DNA of 64,000 nt, taken from the IMG/VR virus record IMGVR_UViG_2818991472_000001, positions 91,260-155,259 of that record. One strand, written 5' to 3'. The notes beneath the pieces were generated by a model, which did not search any database, was not told where the DNA came from, and saw nothing but the letters and a program-made list of their open reading frames with translations. Below are positions 1-64,000 of the stretch, piece by piece. The first letter of the stretch is position 1. Each line of letters begins with the position of its first letter. The translations under genes were made by a program, and so were the position numbers. Source of the stretch: a virus. Lineage: Duplodnaviria > Caudoviricetes.

Positions 1-297
1 CTGCATCCGGGCGGCGTGGGCCTCCCGCGACTCCCAGACGGGGCGGTTCTGGCCCCGGCGGAACGCGCTGGTCCTGACGGCGAGCCCGTTGACGGTCATG
101 GCGGCGAGGAGGTTCTTCAGGGTGTAGTGGGAGACGGCCTTCTGTATCTGGTCCGACGTCACCAAGTCGCCCGGGTCGACGCCCTGGAGCAATGCGACCC
201 GGTAGGCGATCTCGGTCATGGACAGCGGCCCGGCGTCGGGCGCCGTCAGGACGGCCTCGACCTCGGCCTGAGTGGGCTTGATGATCATGCGGAGCAT
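1..297 (-). CDS. hypothetical protein, runs off the left edge (MLRMIIKPTQAEVEAVL...)
   Basis: ATG at 297 overlaps the TGA of the upstream gene; frame open to position 1. Confidence 0.6.
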   Translation of the reverse strand, partial: MLRMIIKPTQAEVEAVLTAPDAGPLSMTEIAYRVALLQGVDPGDLVTSDQIQKAVSHYTLKNLLAAMTVNGLAVRTSAFRRGQNRPVWESREAHAARMQ

Positions 298-881
298 CAG
301 TTCTCCTCGTTCCAGGCCCGGCCGCGCGGGCCCTCCTCGTGAGGGTCGTCGGGGTAGGGGTAGAAGGGCTCCTGCTCGGCGTCGAAGCCGTGCAGGTGGG
401 CGTGGTCGGCACGCATGATGTAGACGTCGGTGCCGCCGTCCTCGCCGGGGTGGTTGAAGCGGTAGTCCCAGCACGTCGAACCCTCGAAGTGGCTGCGGGA
501 GGCCAGCGGGGCGCAGGCGAAGTCCTCGGCCCAGTCGCGGGCGGCCTTGCGGCTGGCGGCCACGTGCAGGATGCCCTGGTCCATGTCGCCGACCACCCAG
601 GGCATCTCCCTGGTGCGGGTGCAGAGCAAGTGGCGGACGGTGTCGAGGTCGCCGTAGAAGCGGTTCTCGGCCTTGGGGTTCTTCAGGTCCTCGACGCGCC
701 ACTGCTCGATCGTGATGGTCAGGCCGCCGCGCGGGCGGTGGGCGTACATGGGAGTGATCTCGTACCGGCCGTCGCTGGTGCGGTAGTAGGTGAAGCCGAG
801 GCTGTCCTTGCGCCGCTTGAGGGCCCGGGGCTTGATCCGGGGCGGGAGCTTGCGGGGGGTCTCGATGGTCTCGGTGCTCAC
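297..881 (-). CDS. hypothetical phage protein
   Basis: GTG start overlaps the upstream stop (GTGA) after a GGAG RBS; GC3-rich frame. Confidence 0.7.
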   Translation of the reverse strand: MSTETIETPRKLPPRIKPRALKRRKDSLGFTYYRTSDGRYEITPMYAHRPRGGLTITIEQWRVEDLKNPKAENRFYGDLDTVRHLLCTRTREMPWVVGDMDQGILHVAASRKAARDWAEDFACAPLASRSHFEGSTCWDYRFNHPGEDGGTDVYIMRADHAHLHGFDAEQEPFYPYPDDPHEEGPRGRAWNEEN

Positions 882-1156
882 CGGGAGGTCTCCTTCTCGT
901 TCGGCTCGGCGCAGTCCTCGCACTGCTCGCCCTCGGGGTAGCCGGGGTGCTGGTGGCACTGGGGCTCGACGCGGACCTGCTCGCCCTCGGCGCGGTAGTA
1001 CTCGGCGATGCCCTCGGCGGCATCCGCGCTGGGGAAGCCGCCTTCGATGAGGCGGCCGTCGTCGGCGTCGTCGAAGACGCCGTAGGTCGGTCTGGTGGCG
1101 TCCGCCGTCTGAAGGTCGCGGACGGCTCGGTGCAGGCGGTCGTCGATGTCGTTCAC
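878..1156 (-). CDS. hypothetical protein with C-terminal Cys/His cluster
   Basis: VNDIDDRL...CHQH...CEDC; coupled start/stop at both ends. Confidence 0.65.
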   Translation of the reverse strand: MNDIDDRLHRAVRDLQTADATRPTYGVFDDADDGRLIEGGFPSADAAEGIAEYYRAEGEQVRVEPQCHQHPGYPEGEQCEDCAEPNEKETSR

Positions 1157-1728
1157 GGTCTGTCCTTGTTCGTCAACTCGCCCATGGTGGCGATGAGTTG
1201 CTGGATGGAGTCGTTGAGTTCGAGCATCGCGAGGGTCTGGGCCTCGCAGCGGAGCCCGTCCGCCACGGGGTTGGTCTCGTCGAAGCGGGCCGGTATCGCG
1301 GCGGCCTCCCGGAGCAGCTCGCGGGCCCTGTCCGCGCCGCTGCGCACCTGGTCGGGCTCCGGCCTGCTCGGCGTTCCGGTGCGGGAGCGCCACTGGGGGT
1401 CGGTCTCCTGGGCCAGCCACAGCCCACGCACCGGGGCGAAGGCGTCGGTCGTGGTGAACTCCCTGAGCCTGTCGAGCAGTTGGTTCGGCGTGGGGGCCGT
1501 CCAGCGGCCGGGCTCGCCGCTGTGGCGGGTCATCCAGGCGGCCAGTCCGGGGATGGTGAAGTGCTGGGTGCTGATCTCCGCCGCCCACGCCTGCTCGGGG
1601 TGGTGGGCGGGCGGGTGGACGGAGAAGACCACGTCGGCAACGACGGCGTAGAGGACCTGGAACCGGGCGTCGGGCAGGCTGCTCTGGCCGGTGATCGGGT
1701 GCTGCTGCAGCAGGACCGGGGTACTCAT
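1153..1728 (-). CDS. hypothetical protein, paralog of 1725..2351
   Basis: MSTPVLLQQHPITG...; ATGA overlap; shared N-terminal domain. Confidence 0.7.
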   Translation of the reverse strand: MSTPVLLQQHPITGQSSLPDARFQVLYAVVADVVFSVHPPAHHPEQAWAAEISTQHFTIPGLAAWMTRHSGEPGRWTAPTPNQLLDRLREFTTTDAFAPVRGLWLAQETDPQWRSRTGTPSRPEPDQVRSGADRARELLREAAAIPARFDETNPVADGLRCEAQTLAMLELNDSIQQLIATMGELTNKDRP

Positions 1729-2351
1729 GCCAGCCGCTCCCGGGCGATCTCCTTGAGCTGGGCGAGCATGTCGGCGTGCTTGCGGACCGGGCCGACCTCG
1801 TCCAGGCCCGCGCGGATCGTCCAGCCGTTGTCGAGGTCGCGGCCGGAGCGGTAGCCGGACTGGCTGCGGGCCTCGGCGACCACGTGGTGGGCCTCGGGGG
1901 TGCCGTCGGTGTCGAGGCCGGAGTAGGGCCGGGGGTCGTTGGCGACGGCCTGGTAGTGGTGCGCGTCGACGCGCACGACGCGCAGCGGCTCGGGCACCTT
2001 GGCCGGGTCGATCTCCAGGCGCTGCCAGCGGTAGCGCACGGCGGGGAAGGCGGCGGAGTCGCAGAAGAGCAGGAGGCGCCCGACGACGCTGTCCACGGTC
2101 GGGCCGGACCACGTCGGCGGCCGGTCGTCGGTGTCCCGCAGCCACTGCCTGCGCCCGATCTCGGTCAGGTGCTCGGTGGCGATCACGGCGGTGCGGGACT
2201 TCCCGGGGTTCCTCGGGGCGGAGATGGTGAAGACCACGCCGTCCAGGTCGGCGTACACGAGGGGCTCGGCGTGCCGGGAGCGGCTGGTCTCGCCGGTGAG
2301 CGGGTGTCTGCGGCTGAGGTGGAGGCCGGTGGCGGTGGTGATCATGGGCAT
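1725..2351 (-). CDS. hypothetical protein, paralog of 1153..1728
   Basis: AAGGA RBS; HPLTG...VY...VVF pattern shared with the neighbour. Confidence 0.7.
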   Translation of the reverse strand: MPMITTATGLHLSRRHPLTGETSRSRHAEPLVYADLDGVVFTISAPRNPGKSRTAVIATEHLTEIGRRQWLRDTDDRPPTWSGPTVDSVVGRLLLFCDSAAFPAVRYRWQRLEIDPAKVPEPLRVVRVDAHHYQAVANDPRPYSGLDTDGTPEAHHVVAEARSQSGYRSGRDLDNGWTIRAGLDEVGPVRKHADMLAQLKEIARERLA

Positions 2352-2395
2352 GGGGTGGTCCTTGTCCGGGGCCCGCCCGGCGCGGCGGGCGGGGA

Positions 2396-2728
2396 TCAGA
2401 TGGGCAGCGTCGGGGCGGAGTCGTCGGTCGGCGGGGCGGGGTCCGGGGGGAGGCTGCCGCGTGCGATCCGGGCCTGGTGGCGCACCCTGCGCAGGTGGTT
2501 GACCAGCACAGGGGCGTAGGCCAGGGCGGCTTGCTCGTCGAGCAGGTGGTTCAGGATCTGCGCGTACCGGGAGGCGGAGATGCCGAGCTGCTCCCGGATC
2601 TGGCTCTCCTTGGTCCCCCGGTTGTGCGGCCCCCAGCTGCCGCTGCGCTCGAAGTCGAGCACCGCGCGCTGGAAGTCGAACAGGCCGTCGGGGCCGCGTA
2701 CGGGCAGGTCCTCATCGGCCGGGGTCAC
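2396..2728 (-). CDS. DUF3263 family protein
   Basis: VLDFER...W...GTKESQIREQLGISASRYAQILNHLLD...ALAYAPVLVNHLRR matches the DUF3263 pattern. Confidence 0.85.
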   Translation of the reverse strand: MTPADEDLPVRGPDGLFDFQRAVLDFERSGSWGPHNRGTKESQIREQLGISASRYAQILNHLLDEQAALAYAPVLVNHLRRVRHQARIARGSLPPDPAPPTDDSAPTLPI

Positions 2729-3756
2729 CGCCTGCTCAGGCGCAGCAGCGCCGGGGCGGAGGAGTCAGTGAGGGAGTGCTGGAGCAGCGGGCCGGGGCTG
2801 TGGCGGCGCATCGGGGTGACGGCCGTGTAGGCGTCGGTGTCGAAGCGCAGCAGCGTGAGGTGTCGGCCATCGGTGTCTATGGCGCGCTGGCCGGTCCGGA
2901 ACGCGGAGGGCTGCTCGAAGTCGGCGGTGCGGGCGAGGACCGGCATGGTCAGGTGCTGGTGGTGCCAGTCCGAGAAGCGCTCTCCGAGGACCCGGGAGTG
3001 GTGCGCCCAGGGGTAGACGGAGGGGGCGGCGATCCGGCCGAAGACCCCCGAGTAGCCGGGCTGGCCCGGGACGTCATGGACGACGTCGTCCAGGGCCAGC
3101 AGGCCGCCGCCGGGCAGCGGGATCACGTCGCCGGGCTGCAGGTCGGCGACCGGCTTGGCCGGGTAGGCCCGGCCGTCGACGTACAGGTGCGGCCGGTCGG
3201 CGGCCGGGGAGTAGACGTACCAGTGGTCGCGCAGGTGCTCGGTGGCGGTGACCGCCTTGTCGACGGCCAGGGTGCTGGTGGGGCGGTTCAGCGAGTTGAC
3301 CCAGGCGGTGCCGTCGAAGGTGAACTCGGTCCGGGCCCAGGAGGCGGTGCTGGTGGCCCACTGCGACAGGATGCGGTCGCCGGTGGCCGGGTTCTTGGGC
3401 ACGCGGGCCTCGGGAACGTCCGGGACCAGGTCCGGGGCGAGGAGCAGCGGGATGCCGTTCGTGGCCCGGACCTGGACGGGACGGTCTCCGGGAAGGATGA
3501 GCAAGGTGTCGTTGCCGCCCATGACCGGGCGCTGACGGATGGCCACGGAGTGGGCGTTCGACAGGGAGGTGGTGTCGACGACGACCATCGCGCAGATGAT
3601 CGACGGGGTAGCGGAGGCGACGATGACCTGACCGGCGGTCAGCTCCTTGGCGAGGAGCTGAGCAGCGGTGCTCCAGCGGAGGGCTTCGATGGTGGCAGTG
3701 CAGAAGCCGTGCTGGTGCCGGGTGTGCGTCGCGTCCGCCTGCTGGGCAGGCAGCAT
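2725..3756 (-). CDS. hypothetical protein, first gene of the leftward operon
   Basis: ATG 3756 after AAGGGA; downstream of an operator-containing promoter. Confidence 0.7.
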   Translation of the reverse strand: MLPAQQADATHTRHQHGFCTATIEALRWSTAAQLLAKELTAGQVIVASATPSIICAMVVVDTTSLSNAHSVAIRQRPVMGGNDTLLILPGDRPVQVRATNGIPLLLAPDLVPDVPEARVPKNPATGDRILSQWATSTASWARTEFTFDGTAWVNSLNRPTSTLAVDKAVTATEHLRDHWYVYSPAADRPHLYVDGRAYPAKPVADLQPGDVIPLPGGGLLALDDVVHDVPGQPGYSGVFGRIAAPSVYPWAHHSRVLGERFSDWHHQHLTMPVLARTADFEQPSAFRTGQRAIDTDGRHLTLLRFDTDAYTAVTPMRRHSPGPLLQHSLTDSSAPALLRLSRR

Positions 3757-3806
3757 GGCGTTGTCCCTTTGGCAGAGGGGTGAACTTCCTTGGCAAGAAC
3801 ACCGTA

Positions 3807-3822
3807 ACCCAGATATCTGGGT
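3807..3822 (-). promoter_or_regulatory. operator motif A, copy 1, in promoter spacer
   Basis: perfect palindrome ACCCAGATATCTGGGT within TTGCGG-N18-TACGGT (minus strand). Confidence 0.7.
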
Positions 3823-3890
3823 GACCGCAATGCCAATTCGGGGAATTCTGTCTTCTGGGCCGGGACGTGCGCCAGCCAGCTGCGCAGCTC

Positions 3891-4400
3891 TCACCAGTCC
3901 AGGGAGAACCAGACGACCTTGGTGTCGCCGCGCTTCACGACGCCCCACTCCTCCGCCATGGCCTCGACCAGGAGCAGCCCCCGGCCACCCACCAGCCCCT
4001 CACCGTCGGCGCCGTCGATGTCCTCGAAGCTGACCGGCTCGGACGCCTGCGCGGGCACCGCGACCTTGTCGGCGGACTCGGGGTCGCCGTCGATGACCTC
4101 GATCAGCACCCGGGCGTCGGCGCGCAGTTCGGCGCGCACCACGACCTTCGCTTCGTCGCCTTCCGGGTCGTCGGCGTGGCGGACGCTGTTGGTGATGATC
4201 TCGGACAGCAGGAGCACTGCCGTCTCGATGACCCGCGTGATCCCGTGCCACTGCGTCAGGCGCTGGCGCAGGTCGTCGCGGGCGACACCGACGCTCTCGG
4301 GATGGGCGGGGTAGGGGCGCCGGTACGGCTGGAATCCGTCGGGGTTGGCGCGCGCCAGTCTGTTGCTGGCGGCCTTCGCGGTCTGGCTCACAAGTCTCAC
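3891..4400 (-). CDS. HATPase_c-like ATP-binding/anti-sigma-type protein of WhiJ-like clusters
   Basis: LLLSEIITNSVRHA, IEVIDG, GGRGLLLVEAMAEEWGV, KVVWF. Confidence 0.85.
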   Translation of the reverse strand: MRLVSQTAKAASNRLARANPDGFQPYRRPYPAHPESVGVARDDLRQRLTQWHGITRVIETAVLLLSEIITNSVRHADDPEGDEAKVVVRAELRADARVLIEVIDGDPESADKVAVPAQASEPVSFEDIDGADGEGLVGGRGLLLVEAMAEEWGVVKRGDTKVVWFSLDW

Positions 4401-4607
4401 GCTCCAGGGGCGTACGAGTGGAACCGGGCATCACCCACCCTGGCCCGACGTGCGCACAGCGTGAGCGTCTCCAATACCCACGGTCCCGCAAGATCCGCGA
4501 AACTGCAACAATGTCAGCTGAACGAATGTCATTTCGATAGTGGAGTTTGACGCTTCGACACGTCAGACTGATCCTTGGACACCGGACGAGACCAGGGAGA
4601 CAACGGG

Positions 4608-5468
4608 ATGGCGTACGAGGGCGTTCCAACGGTTCGCAAGCGCCTGCTCGGCTACCACCTGCGGCAACTCCGCGAAGCGGAGGGTCTGAAGTGGGAGGAC
4701 ACCGCTGCTCGACTGCAGGTCGCCAAGCCGACCGTCATGCGCCAGGAGAGCGGCCACAGCGCGGTCTCCAGCGCCAACCTTGAAGTCCTCCTCGACTTCT
4801 ACAAGGTCGGCGACCTGGACAAGCGCTCCCGTCTGGAGGCGTTCCGTCAGCACGGCCGCAAGCGGGGCACCTGGCACGCCTTCGGCACGGAGATCGGCCC
4901 GACCCTGCGGGACCTGGCCGACGCCGAGTCCATCGCCACCAGCATCCTGTGGTGGGAACTCGGGGTCATCCCGGGCATTCTGCAGACCGACGAGTACGCC
5001 GAGGCCACACTGCGCGGCGCCAGCGTTCAGGCCACCAACGACGAAACGTTGCGCGAACTGGCGCACCTGCGCCGTGAACGCAGGCATACCCTGGAGAAGG
5101 ACGGTGCTCCCGAGGCGTGGTTCATCCTCGGTGAGGCCGCTCTGAGGACCAGGACCGGCGGCCCTGGGAAGGCCGTGATGGAGACTCAGATCCGCTACCT
5201 GCTCGACATCAGCGAGCAGCCCCACGTGAACATCCAGGTCGTGCCGTTCGCCGCCGGAGCCCACCCAGGCGTGGCAGGCAGCTTCACCCTGCTCGGGTTC
5301 GACCAGGTCCTGACCTACCAAGCCCTGTACTTCGAGACGGCCGGGATCATCACCGATGAGGAGAAGTTGGTGGGGGAGAACCAGGCAAGGTTCACTCGCC
5401 TGCGGTCCCAAGCCGAGTCGACTCAGCAGAGCCGGAAATTCCTCCGGGAAGTTCTCGCTACTCTGTGA
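4608..5468 (+). CDS. XRE helix-turn-helix/DUF5753 regulator (WhiJ-like)
   Basis: PTVRKRLLGYHLRQLRE, IPGILQTDEYA, LGEAAL, VNIQVVPFAAGAHPG. Confidence 0.9.
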   Translation: MAYEGVPTVRKRLLGYHLRQLREAEGLKWEDTAARLQVAKPTVMRQESGHSAVSSANLEVLLDFYKVGDLDKRSRLEAFRQHGRKRGTWHAFGTEIGPTLRDLADAESIATSILWWELGVIPGILQTDEYAEATLRGASVQATNDETLRELAHLRRERRHTLEKDGAPEAWFILGEAALRTRTGGPGKAVMETQIRYLLDISEQPHVNIQVVPFAAGAHPGVAGSFTLLGFDQVLTYQALYFETAGIITDEEKLVGENQARFTRLRSQAESTQQSRKFLREVLATL

Positions 5469-5497
5469 GTCAACTCGCAAGTACGAAGGGCTCTCCA

Positions 5498-5734
5498 GTG
5501 AACACACCATCCCAGGGGTACAAGCAGTGGCGCATCTCGTCGGAATCGGGCGGTGACCAGGGGTCTTGCGTCGATGTCGGCCTCGGCGACCTCGACGCCG
5601 AGACCGAGGAAGTCGCGTTCCGGGACAGCACGCTCCAGGGTAGGGGGCCGGTCCTCGGCTTCCCTGCGTCCGCAGTGACCGCGCTGACGGGCGCAATCAA
5701 GGTCAGGGGCAGCCGTCTCGCGGGCGGCTTCTGA
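5498..5734 (+). CDS. DUF397 protein, copy 1
   Basis: WRISSES...CVDV...FRDS...GPVLGF; follows the XRE gene. Confidence 0.85.
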   Translation: MNTPSQGYKQWRISSESGGDQGSCVDVGLGDLDAETEEVAFRDSTLQGRGPVLGFPASAVTALTGAIKVRGSRLAGGF

Positions 5735-5752
5735 CCAGTGCGCAACCAGAAT

Positions 5753-5787
5753 GGTGGCCCCCGGCGCGCGATTCGCCGGGGGCCACC
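5753..5787 (+). terminator. intrinsic terminator-like hairpin
   Basis: 14-bp stem GGTGGCCCCCGGCG/CGCCGGGGGCCACC after the DUF397 stop. Confidence 0.65.
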
Positions 5788-5927
5788 CCTGTTTCTACCC
5801 CATCGGGCCGTCAGAGCCTCTCATACCCGTTTGAAGATGCATGGTCACATTCCGGCGATAGACGATCCCGCCCGGGGCATTCTCGCTACGCTGTGAGTCG
5901 CAACCCGCGAGAGCGAAGGGCGTTCCG

Positions 5928-6161
5928 GTGACACCGTCTCAGGGCTACAACCAGTGGCACATCTCGTCCCACTCCAACGGGGATCAAGGCGGCTGCGTCG
6001 ATGTCGGTATCGACGCAGCCGCCCCCGAGGCCGAGGAGATGGCCATCCGGGACAGCACGCTCCAGGGCAGCGGGCCGGTCCTCGGCTTCCCCGCCTCCGC
6101 CGTCAGCGCCCTCACCAGCGCCGTGAAGACGAAGGGCCACCGTCTCGCGGGCGGCTTCTGA
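5928..6161 (+). CDS. DUF397 protein, copy 2 (tandem duplicate)
   Basis: WHISSHS...CVDV...IRDSTLQGSGPVLGFPASAV, close to copy 1. Confidence 0.85.
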   Translation: MTPSQGYNQWHISSHSNGDQGGCVDVGIDAAAPEAEEMAIRDSTLQGSGPVLGFPASAVSALTSAVKTKGHRLAGGF

Positions 6162-6185
6162 CCAGCACGGCAACAGAAACGGTGG

Positions 6186-6530
6186 TCACGGCTGGTCCCG
6201 TACCCGAGCAGCGCGGTTGGCGATCTCGCTGGAGACCGGCTTGTAGTTGGCCAGGGCGGCCTCCACCGTGGCGCGGTAGGTGGCCAAGGCGGCCTCGAAG
6301 GTCGCCTCGGCGCCGGTCATCTCCTGGTGGGCATCGGCGATCCGGTGGCGAGCGGCCTGCAGGGCGGCCTGCCACTGCTCGCGCTCGGCGTCGGTGGCCG
6401 GGACGGTGCCAGGCAAGTCGGTGAGCGCGAGCAGCGGGTGGGTGAGGTCGAAGGTGACCTCGGCCCGGTTGCCGACGTAGGCCAGCTCCTCCACGGGGTT
6501 GAGCTGCTTCGGCTTCCAGCTGTCGGTCAC
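6186..6530 (-). CDS. helical hypothetical protein, paralog of the N-terminal part of 6527..7747
   Basis: GTGA-coupled start; ATxxExExW...FExALxxY pattern shared. Confidence 0.65.
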   Translation of the reverse strand: MTDSWKPKQLNPVEELAYVGNRAEVTFDLTHPLLALTDLPGTVPATDAEREQWQAALQAARHRIADAHQEMTGAEATFEAALATYRATVEAALANYKPVSSEIANRAARVRDQP

Positions 6531-7747
6531 TGGGACTCCTTGGCGAGCTGCTGGGCCTGAAGGGCCTTGTACTCCTCCGCCTCGGCCACGGTCATCCTGG
6601 TGATGAAGAAGTCGGCGCTGTGCCTGTCGCGGATCATCTTGTGGCCGTGCTCCTGGATGCGCGCGGCGACCCACTCGTACTCGTTGGCGACATCGGGCAG
6701 CTGGCCGGAGGCGAGGTCGGAGCTGGCGGCCCGCACTCCCCCCTCGAAGGTGTAGCTCACCGGGACCTGCTCGGCGGCCTTGACCGCCCTGAAGGTCTGG
6801 GCGTTGCGAGGCGGGTGAACGTGGAACCCAGACGTCAACGTGTCGGCGTTGTAGAGCGCCGCTCCCATTCGGGTGAGCAGCGCCTTCACGTCGTCCATGC
6901 CGATCTTCGGGCGGGTGTGGAGCCGCTCGTGCTCGGCGTCGTCGATGGCCTGCTGAGCCTTGGCTCGCCAGGCCGGGGCGTGGTCGCCGAGGCAGTCGAG
7001 GGCGGTGGCGGCGGCCTTGCAGCGGCGGCACCACTTGACGGGGAGCTTGGTGCCGGTCGGGCACCCCCGGCGGGGTCCGTCGTGCCGGGAGTTGTAGACC
7101 TCGTCCGCGCCGGTGACGGCGAGGTCGCCGATGTCCTCCAGCCGGACCCCGGGAAGGGACTTCTTGGCGACGGCCGGGCAGGCGGCGGTGTGGATGGTCG
7201 GGACGAGAGCGTCGGCGGGGAAGCTCTCAGAGATGTCGATCTTGGGCCGGGCGATCACCCAGTCCCGGCTGCCGAGCACCGCATCTTCGGCAGCCAGTTG
7301 CTGCTCGGCCTGGCGCCCCTGTTCCGCTTCGGCGCGCTCGCGTTCGGCTTCGAGGCTGGCGGCCATCTCCTCGTAGCGGGCGGCGATAGGCTCTCCGGCG
7401 TGCTGCTGGTACAGGCGCTCGGCCGCTCCTACGCGGTCCTGGTACCGCTGCAGGGCGAGTTCGAAGACCTTCTCGTGGACCTTCAGGTCAGCCAGAGCCT
7501 CGTCAACCATCTCGGTGTAGACGTCGTGGGCGGTGGCCCAGATCTCGACCTCGACCCTGGTGGCCTGGATCGGCCCCTCGCCGCTGCGCGCGTCGTACTC
7601 GTCCAGGGCGACGTCGACGGCCTGCTCGCGAAGGGCGGCGGTGACGAGGCGGAGCTTGCCCAGACGGCCCTGGGTCAGGTCGGAGTCGTAGTCCGTGCGG
7701 TCATCCGTGGTCGTGCGCCACAGCAGGGGGCGCTGGTCGGTGTCCAT
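6527..7747 (-). CDS. hypothetical protein with coiled coil and His/Cys motif
   Basis: 406-aa ORF; IHTAAC...CRRC; start 7 nt after a -10 element (probably leaderless). Confidence 0.75.
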   Translation of the reverse strand: MDTDQRPLLWRTTTDDRTDYDSDLTQGRLGKLRLVTAALREQAVDVALDEYDARSGEGPIQATRVEVEIWATAHDVYTEMVDEALADLKVHEKVFELALQRYQDRVGAAERLYQQHAGEPIAARYEEMAASLEAERERAEAEQGRQAEQQLAAEDAVLGSRDWVIARPKIDISESFPADALVPTIHTAACPAVAKKSLPGVRLEDIGDLAVTGADEVYNSRHDGPRRGCPTGTKLPVKWCRRCKAAATALDCLGDHAPAWRAKAQQAIDDAEHERLHTRPKIGMDDVKALLTRMGAALYNADTLTSGFHVHPPRNAQTFRAVKAAEQVPVSYTFEGGVRAASSDLASGQLPDVANEYEWVAARIQEHGHKMIRDRHSADFFITRMTVAEAEEYKALQAQQLAKESQ

Positions 7748-7758
7748 GGCCCGGAATC

Positions 7759-7796
7759 TAGTACACCCACAAGAGCATGCGCAAGTGAGTTCACTA
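7759..7796 (-). promoter_or_regulatory. operator/promoter motif B, copy 1
   Basis: minus strand TAGTGAACT-CAC-TTGCGC-N18-TAGATT. Confidence 0.65.
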
Positions 7797-7802
7797 AACC
7801 TG

Positions 7803-8732
7803 TCAGGCCGCCAGCCCCGACTCGCGGCTCTGCAGCACCCCCAGCCGCATGCACTCCATCCTGACCGGCATCGGACCCGGCCAGCCCGGCCAGGCCGACA
7901 GGACGCCGTTCGCTGTCCTGATCCCGCGCCGCCACGCCTTGTGCAGCCCGATCTCCTGGAGCGTCACCCCGGCGCGCAGGGAGACGCCGTGGCGGTGGTT
8001 CGCGGCCAGCGTCACCCACATCCCGACCCTGCCCCCGGTCAGCCCGGCGGTCAGCGAGGCCCGGCCGCCGCTCTCCCACTGTCGGACCGCCCGCGCGGCC
8101 ACCGGGGACAGGTCGACGCGCTCGCGCTCCCCGAGCCCCTCCACCCGCTGCGGATTGCGCTGCAGCCAGACGCTGCGCCGGTCGGCCCCGAAGTCGTCGG
8201 GGAAGAGCGCGGCCAGCTCCCCCGACCGGGGCGCCGACTCGACCACGACGTGCGCCATGGCGACGAAGCGCTGCCACTCCAGCGACCCGGTGGGGCGCTG
8301 AGCGTGCTGGAGCAGCAGGCCCTGGAACATGCGCAGCTGCTGGCCGGAGACCGGCTGCTGGGCTTCCCAGTCGTACGGGACGTACTCGGTGATCTCGATC
8401 CCGGCCTGGGCCGCCAGCCGCTCGACCCACAGTGTCCGGACGTTGCCGCTGTTCGAGGTGGACGAGTCCTTGGCCGGGCGCCGCGAAGGGTCGCGGAAGG
8501 CCCCTTCCTTCGCCAGCCGCCGGAACTCGGCCTGGCCCCGGCCGGTGAGCAGGGCCGACAGGCTGACCTCGGTCTCGGGGGGCAGCTCTCCCGAGGTCAC
8601 GGCCCGCTCCAGCTGACGGACGACCATGTTCAGCTGCCGCGCCTGCTCCTTGCTCCACTCCTGGGAGGCGAGGAGGCGTGCGTGCACGCTGGCCAGTTCG
8701 GCCAGGGAGATCGGCTGCTGCCCGCTGCTCAT
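7803..8732 (-). CDS. tyrosine-recombinase-fold protein lacking C-terminal catalytic motifs
   Basis: RFVAMAHVVVESAPRSGELAAL (box I) and RVDLSPVAARAVRQW; ends at ECMR with no HxxR...Y. Confidence 0.6.
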   Translation of the reverse strand: MSSGQQPISLAELASVHARLLASQEWSKEQARQLNMVVRQLERAVTSGELPPETEVSLSALLTGRGQAEFRRLAKEGAFRDPSRRPAKDSSTSNSGNVRTLWVERLAAQAGIEITEYVPYDWEAQQPVSGQQLRMFQGLLLQHAQRPTGSLEWQRFVAMAHVVVESAPRSGELAALFPDDFGADRRSVWLQRNPQRVEGLGERERVDLSPVAARAVRQWESGGRASLTAGLTGGRVGMWVTLAANHRHGVSLRAGVTLQEIGLHKAWRRGIRTANGVLSAWPGWPGPMPVRMECMRLGVLQSRESGLAA

Positions 8733-8779
8733 GGAACAACACTAGGCGGCGGCTGCCGGGCCGCGCCAAGAAGTCACGT

Positions 8780-8821
8780 GCGCTGAGCCCCTCCGGTCCG
8801 GGTCCGGGAGGGGCTCAGCGC
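8780..8821. terminator. hairpin between the HA-repeat gene and the recombinase-like gene
   Basis: GCGCTGAGCCCCTCC...GGAGGGGCTCAGCGC. Confidence 0.6.
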
Positions 8822-8841
8822 TGTGCGGGTTCCGGCTGTGG

Positions 8842-10425
8842 CTAGTCGAAGTCCTCGGGGCGCAGCGGGTTGTCGTTCCTGAAGACCCTGGTGTCGTTGT
8901 GCCAGGACCAGTCCGGGACGGAGTTCAGCAGGTACTTCTCGTGCGGCCAGGGCAGGCGTCCGGCCCAGTGGTCGGTGCGGATCACCCGAATCCAGCGGGC
9001 GTAGGGCAGGCCGGTGGGGCTGCGGTGGTCCCAGGCAGGGACGTGGTCGTCGGACTCCTCCAGGTAGTGGAACAGCTCGTCGGTGTTCGCGCGGAAGATC
9101 TTCAGCTGCTCTTCCCGGCTGGCAAGGATGATCTTGGTGGCGTTCTGGTAGTCGTCGAGCTGGCTTGCCGTCAGCAGGCCCCGGGAGGCGCTGTTCCGGC
9201 AGTACGCGGCGAAGTCCTGCACCTTGAAGCCGCCTTCGAGTACCGGGGGTTCGGCATCGTCCCAGAGCGCCTGCAGCGTGTCCGTGACGGCGTCGATGCC
9301 GGTCTGCCAGCCCACCGCTGCCGCGCGGTCGAGGTACTTCTTCACCTGGTTGCCGCCGTTGCCGAGGCGCCGCACCCAGCGGCGGGAGCGCAGCTTCTCG
9401 ATCTGCTCGCCGAGCAGCAGGCCGTCCTCGGTGACGTAGTCCACGGGGACGTCGATGTGGCCCCAGGTGCGCGCGTACACCTCCAGGGCGACCAGCTCCG
9501 GCCGGACCCACTCCCAGCCGTCGATGGCCTCGACAGCGGCCCGGATGGCCGGGTCGAGCTTGCCCTGGGCGTACTCGCCCCGCCACGACGAGACGGTCCG
9601 CCCGTACGTGAAACCCGTGGGCGTCGTGGCGTCGTACGGGATGTTGCAGTGCTGGTTGAAGCCGACGAAGGTCGCGATGGCCTGCACGGCCTGCACGCGG
9701 CGCTGCTCCGCGAACGACCTGCGCTGTTCGGCGTCGGAGCGCAGGTCGGCGCCTTTCGCCTTGAGAGCTTCCAGGCGCTGCACGACCTGCGGGCGGGCGC
9801 TGCCCTGGGCGATGCTGGCGCGGGTGTCGGCCCACCACCGGTCGAGGCGGAAGCCGTTGACGGCCGTCCCGTCGGGGACGTTGCTGTGGCCGTGGGTGCG
9901 GACGAAGTCGGTGATCAGCCGCAGGCCCTCGCCGGTGTCGGCGGCGCGGTTGCCCTTGCGGGTCAGTTCCTGGTCGAAGGTCCACCCGGGCCGGGAGCGG
10001 AGCAGGATCTCCTCGGCCAGGGAGAGGCGTCCGGACCAGTGCTGCACGCAGATCTGGTTGATCCACTTGCCGAGGCCCTGGCAGAACGTGTCGATCACGT
10101 GGGGGTGCCGGGGCTCGGGACCGTTGTGGGCGAGCCAGCGGTCGAGGTTGTGCAGCCAGTGCAGGCGGGTGCCCCACTCGTGCGCGCGCCGGGGGGTGGA
10201 GGGCTTGTTCGGCAGGATCGGGATCGAGGCGACGGCGGCCCGCAGCGGGTCGTCCTGGGGCCGCTCCCACAGGTCGGTGAGCCACCAGGCCAGCGGGTCG
10301 CTGTCCTCGGGGAGGCGGCCGTCGTGGTCGACCAGGTGGCGGATGACGCGGGTCAGGTCGTTGACGAGGCCGGGGGTGTTGTCGAGGGTCTTCAGGATGT
10401 CCGGAGCGGGCGCGGTGGTGGTCAC
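8842..10425 (-). CDS. helicase-associated (HA) repeat protein without a helicase core
   Basis: about five repeats such as FVRTHGHSNVP...GFRLDRWW, YARTWGHIDVPVDYVTEDGLLLG, PGWTF/DGWEW/PDWSW; GTG start overlaps the upstream stop. Confidence 0.8.
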   Translation of the reverse strand: MTTTAPAPDILKTLDNTPGLVNDLTRVIRHLVDHDGRLPEDSDPLAWWLTDLWERPQDDPLRAAVASIPILPNKPSTPRRAHEWGTRLHWLHNLDRWLAHNGPEPRHPHVIDTFCQGLGKWINQICVQHWSGRLSLAEEILLRSRPGWTFDQELTRKGNRAADTGEGLRLITDFVRTHGHSNVPDGTAVNGFRLDRWWADTRASIAQGSARPQVVQRLEALKAKGADLRSDAEQRRSFAEQRRVQAVQAIATFVGFNQHCNIPYDATTPTGFTYGRTVSSWRGEYAQGKLDPAIRAAVEAIDGWEWVRPELVALEVYARTWGHIDVPVDYVTEDGLLLGEQIEKLRSRRWVRRLGNGGNQVKKYLDRAAAVGWQTGIDAVTDTLQALWDDAEPPVLEGGFKVQDFAAYCRNSASRGLLTASQLDDYQNATKIILASREEQLKIFRANTDELFHYLEESDDHVPAWDHRSPTGLPYARWIRVIRTDHWAGRLPWPHEKYLLNSVPDWSWHNDTRVFRNDNPLRPEDFD

Positions 10426-12701
10426 TTGGCGCTCCCGGCGGCGGGCAGCGGAACGACGGGCATGTGGTAGGTGCGGCCGGAGGCGGCCTCGTGGCGGCGG
10501 GTGGCGTCGTCGGCTTCCTGGATGATCTCCTCGCTGGTCTCCTCCATCAGGGCCTCGAAGACGGCGGCGTCGCTGGCGCCGTCGGGTCCGTCGTAGCCGG
10601 TGACCAGGTGGGCGCCGACGCCCAGGAGGGTGCCGTCGGGGAAGCCGGAGTCGGGGGCGTCCAGGGGCAGGGTGTCCTTGGTGCCGGGCGGGCGGCCCTC
10701 GGGGTACCAGCGCTGCTCTCGGCGGGCCGCCTCGCGCTCCATGGAGCGGTCGTGGATGCGGACGAAGACGGAGCCGACCATCACGCCGACGGTGAAGAGG
10801 TCTTCCCAGTCGGTCATGACCAGGTCGGTGGCGTCGGGGAACCAGCGGCGCAGGATCTGCGCGAGGTCGGCGTCCGGGTCGTCCTGCTCCTCCAGAGCGC
10901 TCAGCGGGGTGGAGGGGACGGTGAGGGTGACGCCGTGGCGGAGCTGGAAGATGTGGCTGACACCCGGGTAGGGCAGCGCGGGGGCGGTGGGCAGGAGCAT
11001 CTGGTAGCGGGCGTTCTTGGGCTCCTTCTGGCCCTTGAAGTCGTTTCGGTCCAGCCAGCCGGACTCCAGGGTGACCGGGTGGCTGTCGGTTCCGGTGACG
11101 GTCCGGCCGGAGTGGTCGACCAGGGTGATCGGCTCGTTGTCGGGGGTGCGGGCGGCCCGGGAGAGCAGGTGACGGTGGGCCAGGAGGCGGTCGGGCACCT
11201 GGTACTGGTCGGACGGGTGGGCGGTGGGCAGGAGGCCGCGCAGGGCGAGTTCGGCGAGCGCGATGTGCTGGGCGTTGCGCTCGCGCGGGTGGGTCAGCCA
11301 GCCGCCGGTGCCGTCGCTGGTGATCTGGGCGACGGCGTCGATGTTCTCGGCGTCGTGGACCAGCAGGGCGAGGGAGTCGGGGTGGGAGTTGGGGTCGCGG
11401 TAGTCGCCGGGCGGCCAGGCGGCGCCGGGGTCCTCCTCCATCAGGTAGGTGGTGCAGCGCAGCAGGTCGCCGGTCAGGGCCTCGGCCAGGGTGCCGGTGT
11501 GGTGCTGGGCGAATCCGGCGAGGGCGGTGGCGGGCTTGCCGCCGAGGGCGGCGACGGCACGGCACCACCACACCAGGCGGACGGCGGGGCGGCTGGTGCG
11601 GTCGAGGCCGTAGGAGAGGGCGCGGGTGGGGGCCTGGGGGCTGCGGGAGAGTCGGGCCTTGAGGCGGGCGGGGAGGGTGCGCAGCAGCTCGCTGTCGATC
11701 TCGGCCTGCGGGATCGGCAGGCCGTTGATCAGGCTGGTGCCGATCTGCTGCACGCGGGGGCGCTTGCTGTCGTCGCCGGTGTGCCAGTGGCGGATGGAGC
11801 TGTGCAGCAGGTTGACGGTGTCGCCGTAGCGGTTGGCTGCCTGGCCGAGGAGGGTCTGGGTGCCGTTGCGGCTGACCTGGCCGACGACGACGTGGACGGG
11901 CAGGGCGATGACGGAGGCGAGGTGGCGCGCGGTCTCGCGCAGGATCTCGTCCTTGGCTTCGCAGGCGGTGCGCAGGGTGGTGACCACGCGGAGCAGGGCC
12001 GGGCGGTCGAGGTTCCAGGCGGCGTCCATGTCGGCCGGGTCGATGTTCAGGCGCTGCAGCATCTCGGGGCGCTGCAGGGTGGTGCGGGTGGCGTAGTAGC
12101 GGCGCATGCCGTCGGCGATGCGCAGCCGGTGGTCGGCCGGGGAGCCGTCCTTGAAGGTGAGGGTCTGCGGGATGACGACGAGGGGGGTGTGGATGCCGCC
12201 CTCGTCCGCCATGATCCACAGGTCGCTGTCGGGGTCCTCCTGCTGCTCGTAGATCCGGGCGTTGTCCGCGAGGTGCCAGTTGCGGTCGGCGAGGTTGGGC
12301 CAGGCGATGGTGGCGCCGCCGCTGGTCTCCTCGACCGTGCTCCTGCTGGGCAGCGGGGGTACCGTGCCGCCGGAGCTGGAACGGGTGAGCTTCTTGGTGA
12401 TGTGCCGCTGGATCTCGTCGGCCGGGGGGCACAGCCACGGTGCCCACATCCGGGTGGTGAGGATCAGCAGGCTCTTGCCCTGGATGGTGGACAGGCCCGC
12501 CAGCGGCTGGGTGAGCTGGACGCGGACGGCGGCCGGGTCGGTGCTCGCCTGGGCGAGCGCCGTGCTGGTGTCCTCGTCGAGCTGGAGGGTGCTCTGGAGG
12601 CGCTGGGCGAGCTTGCGGACCGCGTCGGCCTTGGCGGGCAGCGGCGGCAGCTCGAAGGTCCCGTAGCCGAAGGTGGACGGGGTGTCGTCGATGGACGTCA
12701 T
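10422..12701 (-). CDS. large protein with ParB/Srx-like motif
   Basis: GGIHTPLVV...LRIADGMRRYYA resembles the ParB N-terminal GxxxPxxV...IxDGxRR signature. Confidence 0.55.
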   Translation of the reverse strand: MTSIDDTPSTFGYGTFELPPLPAKADAVRKLAQRLQSTLQLDEDTSTALAQASTDPAAVRVQLTQPLAGLSTIQGKSLLILTTRMWAPWLCPPADEIQRHITKKLTRSSSGGTVPPLPSRSTVEETSGGATIAWPNLADRNWHLADNARIYEQQEDPDSDLWIMADEGGIHTPLVVIPQTLTFKDGSPADHRLRIADGMRRYYATRTTLQRPEMLQRLNIDPADMDAAWNLDRPALLRVVTTLRTACEAKDEILRETARHLASVIALPVHVVVGQVSRNGTQTLLGQAANRYGDTVNLLHSSIRHWHTGDDSKRPRVQQIGTSLINGLPIPQAEIDSELLRTLPARLKARLSRSPQAPTRALSYGLDRTSRPAVRLVWWCRAVAALGGKPATALAGFAQHHTGTLAEALTGDLLRCTTYLMEEDPGAAWPPGDYRDPNSHPDSLALLVHDAENIDAVAQITSDGTGGWLTHPRERNAQHIALAELALRGLLPTAHPSDQYQVPDRLLAHRHLLSRAARTPDNEPITLVDHSGRTVTGTDSHPVTLESGWLDRNDFKGQKEPKNARYQMLLPTAPALPYPGVSHIFQLRHGVTLTVPSTPLSALEEQDDPDADLAQILRRWFPDATDLVMTDWEDLFTVGVMVGSVFVRIHDRSMEREAARREQRWYPEGRPPGTKDTLPLDAPDSGFPDGTLLGVGAHLVTGYDGPDGASDAAVFEALMEETSEEIIQEADDATRRHEAASGRTYHMPVVPLPAAGSAK

Positions 12702-13055
12702 CAGAGGTCACGTCGTTTCTGCCACGACGCACGGACGGCCGGAACCGGGGGTTCGACGGACGGTGCGATGAGTGTGGCGTAGGCAAGCGGGTCAGGGTTC
12801 CCTGCGGAGGGCCTGGCCGGTCACCGCGACGGTCCCCAACGTGGTCGGGGCGTGGCCGGAGGCGAAGCGGAACGGGTCCGAAGGGGCCTGCCACGAGCTG
12901 CTGGTCCTTCCGGCTGAACCGGACGCGGACGGGGCAGCGGCTCGACGGCTGCACCGCCAACGATAGACCACACCGGCCGCTGGAGCGCAAGTCCCCAGGT
13001 CGACGGCCAAGCCGAAGTTGCCCGTGGGCAGTTCGTGATCTGCCAAGCTGTCTCC

Positions 13056-13655
13056 ATGACCGAGACGACGTTCCCCTACCGGCTGGCCGACAGCTCCGGC
13101 GAGGGCTGGCTGCACACCGGCGACGGCCTCTACAGCACGTTCCCCCGCACCGACCTGGGCGACATGGAGTACGACCAACTCGTCTCCGAGCGAGGCCCGT
13201 TGAGGGAGATCGCCCCCGAGTCGGCCGAGGACAGCCAGGCCATCCAGGAGGCCCTCACCGCAGCGGGGAAGAAGGCCGTGATCACCCTGCTCGCCGCCCT
13301 CTACGCGACTGCCCGCAAGGTGATGGACCAGAGCGGCGGCCGGATCGCGGTCATGACGGCCGGTCGCCCCGGCTCCTGGGAGGCCGACCGGCTCAGGAAC
13401 CTGATCTGGGAGGGCGACGGCGTCAAGCCCAGCCGCGTCGACCAGGCCGCCCTGGACACGCTGACCGGCATCTTTGAGCGCTGGGTCCTCACCGGCGACA
13501 CCGTGGTGGAGATGGCCGAGAACCTCGCTGGCGACGTCGCCCAGGTCGCCGGGAAGATCGGCGGCTGGAACGCGATCACCGACCAGTGGGTCCGCAGCGC
13601 CCAGTACGCCGAGAGTCTCGGGACCTGGCTGGTCGGCGCCGACTACCACTCGTGA
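13056..13655 (+). CDS. hypothetical protein
   Basis: MTETTFPYRL...; GC3-rich frame. Confidence 0.7.
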   Translation: MTETTFPYRLADSSGEGWLHTGDGLYSTFPRTDLGDMEYDQLVSERGPLREIAPESAEDSQAIQEALTAAGKKAVITLLAALYATARKVMDQSGGRIAVMTAGRPGSWEADRLRNLIWEGDGVKPSRVDQAALDTLTGIFERWVLTGDTVVEMAENLAGDVAQVAGKIGGWNAITDQWVRSAQYAESLGTWLVGADYHS

Positions 13656-13825
13656 ACAGGGCGCGAGCCAGTAACTCCGCCTGAAAGTCGGCGACTTGGA
13701 GGGGCAGGCCGATTCTTGCCCCTCCGGCCCGCTTCGGTGCTATGGTCCTCGCCGAGGGACGGAAGCCCCGTTCCTCACCCCGCTGATCCAGGGACGGAAA
13801 CCCCGTTCCGAGGAAGGACCCAGCC

Positions 13826-14476
13826 ATGCAGCTGGAGGAGATCACCGTCCGCGCTCTGACGGACGACGAGATCAAGGCCCTCACCCCCGAGGACGTCATC
13901 TACGTCCCGGACCCCGATTTCAAGCACGACCCGTTCAAGCACGACTCCGACCCCAACCCTCTGATCCTGATCCTGGTCGAGGCGCGACGTGCCGAGCGCG
14001 GTGAGTACTACCTGAAGCAGGGCAGCCTGCAGGTCCAGAACATCTACGGCGTCGAGTACTGGGTACCGGCCACGCAGGTGTTCACCGCCGACCCCGACGG
14101 TCAGGCGATGCCCAAGTTCTCCACCGCCGGAACGAACCTCTCCCTCGCCCTGTACATCCCCGGCATGAGCGAGGAGGAGGCCAAGACCGCCGTCTTCGAC
14201 GCGCTGCGGGCCAAGTTCGGTGCTGGCGTTGTCCAGGTGTGGAACGCCCGGACCCGGCCCGTGAAGGACCTGCGCTACGACGTCTACGAGGAGAAGATGG
14301 TCTACCAGCCCGGCCCCTCCAAGAAGGACCCCGGCACCTACGTTGCAACGCGGGTCCGAACGGTCGCCAACGGCGTCCTGGGCGGGCAGGTCCAGTACCT
14401 TCGCGGGCAGAACGCTGGCACCAGGCTCGTCACTGAAATCCATATCCCCGCAGAAAGCGTCACCGAGACGATCTGA
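13826..14476 (+). CDS. hypothetical protein
   Basis: GGAAGGA RBS; strongly biased codon usage. Confidence 0.75.
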   Translation: MQLEEITVRALTDDEIKALTPEDVIYVPDPDFKHDPFKHDSDPNPLILILVEARRAERGEYYLKQGSLQVQNIYGVEYWVPATQVFTADPDGQAMPKFSTAGTNLSLALYIPGMSEEEAKTAVFDALRAKFGAGVVQVWNARTRPVKDLRYDVYEEKMVYQPGPSKKDPGTYVATRVRTVANGVLGGQVQYLRGQNAGTRLVTEIHIPAESVTETI

Positions 14477-14584
14477 TCGGCACGGATTCCCCAATGATGG
14501 GGAATCGCATTTCCACACGGGGAAATGGTGTGGTGCACTTTCCCACGCAGTGACGAGTTCGGGTGCCATCCCTGGTCCGGCTCA

Positions 14585-14622
14585 GCTGGTGGGGCCGGAG
14601 GTGGTAGCCCGGCCCCACCAGC
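14585..14622. terminator. hairpin between convergent genes
   Basis: GCTGGTGGGGCCGG...CCGGCCCCACCAGC. Confidence 0.6.
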
Positions 14623-14627
14623 GGCAT

Positions 14628-15560
14628 TTAACGCTGCCAGGGTTCGAGTTCCGGTTCGACGTTCTTCCAGGCCACGATCCCGAGCGATGCACTGCCGGGG
14701 CCCCACGGTTCCTTGCGGGCCCGGGTGGCGTAGCCGTCCTCCCGCAGGGTGGCGGTGATGAGGGTCTGGGCTTCCGTCCAGTGCTCCTGGTAGCGGGCGA
14801 GCTGCGGGTCGGGGAACCAGGCGACGTGGGCGCAGTCGACGGCGCCCAGGGGCCGCAGGGTGGGCTTCAGGTCCCATACGACGCAGCCCTTCCCGATCCG
14901 GGACGGGACCTTCTCCAGCGGGCGCTCCCCGTACACGTAGTTCTGCATCATCAGCCGAGCGGCTTCGAGGACGCGGCGCACGCGCTCCTGCTCGTAGGCG
15001 GCCTTGTTGATGCCGTACTCAAAGTTCGGCCGGGCGGGACCGTAGGTGGCCCAGGCGTTCGCGGGCTTCCTGGGGGGCTCCACGCCGGGCGCCATCCGGT
15101 AGACGAGGATCTCGGCTCCGGGGTGGTGGGTCGGGGTCCAGAGGTCGCTGTGGAACTCGGCGACGTAGCCGAGGGACTCCAGGGCGGCCACCGTGGCGGC
15201 GATCCGCTTCTCCCAGTGCGCAGCGGCCCCGGTCGGGATCGTGCGCTTGCGGTAGTCGTTGCTGTACTGGGGGCGGTGGGCGACGTCGGGGTACCAGTTG
15301 ACCACCACGCACAGCTCCGCCCCGTCCGGCCAGCACTCCTCGGGTGCCTGGAGCGCCTGGCACCAGCCGAGGCCCTTCGGGAGGACCCGGTGGCCTTGGG
15401 CGTCCACACCTTCGCCGAGGCCGAGTCGCATCAGGTCCTCGTTCACGATGTGCCTGGCGCCGAACGGCCGGACCGGTTCGTACGGGGGCTCGTCGTCCTG
15501 CTGCTGGGGCTTGGGCTCCGACGTCTCGGCGGGTTCGCCGTCCTTCACGATTCTCAGCAT
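14628..15560 (-). CDS. hypothetical protein
   Basis: long GC3-rich ORF; start uncertain. Confidence 0.65.
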   Translation of the reverse strand: MLRIVKDGEPAETSEPKPQQQDDEPPYEPVRPFGARHIVNEDLMRLGLGEGVDAQGHRVLPKGLGWCQALQAPEECWPDGAELCVVVNWYPDVAHRPQYSNDYRKRTIPTGAAAHWEKRIAATVAALESLGYVAEFHSDLWTPTHHPGAEILVYRMAPGVEPPRKPANAWATYGPARPNFEYGINKAAYEQERVRRVLEAARLMMQNYVYGERPLEKVPSRIGKGCVVWDLKPTLRPLGAVDCAHVAWFPDPQLARYQEHWTEAQTLITATLREDGYATRARKEPWGPGSASLGIVAWKNVEPELEPWQR

Positions 15561-15710
15561 GACGGCATTGTGAATCATTCTCGGAAGGTTCTTCAACGAT
15601 TCCAGAAAGTACGACTGCCGTGGGATTGCATATGCAATCCCACGGGACTTATGGGTTCCGGAAAGGCCAAATGGGTGACACTCGCTACTCGCCTCGGTAC
15701 ACTACTTGCC

Positions 15711-16085
15711 ATGTTCGACGGACTCCGGAAGAGAATTGATCGCTGGCTAGCAGAGAAAGAAGCCAATCCCCCTCCGTTCCCACCGGAATTCTACGTAACC
15801 GATAGAGGAATTCGATTCCGCTCATGGCTCCTCGTCAGTACATTCTTTACGGGATTGGCGGCCGTAACGGGAGCCCTGGTCTACTTCGCTTTGTCTCTGC
15901 TCTTCATCGTGCTCTCCCCTAATCTCGCAACCGCCATGGAGGACTACTGGGAAACGGTTCTCTTTTCGTTTCTCGTCGGGGTCCTTTTCATGGTGCGCCA
16001 TGGCAGTGAGATCGTCGACGGGCTTCTGTGGCAGGGAGCCAAGAAGGCGGCAGCACGGTATTCCGAGGAGCCGGAGGAAGAGTAG
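15711..16085 (+). CDS. two-helix membrane protein, lower GC
   Basis: MFDGLRKR...; two hydrophobic segments; TACACT -10 6 nt upstream of the ATG. Confidence 0.7.
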   Translation: MFDGLRKRIDRWLAEKEANPPPFPPEFYVTDRGIRFRSWLLVSTFFTGLAAVTGALVYFALSLLFIVLSPNLATAMEDYWETVLFSFLVGVLFMVRHGSEIVDGLLWQGAKKAAARYSEEPEEE

Positions 16086-16160
16086 GTAGCCCGTGATCGC
16101 GGTAGCCTCCATCGGACCGACCTTCCAGCAGCTAACACCATCTCAGACAGCGGAGCAGCC

Positions 16161-16778
16161 ATGTCCGACAAGGCAGAGGACCACCCGGACGTGCAGCGGC
16201 TCCTCGCTGCGTACCAGCGGCTGCAGGAGACCAGCCTCACCTTGCTGGCACTGACCGCCCAGATCAGCGACCTCGGCCCCTACGGTACCGAGGAGCTGCC
16301 AGACGCCCTGACGGCACTGCGCTCGCTCGTGGAGCAGGAGTTCTACGTCCACGAGTTGGCAGAGGTTCTGCGGTCGGTCTCCTGCGCCTATACCGTCGAC
16401 CCGCTCGCCGCCCTGCGCCTGGGCGGCGAGGACCCGTTGGCGCTGACGGGGGCCATCATGATGATCCGGGGCACGCTCAGCCAGCTCGATGAGCTGGGTG
16501 AGCTGTTTCAACTTCCGGTCCTCACCGTGAAGTTGCCGGTCGACCTCGGCTGGGAGCAGCGCCAGCCCGGGGGCTGCCGGTGCGCCTGCCAGTTCTTCCA
16601 CCAGGCACCCGGGGTCTGCCTGCGGGCCGGGCAGCCGGGCCTGTTCGTCCGGGTGGTCTCCAGGCAGGTCTTCTCCCCCGAGCCCGCCGAGGTCGAGACC
16701 GGCATGGTGGTGGTGTGCCTGGACTGCTACCAGGCCATCGCCGCCCGGCAGGACGGCGTGGCCTCCGGTCAGCAGTAG
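16161..16778 (+). CDS. hypothetical protein with C-terminal Cys cluster
   Basis: GGAG RBS; CRCAC...H...C...CLDC. Confidence 0.65.
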   Translation: MSDKAEDHPDVQRLLAAYQRLQETSLTLLALTAQISDLGPYGTEELPDALTALRSLVEQEFYVHELAEVLRSVSCAYTVDPLAALRLGGEDPLALTGAIMMIRGTLSQLDELGELFQLPVLTVKLPVDLGWEQRQPGGCRCACQFFHQAPGVCLRAGQPGLFVRVVSRQVFSPEPAEVETGMVVVCLDCYQAIAARQDGVASGQQ

Positions 16779-16800
16779 GTCAGGCGACGGTCTCGCCCGC
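16770..16800. repeat. 31-bp direct repeat, copy 1
   Basis: CAGCAGTAGGTCAGGCGACGGTCTCGCCCGC, 29/31 identical to 17348..17378. Confidence 0.8.
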
Positions 16801-17064
16801 CTCCCAGGCCGCCGCGACCGTGTCCTGGTCCACGTCCGGCGCGAGCTTCGCCCGCCGCATGTCCTCGCACCGCACGTCGGCGCTCAGGAGCGCGATCGTC
16901 TCGCCGTCGCCGTCGTACAGCTCGAACGAGTGGCCGTCCCACTCCTCCGGGACGGCTCCCGAGAGGGTGCCGAAGTCCCCGCCGCTGATCTTCTCGCCGT
17001 CGCTCGGGCGCAGCACGATGTACGCGCGCAGGATGACGACGTCCGGGTTCGTCTTCTTGGCCAT
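16780..17064 (-). CDS. small acidic hypothetical protein
   Basis: MAKKTNPDVV...; GAAGGGG upstream. Confidence 0.6.
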   Translation of the reverse strand: MAKKTNPDVVILRAYIVLRPSDGEKISGGDFGTLSGAVPEEWDGHSFELYDGDGETIALLSADVRCEDMRRAKLAPDVDQDTVAAAWEAGETVA

Positions 17065-17347
17065 GCCGAGTAAGCCCCTTCCTGGGGTGATGTGGTGGAG
17101 GTGGTCGGCGATCACCGACAGCACTGACGCTACGCATCGAGCCCCTGTGCTTCAACTGTCCTCACACCGCAGGAATTTGGCCGCTCGGAGGGGAAGATCG
17201 CTGCTCTGGCTGCCCCGAAGCAGCGCCTGGTGGCGGTGCTGGATGCGGCTCGGCTGCCATCAGACGCAACGCACGACGCTTCAGGTCCCCGCAGCTCGAC
17301 CCGCCTTGAATGTCACCGTTCTATAACGATGAGATCCGCCCCTCGCG

Positions 17348-17378
17348 CAGCAGTAGGTCAGGTGACCGTCTCGCCCGC
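17348..17378. repeat. 31-bp direct repeat, copy 2
   Basis: CAGCAGTAGGTCAGGTGACCGTCTCGCCCGC. Confidence 0.8.
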
Positions 17379-18089
17379 ATACCAGTTCTCCGAGGAGGTG
17401 AAGTGCCATGTCCAGGGGACTGTCCGGCATGCGTAGATCCGGCGCTCCCGTCGTGCCTCGTTGCCGCGCACGTCGTGCAGGATCTTGAATTCGAGAAGCT
17501 GCTGTTCGGCCTGGTCCCACGTAAAGGGGATCTTCCCGCACACGCAGCGGCTGGGCTTCTGAGCCTGGCCGCTCCTGTCCCATGCCTCCAGGGCGTCGTC
17601 GCACCACGTCGTCAGGGGGGTGATTTGCTCAGCAGCAGCAGCATTCAGTTGGGTGGAGATGGCGATGTTGCGCTGCGCTGAGTCTCCAGCCTCCTCCACC
17701 ACAGTGAGCCGTGCCCCCATCTGCAGGGCCTTCGAAGCTGCCTGTGCAATGAGCGTCTCGATCTGAGGCGATCGGGAGCGGAGGCGGACGGCGCTTCCGG
17801 CGAGGAGGCGGTTCCATGCCAGTGCGGACGTGTGGCGCGAGAAGTGCATCTGGATGGGTACTGGAGCCGTGATCCGCAGCATGGTCGCCAGGGCGCAGAC
17901 AACCTCCAAGGTCTCCAGATCCGCACACAGCCCCATATCGGCGACTAGATGCCTGGTCTTATTCCGATGCGTGTAGCTGCGTACGACGTGGACTTTCCCG
18001 GCGCCTTCGCTCCAGATTCCGCGCACCCTGACGCGCTGGCCGTTCCGGAGCTGCTTTTGGCGGCTGATTCGTGGGTGAATCATTTGCAT
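17358..18089 (-). CDS. hypothetical protein with C-terminal Zn-finger-like motif, lower GC
   Basis: CVCGK...RERRIYAC...WHFTS. Confidence 0.55.
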   Translation of the reverse strand: MQMIHPRISRQKQLRNGQRVRVRGIWSEGAGKVHVVRSYTHRNKTRHLVADMGLCADLETLEVVCALATMLRITAPVPIQMHFSRHTSALAWNRLLAGSAVRLRSRSPQIETLIAQAASKALQMGARLTVVEEAGDSAQRNIAISTQLNAAAAEQITPLTTWCDDALEAWDRSGQAQKPSRCVCGKIPFTWDQAEQQLLEFKILHDVRGNEARRERRIYACRTVPWTWHFTSSENWYAGETVT

Positions 18090-18220
18090 GAAGGCGATTA
18101 TCTAGCACCAATCCAGTCGGCATCGGGGGTTTCACGAAACATCCCATCCTTTCCAGAAATGAAATATAGAGAGTTGATAATCAAATCCTCTCGATGGGAC
18201 CGGAGAGCCGCCTTGGATGT

Positions 18221-18272
18221 TACTCATGAGTAGCTTGCGGTAATGGAGGTTACCGCAGGCTACTCATGAGTA
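18221..18272. promoter_or_regulatory. lox-like recombination/binding site upstream of the recombinase
   Basis: 23-bp inverted arms (1 mismatch) around the 6-bp spacer TGGAGG; each arm contains the palindrome TACTCATGAGTA. Confidence 0.7.
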
Positions 18273-18324
18273 GCCTGTAGCGTGGGCTGGACATGGTTCC
18301 ATCTCACGCCCTTGAGGACCGCCG

Positions 18325-19419
18325 GTGACCGCCACCGAGATCGTCGACGCCGAGCTGGTCGACGAGCAGCCGCCCGAGGCTCCGCCGCTGCGCGGGACCT
18401 CCCTCGTCGTCGCCGACGGCCGGGCTGGAACGCGCCCGGGTCTGTCCGACGCGGCCCGGCGCCGCCTGGAGCAGTCCACCCCGGAGGAGACGCGCCGCGC
18501 CTACCAGCGCGAGTGGAACCGGTTCTTCGCCTGGTGCTGGAAGAACGCCGTCCGGCCGCTGCCGTGCACCGACGACGACCTGTCCAACTGGGTGGCCGAG
18601 CGGTGTGATAGCAGCGACGGCATCTCCGCGATCCGGCAGGGCATCGGCGCCGTGGTGATGGCGCACGAGACCCGCTACGGAGTCGGCAAGGGGCCCAAGA
18701 CGAAGGAGAGTTGGCGCATCCTCTCCTCCTACAAGCGCGAGCGGTTCGACGCCGGGCACCGCGCCGACCAGGCCGCCACCTTCAACGCCGACCAGCTGCG
18801 CGAGATGCTGCTCACCATCCCGAACGACCACCCGGCCGGGGTCCGCGACCGGGCCCTGCTGTGCACCATGGTGGCGTCCATGAACCGGCGCAAAGCCTGG
18901 AACTCCCTGGACATCGAAGACGTGACCGAGGACGAGCTGGACCCCGAGTCGGCCGACCAGGAGCTGCTGGCCGACCTGCGGGCGTTCGTCGGCCGTTCCA
19001 AGACCGACCAGGCCGCCCGGGGGCGCACGGTCGTGATCCCGCCCGGCGAGCACGAGCTGTCGGACCCGGTGGGGAACCTGCAGGCGTGGCTGTGCGAGAT
19101 GGGCGTCCAGGGCGTCACCACCGGCCCGCTGTGGCGGCCTTTCAGCCGGGGCGGGCGCATCCTCGACCGGCGCCTGAACACCGACCACGCCCGCCTCCTG
19201 GTCCGCGACGCCGCTGCCCGCGCTGGGCTCAAGGCCCCGCACGGGCGCACGTTCAAGGCCCACTCCACCCGGGCCTCCGCCGTCCGCATCGCCCGCAAGG
19301 CTGGGAAGACCTGGTCGTCGATCGAGGAGCAGGGCGGCTGGGTGCCCGGCTCCACGGCTGCCAAGGGATACGACCGGCCGGAGGAGGAGGAGAACGCGAT
19401 GCGCGGAGCGGGCCTGTGA
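18325..19419 (+). CDS. Cre-like tyrosine recombinase/resolvase
   Basis: TRRAYQREW..F..WC, GVRDRALL...RR, RSKTDQ, AHSTRAS, QGGW...Y. Confidence 0.9.
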   Translation: MTATEIVDAELVDEQPPEAPPLRGTSLVVADGRAGTRPGLSDAARRRLEQSTPEETRRAYQREWNRFFAWCWKNAVRPLPCTDDDLSNWVAERCDSSDGISAIRQGIGAVVMAHETRYGVGKGPKTKESWRILSSYKRERFDAGHRADQAATFNADQLREMLLTIPNDHPAGVRDRALLCTMVASMNRRKAWNSLDIEDVTEDELDPESADQELLADLRAFVGRSKTDQAARGRTVVIPPGEHELSDPVGNLQAWLCEMGVQGVTTGPLWRPFSRGGRILDRRLNTDHARLLVRDAAARAGLKAPHGRTFKAHSTRASAVRIARKAGKTWSSIEEQGGWVPGSTAAKGYDRPEEEENAMRGAGL

Positions 19420-19441
19420 CCCGCCCCGCGCACCCGGCGCC

Positions 19442-19906
19442 CTACCGGAACCGCACCGTGGGCACCCGCCGGGCCGAGGCCATCCACCCTGAGTGGGTGT
19501 TGATCGCCTCCAGCATCTCCTCCGTCGTCGGGTGCCGGAGGTGGGGCAGCCAGACCACCACCAGCTGCGCCCGACCTCGGGCGAGGTCCCACCACAGGGC
19601 CGGGGGCTCGTCCAGCTCCATGATCACCTCCACGGCGCCCGGCTCCCCCGGCTTGTCGAACGCCAAGGTGACGGCGCCGGTGCCGTCGTCCCAGAAGCAC
19701 CATGGCGACGTCATCGGGGCCTCCTGGTCGAGCGGAGTCAGCGAGGCGTAGGAGGGGAAGGTGTCGATCTCGGCCTGGCCTGCTCCGCCGTACGGTGCGA
19801 GCACGACGGCGGCCATCAGGGCATCGCCGACGGGGAAGGCGGTCGGCTGGGCCAACAGCCGTGGAATGGACGGGACTTGCTGATCCTCGGTGCGCGGGGT
19901 GTGCAT
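19442..19906 (-). CDS. hypothetical protein
   Basis: MHTPRTEDQQ...; follows 19912..20388. Confidence 0.6.
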   Translation of the reverse strand: MHTPRTEDQQVPSIPRLLAQPTAFPVGDALMAAVVLAPYGGAGQAEIDTFPSYASLTPLDQEAPMTSPWCFWDDGTGAVTLAFDKPGEPGAVEVIMELDEPPALWWDLARGRAQLVVVWLPHLRHPTTEEMLEAINTHSGWMASARRVPTVRFR

Positions 19907-19911
19907 CGCGG

Positions 19912-20388
19912 TCACCGGTTGGTGGGGAGGACGAGGTTGACCCACTCCTGGGCGTTGCCGGGCTCGAACTGGCTCCAGTCCTTCCCCGGGGCGGGCGTCC
20001 ACCCGGCCACCTGCTCGTAGCCGGAGTGGCGGCTGGGGAGGACCATGTAGCCGTGCTCGATGAGCCGGTGCCCGGCGGAGGCCGGGCGGAAGTCGTCCCA
20101 GTCGTAGGTCAGGTGCACGAGGTCGGCTCCGCCCTTGGGGTCGAGGACGCGGAGGGTGAACGGCCCGGTGGTGTCGGCGCTGCAGACGGCGGTCAGCGCG
20201 ACGGCCCGCTCCCGGGCCTGGATCGCGGCGATCCGCTCCGGCGACCCGGTCGGCATCGCGGCGATCTCTTCGTCGGAGAGCAGCTCTTCGGCGGGCTCGG
20301 CGGGCAGGAGGGCGGTGGTGAACTTGGCCCCGGATTGGGCGGCTTGGCGGGCCCGGCGGCTGGCGGTCGACTGGTGCTTCGGCGACAC
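19912..20388 (-). CDS. hypothetical protein with basic N-terminal helix (RRARQAAQSGAKFTTAL)
   Basis: GTG after AAGGAG RBS. Confidence 0.7.
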   Translation of the reverse strand: MSPKHQSTASRRARQAAQSGAKFTTALLPAEPAEELLSDEEIAAMPTGSPERIAAIQARERAVALTAVCSADTTGPFTLRVLDPKGGADLVHLTYDWDDFRPASAGHRLIEHGYMVLPSRHSGYEQVAGWTPAPGKDWSQFEPGNAQEWVNLVLPTNR

Positions 20389-20399
20389 GGTGCGCTCCT

Positions 20400-20555
20400 T
20401 GACGCGGCGGACCCCACACCTCCGCCGGATCGGATGCACGTCGGCACGATTCCAGTGGACGCATTCGCTCTGCACGGGCCCCGGGAGACCTTCACCGAAG
20501 CGGTCGGCGATGTGGGCGCCGACCACGGCTCACGGCGTGCGTGGCTTGCCGCGTG
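20400..20555 (-). ncRNA. candidate structured 5' leader with complementary hairpin loops
   Basis: hairpins at 20502..20524 (loop CCCACAU) and 20406..20426 (loop GGUGUGGGG); TACACT -10 at 20561..20566. Confidence 0.4.
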
Positions 20556-20652
20556 GCGACAGTGTAGCGGTGCCGTCACTGACTGTCTACCACTTCCGGG
20601 CGCCACTGTGCCCCGGGCCCTGCTGTTCAGGGTCCGGGGCACGGGCTGGCCG

Positions 20653-20934
20653 TTAGTCCTGGGGCGCTGGGGTCGCCCAGGCCGGGGTCGAGGACTGCGG
20701 GTCAAGGTCGAACTCGCCGTCGCGGGCGCCGAGGACGAAGGCCCTCCACTCGTTGGGCGTGTAGGTGAGGGTCGGGCCGTCCGGGTTGCGGCCGTCCCGC
20801 ATGACGATGTAGCCCTCGACGAAGGCGATCTGGATGATCCCCTCGGGGTCAGCGGAGATCCATTCGGCCCCGGTGAGGTCCAGGACGGGCTTCCCGTTGG
20901 ACGGCAGGTCGGGTCCAGCGCTTTCGTCGGTCAT
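20653..20934 (-). CDS. DUF397 protein, BldB-like subgroup
   Basis: LDLTGAEW...QIAFVEGYIVMRD...YTPNEWRAFVLGARDGEFD. Confidence 0.85.
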   Translation of the reverse strand: MTDESAGPDLPSNGKPVLDLTGAEWISADPEGIIQIAFVEGYIVMRDGRNPDGPTLTYTPNEWRAFVLGARDGEFDLDPQSSTPAWATPAPQD

Positions 20935-21020
20935 GGGGTGGGTGGGTGCCCTTCTGGTTGCGGTTCGTGGATCAGCGTACCGCTGGGAGCCGACGCCGGT
21001 GGGCGGGTTGGACGAGCTGG

Positions 21021-21971
21021 TCAGCGGGGGCTGGCGGTAGCGGCCACGGCGTCCCAGAAGTCGTTCATCCGGAAGTGGAAGAGGCCCATGCCGTGGTCGG
21101 TCCAGCTCCCGATCGGCTTGGTGATGATCTCGACGCCCTCCAGGGTCTCGGGGATGTAGCCGTTGCCCCAGCCGAAGTCGATGCGGGGGCGGCGGATGCC
21201 GTCGGGGTTGCCCTGGTCGGTGCGGATCAGGCTGGCGGTGCCCTGCAGCTCCTGGCCGAGGTGCTTGTGGGCGTGCAGGGCGAGGTCGGTGAACCCGGCC
21301 CGGGTCATGACGTCCCAGGGGCCGGTGTCGTGGCGGCCGTCGGCGGTGGTGCGGTTGGCCCGGAACGGCAGGTCGGTCACCACGTCCCAGTCCGGCAGGG
21401 TGGCGCGGTCGGCTTCGTCGCCGCTGTAGGAGTTCTGGTCGCCGAACCACAGGCAGGGGTAGGTGGTCTGGACGCGCTCGCCGAAGCGGTCGTCCGGGTC
21501 CTTGGGCCGCTGCTCGTTCTTGCCCCACTTGACCATCATGAGGGCCTCGCGGCGGCGCCACTCGGCGTCGTTCGAGCACAGGTGGTAGGAGGCGAGGTTG
21601 AGTTCGGGGCTGGCCTCGGTCCCGGCCCGGACGGTCTTGATCTGGCAGGCCGGGTGCCACCAGCCGGTCTCCTGCGGGTAGTCGGCGACCACGCGCAGCA
21701 GCTGCTCGTTGACGAAGATCCCGGGGGCGTTGGGGCTCTCCCGGGTGCTGGAGGCGGCGATGTAGCCGGTCATGCCGAGGGCGTGCCCGGCGGCGAAGAG
21801 CAGGCGCTTGCCGTTGGCGCGGGAGTGGGTCAGCTCCTGCCGGGCGATGGCGGCGATGCGGTACTTCCGCGTGAGCATGGCCAGGTAGGCGTGGGCCTCG
21901 CGCCAGTGCGCGGAGTTCTCGCCGCCGAAGTCGTGCTCACCGTTGAGGTTCACGAACGTGATCAAGGACAA
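21021..21971 (-). CDS. endonuclease/exonuclease/phosphatase (EEP) family protein
   Basis: TFVNL, RQE, SYHL, FGDQNS, GFTD, RIDF, TDH. Confidence 0.8.
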   Translation of the reverse strand: MSLITFVNLNGEHDFGGENSAHWREAHAYLAMLTRKYRIAAIARQELTHSRANGKRLLFAAGHALGMTGYIAASSTRESPNAPGIFVNEQLLRVVADYPQETGWWHPACQIKTVRAGTEASPELNLASYHLCSNDAEWRRREALMMVKWGKNEQRPKDPDDRFGERVQTTYPCLWFGDQNSYSGDEADRATLPDWDVVTDLPFRANRTTADGRHDTGPWDVMTRAGFTDLALHAHKHLGQELQGTASLIRTDQGNPDGIRRPRIDFGWGNGYIPETLEGVEIITKPIGSWTDHGMGLFHFRMNDFWDAVAATASPR

Positions 21972-22098
21972 GGTCAGGCCCCTCTTGGAGGTGAATCCCG
22001 GTGTGGTGGCCCTGTCCCGGCCGAACAGCTGAAGGTGATTTTCTGACCGATCAACCAGCTACTGTCATGGCTCGGCCGGGGCAGGGAGTCTCGGGTTC

Positions 22099-22138
22099 GT
22101 CGGAGGCCCGGGGGTTTCCGGCGCCTCGGGCCTCCGAC
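22099..22138. terminator. hairpin downstream of the radical SAM operon
   Basis: GTCGGAGGCCCG...CGGGCCTCCGAC. Confidence 0.5.
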
Positions 22139-22307
22139 AGGCGGGTGGGGGGAACCGCCTTGGTCCGCACGCGAGACCTACCGGGGAGCTGGGGTCTCAA
22201 GCGGTGCGGGCCGCCCCGTGCGGCAACCTGCGCGGGGCGTTCGTGGGTGGTGTGGGTGCCCCTTCCCGGCTGGGGCTGGTACTGCTACTACCGGGCCGGT
22301 CCGGCGG

Positions 22308-22631
22308 CTACTGGATGGCGCGGGCTCGTGCGGCGACCCCTTCCAGGTGCTCCTGGAAGATCTTGGGTGCGTCGGGGCCCGCGAGGGTGTACAGCGCGAC
22401 CATCCCGGTGAGGATGGTGTCGCCGATCTCCTTCTTGACGTCCTCCCACGTGTGGGTGATGCCCTTGCGGGGGTTTTGACCGAGGACTCCGCTGACGGCC
22501 TCGTGGACCTCGCCCACCTCCTCCCCGATCTTCATGATGCGGAGGAGGCGTTCCGTCTCGGGCGGCAGGGTGCTCTTGCCGTCGAGCCAGGCGACGAGAT
22601 CGCCGATGTGGTCCCAGGTCTGCTGTTCCAT
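22308..22631 (-). CDS. MazG-like NTP pyrophosphohydrolase
   Basis: KIGEEVGEVHEA...GQNPRKG...KEIGD (ExxE...ExxD). Confidence 0.85.
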   Translation of the reverse strand: MEQQTWDHIGDLVAWLDGKSTLPPETERLLRIMKIGEEVGEVHEAVSGVLGQNPRKGITHTWEDVKKEIGDTILTGMVALYTLAGPDAPKIFQEHLEGVAARARAIQ

Positions 22632-22665
22632 GCGTTGCGTCCGCTTCGGGTCGGGGCGCCGTCGC

Positions 22666-23508
22666 TCAGAACAGGGTGGTCTCCGGTTCGGGCTCCGGCG
22701 TGCTGGTCGGGTCGGAGACCGTGAGGTGCTGGTCCCCGGTCACGTCCACGCGCAGGGTCAGGCCCGAGTGGTCGGTGAGGTTTTTCTCGGTGCGGGGCTC
22801 GTGGACGTACGCACAGGAGTGTACGAGGCCGAGCAGGGGGGTGGAGACGAATGCGTGGTCGTAGCGGTAGCCGTCGTTGGTCCGTCCCACCCAGGAGTAC
22901 TCCTGGGCGCCGGGGTGCACGTGCCGGAAGGCGTCGTGGTAGCCGGTCTTGCCGAACCAGCGGTAGTAGTCGTACTCGAAGGGGCGGAAGATCGGGTAGC
23001 GGGGGCGGTGGTCGGGTTCCAGGATGTTGAGGTCGCCCATCACGATCCTGGGGGTGCCGGTGCCCTCGGGGGTGCGGTCCTGGCACTCGGCGATGAAGCG
23101 GGCCTTGCGCTCGGTCTTGGCGGCGGTGGCGTCCCTGGAGGGGACGTAGAGGCCGAGGATCTCCAGCGGGCCGTCGGTGGTGTGCACGGCGGTGGAGACG
23201 GCCCGGTAGGGCAGGTAGTCGAGCGTGACGGGCTGGTGCGCGGCGAGCCGGAGCCGGGAGACGATCATGACGCCGCGCTCGCCCTTGTCGGGAACGGGGT
23301 AGGCCACCTCGTAGCCTGCGCTCCGGAAGCGGTCGGCCAGGTAGGCGCAGCCGGGTCCGGGGGTGGTCTCGGTGAGGACGAAGACGTCCTCGGGGCGCTG
23401 GGCCAGCCAGGCGAGCTGGCGCTGTGCACGCTCCAGCGCCGGGCCGCCGATGTTGAAGGTGAGAAAGCTCAGGCCGGGTCGGGCCGGTGTCGCTGCCTCA
23501 GTTGCCAC
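22666..23508 (-). CDS. EEP/exonuclease III-like protein
   Basis: LTFNI, VLTET, GLYVPS, MGDLN, YDHAF, TDHS. Confidence 0.85.
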   Translation of the reverse strand: MATEAATPARPGLSFLTFNIGGPALERAQRQLAWLAQRPEDVFVLTETTPGPGCAYLADRFRSAGYEVAYPVPDKGERGVMIVSRLRLAAHQPVTLDYLPYRAVSTAVHTTDGPLEILGLYVPSRDATAAKTERKARFIAECQDRTPEGTGTPRIVMGDLNILEPDHRPRYPIFRPFEYDYYRWFGKTGYHDAFRHVHPGAQEYSWVGRTNDGYRYDHAFVSTPLLGLVHSCAYVHEPRTEKNLTDHSGLTLRVDVTGDQHLTVSDPTSTPEPEPETTLF

Positions 23509-24127
23509 TGGTTCCCCTCCGCAGGGTGCCGATCCTGGAGACGATGATGTCGGCGACCCGCTCAGGGCTGCGGTTGGTGCAGTCGATGATCAGGGTGGGG
23601 TAGCCGACCTTTTCCAGGAAGGTAGCGGCTTCCTCATAGAGGGCGGCTTCCTTACGGCTGCTTCCGGGCATCTTCTCGAAGCGGCTGTGGGTGCCCCGGG
23701 CGGTCAGCCGGGCGTGGATGACCTCGGGGTCGGCGGTGAGCACGACGGTCAGGTCCGGGGTGATGGCGTGCTGGTTGATGGCCCAGATCGTCGTGGGGTC
23801 GATGCCGTCGAGCCGCTGCAGCACCAGGGAGGAGCCCACGTAGCGGTCGCACAGGACGGTGTCGCCGCGTTCGAGGGCGGGGGTGATCTCGGTGGCGATG
23901 TGGTGGTAACGGTCGGCGGCGACGAGGCAGGCCAGCGACATGCCGGTGTAGGTCTCGGTGCCGTGCCGGGCGATCTCGCCGAGGTTGGCCCGGGAGGGTT
24001 CGGTGGTGGCGTGGACTGCCGTTCCGGCTGTGGTCAGGAGGTGGCCGACGGCGGCGACGGTGGTGGACTTGCCGACGCCGCCGGGGCCGTCGAAGGCGAC
24101 AAACAGGCCGCGCTCGGTGTCGCTCAC
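23498..24127 (-). CDS. tmk: thymidylate kinase-like protein
   Basis: FVAFDGPGGVGKST, TTEPS, AADR, VLCDRY..SS, PDL. Confidence 0.85.
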   Translation of the reverse strand: MSDTERGLFVAFDGPGGVGKSTTVAAVGHLLTTAGTAVHATTEPSRANLGEIARHGTETYTGMSLACLVAADRYHHIATEITPALERGDTVLCDRYVGSSLVLQRLDGIDPTTIWAINQHAITPDLTVVLTADPEVIHARLTARGTHSRFEKMPGSSRKEAALYEEAATFLEKVGYPTLIIDCTNRSPERVADIIVSRIGTLRRGTSGN

Positions 24128-25242
24128 GAGACGGCCACCACGGGCAGCAGGGCGCGCTTGTTCGGGGCGACGGGGCACATCTCGGCGTCGAGGGCGCCGA
24201 TGCGCTCCCCGGCGGCGACCACGGCGGCCGGGCATCCCTTGCCGCAGCCGTCTGCCATCGAGCAGCTGCCGCAGGTGGGGTTGGCTCCGACGGTGTACCG
24301 CTCGTGGAAGTTGTAGGCGTCCAGGCGGTCGGCGATGTCGGTGTCGGTGAAGATGTTGCCGACGATGAACTCGGTGTCGGCGTGCTGGGAATTCGGGGTC
24401 CGGGCGGCGAAGACGAGGTAGGGGCAGACGGTGACCTCGCCCGGGGCGAAGACGTAGATGATCGTCCCGGCCTCGCAGTTCGCGAGGGGTTTGGTGTCGT
24501 TGGGGAAGCGGATGTGGACCAGGTCGAGCTGGTCGCTGGCGAACGGGGAGGTGAGGTCGTGGATGTGCCGCATGTGGTCGTCCGACCGGGCGAGCTTGTT
24601 CTTGCTCTTGACGCCGCGCCCCATGCTGGAGAGCGGGTTCATCAGGACGTAGGAGGCGCCCTGCTCGCTGGCGAAGGCGCACAGCTGGGCGTACTCCTCG
24701 TCCTCGGCAAGGTTGTTCGGGGTGCAGAGCAGGCCCTGCAGGAGCCCGGCCTGGGCCAGCCGCTTCACCGTCTCCACGGTGGTGTAGAACGACTCGCGGT
24801 CGCCCCGGAACTTGCCGTGGGAGTCGGCGGCGAAGCCGTCCAGGCTGACGTTCACGTGGATGTCGCCCATCTTGGCCAGGGCCGTGATGTGGTCGTCCGT
24901 GATCAGGGTGGCGTTGGTGCACAGTCCCACGCCCATGCCCGCGTCGCGGAAGGCGGCGGTGACGGCGAGGAAGTCGGGGTGCAGGAACGGCTCTCCGCCG
25001 GTGAGGGTCACCCGGGTGACCCGGGCCGCCTTCAGCTGGGGGATGACCTTGGTCCGGATGTCCTCCAGCGGCATCGTCACGCCGGTCTTGAGGGCGCTGA
25101 CGAAGCAGTGGGCGCAGCCGAGGTTGCAGGGCTCGTTGATTTGGACGAGCGCCTTGCGGTAGGGCTCCACGACGGAGGTCCGGAAGTAGCAGGACACGGC
25201 CTGCTCGTCCGTCATGATCCGGCGTGCTGTCTTCTCGCTCAT
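24124..25242 (-). CDS. radical SAM/SPASM domain protein
   Basis: CNLGCAHC, TGGEP, VSLDG; SPASM CEAG...CPY...CGSC...CGKGC...C. Confidence 0.9.
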   Translation of the reverse strand: MSEKTARRIMTDEQAVSCYFRTSVVEPYRKALVQINEPCNLGCAHCFVSALKTGVTMPLEDIRTKVIPQLKAARVTRVTLTGGEPFLHPDFLAVTAAFRDAGMGVGLCTNATLITDDHITALAKMGDIHVNVSLDGFAADSHGKFRGDRESFYTTVETVKRLAQAGLLQGLLCTPNNLAEDEEYAQLCAFASEQGASYVLMNPLSSMGRGVKSKNKLARSDDHMRHIHDLTSPFASDQLDLVHIRFPNDTKPLANCEAGTIIYVFAPGEVTVCPYLVFAARTPNSQHADTEFIVGNIFTDTDIADRLDAYNFHERYTVGANPTCGSCSMADGCGKGCPAAVVAAGERIGALDAEMCPVAPNKRALLPVVAVS

Positions 25243-25478
25243 GGGTGTCCCCCATCAGGCCGGAGGCACTGCTGCGCCCCGTGGTGGCGGGGCGTCTCGG
25301 TGCTTGGGCCGTGCGTCGAGGTGGTCAGCGGGGACCGGGCCCGTCTGGCGCCCGGTTGCTTGCGGTGACCACTTCATCACTGGATCAACCATCCTGACAA
25401 GAAGGCGAGTTGAATAAATGTCAGTTACTTACGACTGGCATGTGCTGCTGGCATGTTTCCGCAGCTCGCCGGACAAGT

Positions 25479-25520
25479 TAGTGAACTGGGTTGCGCATAC
25501 TCAATCGAGTGCACTACTGT
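25479..25520 (+). promoter_or_regulatory. operator/promoter motif B, copy 2
   Basis: TAGTGAACT-GGG-TTGCGC-N18-TACTGT. Confidence 0.65.
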
Positions 25521-25558
25521 CGTCCATGTCGCCAACCACCACGAACGGGAAGCAGGCC

Positions 25559-26323
25559 ATGTCCAAGACTCCGCAGCTCGTCGGCATCACCACCCCCGTC
25601 AAGATCACCCTCACGATCGACGACTGGGAGGGCACCTACGGCACCGAGCGCAACAAGGCCGAGATCACCCAGCAGCTCGCCTCCCTCACCGTGGAGACCA
25701 TGCTGAGCACCAACCTCCGCACCGAGCTGTGCGCCCTGATCGGGCAGACCGGCCACATCAGGACCGACGTGCTCCCCCCGAGCAACACCCTCGAAGCCCA
25801 GTTCGACATCGCCACCATCGTGGACACCACGATCTGGGAGTCCACCTACGGCTCCGACGAAGATGCCCAGCAGATCGCCGACGACGTCGCCAACCGCGTC
25901 CAGGAGTACGCCGCCGAGGCCCTCAAGCAGCGCGGCATCACCGCCCAGGTCGAGCTGCGAGCCACCCCCACCGTCATCGACGCCACCGGCGACTACACCA
26001 CCCTCTACCTGGTCTTCGCGCCGCGCGAGAACCCCTTCCTGGCCACCACCACCGGCGGCCTGCAGAACTTCGCCGCCCGCCTCGACGACGACGCCTGGCT
26101 GCGCCCCCTGGACTCCCAGATCGGCGAGTTCGTCGACTACTGGAACCGCCGGGAGCCGGAGGCGGCGCTGTGGGCCGTCACCACGGAGACCGAGAAGCTG
26201 CTGCCCGCGTCCGGCACCGAGCCCAACCTTCACGGCCGCACCCCGGTGATCTTCCGGCGCGACCAGATCAAGCCCCTGCTCGCCGTCCTCGCCTCCCCCC
26301 AGAACCAGAACCTGGGAAACTGA
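25559..26323 (+). CDS. hypothetical protein with internal repeat
   Basis: DDWEGTYG...EITQQLA versus TIWESTYG...QIADDVA. Confidence 0.7.
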   Translation: MSKTPQLVGITTPVKITLTIDDWEGTYGTERNKAEITQQLASLTVETMLSTNLRTELCALIGQTGHIRTDVLPPSNTLEAQFDIATIVDTTIWESTYGSDEDAQQIADDVANRVQEYAAEALKQRGITAQVELRATPTVIDATGDYTTLYLVFAPRENPFLATTTGGLQNFAARLDDDAWLRPLDSQIGEFVDYWNRREPEAALWAVTTETEKLLPASGTEPNLHGRTPVIFRRDQIKPLLAVLASPQNQNLGN

Positions 26324-26351
26324 CCCGTCCTCACCGACACCGGGAGACGCC

Positions 26352-26759
26352 GTGCACCAGCTCCACCCCCGCGAGCACCCGTGGGGTGACATCCGCCTCG
26401 ACCACAACGGCGAGGCGACGTTCCTGACCGCCGAGCGCTCCACCGACCCGGACTGCCTCTTCGTCCACCTCAAGGTCGCCGACTGCCCGCCGGACCACCA
26501 GCTCCTCGACAAGGAGGAGCAGGACGCCGGAGCGGTGCTGTTCCACATCACCGTCAGCATCCGGCTCCCCCGCGCGGACACGATCGTCCTGGCGCAGTAC
26601 GAGGGCGGCCCGATCGTTCCCCGCGACATGGCAGCGTTCGAGTCCGCCAAGTACATGCGCGACGAGATCAACAGGGCCGTCTTCACGGCCCGGTTCAACC
26701 TGCGGGCCCTGGCCGCCGTCGCCCACCACCATCCGGTCGCCGCCCAGGGCACCACCTGA
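26352..26759 (+). CDS. hypothetical protein
   Basis: GGGAG RBS; GC3-rich frame. Confidence 0.65.
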   Translation: MHQLHPREHPWGDIRLDHNGEATFLTAERSTDPDCLFVHLKVADCPPDHQLLDKEEQDAGAVLFHITVSIRLPRADTIVLAQYEGGPIVPRDMAAFESAKYMRDEINRAVFTARFNLRALAAVAHHHPVAAQGTT

Positions 26760-26783
26760 CCACGTATCACCTGAAGGAGCGCC

Positions 26784-27203
26784 ATGAGCACCGAGACCAG
26801 CAGTGGCCCCACCGAGTGGCAGCAGAAGCGCCAGGAGGCGCTCGCCGAGCGCGGCCTGGCCGAGGTCGAGCAGTACTCGCGAGCCAGCGACCTCTTCTAC
26901 CCCGACAGCATCCGCCCGGCCCGCCGGGGCCGGATCGAGAACATCATCTCCCTGGGCCCGACCACCGGCGACACCTACATCGCCGAGCTGGTGGAGAAGT
27001 TCAACGGCGAGAACCGCACGTGGTTCGCGGTCGTCATCGACGGCAAGAAGGACCCCCAGCGCATGTACACCGCCGACGCGGCCCTGCTGCACTACCTCAG
27101 CCGGAAGCACAACAATCCGGACGCCTCCACCGCCGCCTGGTACGCCGCCCGCGTCCTGGGCATGCCCGACCTCGACCAGGACCCCGCTGCGCCCGCCTCC
27201 TGA
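26784..27203 (+). CDS. hypothetical protein
   Basis: AAGGAG RBS. Confidence 0.75.
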   Translation: MSTETSSGPTEWQQKRQEALAERGLAEVEQYSRASDLFYPDSIRPARRGRIENIISLGPTTGDTYIAELVEKFNGENRTWFAVVIDGKKDPQRMYTADAALLHYLSRKHNNPDASTAAWYAARVLGMPDLDQDPAAPAS

Positions 27204-27216
27204 CACACAACCTGCC

Positions 27217-27248
27217 CGGCCCCGTCGCTCTCCCGAGCGACGGGGCCG
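27217..27248 (+). terminator. terminator-like hairpin
   Basis: 14-bp stem CGGCCCCGTCGCTC/GAGCGACGGGGCCG. Confidence 0.65.
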
Positions 27249-27314
27249 ACGTGTTCAGCAGATAAGCAACTGCCCATCTGTAGGAGTCACCGTTCCATGT
27301 CTACACTGCGGAGT

Positions 27315-27857
27315 ATGACCGCCAACCCTGCCTCCACCAGCGAAGCCACGACGCCGCCAGCCCGCGCCGGACGCCGTGGCGGCCGGACTCGCGAACAGAG
27401 CCCCGCGCGCGCCGAACGGCGCCGCCCAAAGCAGGAGCACGACCGCCAGACACCGGAGCCGTCGCCTGCTCCCGAGGACGCTGCTCAGATCGACTTCTCC
27501 CAGCACCCCGCCCACACCACCCCCTGGCGCCGGACCTCCGCCCTCCCCGCCACCAAGCGCCTGCCGCGCGTCGGGACGCCGTCGACCCGCACAGTCGTCA
27601 TGACCCGCGAGCTGGCCGCCCACGTGGACGCCGTCCGGGTCGACATCGGCACTCCCAACGCCGTCGACTTCACCCTGCTCACCAGCAGTCTCCTGCGCGC
27701 CCTGGCCCGCGAGCACGAGGACTACAAGATCCGCGTTGAGGAGTACCGCCAGACCCACGGGGTCGTCCCCGGGCCAGACGTGGTCCCGCCCGGCCCGATC
27801 TTCACTGCGCTGAGTGCCGAGGTCGCCATCGTGATGGACGGCGGCACCGCCCCCTGA
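27315..27857 (+). CDS. hypothetical protein
   Basis: TACACT -10 shortly before the ATG. Confidence 0.6.
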   Translation: MTANPASTSEATTPPARAGRRGGRTREQSPARAERRRPKQEHDRQTPEPSPAPEDAAQIDFSQHPAHTTPWRRTSALPATKRLPRVGTPSTRTVVMTRELAAHVDAVRVDIGTPNAVDFTLLTSSLLRALAREHEDYKIRVEEYRQTHGVVPGPDVVPPGPIFTALSAEVAIVMDGGTAP

Positions 27858-27871
27858 CGGTTGGAGCGACA

Positions 27872-28078
27872 GTGAAGTACCCCCGGAGCAACTGCCGGAT
27901 CTGCGGCCGTGAGGTCTCGATCCCCGGCAACCGCTACGCCCGGCACGACCCTCCCGGCCCCCGTGCCCAGGTCGACCTGACCAGCTGCCCAGGGAGCCTC
28001 AAGGCCGCGATCCCGCCCCAGGCCGCCATCCCGGGTCTGGAACTCCACCAGGCCGAGGAGCACCTGGCCCTGTTCTAG
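27872..28078 (+). CDS. small Zn-binding hypothetical protein
   Basis: CRICGR...RH...CPGS; GGAG RBS. Confidence 0.65.
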   Translation: MKYPRSNCRICGREVSIPGNRYARHDPPGPRAQVDLTSCPGSLKAAIPPQAAIPGLELHQAEEHLALF

Positions 28079-28269
28079 CCCTCCGTCCCCGGGAGAAGCG
28101 CCATCAGCCTCAGGGCAACGTCCACCGCGCTCTCGCCCTCCCGGGCCGCCGCGAGGTCGACTGGCCGGTGGACGGCCAGCCAGTTGTGCAGGCGCTGCAT
28201 CTGCGCCACCAGCGGGTCGGCCAGGGCCCGGCCCGGGTCGTCCGTCGGCGGAGGCGGGAAGCCGCTCAT
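28075..28269 (-). CDS. small hypothetical protein
   Basis: MSGFPPPP...; ATGA coupling. Confidence 0.55.
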   Translation of the reverse strand: MSGFPPPPTDDPGRALADPLVAQMQRLHNWLAVHRPVDLAAAREGESAVDVALRLMALLPGTEG

Positions 28270-28469
28270 ACCCACACCTCCGGGCCTGCGGTCTCGGAGG
28301 CCAGCTGCGGGTTGGCCTCCTCCCAGCGCTCTCGGACCGTGACCGAGGCCGGGACCGACCCGCTGGCGCATGGGCCGTTGTGGTGCTCGACCACCTCGCA
28401 CGAGTAGTTCTGGAACTCCCCGCCCACCATCGCCCGGCACGACCGCTCCGGGAACACTGCTCGACGCAT
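28266..28469 (-). CDS. small Cys/His hypothetical protein
   Basis: GGAGGAG RBS, preceded by motif C. Confidence 0.6.
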   Translation of the reverse strand: MRRAVFPERSCRAMVGGEFQNYSCEVVEHHNGPCASGSVPASVTVRERWEEANPQLASETAGPEVWV

Positions 28470-28486
28470 CTGTCACTCCTCCCTGT

Positions 28487-28504
28487 TCACCCCTTCGTGG
28501 GGTG
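28487..28504 (-). promoter_or_regulatory. motif C (CACCCCACGAAGGGGTGA)
   Basis: identical 18-mer at 39199..39216. Confidence 0.55.
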
Positions 28505-28593
28505 TAGGGGCAGCACGGCAGGGCACCCCTCCCCCAGCTGCCGAGTCCTGTCGGCTGCGGGGAGAGAGGTGCTTGGGCTTGTTATAGGAATGA

Positions 28594-29703
28594 TCAGTCG
28601 TTGCTGTCCTTGGGGAACGTCGAGGGCGCCGGGGTCGCGAACGCTGCCCAGGGCTCCTCACCCTTCGCCCGCTTGCTCTCGGCGTAGGCGACGGCCTCGG
28701 AGAAGCTGCGCTGCCGGAGGTCCTTCTGGGCCTCGCGGTTCAGACGCTTGTACTTGGCGATGGCCTTCGCCTCCAGGCTGTCCCGCACCTCGGTGACCCC
28801 CTGCCCGCGCTTGGCGGCCAGGGCCACGACGAGGCGGTCCGCGAACTCGACGTCCTCCGCAAGGAGCCGAGCGCGATGCTCCGCCGGGAGGAAGTAGAAC
28901 GCCAGGTCCGGCTCGGCGGCAAGGATGGCGGCGATGTGCGCCTCACGGAGGGACGTCACGAGGGCGTCGACGGCCTCGCTCTGGGCGGCGGCCTCGGTGT
29001 CGATCCAGTCCCCTCGGCCCTTGCCCTGCAGCCGGTTGCCCTCGGGGTCGGTGATCGCCTTCGCCGCCTTCGTCACCTTGGCGGCCTCGGCCGCCTTGGC
29101 CTTGGCAGCGCGGGCCTCGCTCGCTGCGATCTCGTCGGGCGTGAAGATCTTGGTGGGCCGCTTCCGAATGTCGACGGGGGCCGAGGGGTAGCACACGGTG
29201 CAGGCCCGCTCCCCCGCGTCCTCGACGACCTGCTGCTCCGTTCCGCCGGAGTAGTCGGTCAGCCAGGCGAACTGCGTGCTGGGGCGGCAGGTGGAGCAGT
29301 CCATGGTCTTGTGCACGTGGCCGTCGACGTTGGTGACGATGAAGGCCCGGGTCCAGCCGCCCCGGCGGGCGAACTCGGCATCGTAGGGGGCCTGCTCGGC
29401 CTCGATGGCGGCGATGGACTTCTCCGCGTCCTGCAGCCGCTGCAGGGCGTTGCGGGCGTCGCGTCCGATGTAGGTGGTGTCGGTGTCGGCGCGGTGCTGG
29501 GCGGCCTGCTGGGCGGCGTTGAAGTCCATGCCCCACACCTGGCGGCGGCCCTGGTAGTTGGACCGGTCACCGGCGGCGCGGTGGATGCTGTCCCGGAGGC
29601 TGGGCAGCTTGCTCTCGGCCTTGAAGAGCTGCGCGGCCAGCTGGGCGAGCTGCTTGTCGATGTCGGCGGGGGTGGCGGTGGTGAGGTCCTTGGCAGAGGT
29701 CAT
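28594..29703 (-). CDS. phage-type hypothetical protein with Zn-binding motif
   Basis: GHVH...CSTC...ACTVCYPSAP; probably leaderless start behind a motif A promoter. Confidence 0.75.
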   Translation of the reverse strand: MTSAKDLTTATPADIDKQLAQLAAQLFKAESKLPSLRDSIHRAAGDRSNYQGRRQVWGMDFNAAQQAAQHRADTDTTYIGRDARNALQRLQDAEKSIAAIEAEQAPYDAEFARRGGWTRAFIVTNVDGHVHKTMDCSTCRPSTQFAWLTDYSGGTEQQVVEDAGERACTVCYPSAPVDIRKRPTKIFTPDEIAASEARAAKAKAAEAAKVTKAAKAITDPEGNRLQGKGRGDWIDTEAAAQSEAVDALVTSLREAHIAAILAAEPDLAFYFLPAEHRARLLAEDVEFADRLVVALAAKRGQGVTEVRDSLEAKAIAKYKRLNREAQKDLRQRSFSEAVAYAESKRAKGEEPWAAFATPAPSTFPKDSND

Positions 29704-29715
29704 GGAATGAATATA

Positions 29716-29737
29716 GCAACCTAGATATCTAGGTTGC
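29716..29737 (-). promoter_or_regulatory. operator motif A, copy 2 (22-bp perfect palindrome)
   Basis: GCAACCTAGATATCTAGGTTGC within TTGCAA-N18-TATATT. Confidence 0.8.
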
Positions 29738-29764
29738 AAGATAGGCGGGATAACTTGGTCGAGT

Positions 29765-30328
29765 TCAGAGGGGCGGGTACTGGCCGTACGCTCCCCAGGA
29801 GTCCTTGCCCGGGTTCAGAGTGTCGTTGACGCCGAGCTGTTGGCCGTAGGAAGCGCGGGCCCAGGCTTCGAGACGTGCCGCGTGGCCGTCGGGGCCGGGG
29901 ATGTACGGGTGGTCGGGGACCGGGGTATCCCATTCGTCGGACGGCGCCCCGGGCGGTGCGAACTGCACCACGAGGGCCGCAAGCAGGCCGCCGCCGCCCG
30001 CGACCAGGAGGACCGTCTTGAAGATGATCGGGTCCTGGCCGCGCAACAGAGCTGCAGCGAGCAGGCAGACGGCGGTCGCAGCCACCAGCCAGCCGAGGAC
30101 CCAGGGGTGGAGGCCGGGGGCAGCACGGCGGACCGACCAGGTACCGGTGGCCGGGTCAAGGTGATGGACCTGCTGGCGGTACGGGCGCCGGGCCCGGCGG
30201 TACAGACGCAGCTGGCCGGTGGGGCTCAGGCCCTTGTAGGTCCAGTACTGGCCGTCCAGGTGGAGGTACCAGTGCTCGCCGGGGCGTACCGGCAGGTGGG
30301 CTATCGCCCTTGCCTCCTCATGAGTCAT
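29765..30328 (-). CDS. membrane protein
   Basis: two hydrophobic helices; start codon lies in the 13-bp inverted repeat 30326..30356. Confidence 0.6.
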   Translation of the reverse strand: MTHEEARAIAHLPVRPGEHWYLHLDGQYWTYKGLSPTGQLRLYRRARRPYRQQVHHLDPATGTWSVRRAAPGLHPWVLGWLVAATAVCLLAAALLRGQDPIIFKTVLLVAGGGGLLAALVVQFAPPGAPSDEWDTPVPDHPYIPGPDGHAARLEAWARASYGQQLGVNDTLNPGKDSWGAYGQYPPL

Positions 30329-30368
30329 GCCGCCACGGTAGTGCCGTGGCGGCATGGGAGGGGGGATG

Positions 30369-31613
30369 TCAGGCGGTGGTGACGAGGGAGTTCAGCTTGT
30401 CCTCCATCGGCTTCTTGATGGTCTGTGAGATGTAGGAGGGGGCGACGCCGAGCACGAGCGCGAGGAGAGCGCCGGTGCACTTCTGGCCGTGGTCGGCGCA
30501 GATGTCGTGGATCTTGACGGCGAGGTCGACAGTGTCCTCGACGGAGCGGCTTCCACGGCGCTCGGGGATCTCGGTGAGGAGAGCGTCCTGGAGCACCTTG
30601 GGCAGTCGCGTGAGCGCCGTCTTGCCGTCGGCGCCGACCAGCCCGAGGGAGAGACGCTGGTCGGCCGGGGGCTTCTGCGGCGGGATGGGGACCGTCACGA
30701 TCTGCTTCGGGGCCTTGACGGCGGCGGGGAGCACGTTCTGGGTCTTCGTCAGCGCGGGCTTGACCGGGGCGGGGGTGAGCTGCAGGCCCGCGAGGGCGAG
30801 CGTGGTGTTGACGGCCGGGGCTTCCGGCTCCCGGGTCACTTCCACCGACGGGGGCAAGAGAAGGTCCGTCATCGGGTCGTCGACGACGAGGAACCGCCAG
30901 GCCAGCGGGATGCTCTCGTCGGCGGCCTGGGCCTGGGCGATCAGGAACCGGGCGGCCGTACGGGCGTCGCAGCCGCTGAACCACATGACCCGCTTGACCT
31001 TGAACATCGGCAGCGGGGCGAGCAGGACCTGGGCCCGGCGCAGGCGCGGTACCGGGGCCGGGAGGATGCCCTGCTCGATCAGCTTCTGCCGCTCCTCGGC
31101 CTGCTGGGCGCGGCGCTGCTTCTTGACCGCGTGCCACTTGGCCTGGAGCGTGCTGAAGTGGGCGCCGATCCACAGGACTGGCGGGAGGGCGTGGTACGTG
31201 GAGGCCCAGGGGTTGGGCCAGCTGTCGTGGATGTTGAGCGCGATGCTCGCGCTGGCGAGCGCGAGGACCATGAGGTTGATTCCCCAGGTCCGGCGGCCGT
31301 CCTCGGCAGCGCTGATGGCCTTCCAGGAGTAGGCGAAGACGCCGAGGTCGGCCAGGAAGGCCGCGACGTACGCTTCGGACGACCCGGCGCTGAAGCCGAC
31401 CTTCAGGGCGAGGCCGTAGAGGGTGCGGTAGCTGAGGTAGAACGCTCCGGCGGCGAGGACGTAGTCGACGCCGTAGGCCAGGGCGCGCTCGCCGATCTTG
31501 AGGTGGCGCCACCAGCGGACCTTGGCGGAAGCCAGTTCCTGGCCCGATTCCGTCGGAGCGGACGCGAACGACACCTGGTCTTCGCTAGTCTTTCTCCTGG
31601 ACATCCTGAGCAT
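30369..31613 (-). CDS. DUF2637-like membrane protein (SpdA/TraA-like, mobile-element transfer)
   Basis: AFYLSY..L..LA...G, D, S..LNI, HALPP. Confidence 0.65.
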   Translation of the reverse strand: MLRMSRRKTSEDQVSFASAPTESGQELASAKVRWWRHLKIGERALAYGVDYVLAAGAFYLSYRTLYGLALKVGFSAGSSEAYVAAFLADLGVFAYSWKAISAAEDGRRTWGINLMVLALASASIALNIHDSWPNPWASTYHALPPVLWIGAHFSTLQAKWHAVKKQRRAQQAEERQKLIEQGILPAPVPRLRRAQVLLAPLPMFKVKRVMWFSGCDARTAARFLIAQAQAADESIPLAWRFLVVDDPMTDLLLPPSVEVTREPEAPAVNTTLALAGLQLTPAPVKPALTKTQNVLPAAVKAPKQIVTVPIPPQKPPADQRLSLGLVGADGKTALTRLPKVLQDALLTEIPERRGSRSVEDTVDLAVKIHDICADHGQKCTGALLALVLGVAPSYISQTIKKPMEDKLNSLVTTA

Positions 31614-31696
31614 CGTTTCCTCGCGGGAGCGTCGTGGTGGGTGTTCGGGAAACCCTCGGCGGCTCCTGCTAGAGCACCGTCGGGGGCTTTCTCGTT

Positions 31697-32614
31697 TCAC
31701 GAGATGGGCTGGCCAGGCCAGTCGGGGTCGAGAAGAAGGCCCAGGTCCGAGAAGGAGCGTGGCAGTTCCAGCAGTTCCTCGGGGACGGGCAGGCTGGACA
31801 CCGCCTTGTTCGGCGCCGAGTCCGGCATCCGGTTGGTGCGCTTGAGCGACCTGTAGACGGGCGCGGTCATGAACGGAGTGCCGTCCGCCCACGCGATGTG
31901 GCGCACCGGGTGCCCCTCGTCGCTGGCGATGCCGATCAGCTGGTCCTGCAGTTCACCAAGGTCCTGGGAGGCCCTGGCGAGCAAGTGCCGCGCCTGGCCC
32001 GCAACGCGGAGGCGCTCCATGAGCGGGGTCCAGGTGACCTTCTTGTCGTAGGCGCCCTCAAGCTCGGGGTTTGTCTCTCCCGAGGGGATGATCTCCTTGA
32101 GGAAGCTGAGGTCGGGCAGGCGCTGCTGCGCCTTGTCGAGCTGTACGGCTTGCACGCCGTTCTTCAACCGGTCGCGGGCGCGGTCGGTCTCGTACCCCGC
32201 TTCCCGCCACACGTTGTAGATGGGGCGGGTCTCCCGGGTGGACAGTCCGGAGACCGTCCCGAGGTGGATGGCGGGCTGATTCTCCGACCAGCCGAGCAGC
32301 CAGAGGCCCTTGCGGTACTCCTCGATCTCGTGGACCGCCTGCTGCAGGAGCGCGCGGATCGGCACCGTCTTCACCAGTCGGTCGGTGGCGGCGGTGCTGA
32401 CGAAGGCGTGGGGCCGGTTCTCCGGAGTGGAGCCCTGGCTGAGCCCCCCTTCGTCACGTATGCGCTGAGGAGGCGTTACACCGTGCAGGCGCATGTGGGA
32501 GCCGAGCCCAGCCGGGCCCTTGCAGACCTTCCCGCACGTCTTGCAGCGGTAGGCGTCCGCGTCGGCTTCCGGTTCTCGCGTCGGCTCGGAACCCGTGGGT
32601 GTGCTGGGTACCAC
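31697..32614 (-). CDS. C2H2 zinc-finger protein
   Basis: YRCKTCGKVCKGPAGLGSHMRLH. Confidence 0.7.
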   Translation of the reverse strand: MVPSTPTGSEPTREPEADADAYRCKTCGKVCKGPAGLGSHMRLHGVTPPQRIRDEGGLSQGSTPENRPHAFVSTAATDRLVKTVPIRALLQQAVHEIEEYRKGLWLLGWSENQPAIHLGTVSGLSTRETRPIYNVWREAGYETDRARDRLKNGVQAVQLDKAQQRLPDLSFLKEIIPSGETNPELEGAYDKKVTWTPLMERLRVAGQARHLLARASQDLGELQDQLIGIASDEGHPVRHIAWADGTPFMTAPVYRSLKRTNRMPDSAPNKAVSSLPVPEELLELPRSFSDLGLLLDPDWPGQPIS

Positions 32615-32649
32615 CGAACCCTCCTTCCACGGTCAGGCGTGATGACGGA

Positions 32650-32691
32650 ACTCTAGTGAACTAAGTGTTGCATGGGCAATCGAGTTCACTC
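32650..32691 (-). promoter_or_regulatory. operator/promoter motif B, copy 3
   Basis: minus strand GAGTGAACT-CGA-TTGCCC-N18-TAGAGT. Confidence 0.65.
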
Positions 32692-32694
32692 AAG

Positions 32695-33477
32695 TCACCT
32701 CGCAGCGCTGTCCTCGGCGAAGGCTTCGGGGTCGATCTTGATGATCCGCATGACCGCCTCGGCCGGACGGTTGTCGAGGACGGCATGGACGACCTGCTCC
32801 TTGAACCGCCGGAGCACCCTCAGTTCGGCGGCACTCTCCTTCGCCGCCACCTTCAGGTCCTTGGCGGCCTGGGCCTTGGTGTCCGCGAGTTCCTCTTCGA
32901 GCGCGCGGATGCGCTCGGAGAAGCGCTCGAACTCGGCAACGGCCCCCTCGCGGACGGCTGCCAGCGCGCTGTCGAAGGCCAGCATCGGATCGGCGGCGGA
33001 GCGGGTCCTGCGCCGGGGGGTGTTTCCCGAGGAGGCCCGGACGTCGTGGGCACGGGCACGGTGGACCCCGAGGTTGCGGAAGCGCTTCCCGCAGTCGGGG
33101 CACTCCTTGTCGGCACCGTCGACCGAGCCTTCGCCGGTCTCCGGCTCCACTTCTCCGACTGGGGTCGGCTCCTCCGGAACCGGGATCTCGGCTGACGCGA
33201 CGCCGCCCGCGCCGTACTCGGCCAGAGCCGCCTCCAGAAGCTCGTCGCCGCCCTGGTCAGCCAGGGCCTCGTACGCCTCCTGGAGGGCATTCCGGACGGC
33301 GGAGTCCTGCACGCCACCCCAGCCCGGGTCGCTGGTGTCGTGAGGCAGGTCGAGGCGTCCGCCGTCCGGCGAGGTGATCACCGTGGCGTTGGCCCGGACG
33401 GACACCTCCCACCCGGGGAGCTGCTCGGCCATCGACGCGAAGCGGGCGGTCTCCGGGGGGAGGGTGGGCGATGCCAT
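32695..33477 (-). CDS. C2H2 zinc-finger/coiled-coil protein
   Basis: CPDCGKRFRNLGVHRARAH; AGGAG RBS. Confidence 0.7.
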   Translation of the reverse strand: MASPTLPPETARFASMAEQLPGWEVSVRANATVITSPDGGRLDLPHDTSDPGWGGVQDSAVRNALQEAYEALADQGGDELLEAALAEYGAGGVASAEIPVPEEPTPVGEVEPETGEGSVDGADKECPDCGKRFRNLGVHRARAHDVRASSGNTPRRRTRSAADPMLAFDSALAAVREGAVAEFERFSERIRALEEELADTKAQAAKDLKVAAKESAAELRVLRRFKEQVVHAVLDNRPAEAVMRIIKIDPEAFAEDSAAR

Positions 33478-33504
33478 GGGGTCTCCTGGGTCTAGTTTCA
33501 ATTC

Positions 33505-33533
33505 ACCCTATGACCCTGATACCTAGGTGTCAA
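33505..33533 (-). promoter_or_regulatory. sigma70/HrdB-type promoter with operator motif A, copy 3
   Basis: TTGACA-N17-TAGGGT containing ACCTAGGTATCAGGGT. Confidence 0.8.
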
Positions 33534-36500
33534 CGCTGTTCCTCGGAGCCGCTCCGAATGGAATCTTTGTCCACACCCTGCCTGTGGAAACAATTATGTC
33601 TGATGCCGTCCAGGAGACTTCCGGGAGTTTGGGCATGAATCGGAAGTGGTCGCCGACGTACGCGAGCGTCATATGCGGTGACCAGCCGTGTTCGCTCGGG
33701 GTTCGATAGCCGTGGCCGTTGAGGAATTTCTCCAGATCGGAGTGGAGGTGAGTTCCTCCGGGGATATCAGCCGAGCCCCAGAGAACATTCTGGCCGGGCT
33801 TGGTGAATGTCCCCACGCCTCCGATGCGGACGGTTACCGGGCGGTGTCGGCTGGCCCAGTTCCCGATCAGCTGCGGCAAGTCGGCGAGCTGCTGGCGGGT
33901 GTAGTGACCCGTCTTGCCGAGGTAGGCGAGGGTGACGTGGAGCTGGGCTGCTGGTTCTCCGCCGGGCAGGGCCAGCTGCTCGGCGATCTCCGGCGGCGGG
34001 ACCAAGGCCACCATCATGCCGTCCTCGACTTCGGCGGCGGCCTGGCGGGCGATGCGGTCGGCCTCCTCGGGGGTGGCCTGCCGGAAGAACAGGGTGGCGG
34101 TCTTCGGCCTGAGCGAGGTGAGGTCGACGGTCTCGCTGGGGCCGTACTCGTCGTGGGTCATCACGCCGTCGTAGCCGTCGGCGGCGATGGCTTCGGACAG
34201 GGCGCGGCCGGACTTGCCGTCGTAGCGCGCGGACAGCTGGTGCTTCCAGTTCGACGGGTCGCGGTAGTCGCCGCCGAAGTGCATCCGCAGCGGCCGGTGG
34301 AAGGTGATCTGGCCGCCTTCGTAGCGCGGATCGTCGGCCAGGTGGGAGGGCAGCGCGCCCTGGGTGATGTATCGGCCGTGGGGTTCGAGGTCCTGGGCGA
34401 ACTGGCTGCCGTGGTGCCCGGCGCCCTCGGTGTTGCGGAAGTAATCGAAGGTGACGGGGCGATCGTCGCCGGTGTCCTCGGTGTAGGGCTGGCGCGCGGC
34501 GGTGTGGTGCCCGGTGGTGAAGTCGTGATGGGTGAAGTCGGTGCGGAAGTCGCGGTTGTCGTCGGCCAGGTGCAGGGTCCAGGAGATCCCGGTGCGGTCG
34601 CTGGCCCGCTCGCGGCTGTGCCAGACGATCTGCGTGGCCGGGTGCGGCACAGCGGGGAGGTCCTCGGCGGCTTCGTGAGCGGCCCCGTGGGCGTAGTCGG
34701 GGTCGTCCTCCCATTCATGGGCGGCGGGAGCGACCTGCTTGAGCCGTTCGGCGCGTTCGGCCACCGGTTGGGCCGGATCGTGGACGAAGGCGTGGTCCTC
34801 GGGAGTGAGGTGGACGGCGGTCCCTGCGTACTGCTCGGCCCCGAGGTCGTTGGGGTCGTCACCGGGGTGGTGGATCTCGGGCTGGTGGATCTCGGGGCCG
34901 TGGTAGGCCCACTCGTTGATGTCGTTGCCGTCTGTGTGCACGTGCTTGGCCGGGACGGTGGCCTTCAGCACCGGCCAGTCCGGGCCGGTGCCGTCCATGG
35001 CGTGGTTGCGCGCGTACTCGCCGGAGGTGGAGACCCAGTCGCCGGGGCTGATCCGGTCGACGCCGTGGGGCGCGGCCCGGTAGATCGTCACCGGCTCGTC
35101 CGGACGGCCGTGGGCGCGGTGGAGGGTGTGGAGGGACTCCTCGTGGGGCTCGCCGTAGCTGCCGTCGGCGACGTTCTCCTCGAAGCCGGGGTGGAAACCG
35201 GAAGCTCCGTTGGTGGGGTCGTGCAGGGGCGCGCTGTCCGGGCCTGGCGCTCGGTGCTGCATACGGTAGTCGTCGTCCACAGTCCCAGCTTGCCGTACTG
35301 GGAGGACAGCGGCGGCGGCGCGGGTGGGCGCGGCCTCGGCGGTCTGGTCCTTCTTCCAGTCGGTCAGGTCCTGCAGAGGGTGGCCCGGCGCGGCGTCCAG
35401 CGCCTTCCAGACGACATTGCGTTCGTCGTACAGGCCCGTTCCGTCGGGGCCGAAGGCGTCGTGGCGGTCTTGGTGCAGCTGGTCGTACAGGGCGGCGCCT
35501 GCGGCGGCCTGGTCGTCCTCGGGGAGGTGCTCGATCTGCTGGATCTGGTCGCGGAGGTCGTCGAGGCGGTCCCAGTCCTCTTCAGGGAGGTGGTGGGCGT
35601 CGAAGTCGTCGGGAACCTGCACGGGTTCGACGGCCCAGGTGTCCGTGGTGAGGTCGTAGGCGGCGTACGGCTTCAGGGTGCGGATGTCGAAGCTGTCGGG
35701 GTTGACGTAGAAGGTCGACTCCCACGGGCCGGTGGCGTGTCCGTCCGACTGCAGGCTCCGGTCGTCGTCGTCCAGGCCAGCACGCAGCTCTTCGTTGAGA
35801 CGCTGGTCGATCTCCTGGTCCGTCAGGTGCGAGAGCGGTGGGGCGCTGCGGCGGGCCTCGTCGTAGTTGACGCCGATGAGGGTGTCGAGGTCGCCGTTGC
35901 CGTACCAGTGGCTGGCTTCGGAGCCGGTGAGGTAGACGCGGGCCCACCGGGGCCAGTCGGAGCCGTAGCGGGGCGTCCAGAAGTCGTCGAGGAGGTCGAG
36001 GAGTTGCTGGCGGATCTCTGGTCGCAGGTGGGTGCCGTCGAAGAGCCTGGGGTCGAGGCCGGATTTGCCTGGGCCGAAGAAGTGGCCGGTGGGCAGCCAG
36101 TCGTGGTGGTGCTGGTAGGGCTGGGTGTTGTCGGGGACGATGGTGTTCTGGAAGGTGAGGCGGCGGATGGCCTGGTCATAGTCGTGCAGGCCGACGTAGC
36201 CGATGTGGATGCCGCCGTCGTCGGTGGGGCGGTGGACGACGCGGTGGCCTCGGCTGGCCTTGGTGCTGTTCCAACCCTTGAGGGGCTGGGAGAGGGCGTG
36301 GGTCTGCAGCCCGTCGTCGCCTCGGCGCAGGGCTTCGACGGTGTCGGCGATGCGGCGCTGGTCCTGGCGGTCGAGCTTGGCGAGGTCCTTATGGGCGCCG
36401 GGGTGGAAGGTGACCGGGCGGAGTTCGGCTACAGGCCCAGGTCCTGCTGCACCTTCTCCCAGGGGATCGGGGTCTCCCCCGAGTTGTCCCGTTCCAGGAT

Positions 36501-37038
36501 CAGCCGCTCCAGCTCCGGGTGCAGACGTGTCGTGTCGTGGCTTGCCTCGGCCTGCAGTTCGTGACTGGTCATCATGGTCCCCCTTGGCAGCGGTGGTTGG
36601 TTCATCAGCATAGGTGCTGTCGCCTGGGGTAGTGCGGAAGAAGTCGGCGGCGGAGGCCATGGTCCTGCCCCGGGTGACGGTCTTGTCCCGGGTGTAGCCC
36701 TTCCACCATGCCTTCCCGGCGTCGGAGCGGTCGCCGTGCTCGATCCGGCTTCCGGGGTGGCGACGCTGCATCTCGTCCATGAGGGCGCTGCCGACACCGC
36801 GTCGCTGGTGGTCGGGGTGGGTCTCCAGGCGGTCGACGGCCATGGTGCCGCCTCGCCGCTTGGGCGGGTAGTAGGTGAGGTGACCCATCTCCTCGCCGGT
36901 CTCCGGGTGGAGGGCCTTGAGGCGGGTGAGGGTCGGGTACTTCGATCCGCCGGTCTCCTGGTCTTCGTGGTCGAAGAGCGGCTGGAGCTGGAGCTGGTCG
37001 GTTGCTGCGTGCCGGAAGAACTCGGCGGCCGTGGTCAT
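33523..37038 (-). CDS. multi-enzyme (polyvalent) protein: GNAT + RelE-like + nucleotidyltransferase + two ART-like domains + 2H phosphoesterase
   Basis: HPDHQRRGVG (GNAT motif A); VTFHPGAHKDLAKLD...HRVV...YVGLHDY; LTGS...GDLD; IYR...STS...EW; GYDGV...ETVDL; LHVTLAY/PHMTLAY. Confidence 0.85.
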   Translation of the reverse strand: MTTAAEFFRHAATDQLQLQPLFDHEDQETGGSKYPTLTRLKALHPETGEEMGHLTYYPPKRRGGTMAVDRLETHPDHQRRGVGSALMDEMQRRHPGSRIEHGDRSDAGKAWWKGYTRDKTVTRGRTMASAADFFRTTPGDSTYADEPTTAAKGDHDDQSRTAGRGKPRHDTSAPGAGAADPGTGQLGGDPDPLGEGAAGPGPVAELRPVTFHPGAHKDLAKLDRQDQRRIADTVEALRRGDDGLQTHALSQPLKGWNSTKASRGHRVVHRPTDDGGIHIGYVGLHDYDQAIRRLTFQNTIVPDNTQPYQHHHDWLPTGHFFGPGKSGLDPRLFDGTHLRPEIRQQLLDLLDDFWTPRYGSDWPRWARVYLTGSEASHWYGNGDLDTLIGVNYDEARRSAPPLSHLTDQEIDQRLNEELRAGLDDDDRSLQSDGHATGPWESTFYVNPDSFDIRTLKPYAAYDLTTDTWAVEPVQVPDDFDAHHLPEEDWDRLDDLRDQIQQIEHLPEDDQAAAGAALYDQLHQDRHDAFGPDGTGLYDERNVVWKALDAAPGHPLQDLTDWKKDQTAEAAPTRAAAAVLPVRQAGTVDDDYRMQHRAPGPDSAPLHDPTNGASGFHPGFEENVADGSYGEPHEESLHTLHRAHGRPDEPVTIYRAAPHGVDRISPGDWVSTSGEYARNHAMDGTGPDWPVLKATVPAKHVHTDGNDINEWAYHGPEIHQPEIHHPGDDPNDLGAEQYAGTAVHLTPEDHAFVHDPAQPVAERAERLKQVAPAAHEWEDDPDYAHGAAHEAAEDLPAVPHPATQIVWHSRERASDRTGISWTLHLADDNRDFRTDFTHHDFTTGHHTAARQPYTEDTGDDRPVTFDYFRNTEGAGHHGSQFAQDLEPHGRYITQGALPSHLADDPRYEGGQITFHRPLRMHFGGDYRDPSNWKHQLSARYDGKSGRALSEAIAADGYDGVMTHDEYGPSETVDLTSLRPKTATLFFRQATPEEADRIARQAAAEVEDGMMVALVPPPEIAEQLALPGGEPAAQLHVTLAYLGKTGHYTRQQLADLPQLIGNWASRHRPVTVRIGGVGTFTKPGQNVLWGSADIPGGTHLHSDLEKFLNGHGYRTPSEHGWSPHMTLAYVGDHFRFMPKLPEVSWTASDIIVSTGRVWTKIPFGAAPRNSVDT
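36429..36575 (-). CDS. nested out-of-frame antitoxin-like protein (48 aa)
   Basis: MMTSHELQ...LERLILERDNSGETPIPWEKVQQDLGL; own AAGGGGG RBS; GC3 bias switches to this frame; stop abuts the RelE-like domain. Confidence 0.75.
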   Translation of the reverse strand: MMTSHELQAEASHDTTRLHPELERLILERDNSGETPIPWEKVQQDLGL

Positions 37039-37080
37039 GGGCACCTCCGCCCCTTCGCGGGGCGGGGCGCGGTGGTGACA

Positions 37081-39183
37081 TCAGCGACGGCGTCCGACTC
37101 GTCCTCGGGAGGGGTTGTCGAGGCGGTCGCGGCCCATGCGGGTGCGGCTGAAGGAGCGCAGGGCGTTGATGGTCTCCTGGCTGTTGCGGTCGGTGGCGGT
37201 GGGGTTGGCGGCGCGCATGGAGTGGCCGTGGAGGCCGCCTTGCAGGGCGGCGGCGGGGCCTCCGCCGAGCATCTCCTTGTAGCCCTCGATCCAGCTGCCG
37301 ATGAGGGCGTAGGTGGTGATCATCATCGCGTCCGCGATGTCTTTGGTCTGGACCGGTCCGATGGTGGGGTGGTCGACCTTGTTGCCGTTGCCCTTCTGGA
37401 GGAACTTCAGCTCCAACTCGGCCTGCTCGTACTCGGGGGCGTGGACCAGCTCCATGTTGATCGCGCTCTTGAACGCCTCGGCGACCTTCCAGTTCCAGGT
37501 GGCGTTCGCGGTGCGCTCGAACACGGTGGTGGTCTTCGGGAGGCGGGCTCGGGCGACCTTCTTGGTGAGTTTCTGGATCGAGCTGACCGAGTTGTACTGG
37601 TCGAAGGTGAACTCCTCGGGCTGGAAGGGCACGAGGATCTCGTCCCAGATCCAGTCGTCGACCTGGTCGTAGTCGATGGTGTGCTCGGGGAAGTCGGCCG
37701 GGTCGAAGTGGTGGATCTTGTCGAAGACGACGTGGGGACGGCCGCCGTCGTCGTACTCGATGTGGGCGCAAGCGATGCCGAAGCGGCAGTTGACCGAGGA
37801 GGGGTCGGCGTGGCCCTTGTAGGTGTAGCTGAGGATGCCCTGGGTGGTGGGGGTGATGAGGGCGGGGCCGAAGCGGTCGGGGCGGCCGTACCAGGGGCCG
37901 AAGACCCGTTCGACCTTGAGGACATCGAGGTAGGCGTCCATGACGGTGGCCCACTGGGAGCGGCGCTCGACCCGGAAGGTGTCGGGCTCAGCCTGCTCCA
38001 GCTTGCGCATCTGGTCGTCGTACTCCTGGATGGCGCCCTTGAGCTTCTTGAAGCCGGGGTGTCCTCCGTTGGTGTACTCGCCGTTGTCGCCCTGGAAGTC
38101 TGCGGGGAGCAGGGGCAGCTCGTGGGCGATCTGCCAGTCGAGGTAGATGTCCCAGCTGGCGAGCTGGATCATCATCATGGCCGGGTAGGCGGGAGTGCCG
38201 TCCGGGTTGAGTTCGACCGCGCGGGTGTAGTTGTCGTAGAACTGCCCGGTCATCTGCCAGGGGCTGGACGGCTCGATGAGGAAGCCGTCTTTCTTGAACT
38301 GGTCGAGGCTCGGGGTGGAGGCGGTGTAGACCTCCTCGGCGCTGCGGTTGGCGCCGGAGGCGACGACGTGGGCCATCTCGTCGAAGCCCATGATGAAGGA
38401 GGCCGGGCCACGGCCCGCCATCAGCGTGCTCTCCTTCGGGAGGATCTCGAAGGTGGCCATGTCCAGGGCGGTCGTGATGCCGCGCTGGGCCATCTCGTCC
38501 ATGCGGACAAAGTCGTGCGGCGCGTACACGCTCAGCTTCTCGCCGAGGCTGTTGGCGATGTAGGGGGCGAAGCAGGGGGCGCCGGTGATCACGTTGACGA
38601 GGTCGCGCCACAGGTTCGCCTTGGCCTGTTCGCGCTTGCCCGCGAAGATCAGGCAGGCGAGCTTCTTGTCCCGGTCGACGCCGTAATGCTCCTGGGGGTC
38701 GCCCTTGGCCATGTAGGTCCACAGGACGTAGGCCATGGCGAGGGCGCTGATGTGGCCCTTGCCCGCGCGGCGGCCCATGACCAGGAGGATCTCCCGGAAC
38801 CACTGGTAGCCGAGGGCCTTGGCGGCGCGCATGCGCTCCAGCAGGCGGGGGCTGCCGGAGACGTCGACCTTGACGGTGTCGAGCGGCTCGCCGTGCTCGT
38901 CGGTCTCGGCCTGGGCCCGCTCCTTGGCGCGCAGGCCGGTGAAGTACGCCTGGTCCCACTCTTCCAGGACTTCGTAGTCGTACGGGGTGAACAGGTCCTC
39001 GCGGAGGAAGAACGCCTTGAGGAGGGTGGCTTGGCGCGGGTAGAGGTTCGGCCGGTCGAGGTAGTCGGGGGAGACGACGAAGGTGATCGGGTCGGGGATG
39101 TCGATCCCGATGAAGAGGTGGTGGATGTCGGCCGGGCCGAACGCGGTGATCGGGGAGCGGCGGTCGGTGGTGGGGGTCGGCAT
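37081..39183 (-). CDS. phage terminase large subunit
   Basis: LYPRQ, Walker A MGRRAGKG, Walker B GFDEMAH, SSP, nuclease HADPS...FDQY...DIADA. Confidence 0.9.
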   Translation of the reverse strand: MPTPTTDRRSPITAFGPADIHHLFIGIDIPDPITFVVSPDYLDRPNLYPRQATLLKAFFLREDLFTPYDYEVLEEWDQAYFTGLRAKERAQAETDEHGEPLDTVKVDVSGSPRLLERMRAAKALGYQWFREILLVMGRRAGKGHISALAMAYVLWTYMAKGDPQEHYGVDRDKKLACLIFAGKREQAKANLWRDLVNVITGAPCFAPYIANSLGEKLSVYAPHDFVRMDEMAQRGITTALDMATFEILPKESTLMAGRGPASFIMGFDEMAHVVASGANRSAEEVYTASTPSLDQFKKDGFLIEPSSPWQMTGQFYDNYTRAVELNPDGTPAYPAMMMIQLASWDIYLDWQIAHELPLLPADFQGDNGEYTNGGHPGFKKLKGAIQEYDDQMRKLEQAEPDTFRVERRSQWATVMDAYLDVLKVERVFGPWYGRPDRFGPALITPTTQGILSYTYKGHADPSSVNCRFGIACAHIEYDDGGRPHVVFDKIHHFDPADFPEHTIDYDQVDDWIWDEILVPFQPEEFTFDQYNSVSSIQKLTKKVARARLPKTTTVFERTANATWNWKVAEAFKSAINMELVHAPEYEQAELELKFLQKGNGNKVDHPTIGPVQTKDIADAMMITTYALIGSWIEGYKEMLGGGPAAALQGGLHGHSMRAANPTATDRNSQETINALRSFSRTRMGRDRLDNPSRGRVGRRR

Positions 39184-39198
39184 GGTGGTGGCACCTCC

Positions 39199-39216
39199 TC
39201 ACCCCTTCGTGGGGTG
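39199..39216 (-). promoter_or_regulatory. motif C upstream of the terminase
   Basis: CACCCCACGAAGGGGTGA running into the GGAGG RBS. Confidence 0.55.
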
Positions 39217-39236
39217 GGGAGGTGCCAGCGACAGGG

Positions 39237-39551
39237 TCAGCCGTGGTCGGGGCAGATCTCCAGGTGGTTGAGGGTTCGGGCGACCGACTCGGGCCGGGCG
39301 TCGCTGCCGGAGATGTGTCCGCAGCAGCTGGCGACGCAGTCGGCGGCAATTCCGGCCAGGCGGACCGTGTCGGCGGGGTCGGGGATGCCCTCGTGGCCGG
39401 GCAGGTCGGTGGCTGGGTCGTAGGGGTGGAAGACGGGTTCGAGGGTGAGCAGCGCGGTGCTGACGAGGTGTCCGCACCGGCGGCAGATGGTCGGCCGGAC
39501 GCGGACGAGGACGGCGTCGTCGTTGTAGCCGGGGTTCTCCTCCTCGGTCAT
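39237..39551 (-). CDS. small Cys-rich hypothetical protein
   Basis: CRRC...CC...C; ATGA coupling. Confidence 0.6.
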   Translation of the reverse strand: MTEEENPGYNDDAVLVRVRPTICRRCGHLVSTALLTLEPVFHPYDPATDLPGHEGIPDPADTVRLAGIAADCVASCCGHISGSDARPESVARTLNHLEICPDHG

Positions 39552-40012
39552 CGGTGCTGGTGCCCGTCGGGGGTAGTGGCGGAGGCCCAGTCGCTCTTGA
39601 CGACTCCCTTGTCCTGGCCGCGCAGTTCGAGGAAGTTGTTGGTGACCTCGTGGACCTTCTTGTCGTGGTCGAAGACGGTCTTGTCGACGCGGCCGATGAT
39701 CTCGATGCTGGGCATGACGGCGCCTTCGACCTCGTGGCCGTCGATGGCGAAGGTGTACCACTGGACGTCGACGGCGAAGCCGATCTTGTGGAACTGGTCC
39801 TTGACCTCGCGCTGGAAGGAGTCGATGTCGCGGCGCTGGCCCGCGCGCTTCTCCAGCCACTCGAAGACCTTGCCGATCTCTTCGATCTCGGAGTCGAGGA
39901 TGTCGCCTCGGGCGAGGCCGTCGCGGTTGTGGACGCCGCCGTACTCGCGGTCGAAGCGGTCGGGGCCGGGGGTGGCGTTCTGGCTGTTGTGGCCGAGGAT
40001 CGGGATAGCCAT
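39548..40012 (-). CDS. hypothetical phage protein
   Basis: AAGGA RBS; strong codon bias. Confidence 0.75.
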   Translation of the reverse strand: MAIPILGHNSQNATPGPDRFDREYGGVHNRDGLARGDILDSEIEEIGKVFEWLEKRAGQRRDIDSFQREVKDQFHKIGFAVDVQWYTFAIDGHEVEGAVMPSIEIIGRVDKTVFDHDKKVHEVTNNFLELRGQDKGVVKSDWASATTPDGHQHR

Positions 40013-40027
40013 GGCGGGTCCTTGGGG

Positions 40028-41020
40028 TTAGGCGGCGAGGGCGGCGTGGCAGTGGCTGCAGCGTTCGGCGTGGTGGGCGACGAGTTGGCCGCCGATGGTC
40101 TGCAGGCGGGTGCGGACGCCACGGTGGTTGGTGCCGATGAGGTTGGCGGCGTTCGCAGCGTCGGCGATGGCCAGGACGAGGTCGTACTTGCTGGGGGCGG
40201 TGAGGCGGGAGAGGTGGGTGCTGATCCCGGCCATGGAGCGGGCGGGGATCTTCTGCTCGGCTGCGATGCGGTTGAGGAGGGTGATCCGGTCACCGGCGAT
40301 GCTCTGGCGGGCGAGGTCGAGGAGGGCGAACTGGTCGTTCTCGGTGCGGGCCAGGGCGCGCTGGGCGTCGGCGGCGAGGAGTTCGGCGAGGGTGTCGCCG
40401 CTGGCGCCCCGGGCCTCGATCTTGAGGGCCGGGTCGGGGATCTGCAGGACGGTCCCGTTGCTGTGGTGGAGCAGCGGGGCGGCCCAGGGAGCGAGGTTCT
40501 GGGCGCGGTTCTGGCCCAGGCGCAGGCCCGCGCTGATGTGGTGGCCGTCGGGGCCCGGGGTGGCCGAGTGGGGCTGGAGGACGTCGAGGCGCAGGTCTGC
40601 GGTGGTGGACCAGGAGTCGATGACCACGGAGTCGGGCGGGAGGACGGCGAGGGCGGCCTGGACGAACTGCTCGGGGGCCAGGCGGGGCTGCGCGGGGCGC
40701 AGGACTTCGGCGAGGCCGCCCTTGTCGGTGTAGGTGATGGTGACCTCACCGAGGGTGTTGTGGATGCGGCTGTTGAGCAGGGTGTGCTGCTCGTGCCGGG
40801 TGAGGCGGTGGAAGAACGCCTTGGGAATCTTGTAGAAGGCGCAGAGCTGGTCGGTGCCGTGCTCGGAGAGGGGGATGGTGTGGTCGCCGAGGGAGATGGT
40901 CGGCCTCTCGGAGCCCTCGCGGAGCAGGTCGACCTCGGGGGTGCAGGCGTCCGAGGTCCAGGAGCGGGTGCGGCTGGTCCACTTGGTGGCCAGTTCGGCG
41001 AGGGTGATCGGCTCTGACAT
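40028..41020 (-). CDS. hypothetical phage protein (possibly DUF932-like)
   Basis: LSEHGTDQLCAFYKIP, AGL, YDLVLAI, C-terminal CSHC. Confidence 0.65.
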   Translation of the reverse strand: MSEPITLAELATKWTSRTRSWTSDACTPEVDLLREGSERPTISLGDHTIPLSEHGTDQLCAFYKIPKAFFHRLTRHEQHTLLNSRIHNTLGEVTITYTDKGGLAEVLRPAQPRLAPEQFVQAALAVLPPDSVVIDSWSTTADLRLDVLQPHSATPGPDGHHISAGLRLGQNRAQNLAPWAAPLLHHSNGTVLQIPDPALKIEARGASGDTLAELLAADAQRALARTENDQFALLDLARQSIAGDRITLLNRIAAEQKIPARSMAGISTHLSRLTAPSKYDLVLAIADAANAANLIGTNHRGVRTRLQTIGGQLVAHHAERCSHCHAALAA

Positions 41021-41083
41021 GGTGTGGTGGTCTCCCCTGTTTCCGGCGTCGTGGTGGCGGATTTCCTGGACGGTCTTATGGAT

Positions 41084-41716
41084 TTATGTCTGGGGTATTT
41101 CCCGGGGCTTCTTCTGGCTTTCGGAGAGGGCTCTCAAGACTGGGTGGTCGGAGAGCGCCTTGCCGAATGCTGGTCGGTCTTCGGGCCGGATGAATTCGAG
41201 CGCGAGCCGCATGTGGATCATGAGTGCCTGGCGCCAGACCTGGCTGTCGGTGTCCTCGCCGAGCGACTCGTCGATCTGGTGCTTGAGCTTGATCGCGTTG
41301 AGCAGGTCGCCGCCCGTGACCTTGATCTCGCCCCGGTGGAGGCGGTCGAAGCCCTGGGAGATGGTCAGCTCCAGGGCGGCGAGGTGGTCGGCGACGCGGT
41401 CGCCGTACTCGTCGATCGCGTCGCCGAGCTGGGCGGCACGGCGCTCGATGATGGCCTGCTGTGCCTTGGCCTCGATCGGCAGGTGGTGCTCGAAGTGGTA
41501 GCGCAGTGCCTTCTCGGTCATCTCTCCGAGGGGGCTGGGCTGCTCTTCGAGTTGGCGCAGGATGGCACGCCAGCGGTAGCCGCCGAGGTACCACGCCTCG
41601 ATGGCGGCCCGCTTGGGGTGCTGGCAGGTGCGGCAGGTGCTGGAGGTCTTGGCCGGGTAGACCTTGTCGCCGATGCGCACGAGCACCATGGAGGGCGGGG
41701 CGTCGGTGGTCATCAC
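41084..41716 (-). CDS. Zn/HTH protein, candidate terminase small subunit
   Basis: CRTCQHP.R..IE...LRYHFEHH; near the large terminase. Confidence 0.5.
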   Translation of the reverse strand: MMTTDAPPSMVLVRIGDKVYPAKTSSTCRTCQHPKRAAIEAWYLGGYRWRAILRQLEEQPSPLGEMTEKALRYHFEHHLPIEAKAQQAIIERRAAQLGDAIDEYGDRVADHLAALELTISQGFDRLHRGEIKVTGGDLLNAIKLKHQIDESLGEDTDSQVWRQALMIHMRLALEFIRPEDRPAFGKALSDHPVLRALSESQKKPREIPQT

Positions 41717-42030
41717 CCGTCACCCGGGTCCGGCCAGCAGTCTTGGGCGATGCGGGAGGAGCTGGAGAAGCGCGATCCCCTGAGGGTGCCGTCGCGGCTG
41801 TTGAGGTGCGGCGAGGTCGGGTTGTAGGCCCGGTGGAACAGGCCGGACCGTACGGCGGGGTCGGGGATGCCGTTGATGTTGTAGACCTCTCGGCGGTGCC
41901 GTGAGGCTTCCATGTAGTGGGTGAGGACATCGCGCTCGGAGGGCTTGGTGATGGCCTTCAGCACGGGGTAGAGCAGCGCGTCGGCGGCGGCTTCGAGGTC
42001 GGGGTCCACGCCCCGGCGGATGCGGCCCAT
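41713..42030 (-). CDS. hypothetical protein
   Basis: MGRIRRG...; coupled at both ends. Confidence 0.65.
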   Translation of the reverse strand: MGRIRRGVDPDLEAAADALLYPVLKAITKPSERDVLTHYMEASRHRREVYNINGIPDPAVRSGLFHRAYNPTSPHLNSRDGTLRGSRFSSSSRIAQDCWPDPGDG

Positions 42031-42422
42031 CAGGCGGCCCTGGCGGCCGGACCGGCCGGGGCGAGGGCGAGCTGGCCCTGTTCGGCGAGGGCCAGCAGGC
42101 GGATGAGTCCCTGGGTGGCATAGGAGGCGACCGGGTTGGTCTCGCTGACGCCCATGCGGCGAGCGACGTCCTTCTCCAGCATGTTCTCGAAGAGGAACAT
42201 GCGGATGGCCTGGGCCTGCCTCGGACTGAGGACGGGTTCGCGCTGGCCCTTGGCGTTGGCGCGGGTGGCCTGGGACGCCGTGTAGAGGTGGGTGATGTCG
42301 TGGATGCAGTAGTCCTGGCCGTCGAGCCCGGTAATGACGTCGGGGCCGCCTACCTCGTAGAGGGAGCGCCAGGATTGCAGGTTCCGGAACATCTCCCTGA
42401 GAACGGTGACGGAAATTGGCAT
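42030..42422 (-). CDS. sigma-70 region 4-like HTH protein
   Basis: LSPRQAQAIRMFLFENMLEKDVARRMGVS...YATQGL.RL. Confidence 0.75.
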   Translation of the reverse strand: MPISVTVLREMFRNLQSWRSLYEVGGPDVITGLDGQDYCIHDITHLYTASQATRANAKGQREPVLSPRQAQAIRMFLFENMLEKDVARRMGVSETNPVASYATQGLIRLLALAEQGQLALAPAGPAARAA

Positions 42423-42582
42423 GGTGGTACCTCGGCAGGGTTGCGGGTGGGCGCGCTGATGGCAGGTCGCGCGCTCTCCGAGGCCGACCGTGGCAGTCGG
42501 TCGGCATTTTTGACACTGGTAATACTAACGAGGCTTGCGAGTTCCATTAGGTATTTCACGGAGGTGTCGGACAGGGGCCCGG

Positions 42583-43272
42583 TCAGAAAACCGTGGCATC
42601 CTTGATCCTTTGTCCCAGTTTGGACATGTCTGCTACGAGCTGTTCCGCCGCTCGCGAGAGTGCTGCCCGGAAGACCGCGTGATACCGGTGCTCCAGCGCG
42701 GCTGCCCGGCCGCGCTGGGTCCGCTCCTCGACGGTGACCCTCCCGGACGGGGCGATGAACCCGGTGGCCATGGCCTCCTCCCAGCGGACCTTGGCCAGCA
42801 TCGCCTCCGCCCAAGCCACGGTCGACCGCTGCCCCCACTCGACTCCCATGGCCGCGATGCGCATCAGGAAGTCCTCGCGCTCGCGGTCGGTGAGTCGGCT
42901 GTAGTCCTCGATGTAGGCGCCGGAGGGGGTCTTCTTCCAGTGGGGCCAACCGTAGACGTCGACCCGGACAGCACCGGTCTCTGGGTCGTGTTCGGGCTCG
43001 CGTACCAGCGCCCACAGCTCGTTCATGAGGAGGAAGGCGTCGGGGAAGAGCCTGCGGATCGCTCCCTCGGCCACGGCGAGGACCCCTTGGACGAGGGGCG
43101 CGTCCTCCGGTGTCCAGTCCGTACGCATCCGGGACAGGCCGAACTTCAGGTCGCGCGTGCGGTCGGGGTCGGTCTCGACTGTGAGGGGTGCGTCGGGCTC
43201 GACGGAGATCTCGGCGACGACCCGGGCGGCCTGGTCGGCGGCCTGGCGGGGGTCAAGGGCTTCGGTGGTCAC
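42583..43272 (-). CDS. hypothetical phage protein
   Basis: coupled to the upstream nuclease gene. Confidence 0.7.
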   Translation of the reverse strand: MTTEALDPRQAADQAARVVAEISVEPDAPLTVETDPDRTRDLKFGLSRMRTDWTPEDAPLVQGVLAVAEGAIRRLFPDAFLLMNELWALVREPEHDPETGAVRVDVYGWPHWKKTPSGAYIEDYSRLTDREREDFLMRIAAMGVEWGQRSTVAWAEAMLAKVRWEEAMATGFIAPSGRVTVEERTQRGRAAALEHRYHAVFRAALSRAAEQLVADMSKLGQRIKDATVF

Positions 43273-43964
43273 TCGGCCGTCTCCCTCTGCTTCAAATCGA
43301 ACAGGTGAACGAGTCCGAGCATGATGGCATCCCGAACGTGTTCGTTCCAGGAGGACGACGGGGGCGGCTCGGGGAAGTACCGGCCGACAGCCTCTTTGAC
43401 CTGCCGCTTCGTGATGGTTGTGCCCTTCGGCACAGGCCCCACCAGCACGCGCTTGGCGTGCCGGTTGGAGACCAGGACCGCCCGGCCGTCGGTCTCTTCG
43501 TAGACCACCAGCCCTGCGAGGAGCGCTGAATCGGTGCGGTGTCCGGTGACGGAGGGGCGCTCGAACACGTAGTGCGGTTCGCTCCCGAGGTGGGGCTGCG
43601 TCCTGGCAAGGACCTGTCGAACTCCCCGACGGATCTGGGCCGCCTTGGCGTAGCTGCCCTCATGGGAGGTGAGCGCGGTCTCGGCCGGGCGTACGGTTTC
43701 GGTGTAGGCGATCCGGAGTCCGGCGCCGGGGAGGTGCGTGATCACCGCCGTGCCGGTGTTGCTGGTCGTCTGGTCGAACGCCAGCACGCAGCCGTAGGCG
43801 AAGTCCCGTGGGATGGGGGCCTGCCAGGTGGGCTGGCGCCTGCGTGCCTGCTCCTCGATCTCGTGGACGGTGTCGAAGACGAGCTGGCCGCGCTGGGCCG
43901 GGATGAGCGGGCGGCCGGACCCAGAAGTGTTCCGCGCGGAACGGTTTTGGTCTGGCGGGGTCAC
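43269..43964 (-). CDS. RuvC-like resolvase
   Basis: VLAFDQTTSNTG, VFERP, K...TKRQV, HVRDA. Confidence 0.75.
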   Translation of the reverse strand: MTPPDQNRSARNTSGSGRPLIPAQRGQLVFDTVHEIEEQARRRQPTWQAPIPRDFAYGCVLAFDQTTSNTGTAVITHLPGAGLRIAYTETVRPAETALTSHEGSYAKAAQIRRGVRQVLARTQPHLGSEPHYVFERPSVTGHRTDSALLAGLVVYEETDGRAVLVSNRHAKRVLVGPVPKGTTITKRQVKEAVGRYFPEPPPSSSWNEHVRDAIMLGLVHLFDLKQRETAE

Positions 43965-44797
43965 GGGGTTCCCCTCTTGATCGGGCAGGCGGTGGCAGGG
44001 CAGCGGCGGGCGCGGGCGCCGCCGGGGCAGCAGGCGACTGGCGGGACCTGTCCGGCGTCGACGTAGTTGCGTACGGCGCGGTACTTCGCTTCGAGGGCGA
44101 CGATGTACTCCTCGTCGCGGGGGATGGTGAACTCCTTCATCGGCCAGCCCTGGGACAGCCCGAGGAAGAGCACCAGAGCCTGGCGCTTGCCGGAGAGTGC
44201 CATGTACTCCTGCTGCTGGCCGTAGTAGCCGGGCCACCTGGCCTTGAACGCGGCCAGGTCGTGGTCCTGGATGCCCTTGATCACCATCGGGCTGCAGGTC
44301 TTGAGGTCGTAGATCCCCTCGCCCCAGGTGGGCAGCGTCAGCAGGCCGTCGAGGTGGCCCCGGCGGCGCAGCACGGGGTCGATGACTCCCCACTCCCCGC
44401 ACTGCCCGGCGTCGCGCCCGTGAGGTCGGCCGCAGGCGACGCACGTGCCCTTCGGCGGGCTCAGGACGCCGATCTCGGTGAGGGCGGCGGCCATCAGGTC
44501 GTGGGTGGCGGTGCCCATCATCACGGCCATCCGGCTGCCGTACTCGAACGGCTCGCGTATCCACCGGTCCGGCTCGGCGAGGTAGTAGTACAGCTGCCGC
44601 TCGTCCATCGTCGGGTGGGTGGAGGGGTGGAACCAGCCGTCCGGGGGGCGGTCGGCCTGGTAGTTGCGGAAGGTGACCTCGAAGACCTCGGGGAACCGGC
44701 AGTCGCGGATGGCGGCTTCGACCAGGGGGACGAGGTGGAGGCGGGTCAGCAGGTCGACGGTACGCCGAAACGCCGGGGTGAACGGCTTGGTCACCAT
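43961..44797 (-). CDS. Cas4/RecB-like PD-(D/E)xK exonuclease
   Basis: HPS, GTATH, GHLDG, YDLKT, QQQEYM, C-terminal Cys cluster. Confidence 0.8.
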   Translation of the reverse strand: MVTKPFTPAFRRTVDLLTRLHLVPLVEAAIRDCRFPEVFEVTFRNYQADRPPDGWFHPSTHPTMDERQLYYYLAEPDRWIREPFEYGSRMAVMMGTATHDLMAAALTEIGVLSPPKGTCVACGRPHGRDAGQCGEWGVIDPVLRRRGHLDGLLTLPTWGEGIYDLKTCSPMVIKGIQDHDLAAFKARWPGYYGQQQEYMALSGKRQALVLFLGLSQGWPMKEFTIPRDEEYIVALEAKYRAVRNYVDAGQVPPVACCPGGARARRCPATACPIKRGTP

Positions 44798-45255
44798 CCC
44801 TTCTGCGCCTCCTCCAGGAGCGTGTTCGCCTCGGCGATGACGACGTCCAGCCATTCGGTGTCGGCGGTGTCGGGGTGGACGAGGCGCTTCAGGATGGGCT
44901 GGGCTGCCTCCCAGAGACGGGCGGCGCCCAGCAGGTCGGCGAAGTCGTCGAGCAGGCTTACGGCCAGGTCGGCGTGGACGTCCGCGAGTGTGCGGTCGGT
45001 GTAGAAGCGCAGGGCCAGCATCGGCCGCTCTCCCCCGGCCTGCTCGACCGCCTTGTGCCACATGGCCAGCGAGACGGACAGCGACTTGGCCAGGGTGCTC
45101 TTCGCGTCGGCGGCGAAGGCGTACTCGGTGTCGAGGCGGTTGTGCCGGGCGTCGATGGGGTCGCGCCACTGGTTGCCGCTGCCCCGGCTGCGGCGCATGC
45201 CCAGGCGGTCGGCTACGTGCTGCTCGTGCCCGTTGCCCATCTTCTGGTTGAGCAT
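44791..45255 (-). CDS. PD-(D/E)xK Holliday-junction-resolvase-like nuclease
   Basis: HEQHVADRLG...GSG...D...DAKST. Confidence 0.65.
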   Translation of the reverse strand: MLNQKMGNGHEQHVADRLGMRRSRGSGNQWRDPIDARHNRLDTEYAFAADAKSTLAKSLSVSLAMWHKAVEQAGGERPMLALRFYTDRTLADVHADLAVSLLDDFADLLGAARLWEAAQPILKRLVHPDTADTEWLDVVIAEANTLLEEAQKGW

Positions 45256-45527
45256 CAGGCCCCCTTCGCGAAGGTGCGCTTGCACAGGACTTCCTCGGCG
45301 GGCCAGATGAGGAGGTCGTCGCCGTCGTGCACCGGGGTTCTGTGGCACGAGCAGGTCAGAGCCGGATCACCGTCGGCTCGGACGTAGGTGACGTGGTACG
45401 GAGGGTGCTCCGGCAGAACCGGGCGCGGCCTGGAGGTGAGCTGGCGCTGTCTCAGCTTCAGTACAGCCAGGACGACGAGGGTGGCGACGAAGCAGAAGAC
45501 CACGCCGTCGAGAGCCGTGCGGATCAT
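45255..45527 (-). CDS. small membrane-anchored protein
   Basis: N-terminal hydrophobic helix, CSCH; coupled at both ends. Confidence 0.6.
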   Translation of the reverse strand: MIRTALDGVVFCFVATLVVLAVLKLRQRQLTSRPRPVLPEHPPYHVTYVRADGDPALTCSCHRTPVHDGDDLLIWPAEEVLCKRTFAKGA

Positions 45528-46615
45528 GCCGCGTACTCCTCGTCGTCGTACGTGACCTCGTGCTCTGGGACGATCTCGCCGCTGACGGTGAGCAGGGCGC
45601 GCTGCCGGACCAGCTCGGTGAGTTCGGGCTTCTCCCGGAGGGCCTGCTTGACGTTGGCCCGGCCGACGATGTGCGTGCCGTCGGGGAGGCCGTACTTGCT
45701 GGCGTTGATCCGCTCGATCGCGCCGGTGGCGATGCCCAAGTTGAGTGCTTCGTCGGCCCGGTCGATGCCGATCGGCCCCCAGGTCGGGTGGTCGGCGGAG
45801 AACAGCCAGAAGTCGGCGGCGCGGCCCGGCGGCGCGAACTTGTTCCGGACGACCTTGGCGCGGAGCTGGCGGCCGATCTCCTCGTCCTTGACGGACTCGG
45901 AGACGGCGTCGGCAACCGGCACCTTGACGACTGGTTCGCCGGTCCTCTTCAGCTCGATCTTGGTCGTGGTGCAGTACTTGAGGATGTTCGGCCCGGCGCT
46001 CTTCTGGCCTCCGCGCGGGTTGCCGATGTCGGCCCTGTACTGGTTGACGAAGATGACCATGGCGTTCTTGGCCCGGCACAGGCTGGCGACCTGCTTGACC
46101 ATGCGGGAGATGACCTGCGAATTCTTGCCCATGGCGCTGTCCTCGGCGCTCTTCTCGAACGCCGCCTTGCTCTCCATGCCGCCGATCGAGTCCAGGCAGA
46201 CGACGGAGATGTCTCCGCTGCGCAGCAGCATCTTGGCGATGTCAGCGACGTCTTCGCTGTGGTCCGGGTAGATGTGGACGAAGCGGTCCTCGTCGAGGTC
46301 AAGGCCGAGTTTCTGGGCGTAGGCGAAGTCGAAGCTCTGCTCCATGTCGATGAGGGCGACGCCGCGATCGGGGAACATCTTCTGCGCGGAGGCCATGATC
46401 AGGGTGCAGAGCGAGGTCTTGCCGACGCCTTCCGGGCCGAGGATCTCGTGGGTGCGCCGCAGGGCGAGCCCTCCGATCCGCAGGGCGTGGTCGAGGGTGA
46501 TGGACCCTGTTGGCACGGCGACGGGCCGGGTCATGTCGTCGCGTCGCGTGACCTTGTCCCCGAAGGCTTTGGTCATGTCGGCGCGGAGTTTGCTGAGGCC
46601 CTTGGACGGGGGCAT
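45524..46615 (-). CDS. recA: phage-type RecA recombinase
   Basis: PTGSITLDHALRIGG, GPEGVGKT, IDME, LDS, FVNQYR, VVRNKFAPP. Confidence 0.9.
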   Translation of the reverse strand: MPPSKGLSKLRADMTKAFGDKVTRRDDMTRPVAVPTGSITLDHALRIGGLALRRTHEILGPEGVGKTSLCTLIMASAQKMFPDRGVALIDMEQSFDFAYAQKLGLDLDEDRFVHIYPDHSEDVADIAKMLLRSGDISVVCLDSIGGMESKAAFEKSAEDSAMGKNSQVISRMVKQVASLCRAKNAMVIFVNQYRADIGNPRGGQKSAGPNILKYCTTTKIELKRTGEPVVKVPVADAVSESVKDEEIGRQLRAKVVRNKFAPPGRAADFWLFSADHPTWGPIGIDRADEALNLGIATGAIERINASKYGLPDGTHIVGRANVKQALREKPELTELVRQRALLTVSGEIVPEHEVTYDDEEYAA

Positions 46616-46666
46616 GCGTCTCCTCTTGGCAGGGTTCGGTGGGCCGCTCGTGGCAGGGCGGGCGGC

Positions 46667-46954
46667 TCAGATTTCTTGGCGGAGGATCTCGCTGGCCCGG
46701 CCGGGCGGCCAGCCGACGGCCTGCTCCAGGAGCCAGAGGCGCGGCAGCCAGTAGCCCTCGGAGTTGTAGTCGGAGGCCGAGGGCACGTCGTCCGGGTGGC
46801 CGTAGACCCGGCCTCGTTCGAGGCGCAGGATGCTTCGGTCGGTGGACTTCATGACGGTGCCGACCTGCTTCCGCGTGAGGCCCGCAGCGACGCGGGCCTG
46901 CTCGGCCTCCCGGCCCAAGCGCCTCCAGGCGTCGACGGGGTGTTCCTCGCTCAC
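46667..46954 (-). CDS. XRE-family HTH protein
   Basis: WRRLGRE...ARVAAGLTRKQVG...LERG...LEQAVGWPPG. Confidence 0.75.
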   Translation of the reverse strand: MSEEHPVDAWRRLGREAEQARVAAGLTRKQVGTVMKSTDRSILRLERGRVYGHPDDVPSASDYNSEGYWLPRLWLLEQAVGWPPGRASEILRQEI

Positions 46955-47547
46955 TGCTCGTCCGCCGGGGTGGCGATGGCGCGGACGGTGTCGGCGAAGG
47001 CGCCCGCGACGGTGTCGCAGGCGTGCTCCAGGGCTTCCGCCGGGACGCCGAGGCCGTGCAGCTGCTGCAGGGCGGTGATGTACAGGTCGGCGATGCTGGA
47101 GATCTGGGCCCTCAGCTCTGCTCGGTTGGCGGGGAAGGGGAGGGTGGCCAGCCTGGTGAGGTCGGCGTCGGCCTGCTCCTGGGTCAGGTGCTCCCAGAGT
47201 CCGGGGCTGGAGGTCGGGCCGCCCGTGGAGACGGGCTCGGGCTCGGTGACGACCTTCACCGGACGGTCGAGGATGCGCAGGGAGGTGCCCCGGCCCCACT
47301 GGAGTGCCCTGTCGATGTTCGGCAGGAGGGGCATCAGGTTCTGGGGGGAGGCGTACGGGTGGCGGCTGACGCGGCCCTCCAGGAGGGCGGAGACCTGGTC
47401 GCTGGTGGCGTCGATGGCGTGGGCCAGGGCCTCGCGGTTGTCGTACTGGGACGGGTAGTCGCTGGTGATCTCCCGGCCGAGGCGAGCCCAGTCGGTCTTG
47501 CTGAAGGCGTAGGGGTCGATCGCGGTGTCGAAGCTCTCGGTGGTCAT
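46951..47547 (-). CDS. XRE-like HTH protein, paralog of 46667..46954
   Basis: WARLGRE...LLEGRV..HP...IDRALQWGRG...IL. Confidence 0.7.
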   Translation of the reverse strand: MTTESFDTAIDPYAFSKTDWARLGREITSDYPSQYDNREALAHAIDATSDQVSALLEGRVSRHPYASPQNLMPLLPNIDRALQWGRGTSLRILDRPVKVVTEPEPVSTGGPTSSPGLWEHLTQEQADADLTRLATLPFPANRAELRAQISSIADLYITALQQLHGLGVPAEALEHACDTVAGAFADTVRAIATPADEQ

Positions 47548-47558
47548 GCGGGTCTCCT

Positions 47559-50500
47559 TCACAGGGGCTGGTAGTCGGTGAGGGTGAAGCCTCGGTCGTT
47601 CTTGCGGACCTCGGCGAAGCAGAGTTGGCCGAGCTTGAAGCGGTGAAGCTCGGTGGCCCAGGCGTCGGGGAAGACCACGGCGGTCACGTCCCGCTCCTCG
47701 GTCTCCAGCTCCAGCCAGCCCATGGCCTTCGCGGGGTGCTTGCGGATGCTGCTGATCAGTGCCGCGACGATGTACCGGCCGTTGGGGGCGTTGCTGAGCT
47801 GGCTGGCTGTCTGGGTGCAGATCGCCCGTTCGACGGGGTCGATGCGGTCGAAGGGGGTGGAGCTGACGTAGCAGCCGAGCATGTCCCGTTCGATCTCGCG
47901 GATGTCCTCGGCGGTGTACGGCTGGACGTCGTGGAGCTGGAGGGCGGGGCGGGGCGTGTACTGGCGGCACGCCTTGGTGCAGCGCTTCGGGGGCTTCTTG
48001 CGGGGGAGCTTCTTGCCGGTCCGGGGGTTGACCGGGGCGGGCTCGTTGTCCCAGTCGAACCGGCAGGGCAGGCCGTTGGGGCCGGTGACGGTCTCGTCCT
48101 TGAGGCTGCAGCGGGTGTCGGCGCCGGTCTTCCGGGCGAGCAGCAGTGCTTCCAGGCCACGGCGGTTGGGGACGAGACTGTCGAAGGCGCCGACTCGGGC
48201 GAGGAGGGCGACCACGCCTGCGTTGGCCCCGCGCCCGCGCCTGGTCTCGAAGTCGGACCAGGAGCTGTACGGCTGGTGGGCTACGAGATCGGCCACCGCA
48301 CTCTCGCCGACGCCCTTGATGGAGTCGAGGCCGTACCGGACGGCGTAGGCGCTGGGGTCGATCGAGAAGCCCCGACCGGAGACGTTGACGTCCGGGGGGA
48401 GGACCGCGACGCCGAGGCGGCGGGACTCGCGGACGAACTCCGGGACGCGGTCCTTGTCGACGGTGGACATGGCCGCCTGGAGGAACTCGATCGGGTAGTG
48501 GACCTTGAGGAAGGCGGTCCAGAACGCGAGGATGCCGTAGGCGTAGGCGTGGCTCTTGTTGAAGGAGTACTTGCTGAACTCCGCCATCTGGTGCCACAGG
48601 TGCTCGGCGGCCTCGCGGGGCATGTCGGCGCGGGCGAGGAAGTCCTTCCCGGCGGCGGCGATCTTCTCGATCTTCTTCTTGCCGAGGATGGACCTGACGC
48701 CGTCGGCCTCCTCTTCGCTGTAGCCCGCGAGGAGCCGGGTGACGGCCATGACCTGCTCCTGGTAGATCATGCAGCCGTGGGTGGGCTCCAGGACCTCGCG
48801 CAGTCGCTCGTCGGGGTAGCTGGTCTGCTGCTTGCCTGCTCGCCTGCGGAGGTAGGCGTCGGTGAGTCCGGAGTTCATGGGGCCCGGCCGGACCAGGGTG
48901 ATCATGTCGGCCAGCTCCGGGAGGGAGCGGGGGCGCATCTGCTCGCAGAGCCGCGTGCCGGAGTGGGTCTCGATCTGGAAGACGCCGAGCACGTGGGCGT
49001 CCGCGATCTCCTCCCACACCATTGGGTCCTCGAACTGCTCCTCCCAGGCGTCGAGGTCGAGGATGATGCCGCGCTGCTCCCGGATCGCGTCGAGGCAGAC
49101 CTGGACGGTGTCGAGGGTGCGGAGGGTGAGCACGTCGAACTTAACCAGCCCGAGGTTCTCGACGTCAGCCATCGACCACTGGGTGACCATCTGCTCTTCG
49201 CCGTCGACGGAGCGCAGGGGCAGCCAGCCGGTGAGCGGGCGGTCGGTGGAGATGACGACTCCTGCTGCGTGGCGGCCGTAGCTCTTGAGGCGGCCGACCA
49301 GGCGCTCGGCCATGGCGAAGAGGTCGGGGTAGCGCTGGGCGTAGGGGGCGAGCTGGTCCCCGTGCTGGGTCCACAGTTCGTCCCATGACATGCCGAGCCC
49401 GGCGGTCCCGGCCTCGGCTTCGTCGATCAGGGCGCAGACCTTGCGGAGGTCCACGTGGGCGCCGTCGGGGAGGCGGGAGGCGAAGACGCGGCCGAGGTCG
49501 TTGATGACCGCCTTGTTCTTCAGCCGCAGCTCGGTGCCGATGCTGACGACGTGGTCCTGGCCGTAGCGCGAGCGCAGGTAGGCGAGGATGTCGGCCTTGC
49601 GGGAGGCGGGGAAGTCGACGTCGAAGTCCGGCAGGCCGCTTCGGCCGCGCGTCAGGAAGCGCTCGAAGAGGAGTGAGTGCCGGATGGGGTCGAGCGAGGT
49701 GATGCGGGTGAGGTAGGCGACGAGGCTTCCTCCGCCGGAGCCTCGTCCGGGCCCGACCAGGATGCCGTTGTCCTTCGCCCAGGAGCAGTAGTCCGCGACC
49801 ATCAGGTAGTAGCCGCAGAATCCTCGCTCGACCAGGAGGTCCATCTCCCGTTCGAAGCGGGAACGGTAGGTCTGCTGGTCGGCGGTGGCGGGGATGCGTC
49901 GCTGCCAGTTGGCCTCGCAGGTCTCGCGCAGGCGGCGGGCGTCGTCGTCGTGTGTGCCGTCCCTGGTGAACACGGGGGTGGTGGTGGTGCCTTCGATGCG
50001 CGCTGTGCAGCGGGCGGCGAGGACGGCAGTGTTGGTGACGGCCTCGTCGACGACGTCGGGTGCGAGGTAGGCGAGGGCGGCGCGGACTTCGGCCTCGGTC
50101 TGGAGGTAGAGGTCGAGGTCTTCGCTGAAGAGGTCCGTCTCGTCCTGGATGTCCTTGTTGGTCTGGACGGCAATCCAGGTGCTGTGGGCGTCGGCGTCGG
50201 CGCAGGTCGGGAAGTGCGAGTCGACGGTGGCCAGCAGCGGCAGGCCGTGTTCGCGGGCGAGGTCGATGAGCTGGTTGTTCAGGGCCTGCTGCTTGGGCAG
50301 CGTGTTGGTCTGGATCTCCACGTACAGGCGGCCGGGGAAGATCGCCATGAGGTGGGCCAGGCGCTGGCGGGCGGTCTCGGTGTCGCCGTCGGCGAGCGCG
50401 ACTGCGATGGGGCCGCGCAGGCAGCCGGTGGAGGCGATCACGCCGTCGGCGTGGCGCTGCAGGGTGCTCCAGTCCATGCGGGGCCTGCCGTAGTGGCCGT

Positions 50501-51200
50501 CCCGGTAGGACTCGGTGGAGGCTGCCCAGAGATTGCTCAGGCCGGTGTTGTTCTCGGCGTAGAGGCACAGGTGCCAGTAGTTGTTCCGGATGTGCTTCTG
50601 GGCTTCGGCGTCGCCTGGTGCTGGGCGGGCAAGCCGGTCGTCGACCAGGTTAGCTTCGATACCGAATACCGGGTGGAGGCCCGCTGCGTCGCAGGCTCGC
50701 TGGAGTTCGGGGTGGCCTGCGCAGGTGCCGTGGTCGGTGAGGCCGAGCGCGGTCTGACGGTCTGCGGCGACCTGGTGGACGGCCTCTCCCAGAGTGGACA
50801 GACCATCCAGGGCGCTGTACTCGGCATGGGTGTGGAGGTGGACAAAGTTGCTCCGTTGCGCATGTGCTGAGTTGCTTATCTCTGGTTTTGCTCGCTCTGC
50901 CTCTCCGATGGTCGGCAGTCCGTGCGGATGCCGGGTGAGGGCTTCGGGAGCCACGCTGTAGGTGCCGCTGGCGGTCTCTGTGCGCAGGTCGGCGAAGGTG
51001 TCGGCGGTGACGGCCTCGGCGGAGCCGTCGGAGGCCACACAGGCGATGCCTTCGGCTCCGGCCGCGAGCGCGCGGGCCCAGAGGCTGGCCGGGATGTTGT
51101 TCCACGTGTCGGTCGGAACGAGAAGCCAGCGGCTGGCGTCGTCGTCGTGCTCGACCAGGGCTGTGGTGGTGGACGGGTGGGTCTCGATGACGCGGTACAT
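47559..51200 (-). CDS. dnaE: DNA polymerase III alpha subunit (phage-encoded)
   Basis: FVHLHTHAEYSALDG, TDHG, GPGRGSGGGSLVAY, PDFDVDF, GRHAAG, KFDVL, SFNKSHA. Confidence 0.97.
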   Translation of the reverse strand: MYRVIETHPSTTTALVEHDDDASRWLLVPTDTWNNIPASLWARALAAGAEGIACVASDGSAEAVTADTFADLRTETASGTYSVAPEALTRHPHGLPTIGEAERAKPEISNSAHAQRSNFVHLHTHAEYSALDGLSTLGEAVHQVAADRQTALGLTDHGTCAGHPELQRACDAAGLHPVFGIEANLVDDRLARPAPGDAEAQKHIRNNYWHLCLYAENNTGLSNLWAASTESYRDGHYGRPRMDWSTLQRHADGVIASTGCLRGPIAVALADGDTETARQRLAHLMAIFPGRLYVEIQTNTLPKQQALNNQLIDLAREHGLPLLATVDSHFPTCADADAHSTWIAVQTNKDIQDETDLFSEDLDLYLQTEAEVRAALAYLAPDVVDEAVTNTAVLAARCTARIEGTTTTPVFTRDGTHDDDARRLRETCEANWQRRIPATADQQTYRSRFEREMDLLVERGFCGYYLMVADYCSWAKDNGILVGPGRGSGGGSLVAYLTRITSLDPIRHSLLFERFLTRGRSGLPDFDVDFPASRKADILAYLRSRYGQDHVVSIGTELRLKNKAVINDLGRVFASRLPDGAHVDLRKVCALIDEAEAGTAGLGMSWDELWTQHGDQLAPYAQRYPDLFAMAERLVGRLKSYGRHAAGVVISTDRPLTGWLPLRSVDGEEQMVTQWSMADVENLGLVKFDVLTLRTLDTVQVCLDAIREQRGIILDLDAWEEQFEDPMVWEEIADAHVLGVFQIETHSGTRLCEQMRPRSLPELADMITLVRPGPMNSGLTDAYLRRRAGKQQTSYPDERLREVLEPTHGCMIYQEQVMAVTRLLAGYSEEEADGVRSILGKKKIEKIAAAGKDFLARADMPREAAEHLWHQMAEFSKYSFNKSHAYAYGILAFWTAFLKVHYPIEFLQAAMSTVDKDRVPEFVRESRRLGVAVLPPDVNVSGRGFSIDPSAYAVRYGLDSIKGVGESAVADLVAHQPYSSWSDFETRRGRGANAGVVALLARVGAFDSLVPNRRGLEALLLARKTGADTRCSLKDETVTGPNGLPCRFDWDNEPAPVNPRTGKKLPRKKPPKRCTKACRQYTPRPALQLHDVQPYTAEDIREIERDMLGCYVSSTPFDRIDPVERAICTQTASQLSNAPNGRYIVAALISSIRKHPAKAMGWLELETEERDVTAVVFPDAWATELHRFKLGQLCFAEVRKNDRGFTLTDYQPL

Positions 51201-51297
51201 CGGCAGGATTCCCCGGCTGCAGGTGGCAGGTGGCAGGTGGCCGGGCCCGGCCGCGACTCGTGGCAGGCGAGTGCGGCCGGGCTGCTGGGGCCGAGCG

Positions 51298-52296
51298 TCA
51301 GTAGGGCGGCTCGTCGATCTCGGAGGCCGGGTGCTGCGGGGCCGACGACGGCGAGCCCATGCCTCGGATCTTGGCCCGCAGGTCTCCGCTCATCCGGGGC
51401 TTGGCCGGTGAGGCCCCGAGATCGGTGAGCGCGTTGCCGCCCTGGCCCGTGGCCACGACGTTGCCGTCCTTGTCCAGCTCGAACCGGGGGTCGAAGAACC
51501 GCGCGTAGTAGGCGTCGGACGCCTTCTCACCGATGATGGCGGCGAGGTTGAAGCTCCTCGTGTCCAGGGTCTGCAGGTACCGGTCCCAGGCCGGGGTGCC
51601 CGGCTTGAGGTCGGGCACCGGGTCGAGGCTGCTCACCTGGTAGGCGGTGTCCTTGCCGGTACCTTCCCGGGAGACCTTGTAGTCGCGGTCGCAGACGGTC
51701 TTGTGCAGGCCGTACATCTGCCGGAAGTGCGCGAAGAAGGTCTTCATCGGCTGGTTGATCACGATGATCTTCGGGAAGCGGTGGACGGCTCCGGTCGGCT
51801 GGCCGTCCTCGCCCGTCTCCTCGACCTGGACGGTCTTGTCCCGGATGCCGACGATGACGCCGAGCTTGGACGGGCCGCCGAGGGCCTCGCTGCCGTCGCC
51901 CTTGACCAGCTCGCGCTCGACCGCGAAGGCCCAGGCGCGGATCTGCGGTGTGGCGAGGTGGCCGAAGTTATTGCGCAGCTTGTTGTCGCAGATGTAGCAG
52001 CCGTCGAAGTGGCTGGCGAGCGCCTCGTCCTTGCGGCAGACGGCGGTCATCGACCGGGGCCAGTTGTCGACGCCTTCGGGGGCAGCCTTGGTCGGCACGA
52101 AGGAATGCTGGTCGACCCAGATCAGCTCGGGGTCGTCGGTCAGCATGCGAAGGATGATGCTCTCGCCGTCTTCGATCCCGAAGTACTCGGGCCCGTTGCT
52201 CCGCCGGGACTGAGCGGCCTTTCGGGCCTCGTCCTCGGCGGCGCTGGCGGCGTGTCCGCCGGTGCGGAAGCTGAAGGAAGGCGTGTTGGCAGTCAC
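51298..52296 (-). CDS. probable phage single-stranded DNA-binding protein (gp32-like)
   Basis: DGES..LR.L, H, C...CYIC, DRDYKVSR.GTGKDT.Y, acidic tail; between primase and DnaE. Confidence 0.6.
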   Translation of the reverse strand: MTANTPSFSFRTGGHAASAAEDEARKAAQSRRSNGPEYFGIEDGESIILRMLTDDPELIWVDQHSFVPTKAAPEGVDNWPRSMTAVCRKDEALASHFDGCYICDNKLRNNFGHLATPQIRAWAFAVERELVKGDGSEALGGPSKLGVIVGIRDKTVQVEETGEDGQPTGAVHRFPKIIVINQPMKTFFAHFRQMYGLHKTVCDRDYKVSREGTGKDTAYQVSSLDPVPDLKPGTPAWDRYLQTLDTRSFNLAAIIGEKASDAYYARFFDPRFELDKDGNVVATGQGGNALTDLGASPAKPRMSGDLRAKIRGMGSPSSAPQHPASEIDEPPY

Positions 52297-52351
52297 GCAT
52301 TTCTCCTGAATTCTTGGCAGGGTTTTTAGGGGGGGTACATCAGGTGAAAAT

Positions 52352-53086
52352 TCAGAGAGCAGCAGCGGTGGCAGTCGCGGCAGCAATCAGGAGTGGCGAG
52401 GGGTTCAGGTTTTCGTGCAGCAGGAAAATATGGACCCCGTCCACCTGGTGGATCTGGTATGCGTCGCTGTTGGCGCGATGGAATCCGACCGCCAGGCGGC
52501 GGATGGGTTCGCATCCAGCGAGTGCCGTGGCGAGATCCTGCTGCCAGAGGGCCAGCCTGTCGATGTCATCGCAGGTGGTGGCCTTGAGGTAGTAGGAGTA
52601 GCTCCACGGCGGGGTGGTTATTGGTCCTTGCCCATCAAAGCGTTGGGGTTCTGCGGTGTCAAGGCGCGAATCGCCTTCTGAATCTAGGTTGGCAGCGAAT
52701 GAGATACCCAGAGATGAAAGCATGTCGAGAGCTGTCGTGAAATTGCCTGCGGCGCTGTGCTGGGCGGCGATCGGCGCAGCGTGTCGCAGGAGGACTTCCA
52801 GGCTCCAGCGATCAGGGAAGAAGCCCTGCCAGGTGGCGTCGTAGGCGGCGCGGGTCCGGGGGTTCCACAGCTGCTTGAAGATGTAGGTGAGGCGGGGGCT
52901 TCCGGTGCCCCGGGCCTGGTAGGCGGCGAACAGCTCGGCGCGGGTGGCATGGGTGGGGACACCCAGCTCGGCGTAGTAGCCGTTGACGTCGGCGACGGGT
53001 GGCGCCTCGTACCGGGCCAGTTCGGTGGAGAGGCTGAGGGCTGCCCTGGCCGGGTCGCCGACCAGGATCAGCTCCTCCCCCGCCAT
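52352..53086 (-). CDS. J-domain-like protein without HPD
   Basis: YYAELGV...AT..EL..AY...L.NP..RAAYD. Confidence 0.65.
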   Translation of the reverse strand: MAGEELILVGDPARAALSLSTELARYEAPPVADVNGYYAELGVPTHATRAELFAAYQARGTGSPRLTYIFKQLWNPRTRAAYDATWQGFFPDRWSLEVLLRHAAPIAAQHSAAGNFTTALDMLSSLGISFAANLDSEGDSRLDTAEPQRFDGQGPITTPPWSYSYYLKATTCDDIDRLALWQQDLATALAGCEPIRRLAVGFHRANSDAYQIHQVDGVHIFLLHENLNPSPLLIAAATATAAAL

Positions 53087-53091
53087 ATGCC

Positions 53092-53226
53092 CTACTCCTC
53101 GGTCGGTTCCTCTTCCAGCAGCACACGGCGCTGCTCGTCGGTGAGCCCGGCGCTCTTAGCGAGCGGTGGGTCCGGCTGGGAGTCGTCGCGGCTGATCACG
53201 CTACCGGCACCGGTCTTTCTGAGCAT
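53092..53226 (-). CDS. 44-aa hypothetical protein
   Basis: MLRKTGAGSVIS...; fills the gap; preceded by GGAGG and motif C. Confidence 0.45.
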   Translation of the reverse strand: MLRKTGAGSVISRDDSQPDPPLAKSAGLTDEQRRVLLEEEPTEE

Positions 53227-53265
53227 CCTCGGCCTCCTGCTGTCGTCGGTCACCCCTTCGTGGTG

Positions 53266-54369
53266 TCAGGCGGGGGGATGGCAGGGCTGGCCGGGGTGGG
53301 CGTGGCGGTGGCAGCGGTGGCAGAACAGCTGGGCGGGGCGTTGCCAGACGGGCCAGGGGACGGCGGCTTGGTGGATCAGGGCCTCCGCGCTGGGGGTGTC
53401 CAGGTCTGCAGGGTCGGCTGCGTACGGGCTGTCGACCACGAGGACGTTGTGGCGGCGTGAGGTCTTCTCGGCGATGCCTTCGAGGTAGTGACCGCGCTCG
53501 GTGAAGCGGGACTCGGTGGCGTTCCACCCGGCGGTGTCGTTGTCGAGCCACCAGATCAGGGTCTCCGCCCAGGGCGGGACGAGGTCCAGCTGCCGGTCGG
53601 TGATCTCAGCACCGAAGGTGGCCCGCATCGGGATGGCCAGGCCGTGGCGCAGGACGCTCATCGGGGATTCGACCATGACGAGGCAGCGCCCGGTGACCTC
53701 GGGGAAGGGGTTGTAGAGGGTGGAGTCCTTGGGGAAGCCGGGTGTGTTGAGGTACTTGGGGGTGCCGTCGCGCTCCAGCCGTCGGGACTGCCAGCCGACG
53801 AGATTGCCGTTCCAGCGGTGCGGGATGACGGCCCGGCGGCCCATGTAGTTGCCCTCTCGGTCCCGGCCGGGCGGGGAGCTGCAGATTCCGGCGCGGGAGG
53901 CGTTGGCCTGCGGGATCTGGCGCTCGCCGAGGATGTAGTCGGGGATGCCCTGCCAGGGGGTGAGGACCTGGTCTGCGTAGCGGGGCAGTGGCTCTGGGCG
54001 GGTGGGGGTGTAGATGCTGTCGAAGAGGTTGAGCAGGTCGGGCAGCTCCATGGCCCGGTTGAGTCCTGCCTGCCCGGTGAGCCAGGCGCGGGCCTGCTCG
54101 ACGGTGGTGTCCTGGACGGTCGCGATGAGCCACAGGGCGGTGCCGCCGCTGCCGGAGAAGCAGTTGTAGAGCCACCGGTCCCAGTTCAGGGAGGCGGTGG
54201 GGTTGCGGGCCTGGTCAGTGTGGTGGGGACAGACCAGGCAGCCGTGGATCAGTTCCGTGCCGCGCCGCTGGATGTTGGTAGCGCCCAGCTCGGCGAGCAG
54301 GTCGAGGGCGAGGCGTTCCTTGTGGGCGTCCGGCAGGGCGACCAGGTCGTGGAGGTCACTGCTGCTCAT
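53266..54369 (-). CDS. DNA primase (Zn-binding + TOPRIM)
   Basis: C...H.D..PTAS...YNCF, VGWQSR, PKYLNT, VES, LDNDTAG, DPAD. Confidence 0.9.
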   Translation of the reverse strand: MSSSDLHDLVALPDAHKERLALDLLAELGATNIQRRGTELIHGCLVCPHHTDQARNPTASLNWDRWLYNCFSGSGGTALWLIATVQDTTVEQARAWLTGQAGLNRAMELPDLLNLFDSIYTPTRPEPLPRYADQVLTPWQGIPDYILGERQIPQANASRAGICSSPPGRDREGNYMGRRAVIPHRWNGNLVGWQSRRLERDGTPKYLNTPGFPKDSTLYNPFPEVTGRCLVMVESPMSVLRHGLAIPMRATFGAEITDRQLDLVPPWAETLIWWLDNDTAGWNATESRFTERGHYLEGIAEKTSRRHNVLVVDSPYAADPADLDTPSAEALIHQAAVPWPVWQRPAQLFCHRCHRHAHPGQPCHPPA

Positions 54370-54610
54370 AGTCGGCCGTTCGCTCGCACCAGGTGTATCC
54401 GCAGCGCAGGCAGGCTCGGCACAGGTGCTCGGTGAGCATGTCGGAGATCTGGGTCGGGTCGTCGGCCAGTTGCAGGGCGTGCTGGTACTCGGTGTCGCAC
54501 TCCCCGACCACGACGGCGGGGTGGTAATGGGTTATGGTCTCGCCGCTGCAGCATTTGATGCAGGTGGAGGAGTTGTCTTCGGTACGCCGGAACGGCTTGA
54601 TCCAGTCCAT
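54356..54610 (-). CDS. small Zn-ribbon protein
   Basis: CIKC...EHLCRACLRCGYTW. Confidence 0.6.
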   Translation of the reverse strand: MDWIKPFRRTEDNSSTCIKCCSGETITHYHPAVVVGECDTEYQHALQLADDPTQISDMLTEHLCRACLRCGYTWCERTADYEQQ

Positions 54611-55209
54611 TACGCCGCGTTCGTTCTCTTCTCGTCTCGGCGCTGCTGGCTGTGCAATCTCTCGGCTTCCTTGCATTCCTCGCACTCTTCTTTCCGCTTT
54701 CGGTGCCAGCGGTATTTTGCGGGAGTCCCGCAATCCGGCGGCTCCTTTTTATTGAGCGATCTCGCTCTGGGTTTGCGGTTCTTTTCTCGTTCTTCTTTGT
54801 CGCGTTCGGCTTCGGGGCCGCACAGTTCGCAGAGGTCTTCTTTGAAGTAGCGGTGGCGTCGGACGGCGGCCATGGTGCCGTGTTCGGGCGGGTTGCGGCG
54901 CTTGCGACGGCGCTTCGGCTGGGTGGTCGGCGCTTGAGCCGCCTCGACGTCGTCGGTGCTGTCCGCGAGTTCGAGGTGGGCCAGCGCGGAGGTGTACTGG
55001 GGCGGAAATCCGGCAGCACGGCGGTCGTCCTCGGTCTCGCCGCCCCAGATCCCCCACTCCCCCAGGTTCCGGGCTCGGTTGCGGCAGGGGTCGAGCACCG
55101 CACAGCTGGAGCACAGCGCCTTGGCCTGGGCGATGTCGCGGCCGGTGTAGGAGAAGAAGATCTTGGCACGGCCGACGCAGGGAGGCAGTGGGGGTGCCCC
55201 GGTGGTCAC
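54610..55209 (-). CDS. WhiB-family regulator with extra C-terminal HGT/CGT...H...CxxC modules
   Basis: C...FF...AKALCSSC....C...GIWGG. Confidence 0.85.
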   Translation of the reverse strand: MTTGAPPLPPCVGRAKIFFSYTGRDIAQAKALCSSCAVLDPCRNRARNLGEWGIWGGETEDDRRAAGFPPQYTSALAHLELADSTDDVEAAQAPTTQPKRRRKRRNPPEHGTMAAVRRHRYFKEDLCELCGPEAERDKEEREKNRKPRARSLNKKEPPDCGTPAKYRWHRKRKEECEECKEAERLHSQQRRDEKRTNAA

Positions 55210-56507
55210 AGGCTCACCTCCTGGCGGGCTTCCTGGATGCCGTACCAGGGTTCCCAGGCGCAGTCCCACGCCTTGGTGTCCATGCGCCGGGCCGCGAGGA
55301 TCTGTACGGTGGCCTGGCCGATCCGGGTCTGGGTCTCGGAACGGAGCAGACCGAACACCCAGCTCGCGGAGCGTTCGACCTCGGCGCCTTCCGCCAGGTC
55401 GTACGGCTCGGCAATGCCGGTCTTCTGCATCCGCTTGACGCCCTCGCGGGAGAACTGGTGCGCGAGCAGGAGCGGCATGGGGCGGCGGCCGGTGGAGACC
55501 AGCGTGGCGAAGCCCATCATCAGGTCGCGGACCTGCTCCCAACGGGCCTTGCGGCCGGGCTGGGGGTGCTCGACGTGGGTGAGCTGGTCGACGATCAGCG
55601 ACTTGGCGCCGAGGGCCTGGGCGTGCCGGACGAGGGCGGCCGGGGTGCGGCGGCCGGGCTCGGGGGAGATGACGTGCAGGCCGTCGCGCAGTTCGTCTCC
55701 CCGGGCAGCCAGGAAGTCCGCCAGGCGCTGGATCTCAGCTTCGGTACAGGTGCCCATCTGGTACTTGCGGTAGTCGATGGCGCAGATCTGGCAGGCGATG
55801 CGGTCCAGGGTCATCTGGACGCCGTTCTCCAGGGTGTAGAGGACGGTCTCTCGGCCGCGCAGCCACTCGCTGATGGCGGCCCACGTCATCGTCCAGCTCT
55901 TGCCGCCCTTGGGTGGGGCGGCCCAGACGGCGATCTCGCCGTCGTGGATGCCCCGGGTGTGCTGGTCGATGGCGTCGATGCCCAGGCACAGGCCGCTGAG
56001 GACGGCGCCCGTGGTGAGGCGGTGCTGGTAGCGGGCCAGGGAGTCGTTCAGGCCCTGGGTGGCCTCGATCTCGTTGGTGCGGTCGCGGACGGTCAGGGCC
56101 AGCTCGAACCAGCGCTCGGCCGCGAGGGCGACGACGTCAGTCCGCTCCCCCACGGTGGCCTTGGCGAGGTCGATGGCGACGTCGCGCTGGAGCCGCTGGC
56201 TGGTGGCCAGGACGTACTGGCTGTTGAGGGTGTCGATGGCCCAGGTGACGTCGTCGATCTGTAGGTCGTCGTCGGGCAGCGTGATGTCGCACTGCTCCAG
56301 GCGGTCGCCCCACTCCTCGGTGATCATCTCGCGGGAGGGGGCCTTGGCCCGGCCGCTGCGGTGGAAGTACTCGACGGCCCACTCGACCACCTCGCGCATC
56401 CCCTCGGTGGGGATGACGTCCAGGTCGAGGCCGACCACCGTGAGGCGGTCGAGGGCTTCGACATCGAGCAGTGAGCCGTAGAGGACGTTCTCGGCGTGCG
56501 TGGTCAC
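55206..56507 (-). CDS. DnaB-like replicative helicase
   Basis: AAPPKGGKS, TLE, IVDQL, AHQFSR, ILAARR. Confidence 0.85.
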   Translation of the reverse strand: MTTHAENVLYGSLLDVEALDRLTVVGLDLDVIPTEGMREVVEWAVEYFHRSGRAKAPSREMITEEWGDRLEQCDITLPDDDLQIDDVTWAIDTLNSQYVLATSQRLQRDVAIDLAKATVGERTDVVALAAERWFELALTVRDRTNEIEATQGLNDSLARYQHRLTTGAVLSGLCLGIDAIDQHTRGIHDGEIAVWAAPPKGGKSWTMTWAAISEWLRGRETVLYTLENGVQMTLDRIACQICAIDYRKYQMGTCTEAEIQRLADFLAARGDELRDGLHVISPEPGRRTPAALVRHAQALGAKSLIVDQLTHVEHPQPGRKARWEQVRDLMMGFATLVSTGRRPMPLLLAHQFSREGVKRMQKTGIAEPYDLAEGAEVERSASWVFGLLRSETQTRIGQATVQILAARRMDTKAWDCAWEPWYGIQEARQEVSL

Positions 56508-56510
56508 CGG

Positions 56511-57362
56511 CTACACCACCGTGATGGGGCGGGTGAGGCCGAGGTCGGCTTCCTGGCGGGAGATCTCGCGGCGGCGGGGGCGGAAGTCGGCGCCGGAGAC
56601 CTCGATGAAGTCGGACTGCTCGGAGAGCAGGCTCATCACATAGCCGCCGTAGCCGTCCTGGATCTGGTGCGGGGTGAGGTTGGTGGTGAGGATGACCGGC
56701 TGGCTGTTGGCCGCCCTGGAGCGGATGACCTGGTCGACCATGGATTCGACCATCTCCAGGCGGCCCTTGTGCTCCTTCCCGAGGTCGTCGATGGCGAGGA
56801 CCTCGGAGGCGTGGACGCGGCGGTTCCACTCGGCCCGTTCGGTCTCGTCGCGCCAGCCGCCGGTGAACAGGTCGATGATCGAGTTGAACTGGGCGGTGAA
56901 GACGTCTCGCGCCTGGGCCATGAGGGCCTTGGCCAGCAGGGTGAGCAGCAGGGTCTTGCCGGTTCCGGCGTCAGGGGACCAGAGGATGAGGTTGCGGCCC
57001 TGAGCGATGTTGCGGGCGCCGTTGACGGCGTACTGCATGATCTGGTCGCGGACGTGTTCGGGGACGGCGGTGGCGTCTTCCCAGTCGAGGCGCTGGTAGG
57101 CCAGCCCGATTCCGGCGTTGAGCATCCACAGGTGCATCAGCCACTGATCGGTGCAGCTGCAGTTCCAGGTGGCCACCTCGGGTGGGGCTGTCTGGTAGTC
57201 CCACCAGCGGTAGGTGTTGCCGTTCTGCTTGAGGCAGGTGACGCAGCTGGTCGTGGGGTCGAGCCACAGCCGGGGGCGGGCGGCGCGCAGCCGGGCGAAG
57301 TCGTGGTTGCTCAGGGGCTTGCAGGCCCTGGGAGCGGGGGCCGGGGTGAGGGGGTTCGTCAT
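56511..57362 (-). CDS. DnaC/IstB-like AAA+ helicase loader
   Basis: AGTGKT, LAIDDLGKE, R......ILTTN. Confidence 0.85.
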   Translation of the reverse strand: MTNPLTPAPAPRACKPLSNHDFARLRAARPRLWLDPTTSCVTCLKQNGNTYRWWDYQTAPPEVATWNCSCTDQWLMHLWMLNAGIGLAYQRLDWEDATAVPEHVRDQIMQYAVNGARNIAQGRNLILWSPDAGTGKTLLLTLLAKALMAQARDVFTAQFNSIIDLFTGGWRDETERAEWNRRVHASEVLAIDDLGKEHKGRLEMVESMVDQVIRSRAANSQPVILTTNLTPHQIQDGYGGYVMSLLSEQSDFIEVSGADFRPRRREISRQEADLGLTRPITVV

Positions 57363-57745
57363 CGGGCGAGTCGCTCGGCGATGACGGCGGCGAAGTACGG
57401 GTCGCTGTTCTTGCAGAACCGCAGGGGGGTGACTGGGGCGTCGCGCCACTGGCCGTCGCAGTGCTCGTAGGCGAAGCGGGCGATGGCGGCGGCGTCGGTG
57501 CCCCACCGAGTGGAGAAGCCTTTGAAGATCCCGGCGATGCGCTCGGCCGGGATGGTGGCGTAGGGGATGCGACGCTCCGTGAGCTGCCGCAGGACGTAGT
57601 CCCGCAGCTCCTGCCACGTCCAGTCGGTGTCGGCCGTCAGGAGGTCGGCGGAGCGGACCGTACTGGCTGTCGTGGCGATCGGAGGCGCAGCGGGCCGCGA
57701 AGGGCCGGAGGAGACGTGGAGGGGTTCGGACAGGTCGAGGAGCAT
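57359..57745 (-). CDS. hypothetical protein, first gene of the replication operon
   Basis: GGAG RBS; coupled to the loader gene. Confidence 0.7.
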   Translation of the reverse strand: MLLDLSEPLHVSSGPSRPAAPPIATTASTVRSADLLTADTDWTWQELRDYVLRQLTERRIPYATIPAERIAGIFKGFSTRWGTDAAAIARFAYEHCDGQWRDAPVTPLRFCKNSDPYFAAVIAERLAR

Positions 57746-57897
57746 GGCAGGGTTCTCCAACCGTGGCAAAGGGCTGGTGGCACGCTCAGGTGGCAGTCTG
57801 GGCGCGCTGGGGTGCTCGTGGTGGCAGCACGAGCGTGGCGTTCTCGACGCTATCCGGGGGACTTGGCGGTGGCAAGCGACTGACAGGCTTGAAGATC

Positions 57898-57939
57898 GAA
57901 AAAGGCGGTGGTGGGGCTCGTTCGAGTCCCACCACCGCC
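57898..57939 (-). terminator. intrinsic terminator
   Basis: 12-bp stem GGCGGTGGTGGG/CCCACCACCGCC followed by TTTTT on the minus strand. Confidence 0.75.
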
Positions 57940-57956
57940 GGTGCGCAGCCGGGGGT

Positions 57957-58820
57957 TCAGCTCTTCGGGCTGTGCATGCAGGCCACGTGGAGCGAGACGC
58001 CGCCGCCCTGGACGACGAAGTACCGTCCTCCGGGCACGCTCAGGCAGGTACACCGGCCGGAGTTGTCGATGGTCTCGGTGGTGGTGCCGAGCGGCATCCA
58101 GTCCTGCTCGAAGATCGTGAGGGTTCCGTCGGTGTAGAGGATGCCGTCTTCCTCGGCCTGGACGACCAGGGGCGCGACGGACCAGCCCTGCAGGACGAGC
58201 AGGTGGGTGAGGGCCTGGTGGAGGAACTCACGGCCCCGGGTCCGGATGACGGTGCGGTCCAGGCCGCCACCGGCGTCCGGGAACGGCTTGCGGGTGCCGC
58301 CGCCCACGAAGGCGTTGAGCAGCACGTTCAGCTGACGGGGGGAGAGCGTGCCGAGGGCTTCGATCAGGCGCTGGTCGGCGATCTGCTGCCAGACCTTCCG
58401 GCCGCCCTGGGGTAGGTCGGGTCCGGTGGCCTGCTGGAGTGCGGCACCGGTCATGATCAGCATGTCGTCGGTGACGGCGGGGGCCTCCGGCTGTGCGCGG
58501 CGTCGGGGTGCGGTGAGCAGCCGGGTGTCGGCGGTCGCGCTGCTTGCTGTGAAGTCGGTCAGGTCGTGCTGGACGGCCTCGTGGCCGTGGTGGAGCGTGA
58601 GCAGGTCGTGGTTCCTGCCGTGCCAGGCGGTGGCGGGGCCGCTGACGGGCGCGGAGATGACGCCGTCCACGCGGCGCCAGGTGGCGTGGCCGTCGTCGTC
58701 GGTGGAGAGGATTTCGGTGCCGACGAGGAACGGGGCAACCTCGGCGTTCACCAGGCCGGTGCGGGCGATGTAGTACGGCTGGGGGTCGCGGATGATCACG
58801 GGCTCGGTTCGGGAGGTCAC
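57957..58820 (-). CDS. free-standing degenerate intein-like (Hint + LAGLIDADG remnant) protein
   Basis: VGTEILS.D..G..TW..V...HDLLT...H and IDNSGRCTCLSVPGG.YFVV resemble Hint N/C blocks. Confidence 0.55.
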   Translation of the reverse strand: MTSRTEPVIIRDPQPYYIARTGLVNAEVAPFLVGTEILSTDDDGHATWRRVDGVISAPVSGPATAWHGRNHDLLTLHHGHEAVQHDLTDFTASSATADTRLLTAPRRRAQPEAPAVTDDMLIMTGAALQQATGPDLPQGGRKVWQQIADQRLIEALGTLSPRQLNVLLNAFVGGGTRKPFPDAGGGLDRTVIRTRGREFLHQALTHLLVLQGWSVAPLVVQAEEDGILYTDGTLTIFEQDWMPLGTTTETIDNSGRCTCLSVPGGRYFVVQGGGVSLHVACMHSPKS

Positions 58821-58828
58821 GGTGTCTC

Positions 58829-59326
58829 TCAGGAGTGGTGGGAGGGGCGGGCCGGACGGGGGTTCACGCCGTAGGTCCTCGCGATGCTGATGCAGACGTT
58901 GACGGCGTTGACGAGTGCGACCCCGTCGATCACCTGGTTGTAGGCCAGGACGTGCGCGAGCCGCTCGACGTCCGGGATGGTAAGGCGGAGTTCACCAGGT
59001 TCGGTGCTGCGGCGCGCTGCACTGAAGCTGCGGCCCTTGCGGAACTTGTACGGGAACGCTTCCTGGCCCGGGTAGACGTCCTTGCCGTATCGGCGGTGGC
59101 CTCGGTGCCACTCTGGGGCGTCGGCCTTGCCGAAGAAGATCGTGCCGACCTCGCGCGGGTTGAAGTGCGGGAACCGGAGGGGCGGGTAGCCGTCCGGGAC
59201 CTCGGTCCGGGTGTCGAGCGGGAACTGGTCGTCCTGGAAGAGGCTCCCGCTGCTCGGCACGGGTGTGGGGCCGTCGAGGTCGGCCGAGGCCACCACCAGG
59301 GGGTCCTGGGGGGTGTCGCTCATCAT
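58829..59326 (-). CDS. hypothetical protein (possible DNA-binding)
   Basis: GGAAGGAAG RBS; FNPREVGTIFFGK...TIPDVERLAH. Confidence 0.65.
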   Translation of the reverse strand: MMSDTPQDPLVVASADLDGPTPVPSSGSLFQDDQFPLDTRTEVPDGYPPLRFPHFNPREVGTIFFGKADAPEWHRGHRRYGKDVYPGQEAFPYKFRKGRSFSAARRSTEPGELRLTIPDVERLAHVLAYNQVIDGVALVNAVNVCISIARTYGVNPRPARPSHHS

Positions 59327-59390
59327 GTCGCTCTTCCTTCCGGAGGTGGTCGCCGGGCCACGCGGTTGATCGGTGGCCCGGCGGGTCGTT

Positions 59391-60119
59391 CTAGGCAGCG
59401 GGCGTGGCGGATCGCAGGTGGATGCTCAGGCGCCCCGGAACCAGGGTGGTGATCTTGGGGATCAGGGCGGCGGCACGGCTGCGGGTGCGGCGGCCGAGCA
59501 GGAACCTCCGGAAACGGTCCTCGTCGAGCACCCGGCTGGGCGCGGTGACGGCCAGGTAGTCGGCGCGGCTGATCGTTCCGTCTGCCAGCCCCTGCTCCAG
59601 GAGGGCCTGGCTGGGGGTGTTGGTGTCGGCGGTGGCCTCGCGGGTCCACATCATGCCGGTGCCGTCGATCAGCTGCTCCTCCCGGTCGCCGGGCTGGGCG
59701 GTGCGGTAGTGGCCCTTGCCGTCGCGGGGGGTGAGGTCGGTCGCCGTGCCCGTGTTCTCGGACACGACGTCGAAGTGGGTGGAGACGATCTCGCTGATCT
59801 CCTTCCTGCGCCGCTCAACGGCGGTCTGGACCGCGTCGAGGGTGCGCTTCTCCTCCAGCAGGCGCTTCAGCTCGGTCGCGCGCAAGGCACGGCGGGTGGC
59901 GGGCGCGACGCACTTGAAGACGGCGGGGACCTGGCCGAGAGCCTGCGCGAGGTCGTCGGGGACCTTGGTGACAGCGGGCATCTTGGAGACGGTGGGCTTG
60001 GCCGGGGCGGCGGGTGTGGTGGTGACGAGCTTCGTGAGCATCTCAGCGAGCGACGTGGTGCCGTCGGTGGCGTAGACGGCGACGTCAGCGGTGAAGGTGG
60101 GCACGAGTGCGGTGGTCAT
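59391..60119 (-). CDS. hypothetical phage protein
   Basis: GGGAG RBS; behind a motif A promoter. Confidence 0.75.
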   Translation of the reverse strand: MTTALVPTFTADVAVYATDGTTSLAEMLTKLVTTTPAAPAKPTVSKMPAVTKVPDDLAQALGQVPAVFKCVAPATRRALRATELKRLLEEKRTLDAVQTAVERRRKEISEIVSTHFDVVSENTGTATDLTPRDGKGHYRTAQPGDREEQLIDGTGMMWTREATADTNTPSQALLEQGLADGTISRADYLAVTAPSRVLDEDRFRRFLLGRRTRSRAAALIPKITTLVPGRLSIHLRSATPAA

Positions 60120-60168
60120 GGCAGGGTTTCTCCCTTTGGCAGGTAAGGGGGCCGTACTGGCAATAATC

Positions 60169-60197
60169 AAGCTACCCTGATATCTAGGTGACGTCAA
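60169..60197 (-). promoter_or_regulatory. promoter with operator motif A, copy 4
   Basis: TTGACG-N17-TAGCTT containing ACCTAGATATCAGGGT. Confidence 0.8.
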
Positions 60198-60202
60198 TAT
60201 GA

Positions 60203-60237
60203 GAAAAGGCCGGTAGGAGAATTCCCCTACCGGCCTT
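60203..60237 (-). terminator. intrinsic terminator after the DinG-family gene
   Basis: AAGGCCGGTAGG/CCTACCGGCCTT with a short T-tract on the minus strand. Confidence 0.7.
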
Positions 60238-60256
60238 CACAGGCTTGAAGATTCAT

Positions 60257-62407
60257 TCAGGAGGCAGCGCCGAGGGCCTCGCGCCAGGCAGCGTAGTAGG
60301 TCTTGACGTCGTCGAGGGACGTGGTGACCGGCGCCGGGGGGAGCCCTCGGACGATGTTCTTGCCCCAGTGGGTGGTGGACAGGCGGGGGTCGAGGATGGC
60401 GACGATGCCGTAGTCCGTGACGGTGCGCAGGAGTCGGCCGAAGCCCTGTCCCAGGGTGAGCATCATCAGGGGCAGCGCCAGCTCGGCGAAGTCGTTGCCG
60501 CCGCGCTCCTTGATCTTCTTGGAGCGGGCCGCGATCACCGGGTCGCTGGGGACAGCGAAGGGGAGCTTCATCATGACGACGAGGCGGTTCGTGTCGCCCG
60601 GGAAGTCAACGCCGACGAAAAACGACTTCATGCCGAACAGGACGCTGTCCTTCTGCTCCTTGAACTTCTGGGCGATCTCCTTGTTGGTGTGGTCCTTGCC
60701 CTGCATGTACACGGGGAACCCGGCGGCCCCGATGCGCTCGGCCAGCAGGTTGTAGGCCGCGATCATGTCGGTCTTCGAGGTGAAGAGCAGCATGGCTCCG
60801 CCTCGGGCGGCATCGCGGACGAGCATGGCGATGGTCTCGATGGCCCAGGTCTGCCAGGCGGCGCGGGCGTCCTTGTCCTTGGCGGAGGGGATGGGCATCG
60901 GCTCGCCCGCCTCGGTCTTGGCGCCGGGGACGTACATGAGCATCTGCCGCTCGTAGTCGAAGGGCGTGCCGACGTCGAGCGTGGTGGCCTTCTCCAGGCC
61001 GAGCGTCTTGGCCGCGTAGCTGAAGCCGGAGTTGCCGGTGCTGAGGGTGGCCGAGAGGATGACGGCCGAGGTCTCGTTCCACAGCTCCTCGCGGAGGATG
61101 GGGCCGACTTCGATGGGGCACGCGGTGAGGGCCCAGCGGGTGACCTGCTCCCCGGTCTTCTTGCTGCGGGCGGTGTAGGTCTCGGGCCAGGCGACCATGT
61201 CGATCTCAGGGGCCTCCAGGACCCGGGCGATGTTGGTGAGGTAGCTCTCGCCGAGGGTCAGCAGGCGCTTCTGCTTCGTGCCCTGGGCGCCCTTCTCACC
61301 CTTGGTGATCTTGGCGGCCTTGATCTTGTGCCAGGCGCGGGTGATGGCCTGGGTGAGGGCCTCGAAGACGGGGTAGTGCTCCTCGACGAAGTCGACGTCG
61401 AGGGTGGCTCCTTCGATCTCCATGAGCTTGACGACGATCTCGCGGATCTCGACGAGCTTGGCCTGGATCGTCTCGACGAGCTTCTCGGTGTCGCGGATGG
61501 CTTCGAGGTCACGTTCGGCGTTCTCGTCGTCGGTAGCGCTCTGGAGGGTCACGAAGTTCAGGGCCTGGTCGGCCCAGGCGAGGATGCCGCCCTCCTTGAC
61601 CTCGAAGCCGAGGGTGCTCTGGGCGGTCTCGGGCAGTTCGTGGCCCTCGTCGAAGATCATGAGGTCGCGGTCGCCGAGGATGACGGACTCGCCGATGCCG
61701 TTCTCGTTGCTCTCGGCGATGGACATCTTCACCTTGACGTCGAGCATCGCCATCTTGTGGTTGGTGACCACGATGTTGGCCTCGGCGGCCTCGTCCTTGG
61801 CCTTGTAGCCGAAGCAGGTCTGGCCGAACGCGCAGCCGGAGCGGCCGGGGCACTCGTTCGCGCCGACGGCGACGTGCCTCCACTCCTCGGGGGCCACCGG
61901 GGTGGTGAGGGTGTCGCGGTCGCCGGTGGAGGTGGAGCCGTCGGCCATCGTCTCCTCGATGAGGTCGGCCAGGTTGGCGACCTGCTCGGAGGTGGCCTCC
62001 TGCAGCTTGTCCTTGCAGACGTACTGCCCGAGGCCCTTCAGCGGCGCGTAGGTGAAATCGACCGGGAGGTGCTCCTTCAGGAACGGGAGGTCCTTCTCCA
62101 GGTACTGGGTCATCAGCGCGAGGGTGGAGGTGGCGATGACGACCCGGCCTCCGGCGATCCGGCCGTTGCGGCTGACGCCGAGGATGGCCGGGATCAGCGC
62201 GCCGAGACTCTTGCCGGTGCCGGTACCGGCTTCCGCGAGGAGGTGCTGGGGGGCCGGGTCCGTCTCGCAGGCGGTGATGACGGCTTCGATCGCGGCGGCG
62301 AGCTTCTGCTGGGCCGGGCGGGCGGTGTAGCCGGGGAGGCGGGAGGCCAGGACGTTCTCGGCGTCGGCGAAGGTGCGGAGCTGGGGTTCGGGGGTGGCGG
62401 TCGTCAT
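60257..62407 (-). CDS. DinG/YoaA-family ATP-dependent helicase
   Basis: RPAQ, EAGTGTGKS, Fe-S Cys, VTNH, FDEGH, SATL, GVDFPG, KLPF, QGFGRLLR. Confidence 0.93.
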   Translation of the reverse strand: MTTATPEPQLRTFADAENVLASRLPGYTARPAQQKLAAAIEAVITACETDPAPQHLLAEAGTGTGKSLGALIPAILGVSRNGRIAGGRVVIATSTLALMTQYLEKDLPFLKEHLPVDFTYAPLKGLGQYVCKDKLQEATSEQVANLADLIEETMADGSTSTGDRDTLTTPVAPEEWRHVAVGANECPGRSGCAFGQTCFGYKAKDEAAEANIVVTNHKMAMLDVKVKMSIAESNENGIGESVILGDRDLMIFDEGHELPETAQSTLGFEVKEGGILAWADQALNFVTLQSATDDENAERDLEAIRDTEKLVETIQAKLVEIREIVVKLMEIEGATLDVDFVEEHYPVFEALTQAITRAWHKIKAAKITKGEKGAQGTKQKRLLTLGESYLTNIARVLEAPEIDMVAWPETYTARSKKTGEQVTRWALTACPIEVGPILREELWNETSAVILSATLSTGNSGFSYAAKTLGLEKATTLDVGTPFDYERQMLMYVPGAKTEAGEPMPIPSAKDKDARAAWQTWAIETIAMLVRDAARGGAMLLFTSKTDMIAAYNLLAERIGAAGFPVYMQGKDHTNKEIAQKFKEQKDSVLFGMKSFFVGVDFPGDTNRLVVMMKLPFAVPSDPVIAARSKKIKERGGNDFAELALPLMMLTLGQGFGRLLRTVTDYGIVAILDPRLSTTHWGKNIVRGLPPAPVTTSLDDVKTYYAAWREALGAAS

Positions 62408-62452
62408 GGTGGCAGGTTCCCCTCGGCAGCGGGTGTTGGTGGCAGGAATTGC

Positions 62453-62482
62453 AATTTAGCAACCGTGATATCTAGGTGTCAA
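62453..62482 (-). promoter_or_regulatory. promoter with operator motif A, copy 5
   Basis: TTGACA-N18-TAAATT containing ACCTAGATATCACGGT. Confidence 0.8.
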
Positions 62483-62560
62483 TATGATTCCTGGAACTGG
62501 TGCTCGGGCGTGGCCGGGTTCGCTCGAACGCTCGTTCTTGCGTCGTCGCAGGTGAGGGGT

Positions 62561-62618
62561 TGTGGACACGCCGGGGCGCCAAGAGGGGGGTATGCGTGCA
62601 TCCACAGGCTGTGGACGA
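62561..62618. promoter_or_regulatory. three DnaA-box-like 9-mers
   Basis: TGTGGACAC and GCATCCACA-ggc-TGTGGACGA versus consensus TTGTCCACA. Confidence 0.4.
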
Positions 62619-63234
62619 GTAGGGTTAGCCCCGCAGCGCGCGGGTGCCTTGTCGCTAGAGGCCCCTGCGCTGAAGGCCGAGTGCGTGCCCTGGGTTGGCC
62701 CCCGGGAAACGCAAGAGGCCCCCGGGAGACGGATTGGCTGTCCGACGCATCCGGGGGCTCCGACAACCACCCGCCGCTAGTGGGTGTCGCGTTGTCGGTG
62801 GCCGCGCAACCTTTCGTCCTCAAAACCCTGAGGAGGTCGCTGGCATGCACCAGCGTACCCTGCGGCGGGCCGCCGCGAGTACCCCACGCCGATTCGACAC
62901 GCCACGCGCTCTGGGGCTCACGGCGTCGCTCTCCCCATCAGCCGCTCTGATGAGGTTGAATGCTGTCCAGGTTCGGATCGCCCGCCAAGCACCGCAACCG
63001 TCTGCTTCACCTGCCACACCTGCCACCACCACCACCGTGGGCGTCGCCACCGCGCACGGGCTTCGACAGGACGTTCGTACGATGCTGCCTTCAGAAAACA
63101 GTGACGGGCGGCCTCTCACCTGCCACGGAGAGAGCCGCCCGTTCACAGCCAGCTCCAAGGAGCGGCGAGGTGGTAAGGGGATGACCCCTTGCCCGGTCAG
63201 GTCCGAAACTGCCGATCCGGACCTGCTGCGGCGC

Positions 63235-63290
63235 GCGGTTTGTTCAACCAGGCCGTCACCGCTCAGTAGTGCGGTTTGTTCAACCAGGCC
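63235..63290. repeat. two perfect 20-bp direct repeats (iteron-like)
   Basis: GCGGTTTGTTCAACCAGGCC at 63235 and 63271, upstream of the Rep-like gene. Confidence 0.7.
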
Positions 63291-63363
63291 ACCACTGGCC
63301 ACAGCCGCCTTCTAAGCGCATCGCGTCGATCTCAAACCCTGCCAAGGAAGAAAAGACCAACAC

Positions 63364-64000
63364 GTGTCCAAGTCAGCGGTGCAGCAGCCCCAGTTTAGGG
63401 CCCTCCCATCAGCATTGCACGCCAAGAGTGATGTAAATCTCGCCAAGTTCTCCGCAACCTCCCCTGTCGGACAGACGTCCAAGACCACGAGGACAGTCAC
63501 GTCCACCCCGCCGTGGCTCCTGGTCCTCCCCGCTCTCCCCCCCTCCGGCGTGCGCCTCCTCGTCGAGGGCGACCCCGAACAGCGCTACGGAGCCCGCTCC
63601 AAGGGCTGGGCCGTGATCAACGGGAAGACCACCAAGGTCCTCACCCCGATGCCCAGCAAGGAGAGCAACGGCTACGCCGTGACCTGGGTCGCCGCCATGT
63701 TCGCCGTCCGCGCCGGGTGGGACCGCCTGCAGTTCATCCGCGTCATGACCGACAGCCCCTCCAGGGCCGGGCGCTGGGCAAAGCACCTTCTCCACCTTCG
63801 CGGCCACGAGCGGGTGATCCGGGAGCTGAACCGCATCTGGGCCAGCGCCAAGGCCAAGGCCCGGGAAGACGACGGCATCTCCTCCCGCAGCGACGCCCTC
63901 TGGGACCTCCACCGGCTACTCGCCGAGTACTCCAAACTGGCGTGGACCGGCCAGGCCGGGGCCAGCGACCTCAAGGTCCTGATCGCCCACTGGATCTCCG
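63364..64000 (+). CDS. probable plasmid-type replication initiator, runs off the right edge
   Basis: GTG after AAGGAAG; frame open to the end; WTGQAGASDLKVLIAH resembles actinobacterial plasmid Rep. Confidence 0.5.
   Translation, partial: MSKSAVQQPQFRALPSALHAKSDVNLAKFSATSPVGQTSKTTRTVTSTPPWLLVLPALPPSGVRLLVEGDPEQRYGARSKGWAVINGKTTKVLTPMPSKESNGYAVTWVAAMFAVRAGWDRLQFIRVMTDSPSRAGRWAKHLLHLRGHERVIRELNRIWASAKAKAREDDGISSRSDALWDLHRLLAEYSKLAWTGQAGASDLKVLIAHWIS

What the first reader, a model, noticed from the sequence alone, without database searches (positions are those of the whole stretch)
21021..25242. Radical SAM + thymidylate kinase + EEP nuclease + MazG operon: candidate modified-nucleotide pathway
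Seen: four tightly linked genes (rSAM/SPASM, dTMP-kinase-like, ExoIII-like, MazG-like), then a second EEP gene. Knowledge: phage base-modification pathways pair a base-modifying enzyme with a kinase and a pyrophosphatase that removes the normal dNTP, and prokaryotic viperins pair an rSAM with a nucleotide kinase. This rSAM has a SPASM domain, unlike viperin. Inference: it makes an unusual nucleotide, either for incorporation by the element's DnaE (anti-restriction) or as an antiviral, with EEP/MazG for repair or self-protection.
Basis: partly seen in the sequence, partly recalled or inferred. Interest (0 to 1): 0.75.

Follow-up and report, generated by a model that had tools for sequence, protein, structure and literature searches.

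The report
Mobile radical-SAM nucleotide-analogue gene cassette
Four tightly packed genes on a Streptomyces plasmid form a rare, mobile cassette that keeps the same order in many actinomycetes and most likely makes a toxic, thymidine-like DNA building-block analogue while protecting its own cell from it, a layout so far proven for only one natural antibiotic.

Summary
The four-gene operon is real (22308-25242, minus strand). It encodes a radical SAM enzyme with a full SPASM motif, a dTMP-kinase paralogue, an exonuclease-III-like nuclease and a small MazG-like pyrophosphatase. The "second EEP" (21021-21971) is a separate, unconserved near-orphan and is only weakly supported.

The order rSAM-Tmk-nuclease holds in all 27 orthologous loci examined. 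The fourth gene is MazG-like in Streptomycetaceae and Catenulispora and NUDIX in Pseudonocardiales. More distant rSAM relatives (35-52% identity, GC 25-66%) again sit beside Tmk, the same nuclease, HAD, CYTH or HD phosphohydrolases.

I found no conserved precursor peptide and no room for a peptide-recognition domain. The element's DnaE does not travel with the cassette. The kinase subfamily has lost both aromatic residues of the thymidine pocket.

A sister cassette on 12 Streptomyces plasmids, one Kitasatospora plasmid and temperate phage SF3 uses a B12-rSAM and an AlkA-like glycosylase with the same kinase and pyrophosphatase.

The closest characterised system is thmABC, the 4'-thiothymidine cluster of Photorhabdus (PMC12691670). 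I could not test homology to it.

Best reading (about 0.5): a toxic nucleotide analogue is made, and the cell is protected at pool level and at DNA level. The product and the target are unknown. This scan had noted the same module before, on other DNA (e1-1000797).

The parts
24124..25242 (-). Radical SAM enzyme with SPASM domain (372 aa), first gene of the operon. It belongs to an uncharacterised family.
   Evidence: PF04055 at 76 bits. The best NCBIfam hits are all SPASM or twitch enzymes and all fall far below their cut-offs. Thirteen cysteines are invariant, including C39/C43/C46 and the seven-Cys SPASM set C256, C273, C324, C327, C333, C337, C356. Foldseek places the model nearest SuiB, SkfB, BlsE, PqqE, MoaA and viperin. 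A Shine-Dalgarno-like GGGGGA lies upstream of the start.
23498..24127 (-). dTMP-kinase paralogue (209 aa) with a remodelled nucleoside pocket; translationally coupled to the rSAM gene.
   Evidence: GTGA start/stop overlap. TIGR00041 at 106 bits, cut-off 83. The P-loop, DRY motif and LID arginines are present. The two pocket aromatics are replaced by V/I/C and L in all cassette kinases, whereas the same genome's housekeeping Tmk keeps Y and Y.
22666..23508 (-). Exonuclease-III / APE1-like EEP nuclease (280 aa). In actinomycetes it carries a C-terminal tail that ends in an invariant LF.
   Evidence: PF03372. TIGR00633 aligns over its full length but scores below the cut-off. AlphaFold model with pLDDT 90.5. 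The top 40+ Foldseek hits are nearly all ExoIII, NExo, APE1 and Mth0212, with the ExoIII-fold regulator Crc and LINE-1 endonuclease among them. A profile search of the PDB aligns the N, E, GDxN, SW, RxD and DH motifs. The tail is described.
22308..22631 (-). Small MazG-like all-alpha NTP pyrophosphohydrolase (107 aa), last gene of the operon.
   Evidence: PF03819 at 17.6 bits, below the cut-off; the L003 orthologue scores 22.9, at or above the cut-off of 22. The EExGE and ExxD motifs are conserved in 12 orthologues. In 13 Pseudonocardiales loci a NUDIX gene (PF00293) takes its place.
22099..22239 (-). Two GC-rich inverted repeats downstream of the MazG-like gene; probably the end of the operon.
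   Evidence: Inverted repeats at 22099-22138 (15-nt arms, 93% complementary) and 22212-22239. The consensus scan found no T-tract terminator.
25243..25417 (.). 175-nt divergent intergenic region upstream of the rSAM gene. It presumably holds the promoter and contains no conserved peptide gene.
   Evidence: The 45-aa ORF at 25255-25392 has no counterpart in the other 27 loci. No Rfam family matches.
21021..21971 (-). Neighbouring orphan gene (316 aa), possibly a very divergent EEP. It is not part of the conserved cassette.
   Evidence: No family hit. Its only homologue (47% identity, Kitasatospora) carries PF03372. hhalign against the cassette EEP gives probability 0.4%. It is absent from all other loci.

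Best explanation
The operon 22308-25242 is an autonomous, horizontally mobile cassette. I read it as making a non-canonical, probably thymidine-like, (deoxy)nucleotide or nucleoside and shielding its own cell from that product.

Proposed mechanism (all steps inferred):
1. The SPASM radical SAM enzyme performs the radical chemistry on a nucleotide.
2. The Tmk paralogue has lost the aromatic residues that stack on thymine and gate the 2' position. It either supplies the phosphorylated substrate or phosphorylates the altered nucleotide.
3. The MazG-like pyrophosphatase (NUDIX in other lineages) hydrolyses the analogue triphosphate. This keeps it out of the cell's own DNA and returns it to the monophosphate or nucleoside.
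4. The exonuclease-III-like nuclease clears what is nevertheless incorporated, either by 3'-end trimming or by incision.

The product would serve chemical warfare, as a released nucleoside antibiotic or as an intracellular antiviral. My evidence does not separate those two roles.

Shown here: gene identities, operon structure, conservation, swapping of partner genes, mobility and rarity. Not shown: the chemistry, the product and the target.
For: 1. Order rSAM-Tmk-EEP is kept in 27 of 27 loci from Streptomyces, Embleya, Catenulispora, Pseudonocardiales and Aeromicrobium, with coupled starts.
2. The fourth gene is MazG-like in 12 loci and NUDIX in 13. Two unrelated NTP pyrophosphatase folds fill the same slot.
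3. Relatives of the rSAM at 35-52% identity, in DNA of 25-66% GC, again sit beside Tmk and the same EEP (P0121, P0135, P0136, P0137). Others sit beside HAD, a CYTH/CyaB-like protein, an HD hydrolase or an Endo-IV-like protein.
4. All cassette kinases replace the two pocket aromatics. The genome's own Tmk keeps them.
5. The EEP belongs to the DNA-acting ExoIII/APE1 clade by sequence and by fold.
6. A sister cassette carries an AlkA-like glycosylase, a B12-rSAM, the same Tmk subfamily and MazG or NUDIX. It is on 12 Streptomyces plasmids, one Kitasatospora plasmid and, next to the integrase, phage SF3.
7. The cassette is rare (7 of 401 Streptomycetaceae species genomes, three of them truncated or broken) and its flanks differ from locus to locus.
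8. Experimental precedent: thmABC (rSAM + kinase + NTPase, variable flanks) makes 4'-thiothymidine. That compound is incorporated into DNA, and the NTPase alone confers self-resistance (PMC12691670).
Against: No data touch a product, the nucleotide pools or DNA.

Homology to ThmA, ThmB and ThmC could not be tested. ThmB is a deoxycytidine-kinase-like enzyme (PMC9032320), not a Tmk.

The rSAM's nearest sequence and fold relatives are mostly peptide maturases. SPASM enzymes that act on free nucleotides are uncommon.

The pyrophosphatase is missing from some distant versions, so it is not essential to the core.

No exporter is encoded.

The flanks of the actinomycete loci give no consistent defence-island or biosynthetic signal.

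The window's MazG-like protein is below Pfam's cut-off, and the EEP is below the xth cut-off.
Confidence: 0.5

Rival explanations
1. Pre-replicative base replacement. The cassette converts a canonical dNMP into a modified one, phosphorylates it and depletes the canonical dNTP. The plasmid's DNA, or the host's, then carries a modified base that blocks restriction. This is the T4 / SPO1 logic and the first reader's first option.
For: A modifying enzyme, an NMP kinase with an altered pocket and a dNTP pyrophosphatase together match the phage scheme. The cassettes sit on plasmids and on a temperate phage. The window's element has its own DnaE, DnaB and primase.
Against: No replication gene accompanies any other copy. 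Many copies are chromosomal, several of them under a divergent LysR regulator. Pool-level replacement would alter the whole host genome. A partner that excises or incises DNA fits badly with a wanted modification.
Confidence: 0.12
2. Repair and sanitation cassette. No new nucleotide is made. Instead the rSAM reverses or processes a damaged thymidine nucleotide or a DNA lesion, as spore photoproduct lyase does. The nuclease, kinase and pyrophosphatase excise, salvage and clean up.
For: The ExoIII-like enzyme, the AlkA-like glycosylase of the sister cassette, and MutT-like NUDIX and MazG proteins are all classical repair or house-cleaning families. Many carriers are spore-forming actinomycetes. 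LysR control would suit a stress response.
Against: The cassette is rare, mobile and often decayed, which is unlike a housekeeping repair function. The rSAM is unrelated to spore photoproduct lyase and carries two auxiliary clusters. The kinase has lost thymine-recognising residues. Low-GC, non-sporulating carriers exist.
Confidence: 0.12
3. Nucleotide-sugar tailoring. The kinase feeds dTDP or dTTP, and the rSAM alters a dTDP-linked sugar, as DesII does. NUDIX cleaves the NDP-sugar. The product is a cell-surface or natural-product sugar.
For: DesII and BlsE appear among the fold and sequence matches. One distant relative (P0125) sits next to a sugar-phosphate nucleotidyltransferase-like gene and an HD hydrolase. 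NUDIX enzymes often act on NDP-X compounds.
Against: The 27 core loci contain no nucleotidyltransferase, glycosyltransferase or sugar enzyme. MazG acts on NTPs, not on NDP-sugars. A DNA-type ExoIII nuclease has no role in this scheme.
Confidence: 0.07
4. Peptide or cofactor maturation. The SPASM enzyme modifies a ribosomal peptide, for example the small ORF at 25255-25392, or a cofactor. The nucleotide genes are merely neighbours.
For: The best family and fold matches are MftC, SkfB, SuiB, PqqE, StsB and PapB.
Against: No small ORF is conserved upstream in 28 loci. There is no room for a peptide-recognition domain and no PqqD-like partner. The linkage to Tmk and EEP persists down to 38% rSAM identity and across phyla. 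All family scores are far below their cut-offs.
Confidence: 0.04

Closest known systems
thmABC, the 4'-thiothymidine cluster of Photorhabdus asymbiotica (PMC12691670)
   Same: It is a minimal autonomous cluster of a radical SAM enzyme, a P-loop nucleoside or nucleotide kinase and an NTP hydrolase. Its flanks differ between species. The product is a thymidine analogue that enters DNA, and the NTPase alone gives self-resistance.
   Different: ThmB resembles a deoxycytidine kinase, not Tmk. B12 in the expression medium suggests that ThmA is a B12-rSAM, which would be closer to the sister cassette than to this SPASM enzyme; that is my inference. thmABC has no nuclease. Sequence homology is untested, and the product of this cassette is unknown.
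Prokaryotic viperins (pVips) with associated nucleotide kinases
   Same: A radical SAM enzyme next to an NMP kinase, thought to make a chain-terminating nucleotide. The cassette kinase weakly matches PADLOC VakA, and the rSAM core matches pVip models.
   Different: Only the N-terminal rSAM core matches. NF038283 scores 52.7 bits against a cut-off of 180. This enzyme has a SPASM domain with two auxiliary clusters where viperin has its own C-terminal domain. It also has nuclease and pyrophosphatase partners.
OxsB/OxsA (oxetanocin A) and AlsB/AlsA (albucidin); named from my own knowledge, with PMC7074753 only listed
   Same: A radical SAM enzyme acts on a phosphorylated deoxynucleotide, a phosphohydrolase trims the phosphates, and the genes are plasmid-borne or form very small clusters.
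   Different: Those rSAMs are B12-dependent and their partner is an HD hydrolase. They have no kinase and no nuclease. No sequence comparison was made here.
Phage pre-replicative base-replacement pathways (T4 gp42, gp1 and gp56; SPO1 and PBS2 dTTPase and dTMPase; from my own knowledge)
   Same: They combine a nucleotide-modifying enzyme, a dedicated dNMP kinase and a dNTP pyrophosphatase.
   Different: Those pathways use folate-dependent hydroxymethylases in lytic phages that replace a base completely. Here the enzyme is an rSAM, the cassette is often chromosomal, and it is coupled to a DNA-excision-type enzyme.
Exonuclease III / APE1 / Mth0212 family
   Same: The fold, the catalytic residues and the conserved SW motif all match.
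   Different: The score is below the xth equivalog cut-off (68.9 against 99). The gene always sits inside the rSAM operon. Actinomycete members carry a C-terminal linker that ends in LF.

Membership tests
Radical SAM superfamily (PF04055) | CX3CX2C cluster motif and a partial TIM-barrel core | tested here: met
   CNLGCAHC at residues 39-46. PF04055 at 76.3 bits against a cut-off of 29.5. The modelled core matches rSAM structures.
SPASM subgroup of radical SAM enzymes | C-terminal seven-cysteine motif, CX9-15GX4C ... CX2CX5CX3C ... C, that binds two auxiliary clusters | tested here: met
   C256, G268-X4-C273, C324-X2-C327-X5-C333-X3-C337 and C356 are invariant in 22 sequences. The spacing C256-X16-C273 is one residue longer than the textbook range. 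Pfam PF13186 itself did not score for the window protein and is on record only faintly for a relative.
Viperin / pVip | Score at the NF038283 equivalog cut-off, and the viperin C-terminal nucleotide-binding domain | tested here: not met
   52.7 bits against a cut-off of 180. Only residues 35-161 align. The PADLOC pVip models match only the N-terminal core.
dTMP kinase (TIGR00041 / PF02223) | Family score, P-loop, DR(Y/H) motif and LID arginines | tested here: met
   106.2 bits against a cut-off of 83.25. The motifs GPGGVGKST, CDRYV and RLTARGTHSRFE are present.
dTMP kinase (TIGR00041 / PF02223) | An aromatic residue that stacks on thymine, and the Tyr next to the 2' position (S. aureus F66 and Y100; residue roles from my own knowledge) | tested here: not met
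   V/I/C and L occupy these positions in all 28 cassette kinases and in 6 distant or sister-cassette kinases. The housekeeping Tmk of the same genome has Y and Y.
Exodeoxyribonuclease III (TIGR00633 xth) | Equivalog score; catalytic N, E, D, N, D, H residues; ExoIII fold | tested here: inconclusive
   The score of 68.9 is below the cut-off of 99.05. All catalytic motifs align, and the top Foldseek hits are ExoIII, NExo and APE1 at TM about 0.7. Activity was not tested.
MazG-type NTP pyrophosphohydrolase (PF03819) | Family score and the EExxE ... ExxD metal-binding motifs | tested here: inconclusive
   The window protein scores 17.6, below the cut-off of 22. The L003 orthologue scores 22.9. The motifs are conserved in 12 orthologues. 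The PDB matches are only weak.
thmABC-type nucleoside-analogue cluster | Adjacent rSAM, nucleoside or nucleotide kinase and NTP hydrolase, moving as an autonomous unit with variable flanks | tested here: met
   for this cassette. The description of thmABC is in PMC12691670.
thmABC-type nucleoside-analogue cluster | Sequence homology to ThmA, ThmB and ThmC, and a thionucleoside product | not testable with these tools
   The Photorhabdus sequences could not be reached.
RiPP maturase system | A conserved precursor peptide gene and a peptide-recognition (RRE / PqqD-like) element | tested here: not met
   No conserved small ORF lies within 400 nt upstream in 28 loci. The N-terminus before the cluster motif has only about 36 residues. 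The flank survey turned up no PqqD-like partner: it is not among the conserved gene clusters nor among the recurrent Pfam families, of which only the top 25 of 127 were listed.

The most novel reading that the evidence does not exclude
The SPASM radical SAM family makes a DNA-incorporable nucleotide analogue of a kind not yet described. The exonuclease-III-like partner is a dedicated analogue-excision nuclease, which in actinomycetes may be docked to the replisome through its invariant C-terminal LF tail. Together with the pyrophosphatase it would give two layers of immunity, one at the nucleotide pool and one at the DNA. The producer's replication would then survive a poison that stalls the replication of a competitor or a phage.
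Probability: 0.2. Interest if true: 0.85.

Novelty: new variant of a known kind. Interest (0 to 1): 0.62.

Why it matters
Natural nucleoside analogues are a proven source of antiviral, anticancer and antibacterial drugs. Only one rSAM-kinase-NTPase mini-cluster has been tied to a product so far, and that was in 2025.

This cassette is built around a different, uncharacterised SPASM enzyme family, one with relatives in DNA of 25-72% GC. It adds a DNA-level partner, an ExoIII-like nuclease, which is an AlkA-like glycosylase in the sister cassette. That points to an unstudied form of self-resistance by excision.

The cassette is four genes and about 2.9 kb, so it is directly testable by expression and mass spectrometry. 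A positive result would give new radical chemistry on nucleotides, a new bioactive nucleoside, and resistance genes that predict how such drugs fail.

Tried and rejected
- RiPP reading: I searched 400 nt upstream of the rSAM in 28 loci for a conserved small ORF and found none.
- Riboswitch or other RNA leader: Rfam gave nothing relevant in the window or in eight Pseudonocardiales loci.
- Known defence system: PADLOC gave only weak pVip-core, VakA and PDC-M51B matches.
- DnaE linkage: no homologue of the window's replication genes lies near any other copy.
- Defence-island or BGC context: 131 flanking ORFs from 25 loci hit 127 different Pfam families; LysR was the commonest (7 ORFs), and several HTH and TPR families recurred 2-4 times.
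- Second EEP as a paralogue of the first: BLASTP and hhalign were negative.
- Homology to ThmA-C: the supplement holds no accession numbers. My attempt to reach Enterobacterales genomes through a metagenome-assembled genome labelled Enterobacterales landed in an unrelated order rich in B12-rSAMs, and I discarded it. The AbmG and AbmM papers are not held.
- Fold of the rSAM: the model is only moderate (pLDDT 66) and its matches do not discriminate a substrate.
- Atlas search: only unnamed clusters came back.
- Literature: five term combinations found no paper on this cassette.

Full report
**What is there.**
- The window has about 70% GC. It is the last 64 kb of a 155-kb contig of a 10-Mb Streptomycetaceae genome.
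- That contig carries its own DnaE, DnaB-like helicase, primase-like gene, RecA and DinG-like helicase. It is therefore plasmid-like.
- Codon-position GC and ORF calls define four minus-strand genes between 22308 and 25242.
- Gene 1 is a 372-aa radical SAM enzyme. It has PF04055 and the motif CNLGCAHC.
- Gene 2 is a 209-aa dTMP-kinase paralogue. Its GTG start overlaps the rSAM stop as GTGA.
- Gene 3 is a 280-aa EEP protein. It overlaps tmk by 11 nt and has a good ribosome-binding site.
- Gene 4 is a 107-aa MazG-like protein, 34 nt further on.

**The second EEP.**
- It has no Pfam, NCBIfam, PHROG or PADLOC hit.
- It shows no BLASTP or profile similarity to the first EEP.
- Its single homologue among 5.8 billion proteins does carry PF03372.
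- By eye it has NGE, QE, GDxN, RIDF and DH motifs, so the call is plausible.
- The gene is an orphan neighbour and not part of the system. It is absent from all other loci.

**Conservation.**
- The rSAM family is tight. At least 120 clusters at 90% identity share 66-81% identity with the query, and almost all of those named by a source are actinomycete.
- In the species-genome scan, identity drops sharply from 60% to about 30%.
- In 27 of 27 orthologous loci the order rSAM-Tmk-EEP is kept. These include a 336-kb linear Streptomyces plasmid, an Embleya replicon, Streptomyces chromosomes, Catenulispora, many Pseudonocardiales and an Aeromicrobium MAG.
- The fourth gene is MazG-like in 12 loci, from Streptomycetaceae and Catenulispora. 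In 13 Pseudonocardiales loci it is a NUDIX hydrolase with a canonical Nudix box.
- Two unrelated pyrophosphatase folds in the same slot are strong evidence that a nucleoside triphosphate is handled.
- Flanks are otherwise unrelated. A survey of 131 flanking ORFs hit 127 Pfam families.
- The commonest flank family was the LysR HTH (7 ORFs), from a divergent LysR-type regulator in eight Pseudonocardiales loci; a few other HTH and TPR families recurred 2-4 times.
- None of the window's replication genes is near any other copy.
- Only 7 of 401 Streptomycetaceae species genomes have the rSAM, and three of those copies are truncated or interrupted.
- The cassette is therefore a rare, self-contained, mobile unit.

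**Wider family.** The 50%-identity representatives include full-length relatives at 35-52% identity. Their contigs range from 25% to 66% GC.

| Relative | Identity | Neighbours |
|---|---|---|
| P0121 | 52% | rSAM-Tmk with a convergent EEP, near a Lit-like peptidase and a DUF4365 gene |
| P0135 | 42% | rSAM-Tmk-EEP |
| P0136 | 38% | Tmk-HAD, divergent from rSAM-EEP; an HD/dGTPase-like gene is nearby |
| P0137 | 41% | rSAM-EEP |
| P0154 | 35% | rSAM, a 256-aa gene, HAD |
| P0124 | 47% | HAD-rSAM-CYTH (class IV cyclase-like), between transposases |
| P0125 | 45% | HD-rSAM-nucleotidyltransferase-like |
| P0160 | 35% | Endo-IV-like gene (nfo at 48 bits, below cut-off), divergent from the rSAM |

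The enzyme thus keeps company with nucleotide phosphate-handling enzymes and with DNA 3'-end or AP-type nucleases. It never has a recognisable peptide partner.

**The individual proteins.**
- The rSAM has 13 invariant cysteines. They comprise the SAM cluster, a complete seven-Cys SPASM set and three extra cysteines (C18, C108, C173).
- Every named NCBIfam hit for the rSAM is far below its cut-off.
- The rSAM model is moderate (pLDDT 66). It resembles SuiB, SkfB, BlsE, PqqE, MoaA and viperin about equally, so the fold does not reveal the substrate.
- The kinase passes the dTMP-kinase equivalog cut-off. It is nevertheless a second copy that scores far below the genome's housekeeping Tmk (106 against 177 bits).
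- All 28 cassette kinases, and those of distant and sister cassettes, carry V/I/C and L where canonical enzymes have aromatic residues. In canonical enzymes, including the same genome's housekeeping copy, one aromatic stacks on thymine and one flanks the 2' position.
- I infer that the kinase's preferred substrate is not plain dTMP.
- The EEP models with high confidence (pLDDT 90.5).
- Its best 40+ structural matches are nearly all ExoIII, the 3'-phosphatase NExo, APE1 and Mth0212, plus a few Crc and LINE-1 endonuclease chains.
- All of its catalytic motifs and the family's SW motif align.
- All actinomycete EEP copies end in a variable linker of about 25 residues followed by an invariant [T/A]LF at the carboxy terminus. 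Non-actinomycete homologues lack this tail.
- The tail looks like a docking motif, perhaps for the sliding clamp. The complex predictor was not available for this window, so this remains a guess.

**A sister cassette.**
- DNA similarity of the tmk gene led to other Streptomyces plasmids.
- There, the same kinase subfamily (231 bits to the cassette profile) and a MazG-like or NUDIX gene follow an unrelated B12-binding rSAM of about 500 aa.
- A 275-aa protein precedes that rSAM.
- A profile of the 275-aa protein matches AlkA-type 3-methyladenine DNA glycosylases. The match includes the helix-hairpin-helix and the catalytic Asp (E = 9e-7).
- The same four genes are gp35-gp38 of temperate Streptomyces phage SF3, next to its integrase.
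- At least 13 plasmids carry this version.
- In both cassettes, a radical SAM enzyme and a base-excision-type DNA enzyme are combined with one shared kinase-plus-pyrophosphatase module.

**Comparison with what is known.**
- Five literature searches on the gene combination found nothing.
- One further search found thmABC of Photorhabdus asymbiotica (PMC12691670). It consists of a radical SAM enzyme, an AbmG-like nucleoside kinase and an NTPase.
- The three genes co-occur with flanks that differ in every species, and in E. coli they suffice to make 4'-thiothymidine.
- The compound is activated by salvage, incorporated into DNA, blocks replication and triggers SOS.
- ThmC alone raises the MIC from 0.125 to above 128 ug/mL.
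- This is the only characterised system with the same layout and the same genomic behaviour.
- It also gives every gene here a role: synthesis (rSAM, kinase), pool-level immunity (MazG or NUDIX) and, new here, DNA-level immunity (the ExoIII-like nuclease, or the AlkA-like glycosylase in the sister cassette).
- The vitamin B12 in their expression medium suggests that ThmA is a B12 enzyme. That would put thmABC nearer the sister cassette; this is my inference.
- I could not obtain the Thm sequences, so homology is untested.
- The cassette is not a viperin system, because the equivalog score and the C-terminal domain both fail.

**Verdict.**
- The nucleotide interpretation is well supported by comparative genomics. 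The DnaE-incorporation idea and the peptide alternative are not.
- The most likely function (about 0.5) is production of a toxic thymidine-like analogue with two layers of self-protection.
- Whether the analogue is aimed at competing bacteria or at phages is open.
- Base replacement, repair and nucleotide-sugar tailoring remain possible at about 0.1 each.
- Earlier notes of this scan describe the same rSAM-Tmk-ExoIII module in another genome (e1-1000797) and relate similar cassettes to thmABC (e1-4575763, e1-3909465).
- A later check of a related cluster priced the DNA-modification reading low (e1-2163810). I followed that caution.

Noticed in passing
L083:4982-8259, L084:4303-7691, L085:3697-7070 (phage SF3 gp35-gp38), L105, L106, L107: A sister cassette: AlkA-like HhH-GPD glycosylase, B12-binding radical SAM enzyme, the same Tmk subfamily, then MazG-like or NUDIX. 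It is on at least 13 plasmids (12 Streptomyces, 1 Kitasatospora). In temperate phage SF3 it lies next to the integrase.
   Followed up: partly
window:22666-22750 (C-terminus of the EEP) and the orthologues in L001-L027: Every actinomycete copy of the ExoIII-like protein ends in a variable linker and an invariant [T/A]LF carboxy terminus. Low-GC and marine homologues lack the tail. It may be a docking motif, for the sliding clamp or something else. I could not test it.
   Followed up: partly
window:33523-37080 (-): A 1185-aa protein with an N-terminal GNAT acetyltransferase hit, a C-terminal 2'-5' RNA ligase / LigT phosphoesterase hit, and about 900 unassigned residues between them.
   Followed up: no
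window:45524-62455 (-): A replication and recombination block: RecA, DnaE (1276 aa), a 362-aa gene without any hit that overlaps the DnaE start, a primase-like gene, a DnaB-like helicase and a DinG-like helicase. The contig looks like a large plasmid with its own replisome genes.
   Followed up: no
window:18214-18279: A near-perfect palindrome that scores on both strands as plant or insect microRNA families in Rfam, which is a chance effect of the hairpin. It lies just upstream of a weak tyrosine-recombinase-like gene (18325-19419).
   Followed up: no
window:28594-29739 (-): A 381-aa protein with strong matches to two phage protein families of unknown function (phrog_15500 at 1.5e-50, phrog_2433 at 2.7e-40) and no Pfam hit.
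   Followed up: no
L019:7742-7930, and the corresponding places in L021 and L022 upstream of the rSAM: A small protein of about 60 aa with a CxxC...HAC..C pattern (zinc-ribbon-like), conserved upstream of the cassette in three Streptomyces loci. XRE-type and HATPase_c_2 regulator genes lie beside it.
   Followed up: no
G120:C1:4692755-4693522 and G120:C1:4795219-4795986: One Streptomycetaceae genome holds two identical truncated copies of the rSAM (residues 4-259), in opposite orientation and about 100 kb apart. This suggests a large inverted duplication with a decayed cassette.
   Followed up: no
L009-L012, L015, L025, about 100-200 nt upstream of the rSAM: The LysR-rSAM intergenic region of Pseudonocardiales loci contains a stretch conserved at the DNA level; it appears as similar 'peptides' in several reading frames. 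It may be an operator or a leader. No Rfam family matches it.
   Followed up: partly

Follow-up and report, generated by a model that had tools for sequence, protein, structure and literature searches.

The locus examined here raises the question of why a phage-like element should carry, immediately behind its large terminase gene (TerL), a single long gene whose product joins unrelated enzyme-like modules and repeats a short peptide at the joints between them. It lies in a window of 64,000 nucleotides, part of a contig of 155 kb that corresponds to the whole of an extrachromosomal replicon, a phage-like plasmid of a Streptomyces-type bacterium; the relative pRLB1-9.1 is circular. The contig carries a complete myovirus virion module comprising portal, head protease, capsid, sheath, baseplate and endolysins (E-values of 4.7e-146 for the portal and 9e-103 for the major head protein). 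The assignment of the element as a ~155-kb myovirus-like phage-plasmid, and of the gene product, hereafter the effector, as a phage-type polyvalent protein, is strongly supported. The open frame (GC3 0.87) is single and continuous, as an earlier note on this DNA had described it, and displays no differing letters or indels wherever it is covered by runs X1 and X2, which come from two studies; coverage in X2 has a gap at ~36749-36945, inside the frame. Codons are counted from a GTG, and the ATG at 37038, previously called as the start, is the likely start.

The effector comprises seven enzyme-like modules in one chain, five of them identified with confidence. From the N- to the C-terminus these are a GNAT acetyltransferase, a RelE/YoeB-like toxin, a predicted pol-beta-type nucleotidyltransferase (NTase), the ART-like D4, the His-rich D5, the ART-like D6 and a 2H phosphoesterase. 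The earlier note listed six domains, all of which are supported at the places it gave, and missed D5. GNAT residues 47-95 match PF00583 with 26.4 bits (cut-off 20.7), and acetyl-CoA motif A (HQRRGVGSALM) is present. Sequence searches of Pfam and PDB with the NTase domain gave no match; its G-S...N-G-D-x-D motif is unchanged across 28 homologues, and the nearest Atlas clusters bear PF01909 (score 0.95). The 2H domain matches PF13563 (4e-13) and D. radiodurans CPDase (PDB code 5h7f; Z-score of 14.3, Foldseek 1.6e-7), and its two HxTx motifs read LHVTLAY and PHMTLAY. LigT/ThpR 2',3'-cyclic phosphodiesterases and viral Acb1 have this fold and two HxT/Sx motifs in common with it. In contrast to both, the effector domain ends a polyvalent chain, and it is much closer to LigT/CPDase (Z-scores of 12.5-14.3) than to Acb1 (PDB code 7t27; Z-score of 7.0), which ranks 19th, after LigT, CPDase, AKAP18, Usb1 and VP3, leaving the analogy with Acb1 drawn initially a weak one.

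The description of D4 and D6 as ART-like is supported by predicted structures, at low Z-scores. Their AlphaFold models, a check proposed beforehand, display pLDDT values of 82-85 (84.5 for D4), and the specific matches are almost all to the ART superfamily, with Z-scores of just 2.7-4.8. Those of D4 fall between 3.2 and 4.8, and those of D6, between 2.7 and 4.7, include SAIP, diphtheria toxin, NatT, MbcT and PARPs. Conserved residues of D4 are H, Y-R and E; its homologues occur in phage proteins that contain LPD or MuF domains, and D4-type domains are encoded among the structural genes of phages Skog and E3. Structural matches of D5 were indistinct from noise, the best being pertussis toxin S1 (Z-score of 4.3).

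The RelE/YoeB-like domain is accompanied by a second gene. All 13 PDB matches of the domain profile are RelE/YoeB-type toxins, one deposited under a RelB name (YoeB 5e-4, RelK 1e-3, RelE 0.3); a RelE-like PHROG match is found at 0.036, and residues R74, H77, H93 and Y95 of a C-terminal basic/His/Tyr cluster are invariant or nearly so. The preceding stretch, a linker in the main frame, is dual-coding: main-frame GC3 drops to 0.38-0.53, codon-position-1 GC climbs to 0.85-0.90, and the +1 frame contains a small conserved gene with an AAGGGGG ribosome-binding site 3 nt upstream and a stop codon where the RelE domain begins. A profile of the encoded peptide found nine small proteins of 47-63 residues, and comparison with curated antitoxin families gave no match; in locus L039 the gene is free-standing, ahead of a RelE-led protein. 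Sequence features support the prediction that the RelE-like domain is paired with a small antitoxin-like gene of its own, read in the +1 frame. The arrangement is similar to that of the YefM-YoeB and RelBE type II operons, where a small upstream gene likewise has a stop abutting the toxin start; the toxin domain matches YoeB/RelE profiles, and the L039 pair displays the ordinary two-gene layout. In the effector, by contrast, the main frame of an 1173-residue protein runs over the antitoxin-like gene, and the toxin is one domain within a multi-enzyme chain.

Table. Features of the effector locus, in window coordinates, with residue numbers of the effector.
Feature	Residues	Position	Strand	Basis or remark
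Polyvalent effector ORF		33523..37044	-	1173 codons counted from GTG
Tag 1, TAAEFFRHAA, N-terminal	5-14	37003..37032	-	same register as MTDISATxFFRQAA of 37 homologues
GNAT acetyltransferase module	15-128	36661..37002	-	Pfam PF00583
Tag 2, SAADFFRTTP	131-140	36625..36654	-	joint 3' of GNAT module
Dual-coding stretch	141-205	36430..36624	-	main-frame linker overlapping +1-frame gene
Antitoxin-like +1-frame gene, 48 aa (MMTSHELQ...PWEKVQQDLGL)		36429..36575	-	embedded in effector ORF
RelE/YoeB-like RNase-toxin domain	206-300	36145..36429	-	profile of 33 homologous segments
Pol-beta-type nucleotidyltransferase (predicted)	310-565	35350..36117	-	invariant motif and Atlas clusters
Degenerate tag, AAVLPVRQAG	578-587	35284..35313	-	ahead of D4
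D4, ART-like fold (predicted)	588-722	34879..35283	-	phrog_2579 1.4e-34, named 'ParB C-terminal domain'
D5, conserved His-rich domain	735-855	34480..34842	-	family alignment
D6, second ART-like fold (predicted)	860-980	34105..34467	-	family alignment; internal PVTFxYxRNTE motif
Tag 3, TATLFFRQAT	982-991	34072..34101	-	linker ahead of 2H domain
2H phosphoesterase, LigT/CPDase-like	1008-1165	33550..34023	-	PF13563, structure match, both HxTx motifs
Large terminase subunit (TerL), 700 aa		37081..39183	-	phrog_2; 33% identity, E 8e-88
Bipartite virion-gene ('late') promoter-like motif, CTGTC-N22-AAGGGGTG		39200..39234	-	before TerL

The recurring peptide, hereafter the tag, is a 10-residue linear sequence with the consensus S-A-T-x-F-F-R-Q-A-A. 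The three FFR motifs quoted initially were all located (Table), and the proposal that they stand at domain starts holds for these three real copies and, in degenerate form, for D4; the RelE-to-NTase junction is untagged, as is the start of the RelE-led protein of L039. A fourth candidate, DYFR at residue 868, was rejected as a conserved internal part of D6. Because the strict form occurs at ~10 per Mb in the six-frame chromosome, ~0.006 copies are expected in the effector frame, where three are observed. Over 90 family proteins there are 74 matches, compared with 5.0 in shuffles, placed at residues 5-14 of 37 N-termini and at 37 internal joints. The N-terminal copy precedes at least five different domains, whatever domain comes next, and the module shared by P0004 and P0055 retains its tag whether N-terminal, as in one, or internal, as in the other. 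Joints orthologous to that of tag 2 keep the tag in P0012 and P0018, followed by a different sequence; ahead of the domain corresponding to D4, P0005 and P0008 present SLTSFFREAA and SLTDYFRETG where the effector has its degenerate copy; and at the joint equivalent to tag 3, P0003 and P0055 present SATAFFQ and TATAFFQ. The model of the tag-3 region displays pLDDT values below 50 and no secondary structure, as for a disordered linker. Codons of the tag vary synonymously and selection therefore appears to act on the peptide. Taken as sequence evidence, these observations support the tag as a genuine conserved signal at the protein level, located at N-termini and joints.

Genomic context links the effector to the late genes. 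The effector gene lies 36 nt downstream of TerL, which is 33% identical (E 8e-88) to terminases from Rhodococcus phage E3 and from cluster C mycobacteriophages. Tag-bearing frames come after TerL in 12 of the 12 loci examined, and an IMG/VR search with a DNA pattern of the tag revealed eight more family loci, with TerL adjacent in all. Relatives carry one or two such frames with differing domain orders; where the effector genome has one, relatives have two, each beginning with the tag, and breakpoints between differing modules fall at tags. The only copy of the bipartite late-type motif in the window is directly 5' of TerL. The 155-kb contig as a whole has 17 copies, of which 16 fall within the virion region, and the other 9.9 Mb contain one; the copy ahead of TerL and the effector gene is the only one outside the structural region. 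On the coding strand, promoter-like or terminator-like sites were not found from the TerL start to the effector frame end. Since the unit carries a motif otherwise restricted to virion genes, late expression of the effector is likely, and in the late phase of the lytic cycle a virion-gene-type promoter probably drives the effector gene and the terminase together.

The search of other late proteins for the tag, suggested previously, had a mixed outcome. None of the capsid, scaffold-like and protease proteins of the element carries the full tag, and among the head proteins compared only the portal has a related motif. Its N-terminal extension contains an xFRR(T)AS sequence that resembles the second half of the tag and that every close relative has kept, in a segment that otherwise varies. 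Enrichment of a relaxed half-motif on the element is only ~2-fold (7 hits, compared with 3.4 ± 1.9 expected), and two such sites in the protease protein sit within conserved domains.

We propose that the effector is a tagged polyvalent protein of phage type, expressed late, whose tag is a capsid-loading signal, a proposal that as a whole we hold at about even confidence; that the tag is a capsid-loading or processing signal of some kind is probable. Transcribed late with the terminase from its virion-gene-type promoter, the effector would be brought into the procapsid by the tag, much as the capsid-targeting sequence (CTS) brings in the internal proteins and Alt of T4. There is strong support for the view that, in this phage lineage, independently mobile modules all begin with the tag, as does whatever polypeptide follows TerL, and that the tag lies in a flexible stretch. 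Modules are swapped, fused and split at the tag because it marks their limits, which explains why relatives have one or two frames and different domain orders. Internal tags may also allow cutting or docking of the chain one module at a time. The relation between the portal motif and the tag suggests one common reader, which might be a scaffold or core protein or the head protease. The embedded antitoxin-like gene would keep translation alive in the producing cell, and the targets modified by the effector enzymes after injection would be host proteins, RNA or nucleotides.

The tag could instead serve the head-maturation protease as a cleavage site and nothing else, in line with the cutting at FFR put forward in the earlier note, a reading that we consider unlikely, if worth serious attention. 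The chain would then be loaded otherwise, cleavage following F-F-R, or at R-x-A-A, would free single enzymes inside the head, and the 11-residue N-terminal peptide would simply be removed. In T4 and in giant phages, prohead proteases do recognise a single short consensus at which packaged proteins are cut, and the endings of most tag copies ([R/K/H]-x-A-[A/S/G]), the predicted disorder around tag 3 and the FRR(T)AS sequence in the portal extension are what a cleavage site would lead one to expect. However, such proteases normally cut capsid, scaffold and protease proteins too, and those of the element are without an FFR-type site; [KRH]xA[AST] was not found to be enriched in its head proteins. 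In place of the Arg some copies carry Q, T, H or K, of which Q and T fit a cleavage site poorly, and cutting does not need the fixed N-terminal register.

Internal tags might also be fossils of former gene starts, carried inside by fusion and reflecting history, not function, with each of the two or three frames after TerL starting with a leader that perhaps acts at translation start, and with short shared DNA at the tags favouring recombination. We judge this slightly less probable again. Relatives with two tag-led frames in place of one, module breakpoints that coincide with tags and the in-frame ATG kept at tag 2 (RTMASAADFFR) are all consistent with it, as is the greater degeneracy of internal copies, in which F occupies position 5 in 22 of 37, compared with 36 of 37 at N-termini, one copy having decayed to LPVR. 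Yet F stands at position 6 in all 37 internal copies and R is retained in 28 of the 37, amid otherwise unconserved linkers, P0042 retains up to seven copies in one protein, and the synonymous variation shows that the DNA itself is not the conserved entity; the function of the N-terminal tag would also be left without explanation. It is improbable that the effector stays unpackaged and works within the cell that produces it, or in a lysogen, as a hub for anti-defence, host takeover or plasmid addiction, its RelE/antitoxin pair stabilising the phage-plasmid and its tag serving in turnover or assembly with a cytoplasmic partner. The extrachromosomal replicon with its circular relative, the putative toxin-antitoxin pair and the failure to find a MuF/portal anchor domain would suit such a role; set against them are a gene that shares the orientation of TerL, nearly adjoins it and follows a virion-type motif, a domain repertoire matching phage-type polyvalent proteins (PMC5512222), and D4 homologues in virion gene blocks and MuF fusions.

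Returning to the effector as packaged cargo, its closest counterparts are the phage-type polyvalent proteins (Iyer et al. 2017; PMC5512222), which are predicted to be packaged and likewise combine unrelated effector domains, by definition two to fifteen per polypeptide, a range into which the effector falls. They too come from phages of the portal-terminase type, beside late genes, display extensive mosaicism between relatives and draw on a repertoire of ART, GNAT, pol-beta NTase, 2H and RelE-type (BECR-fold) RNase domains that the effector, with its predicted ART and NTase folds, has in common with them. The class named in the earlier note is therefore borne out by phage-type, unrelated effector domains linked to TerL in every relative examined, and membership of the effector, distinguished by its module-start tags, is supported. 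In contrast to other members, for which a peptidase or head-anchoring domain is frequent but not obligatory, no MPTase or other peptidase, MuF, DarA-N or portal fusion was found in the effector by Pfam and PHROG or in 89 homologues by Pfam. Its modules are headed by a 10-residue tag ('FFR' occurs 0 times in PMC5512222), and one of its toxin domains bears an overprinted antitoxin-like gene.

The diverse internal proteins of T-even phages have only a conserved CTS in common, which directs their loading into the scaffolding core (PMC3012670). The tag resembles that of T4 IPI-III and Alt in being a short conserved N-terminal peptide that is the sole feature common to otherwise diverse proteins, which in T4 are fast-evolving, injected anti-host proteins. 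An ADP-ribosyltransferase belongs to the T4 cargo and is predicted for that of the effector, and both phages combine a contractile tail with a head protease. The tag differs in also repeating inside long chains, and whereas the CTS ends in a gp21 site used throughout the head, no counterpart of the tag consensus was found among capsid, scaffold-like and protease proteins. We know of no sequence relationship between the two peptides. MuF-toxin fusions and the Dar proteins of P1 offer a third comparison, as effector enzymes delivered with the DNA, a delivery that we infer for the effector, and D4-type domains provide a direct likeness to the MuF- and LPD-containing proteins. The effector is without a MuF or Dar-type anchoring domain, and its anchoring principle, if any, would therefore be a linear peptide.

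The effector ORF (P0001), an open reading frame of 1173 codons encoding a chain of several domains, is a real gene. Its GC3 of 0.87 is as expected for a coding frame in DNA of 70% GC, and an AAGGGG-type ribosome site precedes the ATG at 37038, which is likely to be the start, in agreement with the single long ORF previously read from this DNA. In contigs of sequencing runs from two independent studies (X1 and X2) the stretch shows zero differing letters or indels wherever covered, and this agreement extends over part of the dual-coding region located before the RelE domain. Three 1-nt deletions in low-depth contigs of a third run (X3) are missing from X2, which represents the same sample, and were dismissed as assembly errors. 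Positions of the features are collected in the table.

Positions of the effector features and of related sites on the element and its relatives
Feature	Location	Strand	Remark
Effector ORF	window 33523-37044	(-)	
Tag copies 1, 2 and 3	aa 5-14, 131-140, 982-991		
GNAT	aa 47-95		
'Linker' with overlapping frame	aa 141-205		
48-codon +1-frame ORF	window 36429-36575	(-)	AAGGGGG 3 nt before ATG
RelE/YoeB-like domain	aa 206-300		
Pol-beta NTase	aa 310-565		
D4 and D5, modelled together	aa 575-860		pLDDT 84.5
D5, conserved His-rich domain	window 34480-34842	(-)	HLSPEDHAFVHD ... HPPTHVVLHGHE-like, in >20 homologues
D6 and 2H domain, modelled together	aa 855-1173		pLDDT 82.1
TerL-effector gap hairpin	window 37045-37080	(-)	CCGCCCC-GCGAA-GGGGCGG
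Bipartite-motif copy 17	window 39200-39234	(-)	directly before TerL
Bipartite-motif span	C8:16293-60565		plus the TerL copy
Radical-SAM gene	window 24124-25242	(-)	starts MTDEQAVSCYFRTS
Portal N-terminus of C8	L008:15640-15724	(-)	
Head-maturation protease	C8:38836-41301	(-)	821 aa
pRLB1-9.1 counterpart of protease	L041:3589-7065		1158 aa, annotated ParB family
Large gene before antitoxin-toxin pair	L039:1-2671		faint intein matches

The six domains assigned in the earlier note all stand, the two ART assignments with lower certainty (Z 2.7-4.8). The GNAT domain exceeds the Pfam threshold, and all PDB matches of a profile built from 33 homologous segments of the RelE/YoeB-like domain are RelE/YoeB-type toxin chains (best E 5e-4). 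In the pol-beta NTase the residues G-S...N-G-D-x-D are invariant, and its closest Atlas clusters carry PF01909. Pfam, NCBIfam and PDB sequence searches gave no match for aa 135-1000 of the whole protein, nor for the NTase and D4 profiles. The C-terminal half was assessed on AlphaFold models. Structural matches of D4 (PHROG 2579), the first ART-like domain, belong to the ART superfamily only (CNFy domain 4, Tpt1/KptA, TreX, Arr and scabin; Z 3.2-4.8), and its BFVD matches are phage proteins with annotated LPD and MuF domains; for D4 and D5 together, Foldseek against the PDB returned no significant match and the Atlas shape search only unnamed viral clusters. Nearly all structural matches of D6, the second ART-like domain, are ARTs (SAIP, diphtheria toxin and relatives, NatT, MbcT and PARPs; Z 2.7-4.7). 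The 2H domain strongly matches the D. radiodurans CPDase and phosphoesterase 4qak (Z 14.3 and 12.5, respectively; Foldseek E-value 1.6e-7), the latter placed by Foldseek among E. coli LigT chains. The structure check that had been proposed supports the 2H fold and, with lower certainty, ART-like folds for D4 and D6, and gave no convincing fold match for D5. The likeness to the anti-CBASS enzyme Acb1 holds as far as the 2H fold itself, but Acb1 scores Z 7.0 vs 14.3 for the CPDase, so that the anti-CBASS analogy is a possibility and not the nearest relationship. The effector is a phage-type polyvalent protein, one of a class already established by sequence analysis, and has a typical set of domains.

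The modules are bounded by the S-A-T-x-F-F-R-Q-A-A peptide, termed the tag, three copies of which had been noticed at domain starts. A strict tag pattern occurs ~10 times per Mb of six-frame chromosome, giving ~0.006 expected in the ORF vs the 3 seen. Many of the 89 homologues open with M-T-D-I-S-A-T-x-F-F-R-Q-A-A and bear inner copies, and a relaxed pattern found 74 matches in 90 proteins vs 5.0 in shuffled sequences, 37 of them N-terminal (always residues 5-14) and 37 internal, with up to 7 in one protein. At least five different domains follow the N-terminal tag, and one module, tag included, heads one protein and lies within another (P0004, P0055). Tag codons vary synonymously between copies and conservation is therefore at the peptide level. 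Tag 3 is modelled with pLDDT <50 and no secondary structure, which points to a flexible linear motif. Before D4, AAVLPVRQAG occupies the position of SLTSFFREAA in relatives and is a decayed copy; 'DYFR' at aa 868 belongs to the conserved core of D6 and was rejected as a tag. In IMG/VR, a DNA pattern encoding A-T-x-F-F-R-Q retrieved 21 stretches, eight belonging to the effector family, all eight of which adjoin TerL (the large terminase gene), while the other 13 look like chance matches in unrelated contexts. Remoter homologues open with short conserved leaders that differ from the tag yet are similar to it (MLEYFTAAL, M..TLTELFTKTAA, MGLGRRESSHDTALS...; P0027, P0029, P0044, P0048, P0052, P0060-P0087), and each sub-lineage may, judging from these openings, have its own N-terminal label.

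In the apparent linker between tag 2 and the RelE domain, main-frame GC3 falls to 0.38-0.53 and first-position GC climbs to 0.85-0.90, indicating that the +1 frame is under codon-usage selection. This frame holds a 48-codon ORF whose stop falls where the RelE domain begins. Conservation of its peptide at the amino-acid level is seen in two related loci (L014, L035; ...PEL..L.ER.....PWE....LGL), a second peptide type is conserved in four others (L012, L023, L020, L002), and in public data a profile of the peptide picked out nine predicted small proteins, 47-63 aa long. At a metagenome locus (L039) the small gene is free-standing, directly before a 675-aa protein that starts with a RelE domain (64% identical) and ends with an NTase, as in an ordinary antitoxin-toxin pair; it follows that the GNAT module was fused upstream here, in a frame reading through the small gene. 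Programmed frameshifting at the dual-coding stretch was considered as an alternative to overlap and not adopted, and a sequencing frameshift was rejected since runs of two studies agree and at least six relatives share the overlap. Searches of the +1-frame peptide against curated antitoxin families (Pfam, NCBIfam and PDB sequences) gave no match, and a putative antitoxin role is suggested by its position only.

The earlier note had described the protein as terminase-linked, and TerL indeed lies 36 nt upstream. It shares 33% identity (E 8e-88) with the terminases of Rhodococcus phage E3 and of mycobacteriophages in cluster C. Three genome or plasmid relatives have two tag-initiated ORFs behind TerL, which are fused into one here. 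A bipartite motif, CTGTY-N21-23-AAGRGGYG, has 17 copies on C8 (the 155-kb contig containing the window), all on the coding strand and 16 in the virion region, and a single copy in the remaining 9.9 Mb; we regard it as a candidate late-promoter/RBS signal of the phage lineage. On the coding strand between TerL and the effector ORF no promoter-like or terminator-like sites were found. The motif before TerL, together with this uninterrupted stretch, argues that the effector is likely to be co-transcribed with TerL and controlled like the virion genes. The gap contains a 7-bp G+C hairpin over the effector's ribosome-binding site, with no T-run after it, which might tune translational coupling. TerL matches the terminases of cluster C mycobacteriophages and of Phrappuccino in two separate pieces, and faint intein matches occur in the large gene preceding the L039 antitoxin-toxin pair; this terminase family may often carry inteins.

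C8 comprises 155,259 bp at 69.6% GC, vs ~73% for the chromosome, and the window is its last 64 kb. The window region is collinear with pRLB1-9.1, a circular plasmid of 154 kb from Streptomyces sp. RLB1-9, in which PGAP annotation is nearly all 'hypothetical', and many effector homologues are located on contigs 150-157 kb long. Genes on C8 specify a portal (4.7e-146), an HK97-type major head protein (9e-103), a head-maturation protease to which further domains are joined, tail sheath, baseplate wedge and tail proteins, and endolysins. As replication genes are also present, C8 is a myovirus-like phage-plasmid. The element is sporadic, occurring in 1 of 167 genomes of the GTDB genus, with this terminase not found in the 166 others; distribution figures were drawn mainly from the protein collection and IMG/VR, and a single-protein scan of species representatives gave 3 loci. 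The protease fusion has a larger pRLB1-9.1 counterpart, and the head module may have a multi-domain cargo protein of its own.

The other late proteins had been proposed as a place to look for the motif. Apart from the effector, no ORF of the element carries the full tag, and this holds for the capsid protein, the 327-aa scaffold-like protein and the protease protein, but the portal carries a related half-motif. Its N-terminal extension is variable and holds a conserved motif, ...MS[RK][LM]FRR[AS]S throughout the close relatives and ...NPFRRRTASA or ...GSFRRTS in remoter ones, that closely resembles the latter half of tags such as FFRRTAAS. A half-motif defined post hoc, [FY]R[QRKTHE][ATS][AGST], has 7 matches on the element vs 3.4 +/- 1.9 expected, 5 of the 7 lying in the effector, portal and protease protein; the two protease sites fall in conserved domain cores. 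The joint signal (K/R/H)-x-A-[A/S/T] showed no enrichment in the capsid, scaffold-like and protease proteins. The portal motif and the half-motif pattern lead us to favour a common reader, a scaffold/core or head protease, that would recognize both the portal extension and the effector tags; either docking or cutting by this reader would fit. Separately, a radical-SAM gene starts with a peptide weakly similar to tag MTDISATSFFRQA, possibly by chance.

We hypothesize that the effector is loaded into virions and cleaved. In the proposed mechanism, the ten-residue S-A-T-x-F-F-R-Q-A-A of these ~150-kb Streptomyces myovirus-like phage-plasmids would be a dedicated address label that loads freely reshuffled host-modifying enzymes into the capsid and releases the modules one by one, its second half being common to the portal N-terminal extension, while the producer would be protected from the RelE-type RNase cargo by an antitoxin overprinted on that module's own linker in the +1 frame. 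That all of these elements, the capsid-address tag, the half shared with the portal, the module-wise released cargo and the overprinted antitoxin, form one lineage system resembling that of T4 is a tentative proposal, which we consider rather doubtful as a whole.

To our knowledge, neither a lineage-specific peptide tag bounding modules nor such an overprinted antitoxin-like gene has been described, and how the enzymes of polyvalent proteins are loaded and separated is, as far as we know, largely untested outside T4, P1 and N4. A short, defined tag on mobile modules, in TerL-adjacent polypeptides of a cultivable host genus, makes loading and processing directly testable and, if it works, would offer a way to package selected proteins into actinophage heads. 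The antitoxin-like gene clearly exemplifies a hidden overlapping gene within an annotated ORF and shows how a producing cell could tolerate a toxic cargo domain. The GNAT, NTase, ART, LigT-like 2H and RelE set points to candidate activities that Streptomyces phages might use early, for host takeover or against defence.

Embedded peptidases have been proposed to process polyvalent proteins (PMC5512222), and none was found in the effector chain; the tag motif is not mentioned in that paper. The capsid-targeting sequence (CTS) of T4, the sole feature common to its diverse injected internal proteins (PMC3012670), is the nearest precedent for the tag. If the proposed mechanism is true, the tag would be part of an independently evolved actinobacterial counterpart to the T4 CTS system.

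Follow-up and report, generated by a model that had tools for sequence, protein, structure and literature searches.

The window, by which we mean the whole stretch of 64,000 nucleotides that was analysed, belongs to a Streptomyces phage-plasmid. This element measures about 150 kb and has been catalogued as a plasmid as well as a viral contig; its relatives include plasmid pRLB1-9.1 and contigs in IMG/VR. Besides a PolIII alpha subunit, RecA, a helicase and a radical SAM enzyme, the element encodes a large polyvalent protein in which a GNAT domain, a linker, a RelE/YoeB-like domain, further unassigned modules and a 2H phosphoesterase domain follow one another, so that several unrelated effector domains (GNAT, RelE-fold and 2H) stand in one polypeptide encoded by a phage-plasmid. 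The Pfam match for the 2H domain (2_5_RNA_ligase2/LigT) spans residues 1023-1132, and its score against TIGR02258 is under the cut-off of that model. We found 42 multi-domain homologues of shuffled architecture, some with ART-PolyVal, NUDIX or Arr domains. The linker ahead of the RelE-like domain contains a second open reading frame (Table 1), and it is this overlap that concerns us here.

Table 1. Features of the polyvalent gene and of the reading frame nested within it (positions in the window).
Feature	Position	Strand	Basis or remark
Polyvalent (multi-effector) gene, 1173 aa	33523..37044	(-)	ORF and translation
GNAT acetyltransferase core, residues 47-95	36760..36906	(-)	Pfam Acetyltransf_1, E=8.8e-6
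Frame-0 module-boundary motif MASAADFFR	36634..36660	(-)	similar motifs also N-terminal in the protein and ahead of the 2H domain
Shine-Dalgarno-like AAGGGGG	36579..36585	(-)	3 nt upstream of the nested ATG
Gene nested in the +1 frame, acidic antitoxin-like peptide of 48 aa	36429..36575, stop included	(-)	ORF, composition, conservation
Frame-0 AGRGKPR motif (AT-hook-like) within the overlap	36535..36555	(-)	kept by nearly all homologues with RelE
RelE/YoeB-fold toxin-like domain, residues 209-297	36154..36420	(-)	profile, AF2, Foldseek
2H phosphoesterase (LigT-like), C-terminal	33649..33978	(-)	Pfam PF13563, E=4e-13

The RelE-like domain matches Pfam ParE_toxin weakly (E=0.05, under the cut-off) and has no match in NCBIfam; a profile built from five relatives finds YoeB (E=5e-4) and RelK (E=1e-3) among PDB sequences, and JGI labels several homologues COG RelE. 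Its AF2 model (pLDDT 87; elements E-H-H-E-E-E-E-H) has the compact alpha-alpha-beta4-alpha RelE fold, and the best Foldseek matches of that model are YoeB, RelK, YafQ and RelE (TM 0.73-0.77, E about 1e-5), with ParE2 also among the matches. The invariant residues of the domain are QTH, STKASRGHR, and the His and Tyr of a GLH-x-Y motif. An earlier note on this DNA had called the domain RelE-type, and the models bear this out: by predicted structure it belongs to the YoeB/RelK/YafQ fold, and it is a predicted toxin. The same note supposed that a free toxin-antitoxin operon had been absorbed in frame. This part found no support: we found no stand-alone close relatives of this RelE clade (53-172 aa), and the RelE-bearing loci that could be read already show the nested layout, with two exceptions described below.

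The nested ORF has 48 codons, begins with ATG and lies in the +1 frame relative to the polyvalent gene, about 145 bases of which are thereby covered by two reading frames; its product is MMTSHELQAEASHDTTRLHPELERLILERDNSGETPIPWEKVQQDLGL. The ORF and its AAGGGGG ribosome-binding site are present as the earlier note had them, and so is the proximity of its end to the RelE-like domain, because the nested TAG (36431-36429) lies 11 nt upstream of R209 (36420), the first conserved codon of that domain. A TATGCT hexamer, proposed as a -10 element, does occur upstream (36612-36607); the proposed promoter found no support, since a consensus scan found no sigma-70-like site near it and 47 of the 65 sites 5' of the nested ATG vary among close relatives. 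The peptide family and this RelE clade are each present in a single copy in the genome, and the two adjoin.

Base composition across the overlap follows the nested frame. The GC content of third positions in the frame of the polyvalent protein (frame 0) drops, from roughly 36640 to roughly 36440, from a level of about 0.93 to 0.33-0.50, and over the same stretch the first position of frame 0, which is the third position of the nested frame, climbs to 0.87-0.97; the earlier note had described this as A/T-ending linker codons and GC-ending nested codons. A scan of 3,946 windows of 90 nt in the 35 GC3-supported genes of the window found no other internal flip of this kind, the remaining flagged windows being the over-extended 5' ends of two ORFs. 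The flip to the nested frame is also seen in 12 of 12 canonical related loci, in which the last 35 nested codons have GC contents of 0.69-0.86, 0.34-0.43 and 0.86-1.00 at the first, second and third positions, a pattern matching that of the neighbouring RelE domain in frame 0.

A nested ORF upstream of the RelE domain recurs in at least 12 independent related loci, from assemblies of isolates and metagenomes. When we specified an ATG, a GGAGG-like site, a length of 45-61 codons and a stop located -11 to +7 nt from the point where RelE starts, a homologous +1 ORF was found in 11 of the 12 polyvalent genes tested; the same criteria are satisfied at 20 of 13,794 other positions in these genes (0.15%), by ORFs with off-frame composition and junk-like translations. 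The GGAGG-like site is at -8 to -13 nt from the nested ATG in all 12 canonical loci. Relatives of the peptide are 29-56% identical to the one in the window and share the consensus ..PELExELQERAxTPxExxVPWExxKExLGL, ending at the stop. A profile of the family retrieved 35 representatives at E<=1e-3 from 1.84 billion proteins, nearly all of 44-80 aa and in the same layout; a word-indexed search with the 48-aa peptide as query returned zero candidates, and a six-frame search with it through 167 genomes of the genus gave chance-level matches only, its own genome excepted. The layout has its exceptions: L023 has an intact RelE domain with the nested ORF absent upstream, the pRLB1-9.1 gene (L001) has a second RelE-like copy that likewise has none, and in L015 and L030 the peptide tail has diverged or the stop is lost. 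The homologue P0040 is not among the loci compared at the DNA level. One relative of the peptide (L033) is solitary between ParB-like genes, with no RelE within its 1.3-kb contig.

Among four close relatives, the overlap is variable at 12 of 105 sites, compared with 69 of 267 in the adjacent RelE coding sequence, and the lower variability holds for each codon position. Frame-0 third positions vary at 5/35 sites in the overlap and nested third positions at 3/35, against 37/89 third positions in RelE (Fisher p=0.006 and p=0.0003, respectively). Over the conserved C-terminal block of the peptide, pN/pS among distant relatives is 1.26 in the nested frame and 1.16 in frame 0, values too close to tell the frames apart; the likely cause is that nested third positions hardly depart from G or C and that the peptides share only about 40% identity.

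The AGRGKPR motif of frame 0, which had escaped the earlier note, overlies the N-terminal stretch of the nested peptide, which is not conserved. Most homologues with RelE have a single copy of the motif, located about 45 aa upstream of that domain, and RelE-less homologues have none. Its variation falls mainly at third positions of frame 0 (pN/pS 0.29 in frame 0 versus 2.9 in the nested frame), a pattern of purifying selection on the motif in frame 0, so that this frame is in use as well. The signs of an overprinted gene (a Shine-Dalgarno-like site with an ATG, the composition flip, suppressed variability and selection on a frame-0 motif) are thus found together, and these comparisons support the earlier note's proposal of a genuine gene in the nested ORF: it is conserved, has an initiation site of its own, and shares its DNA with codons for the linker of the polyvalent protein.

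Public annotation misses the nested gene or shortens the large gene to fit it, a blind spot that the earlier note foresaw. Two relatives are split by public gene callers into a small gene and a truncated toxin gene; both have a better frame-0 start upstream, and that of L012 restores the usual family N-terminus, TKAAEFFRHAAQ. We rejected the GTG that the callers chose as a start for RelE itself: it has no ribosome-binding site, is absent in the window, and arises as a side effect of the Pro-Trp codons conserved in the nested frame. In the window, frame 0 contains no ATG, GTG or TTG within 70 codons upstream of the RelE domain.

The peptide is acidic (pI 4.1-5.1 in 11 of 12 loci) and the RelE-like domain basic (pI near 10 in 11 of 12 loci, 8.3 in L012). 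An AF2 model of the peptide has two helices within the conserved C-terminal 30 residues (pLDDT 85-89), and the 18 N-terminal residues, which are unconserved, have low pLDDT. The claim that its tail is typical of known antitoxin families found no support: the peptide has no match in Pfam or NCBIfam, its profile gives chance-level matches to PDB sequences, its model returns nothing in Foldseek, and none of these searches gave a significant match to Phd/YefM, RelB, DinJ, Unstab_antitox, PaaA2 or RelB3_C. The nearest named language-model clusters (RelB3_C, Unstab_antitox, DUF6290 and PaaA2, at 0.77-0.81) are below the reliable range and are a lead only. With 48 aa and no Pfam or NCBIfam domain, the peptide has no N-terminal DNA-binding domain of the RHH, Phd/YefM or HTH kind.

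We consider it probable that this dual-coding stretch encodes, in its nested frame, a minimal type II antitoxin that silences the RelE-like domain, a role that we infer from position, charge and co-occurrence. The layout is that of a type II system, a small protein gene directly upstream of the toxin on the same transcript, here nested inside the toxin-bearing gene. In frame 0, ribosomes would read AGRGKPR and then a flexible Gly/Ala/Pro-rich linker into the YoeB/RelE-fold domain; others would initiate at the internal Shine-Dalgarno site and ATG and make the acidic two-helix peptide, ending at the start of the toxin domain. The peptide, made from the polyvalent protein's own mRNA and without a DNA-binding domain, would bind the RelE-like domain in the producer cell and keep it silent, such that the effector could be made, and probably packaged or transferred, with the producer's translation left running. 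Translation of the peptide, its binding and neutralisation of the domain, and the timing of toxin release are all steps that we infer. The observation in the earlier note is confirmed as a whole, and its interpretation partly supported.

We regard it as rather unlikely, though worth weighing, that the nested gene is translated into something other than an antitoxin (for example, a small regulator, an adaptor serving the RelE module, or a chaperone for folding or packaging), in which case module history would account for where it lies. The lack of homology to known antitoxins in Pfam, NCBIfam and PDB sequences fits such a product, as do the solitary L033 relative and the RelE domains that lack the ORF; what speaks against it is that the ORF ends within about 11 nt of the RelE start at nearly all loci, that an acidic peptide is paired with a basic domain, that the frame-0 hook accompanies RelE and is missing from RelE-less homologues, and that size and gene order match those of minimal antitoxins, PaaA2 among them, known from the RelE/ParE superfamily. 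Very improbable, in our judgement, is entry into the +1 frame by programmed ribosomal frameshifting, which would yield a truncated GNAT-linker-peptide product ending before RelE. Both frames are open and constrained, and internal Shine-Dalgarno-like sites can stimulate frameshifting, as is known from prfB and dnaX; against this, an ATG is canonically spaced from the GGAGG-like site at every locus, no conserved slippery sequence was seen, the stretch just 5' of the ATG is highly variable, and RelE would still require frame-0 read-through, as the conservation of AGRGKPR supports. Least credible is an artefact (a chance off-frame ORF, or an indel falsely fusing separate GNAT, antitoxin and RelE genes): a GC content of 69% makes long off-frame ORFs common, frame 0 would be expected from composition to stay open by chance across the overlap, given how seldom T occupies the third position of nested codons, and public callers do split two relatives, but the same frame relation in at least 12 independent assemblies, the composition flip in all those loci (a test that background ORFs fail), the synonymous variation in frame-0 AGRGKPR, the lack of a conserved start codon upstream of RelE and the better upstream starts of the split relatives together exclude both an error of sequencing and an ORF arisen by chance.

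If the peptide is the antitoxin, the closest comparison is with the type II operons of the RelE/ParE superfamily (YefM-YoeB, RelJK, DinJ-YafQ and RelBE; PDB 6L8E, 3OEI, 4ML0 and 4FXE), with which the locus shares the toxin fold, a weak but significant sequence relation of the toxin to YoeB and RelK, and a small acidic protein encoded directly upstream and ending at the toxin start, on what is predicted to be one transcript. It differs in that the toxin is an internal domain of a multi-enzyme protein, without its own start codon, in that the antitoxin-like gene lies entirely within the toxin-bearing gene in another frame, and in that the peptide lacks a DNA-binding domain and any detectable homology to YefM, Phd, RelB or DinJ. 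Such a domain is not universal among antitoxins: PaaA2 has none, and its gene stands apart as one of the three genes of an operon that includes a dedicated regulator. PaaA2, in its complex with ParE2 (PDB 5CZF), and the nested peptide are without sequence similarity; both are short (about 50-60 aa), acidic, largely helical and confined to wrapping the toxin, the last being a prediction here.

For the gene arrangement there is a parallel in the spanin genes of phage lambda, where Rz1 is embedded in the +1 frame of Rz. There too the smaller gene is contained entirely in a larger one of the phage, read in the +1 frame from a ribosome-binding site of its own, and its product works jointly with that of the larger gene, as we propose for ours; the function of Rz/Rz1, lysis, is unrelated, and the overlap here, unlike theirs, coincides with a linker directly ahead of the domain proposed to be under the control of the small product. 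The polyvalent proteins of Iyer et al. 2017 (PMC5512222) are likewise large multi-domain effectors of phages and conjugative elements (here, GNAT, a predicted BECR/RelE-fold RNase and 2H), and term searches of that paper turned up no passage on a nested or overlapping immunity gene; nor did we find a nested antitoxin in a polyvalent gene described in the literature searched.

More speculatively, and with distinctly less confidence than in the antitoxin role itself, it is possible that the xFFR boundary motif, the Shine-Dalgarno site and ATG, the AGRGKPR hook, the nested antitoxin and the RelE domain form a self-immunised cassette that shuffles between the polyvalent proteins of Streptomyces phage-plasmids, the antitoxin being left behind or decaying on delivery of the polyvalent protein to a new cell and the toxin being armed only on arrival; many orphan multidomain toxins, those with no antitoxin to be found, might likewise overprint their immunity on the linker ahead of the toxin domain. 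Many multidomain RelE-like proteins were set aside in the survey of Gerdes 2025 (PMC11980606), partly for want of an identifiable antitoxin. Gene callers share a blind spot for the nested layout, omitting the small gene or truncating the large one. The locus also offers a compact model of partitioned dual coding, in which one half of the overlap carries the constraint on one frame and the other half that on the other. Should the peptide prove to be the antidote, this would explain how a large effector can carry a translation-poisoning domain without an annotated immunity gene, and toxin and antidote would be naturally entangled in one stretch of DNA, neither of them easily lost or mutated alone.

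The window (69% GC) corresponds to C8:91260-155259 within a 10-Mb Streptomyces-like genome. The element's own RecA, PolIII alpha, helicase and radical SAM genes fit a large phage or phage-plasmid, and it looks like a phage-plasmid because elements related to it, about 150 kb in size, appear in databases under two kinds of entry, 'plasmid pRLB1-9.1' on the one hand and viral contigs of IMG/VR on the other. The RelE-like domain of its large minus-strand gene matches Pfam ParE_toxin weakly (E = 0.05); against PDB sequences, a profile built from five relatives scores E = 5e-4 with YoeB and E = 1e-3 with RelK, and the AlphaFold model of the domain (pLDDT 87) has TM scores of 0.73-0.77 with YoeB, RelK, YafQ and RelE. 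Given this domain, the GNAT core and the 2H phosphoesterase, the product is a polyvalent protein as defined by Iyer et al. 2017 (PMC5512222), who describe BECR/RelE-fold RNase domains in polyvalent proteins, and its own module has a predicted RelE/YoeB fold. A RelE-domain profile has a weak chromosomal match (L035, E = 0.005), probably an ordinary chromosomal RelE/YoeB-type toxin.

Features of the window and of related loci (L numbers); positions refer to the window where no locus is named
Feature	Location	Strand	Remark
RecA, DnaE-type PolIII alpha subunit, DEAD/Helicase_C_2 helicase, radical SAM enzyme	45524-51200, 60257-62407 (-), 24124-25242 (-)		element-encoded
Polyvalent protein, 1173 aa	37044..33523	-	ORF
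GNAT core	residues 47-95 of polyvalent protein		
RelE domain	residues 209-297 of polyvalent protein		
2H phosphoesterase	residues 1023-1132 of polyvalent protein		
Nested ORF	36575..36429	-	+1 frame, 48 codons
Codon-GC switch	~36640-36440		
TATGCT	36612-36607		
AGRGKPR (AGRGRPR in some)	36535-36555	-	in homologues P0004-P0040; resembles AT-hook core
(A/T)-x-(F/Y)-F-(R/K) motif	37017-37029, 36634-36660, 34083-34101, 34437-34455	-	
Same motif elsewhere	L012:2770-2810; after RelE domains in L014, L016, L019, L022, L028, L017		
Public gene calls	L012:2885-3034 / 3001-5028; L013:2876-3034 / 3001-7434		polyvalent gene truncated so that small gene fits
Upstream frame-0 starts	L012:2770, L013:2821		with Shine-Dalgarno sites
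Two tandem RelE-like domains, one polyvalent gene	L001:9343-9930		Streptomyces sp. RLB1-9 plasmid pRLB1-9.1
Nested ATG, first RelE-like copy	L001:9206		
RelE domain without hook	L023:1-460		
Similar adjacent segments	L032:200-300		
Solitary peptide relative	L033:833-1012		
Chromosomal RelE-profile match	G000:C1:2197910-2198080 (L035)		

The linker ahead of the RelE domain contains a second reading frame, offset by +1 from that of the polyvalent protein (frame 0), in which the earlier note had seen a hidden antitoxin gene. The ORF is present as described, preceded by AAGGGGG-ACC-ATG and ending with a TAG that lies 11 nt 5' of the first conserved RelE codon, and the reported change in codon composition is reproduced (frame-0 GC3 falls from about 0.93 to 0.33-0.50, and GC at the nested third position rises to 0.87-0.97). 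Across 3,946 windows of 90 nt in 35 GC3-supported genes this is the sole internal codon-GC flip; the remaining flagged windows are over-extended 5' ends belonging to two ORFs. The -10-like hexamer TATGCT also exists, but it has no -35 partner, went undetected in the promoter scan and is surrounded by sequence that differs greatly among close relatives. A promoter at this site is unsupported, and translation of the peptide off the polyvalent mRNA via an internal ribosome-binding site is more likely.

A search with residues 125-330 returned 42 large multi-domain proteins. The RelE module is present in 38, where its neighbouring domains differ widely; before RelE, frame 0 of the homologues has a near-invariant AGRGKPR (the hook) and then a Gly/Ala/Pro-rich stretch of variable length. 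We compared the DNA of 18 RelE-bearing places. At 12 canonical loci (the window, L012, L013, L014, L016, L019, L022, L024/L025, L027, L028, L029 and L031) a +1 ORF of 45-61 codons starts with ATG, has a GGAGG-like site 8-13 nt 5', and stops between -11 and +7 nt relative to the RelE start. The peptides align (29-56% identity to that of the window) with the consensus ..PELExELQERAxTPxExxVPWExxKExLGL followed by the stop. As a control, all other frame-0 positions in the same 12 genes were tested for this configuration: 20 of 13,794 had it (0.15%), against the RelE start in 11 of the 12. In composition these background ORFs are off-frame, and their translations look like junk. A similar nested ORF precedes the first RelE-like copy in the pRLB1-9.1 gene (L001); the stop is displaced 12 codons further on in L017, the tails have diverged in L015 and L030, and no nested ORF was found ahead of the RelE domain in L023 or the second copy in L001. 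A profile of the peptides, run against 1.84 billion proteins, matched 35 representatives (E <= 1e-3), nearly all of 44-80 residues and with the same layout; of the two further matches compared at the DNA level, the one in L032 is again nested, inside an open RelE-bearing frame, and the one in L033 is solitary.

Several loci carry features of their own. The L001 ORF, found ahead of the first copy only, has an AAGGAGG site and encodes 48 residues with the tail ..NELRHRAAVSAQQQA. L023 has an intact RelE domain with all family-invariant residues, preceded by acidic, ordinary frame-0 sequence without the hook; its antidote might be provided in trans, because the sample itself or a sister sample also contains a paralogue with the nested ORF (L024/L025). 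In L032, two neighbouring short stretches of DNA resemble each other and encode IGHYGG (frame 0) and IGDYF (nested frame), which suggests that a small duplication shifted the frame close to the nested start. The L033 contig (1.3 kb) encodes a solitary relative of the peptide, flanked on either side by a ParB-like gene, and lacks RelE; the subfamily of this relative reads ..LVKVAKADKDWITPEVA..LKRA.DGS..IPW..VEAELAEMDRLG.

A sequencing indel that falsely fuses separate genes, the artefact against which the earlier note had warned, is ruled out because many samples, isolates as well as metagenomes, show the same frame relation. Two public gene calls (proteins P0003 and P0030) show a separate small gene and a toxin gene beginning at RelE. 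The GTG toxin start in these calls arises incidentally from the nested Pro-Trp codons. Further 5' there are better frame-0 starts, the one in L012 bringing back the family's usual N-terminus TKAAEFFRHAAQ, and the publicly split loci are therefore nested too. We consider it very likely that the nested gene is real and separately translated.

Over the last 35 nested codons, the nested frame at all 12 loci has GC1 of 0.69-0.86, GC2 of 0.34-0.43 and GC3 of 0.86-1.00, a genus-typical signature that is indistinguishable from that of the adjoining RelE domain in frame 0. Suppressed synonymous variation is the classical mark of two overlapping constraints. Among four close relatives, 12 of 105 sites vary in the overlap versus 69 of 267 in the RelE coding sequence, and the overlap is lower at every codon position (frame-0 third positions, 5/35 versus 37/89, p = 0.006; nested third positions, 3/35 versus 37/89, p = 0.0003). 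Frame 0, too, is read through the overlap. Changes in the hook codons fall mostly on frame-0 third positions (pN/pS 0.29 in frame 0 versus 2.9 when read as nested codons), and none of the 70 frame-0 codons before RelE in the window is ATG, GTG or TTG. Constraint is partitioned between two parts of the overlap. Roughly the first 15 nested codons have low pLDDT, are unconserved as nested peptide and bear the hook; roughly the last 30 encode a conserved two-helix peptide (pLDDT 85-89), opposite which frame 0 reads as a low-complexity linker. Substitution ratios among distant relatives did not separate the frames in this C-terminal block. Most RelE-bearing polyvalent proteins have a single hook, some 45 residues ahead of RelE, and RelE-less relatives have none; our guesses for its role are nucleic-acid binding or a processing site. 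The (A/T)-x-(F/Y)-F-(R/K) motif (for example AAEFFR, AADFFR, ATLFFR, FDYFRN) recurs at the protein N-terminus and at internal module boundaries flanking the RelE cassette on both sides, and might act as a signal for processing or targeting, a legacy of once-separate genes.

That the nested peptide is the antitoxin of the RelE domain is reasonably likely, because position, size and shape, charge, co-occurrence, copy number and language-model neighbours agree with it. The nested ORF lies directly 5' of the RelE-fold toxin domain and stops where that domain begins, an order known from relBE and yefM-yoeB operons, and the predicted short helical peptide resembles the stretch of those antitoxins that wraps the toxin. 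The peptide has a pI of 4.1-5.1 in 11 of 12 loci, versus about 10 for the RelE domain (also 11 of 12); the hook-plus-linker module is confined to RelE-bearing homologues; and the genome holds a single, adjacent copy each of peptide and RelE partner. The nearest named language-model clusters are all antitoxin families, with low scores, and no membership by sequence in known antitoxin families was found. The main rival, that the nested product has another partner role (chaperone, adaptor or regulator), is unlikely.

A term search of Iyer et al. 2017 (PMC5512222) retrieved no 'overlapping' and no passage about nested immunity genes, and a full-text literature search for out-of-frame or embedded antitoxins yielded a synthetic relE-in-ilvA design and otherwise just unrelated overlapping genes. 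Gerdes 2025 (PMC11980606) omitted many multidomain RelE-like proteins, partly as no antitoxin was identifiable. With moderate confidence, we read the arrangement as a type II-like toxin-antitoxin pair, with the antidote gene overprinted within the toxin-bearing polyvalent gene.
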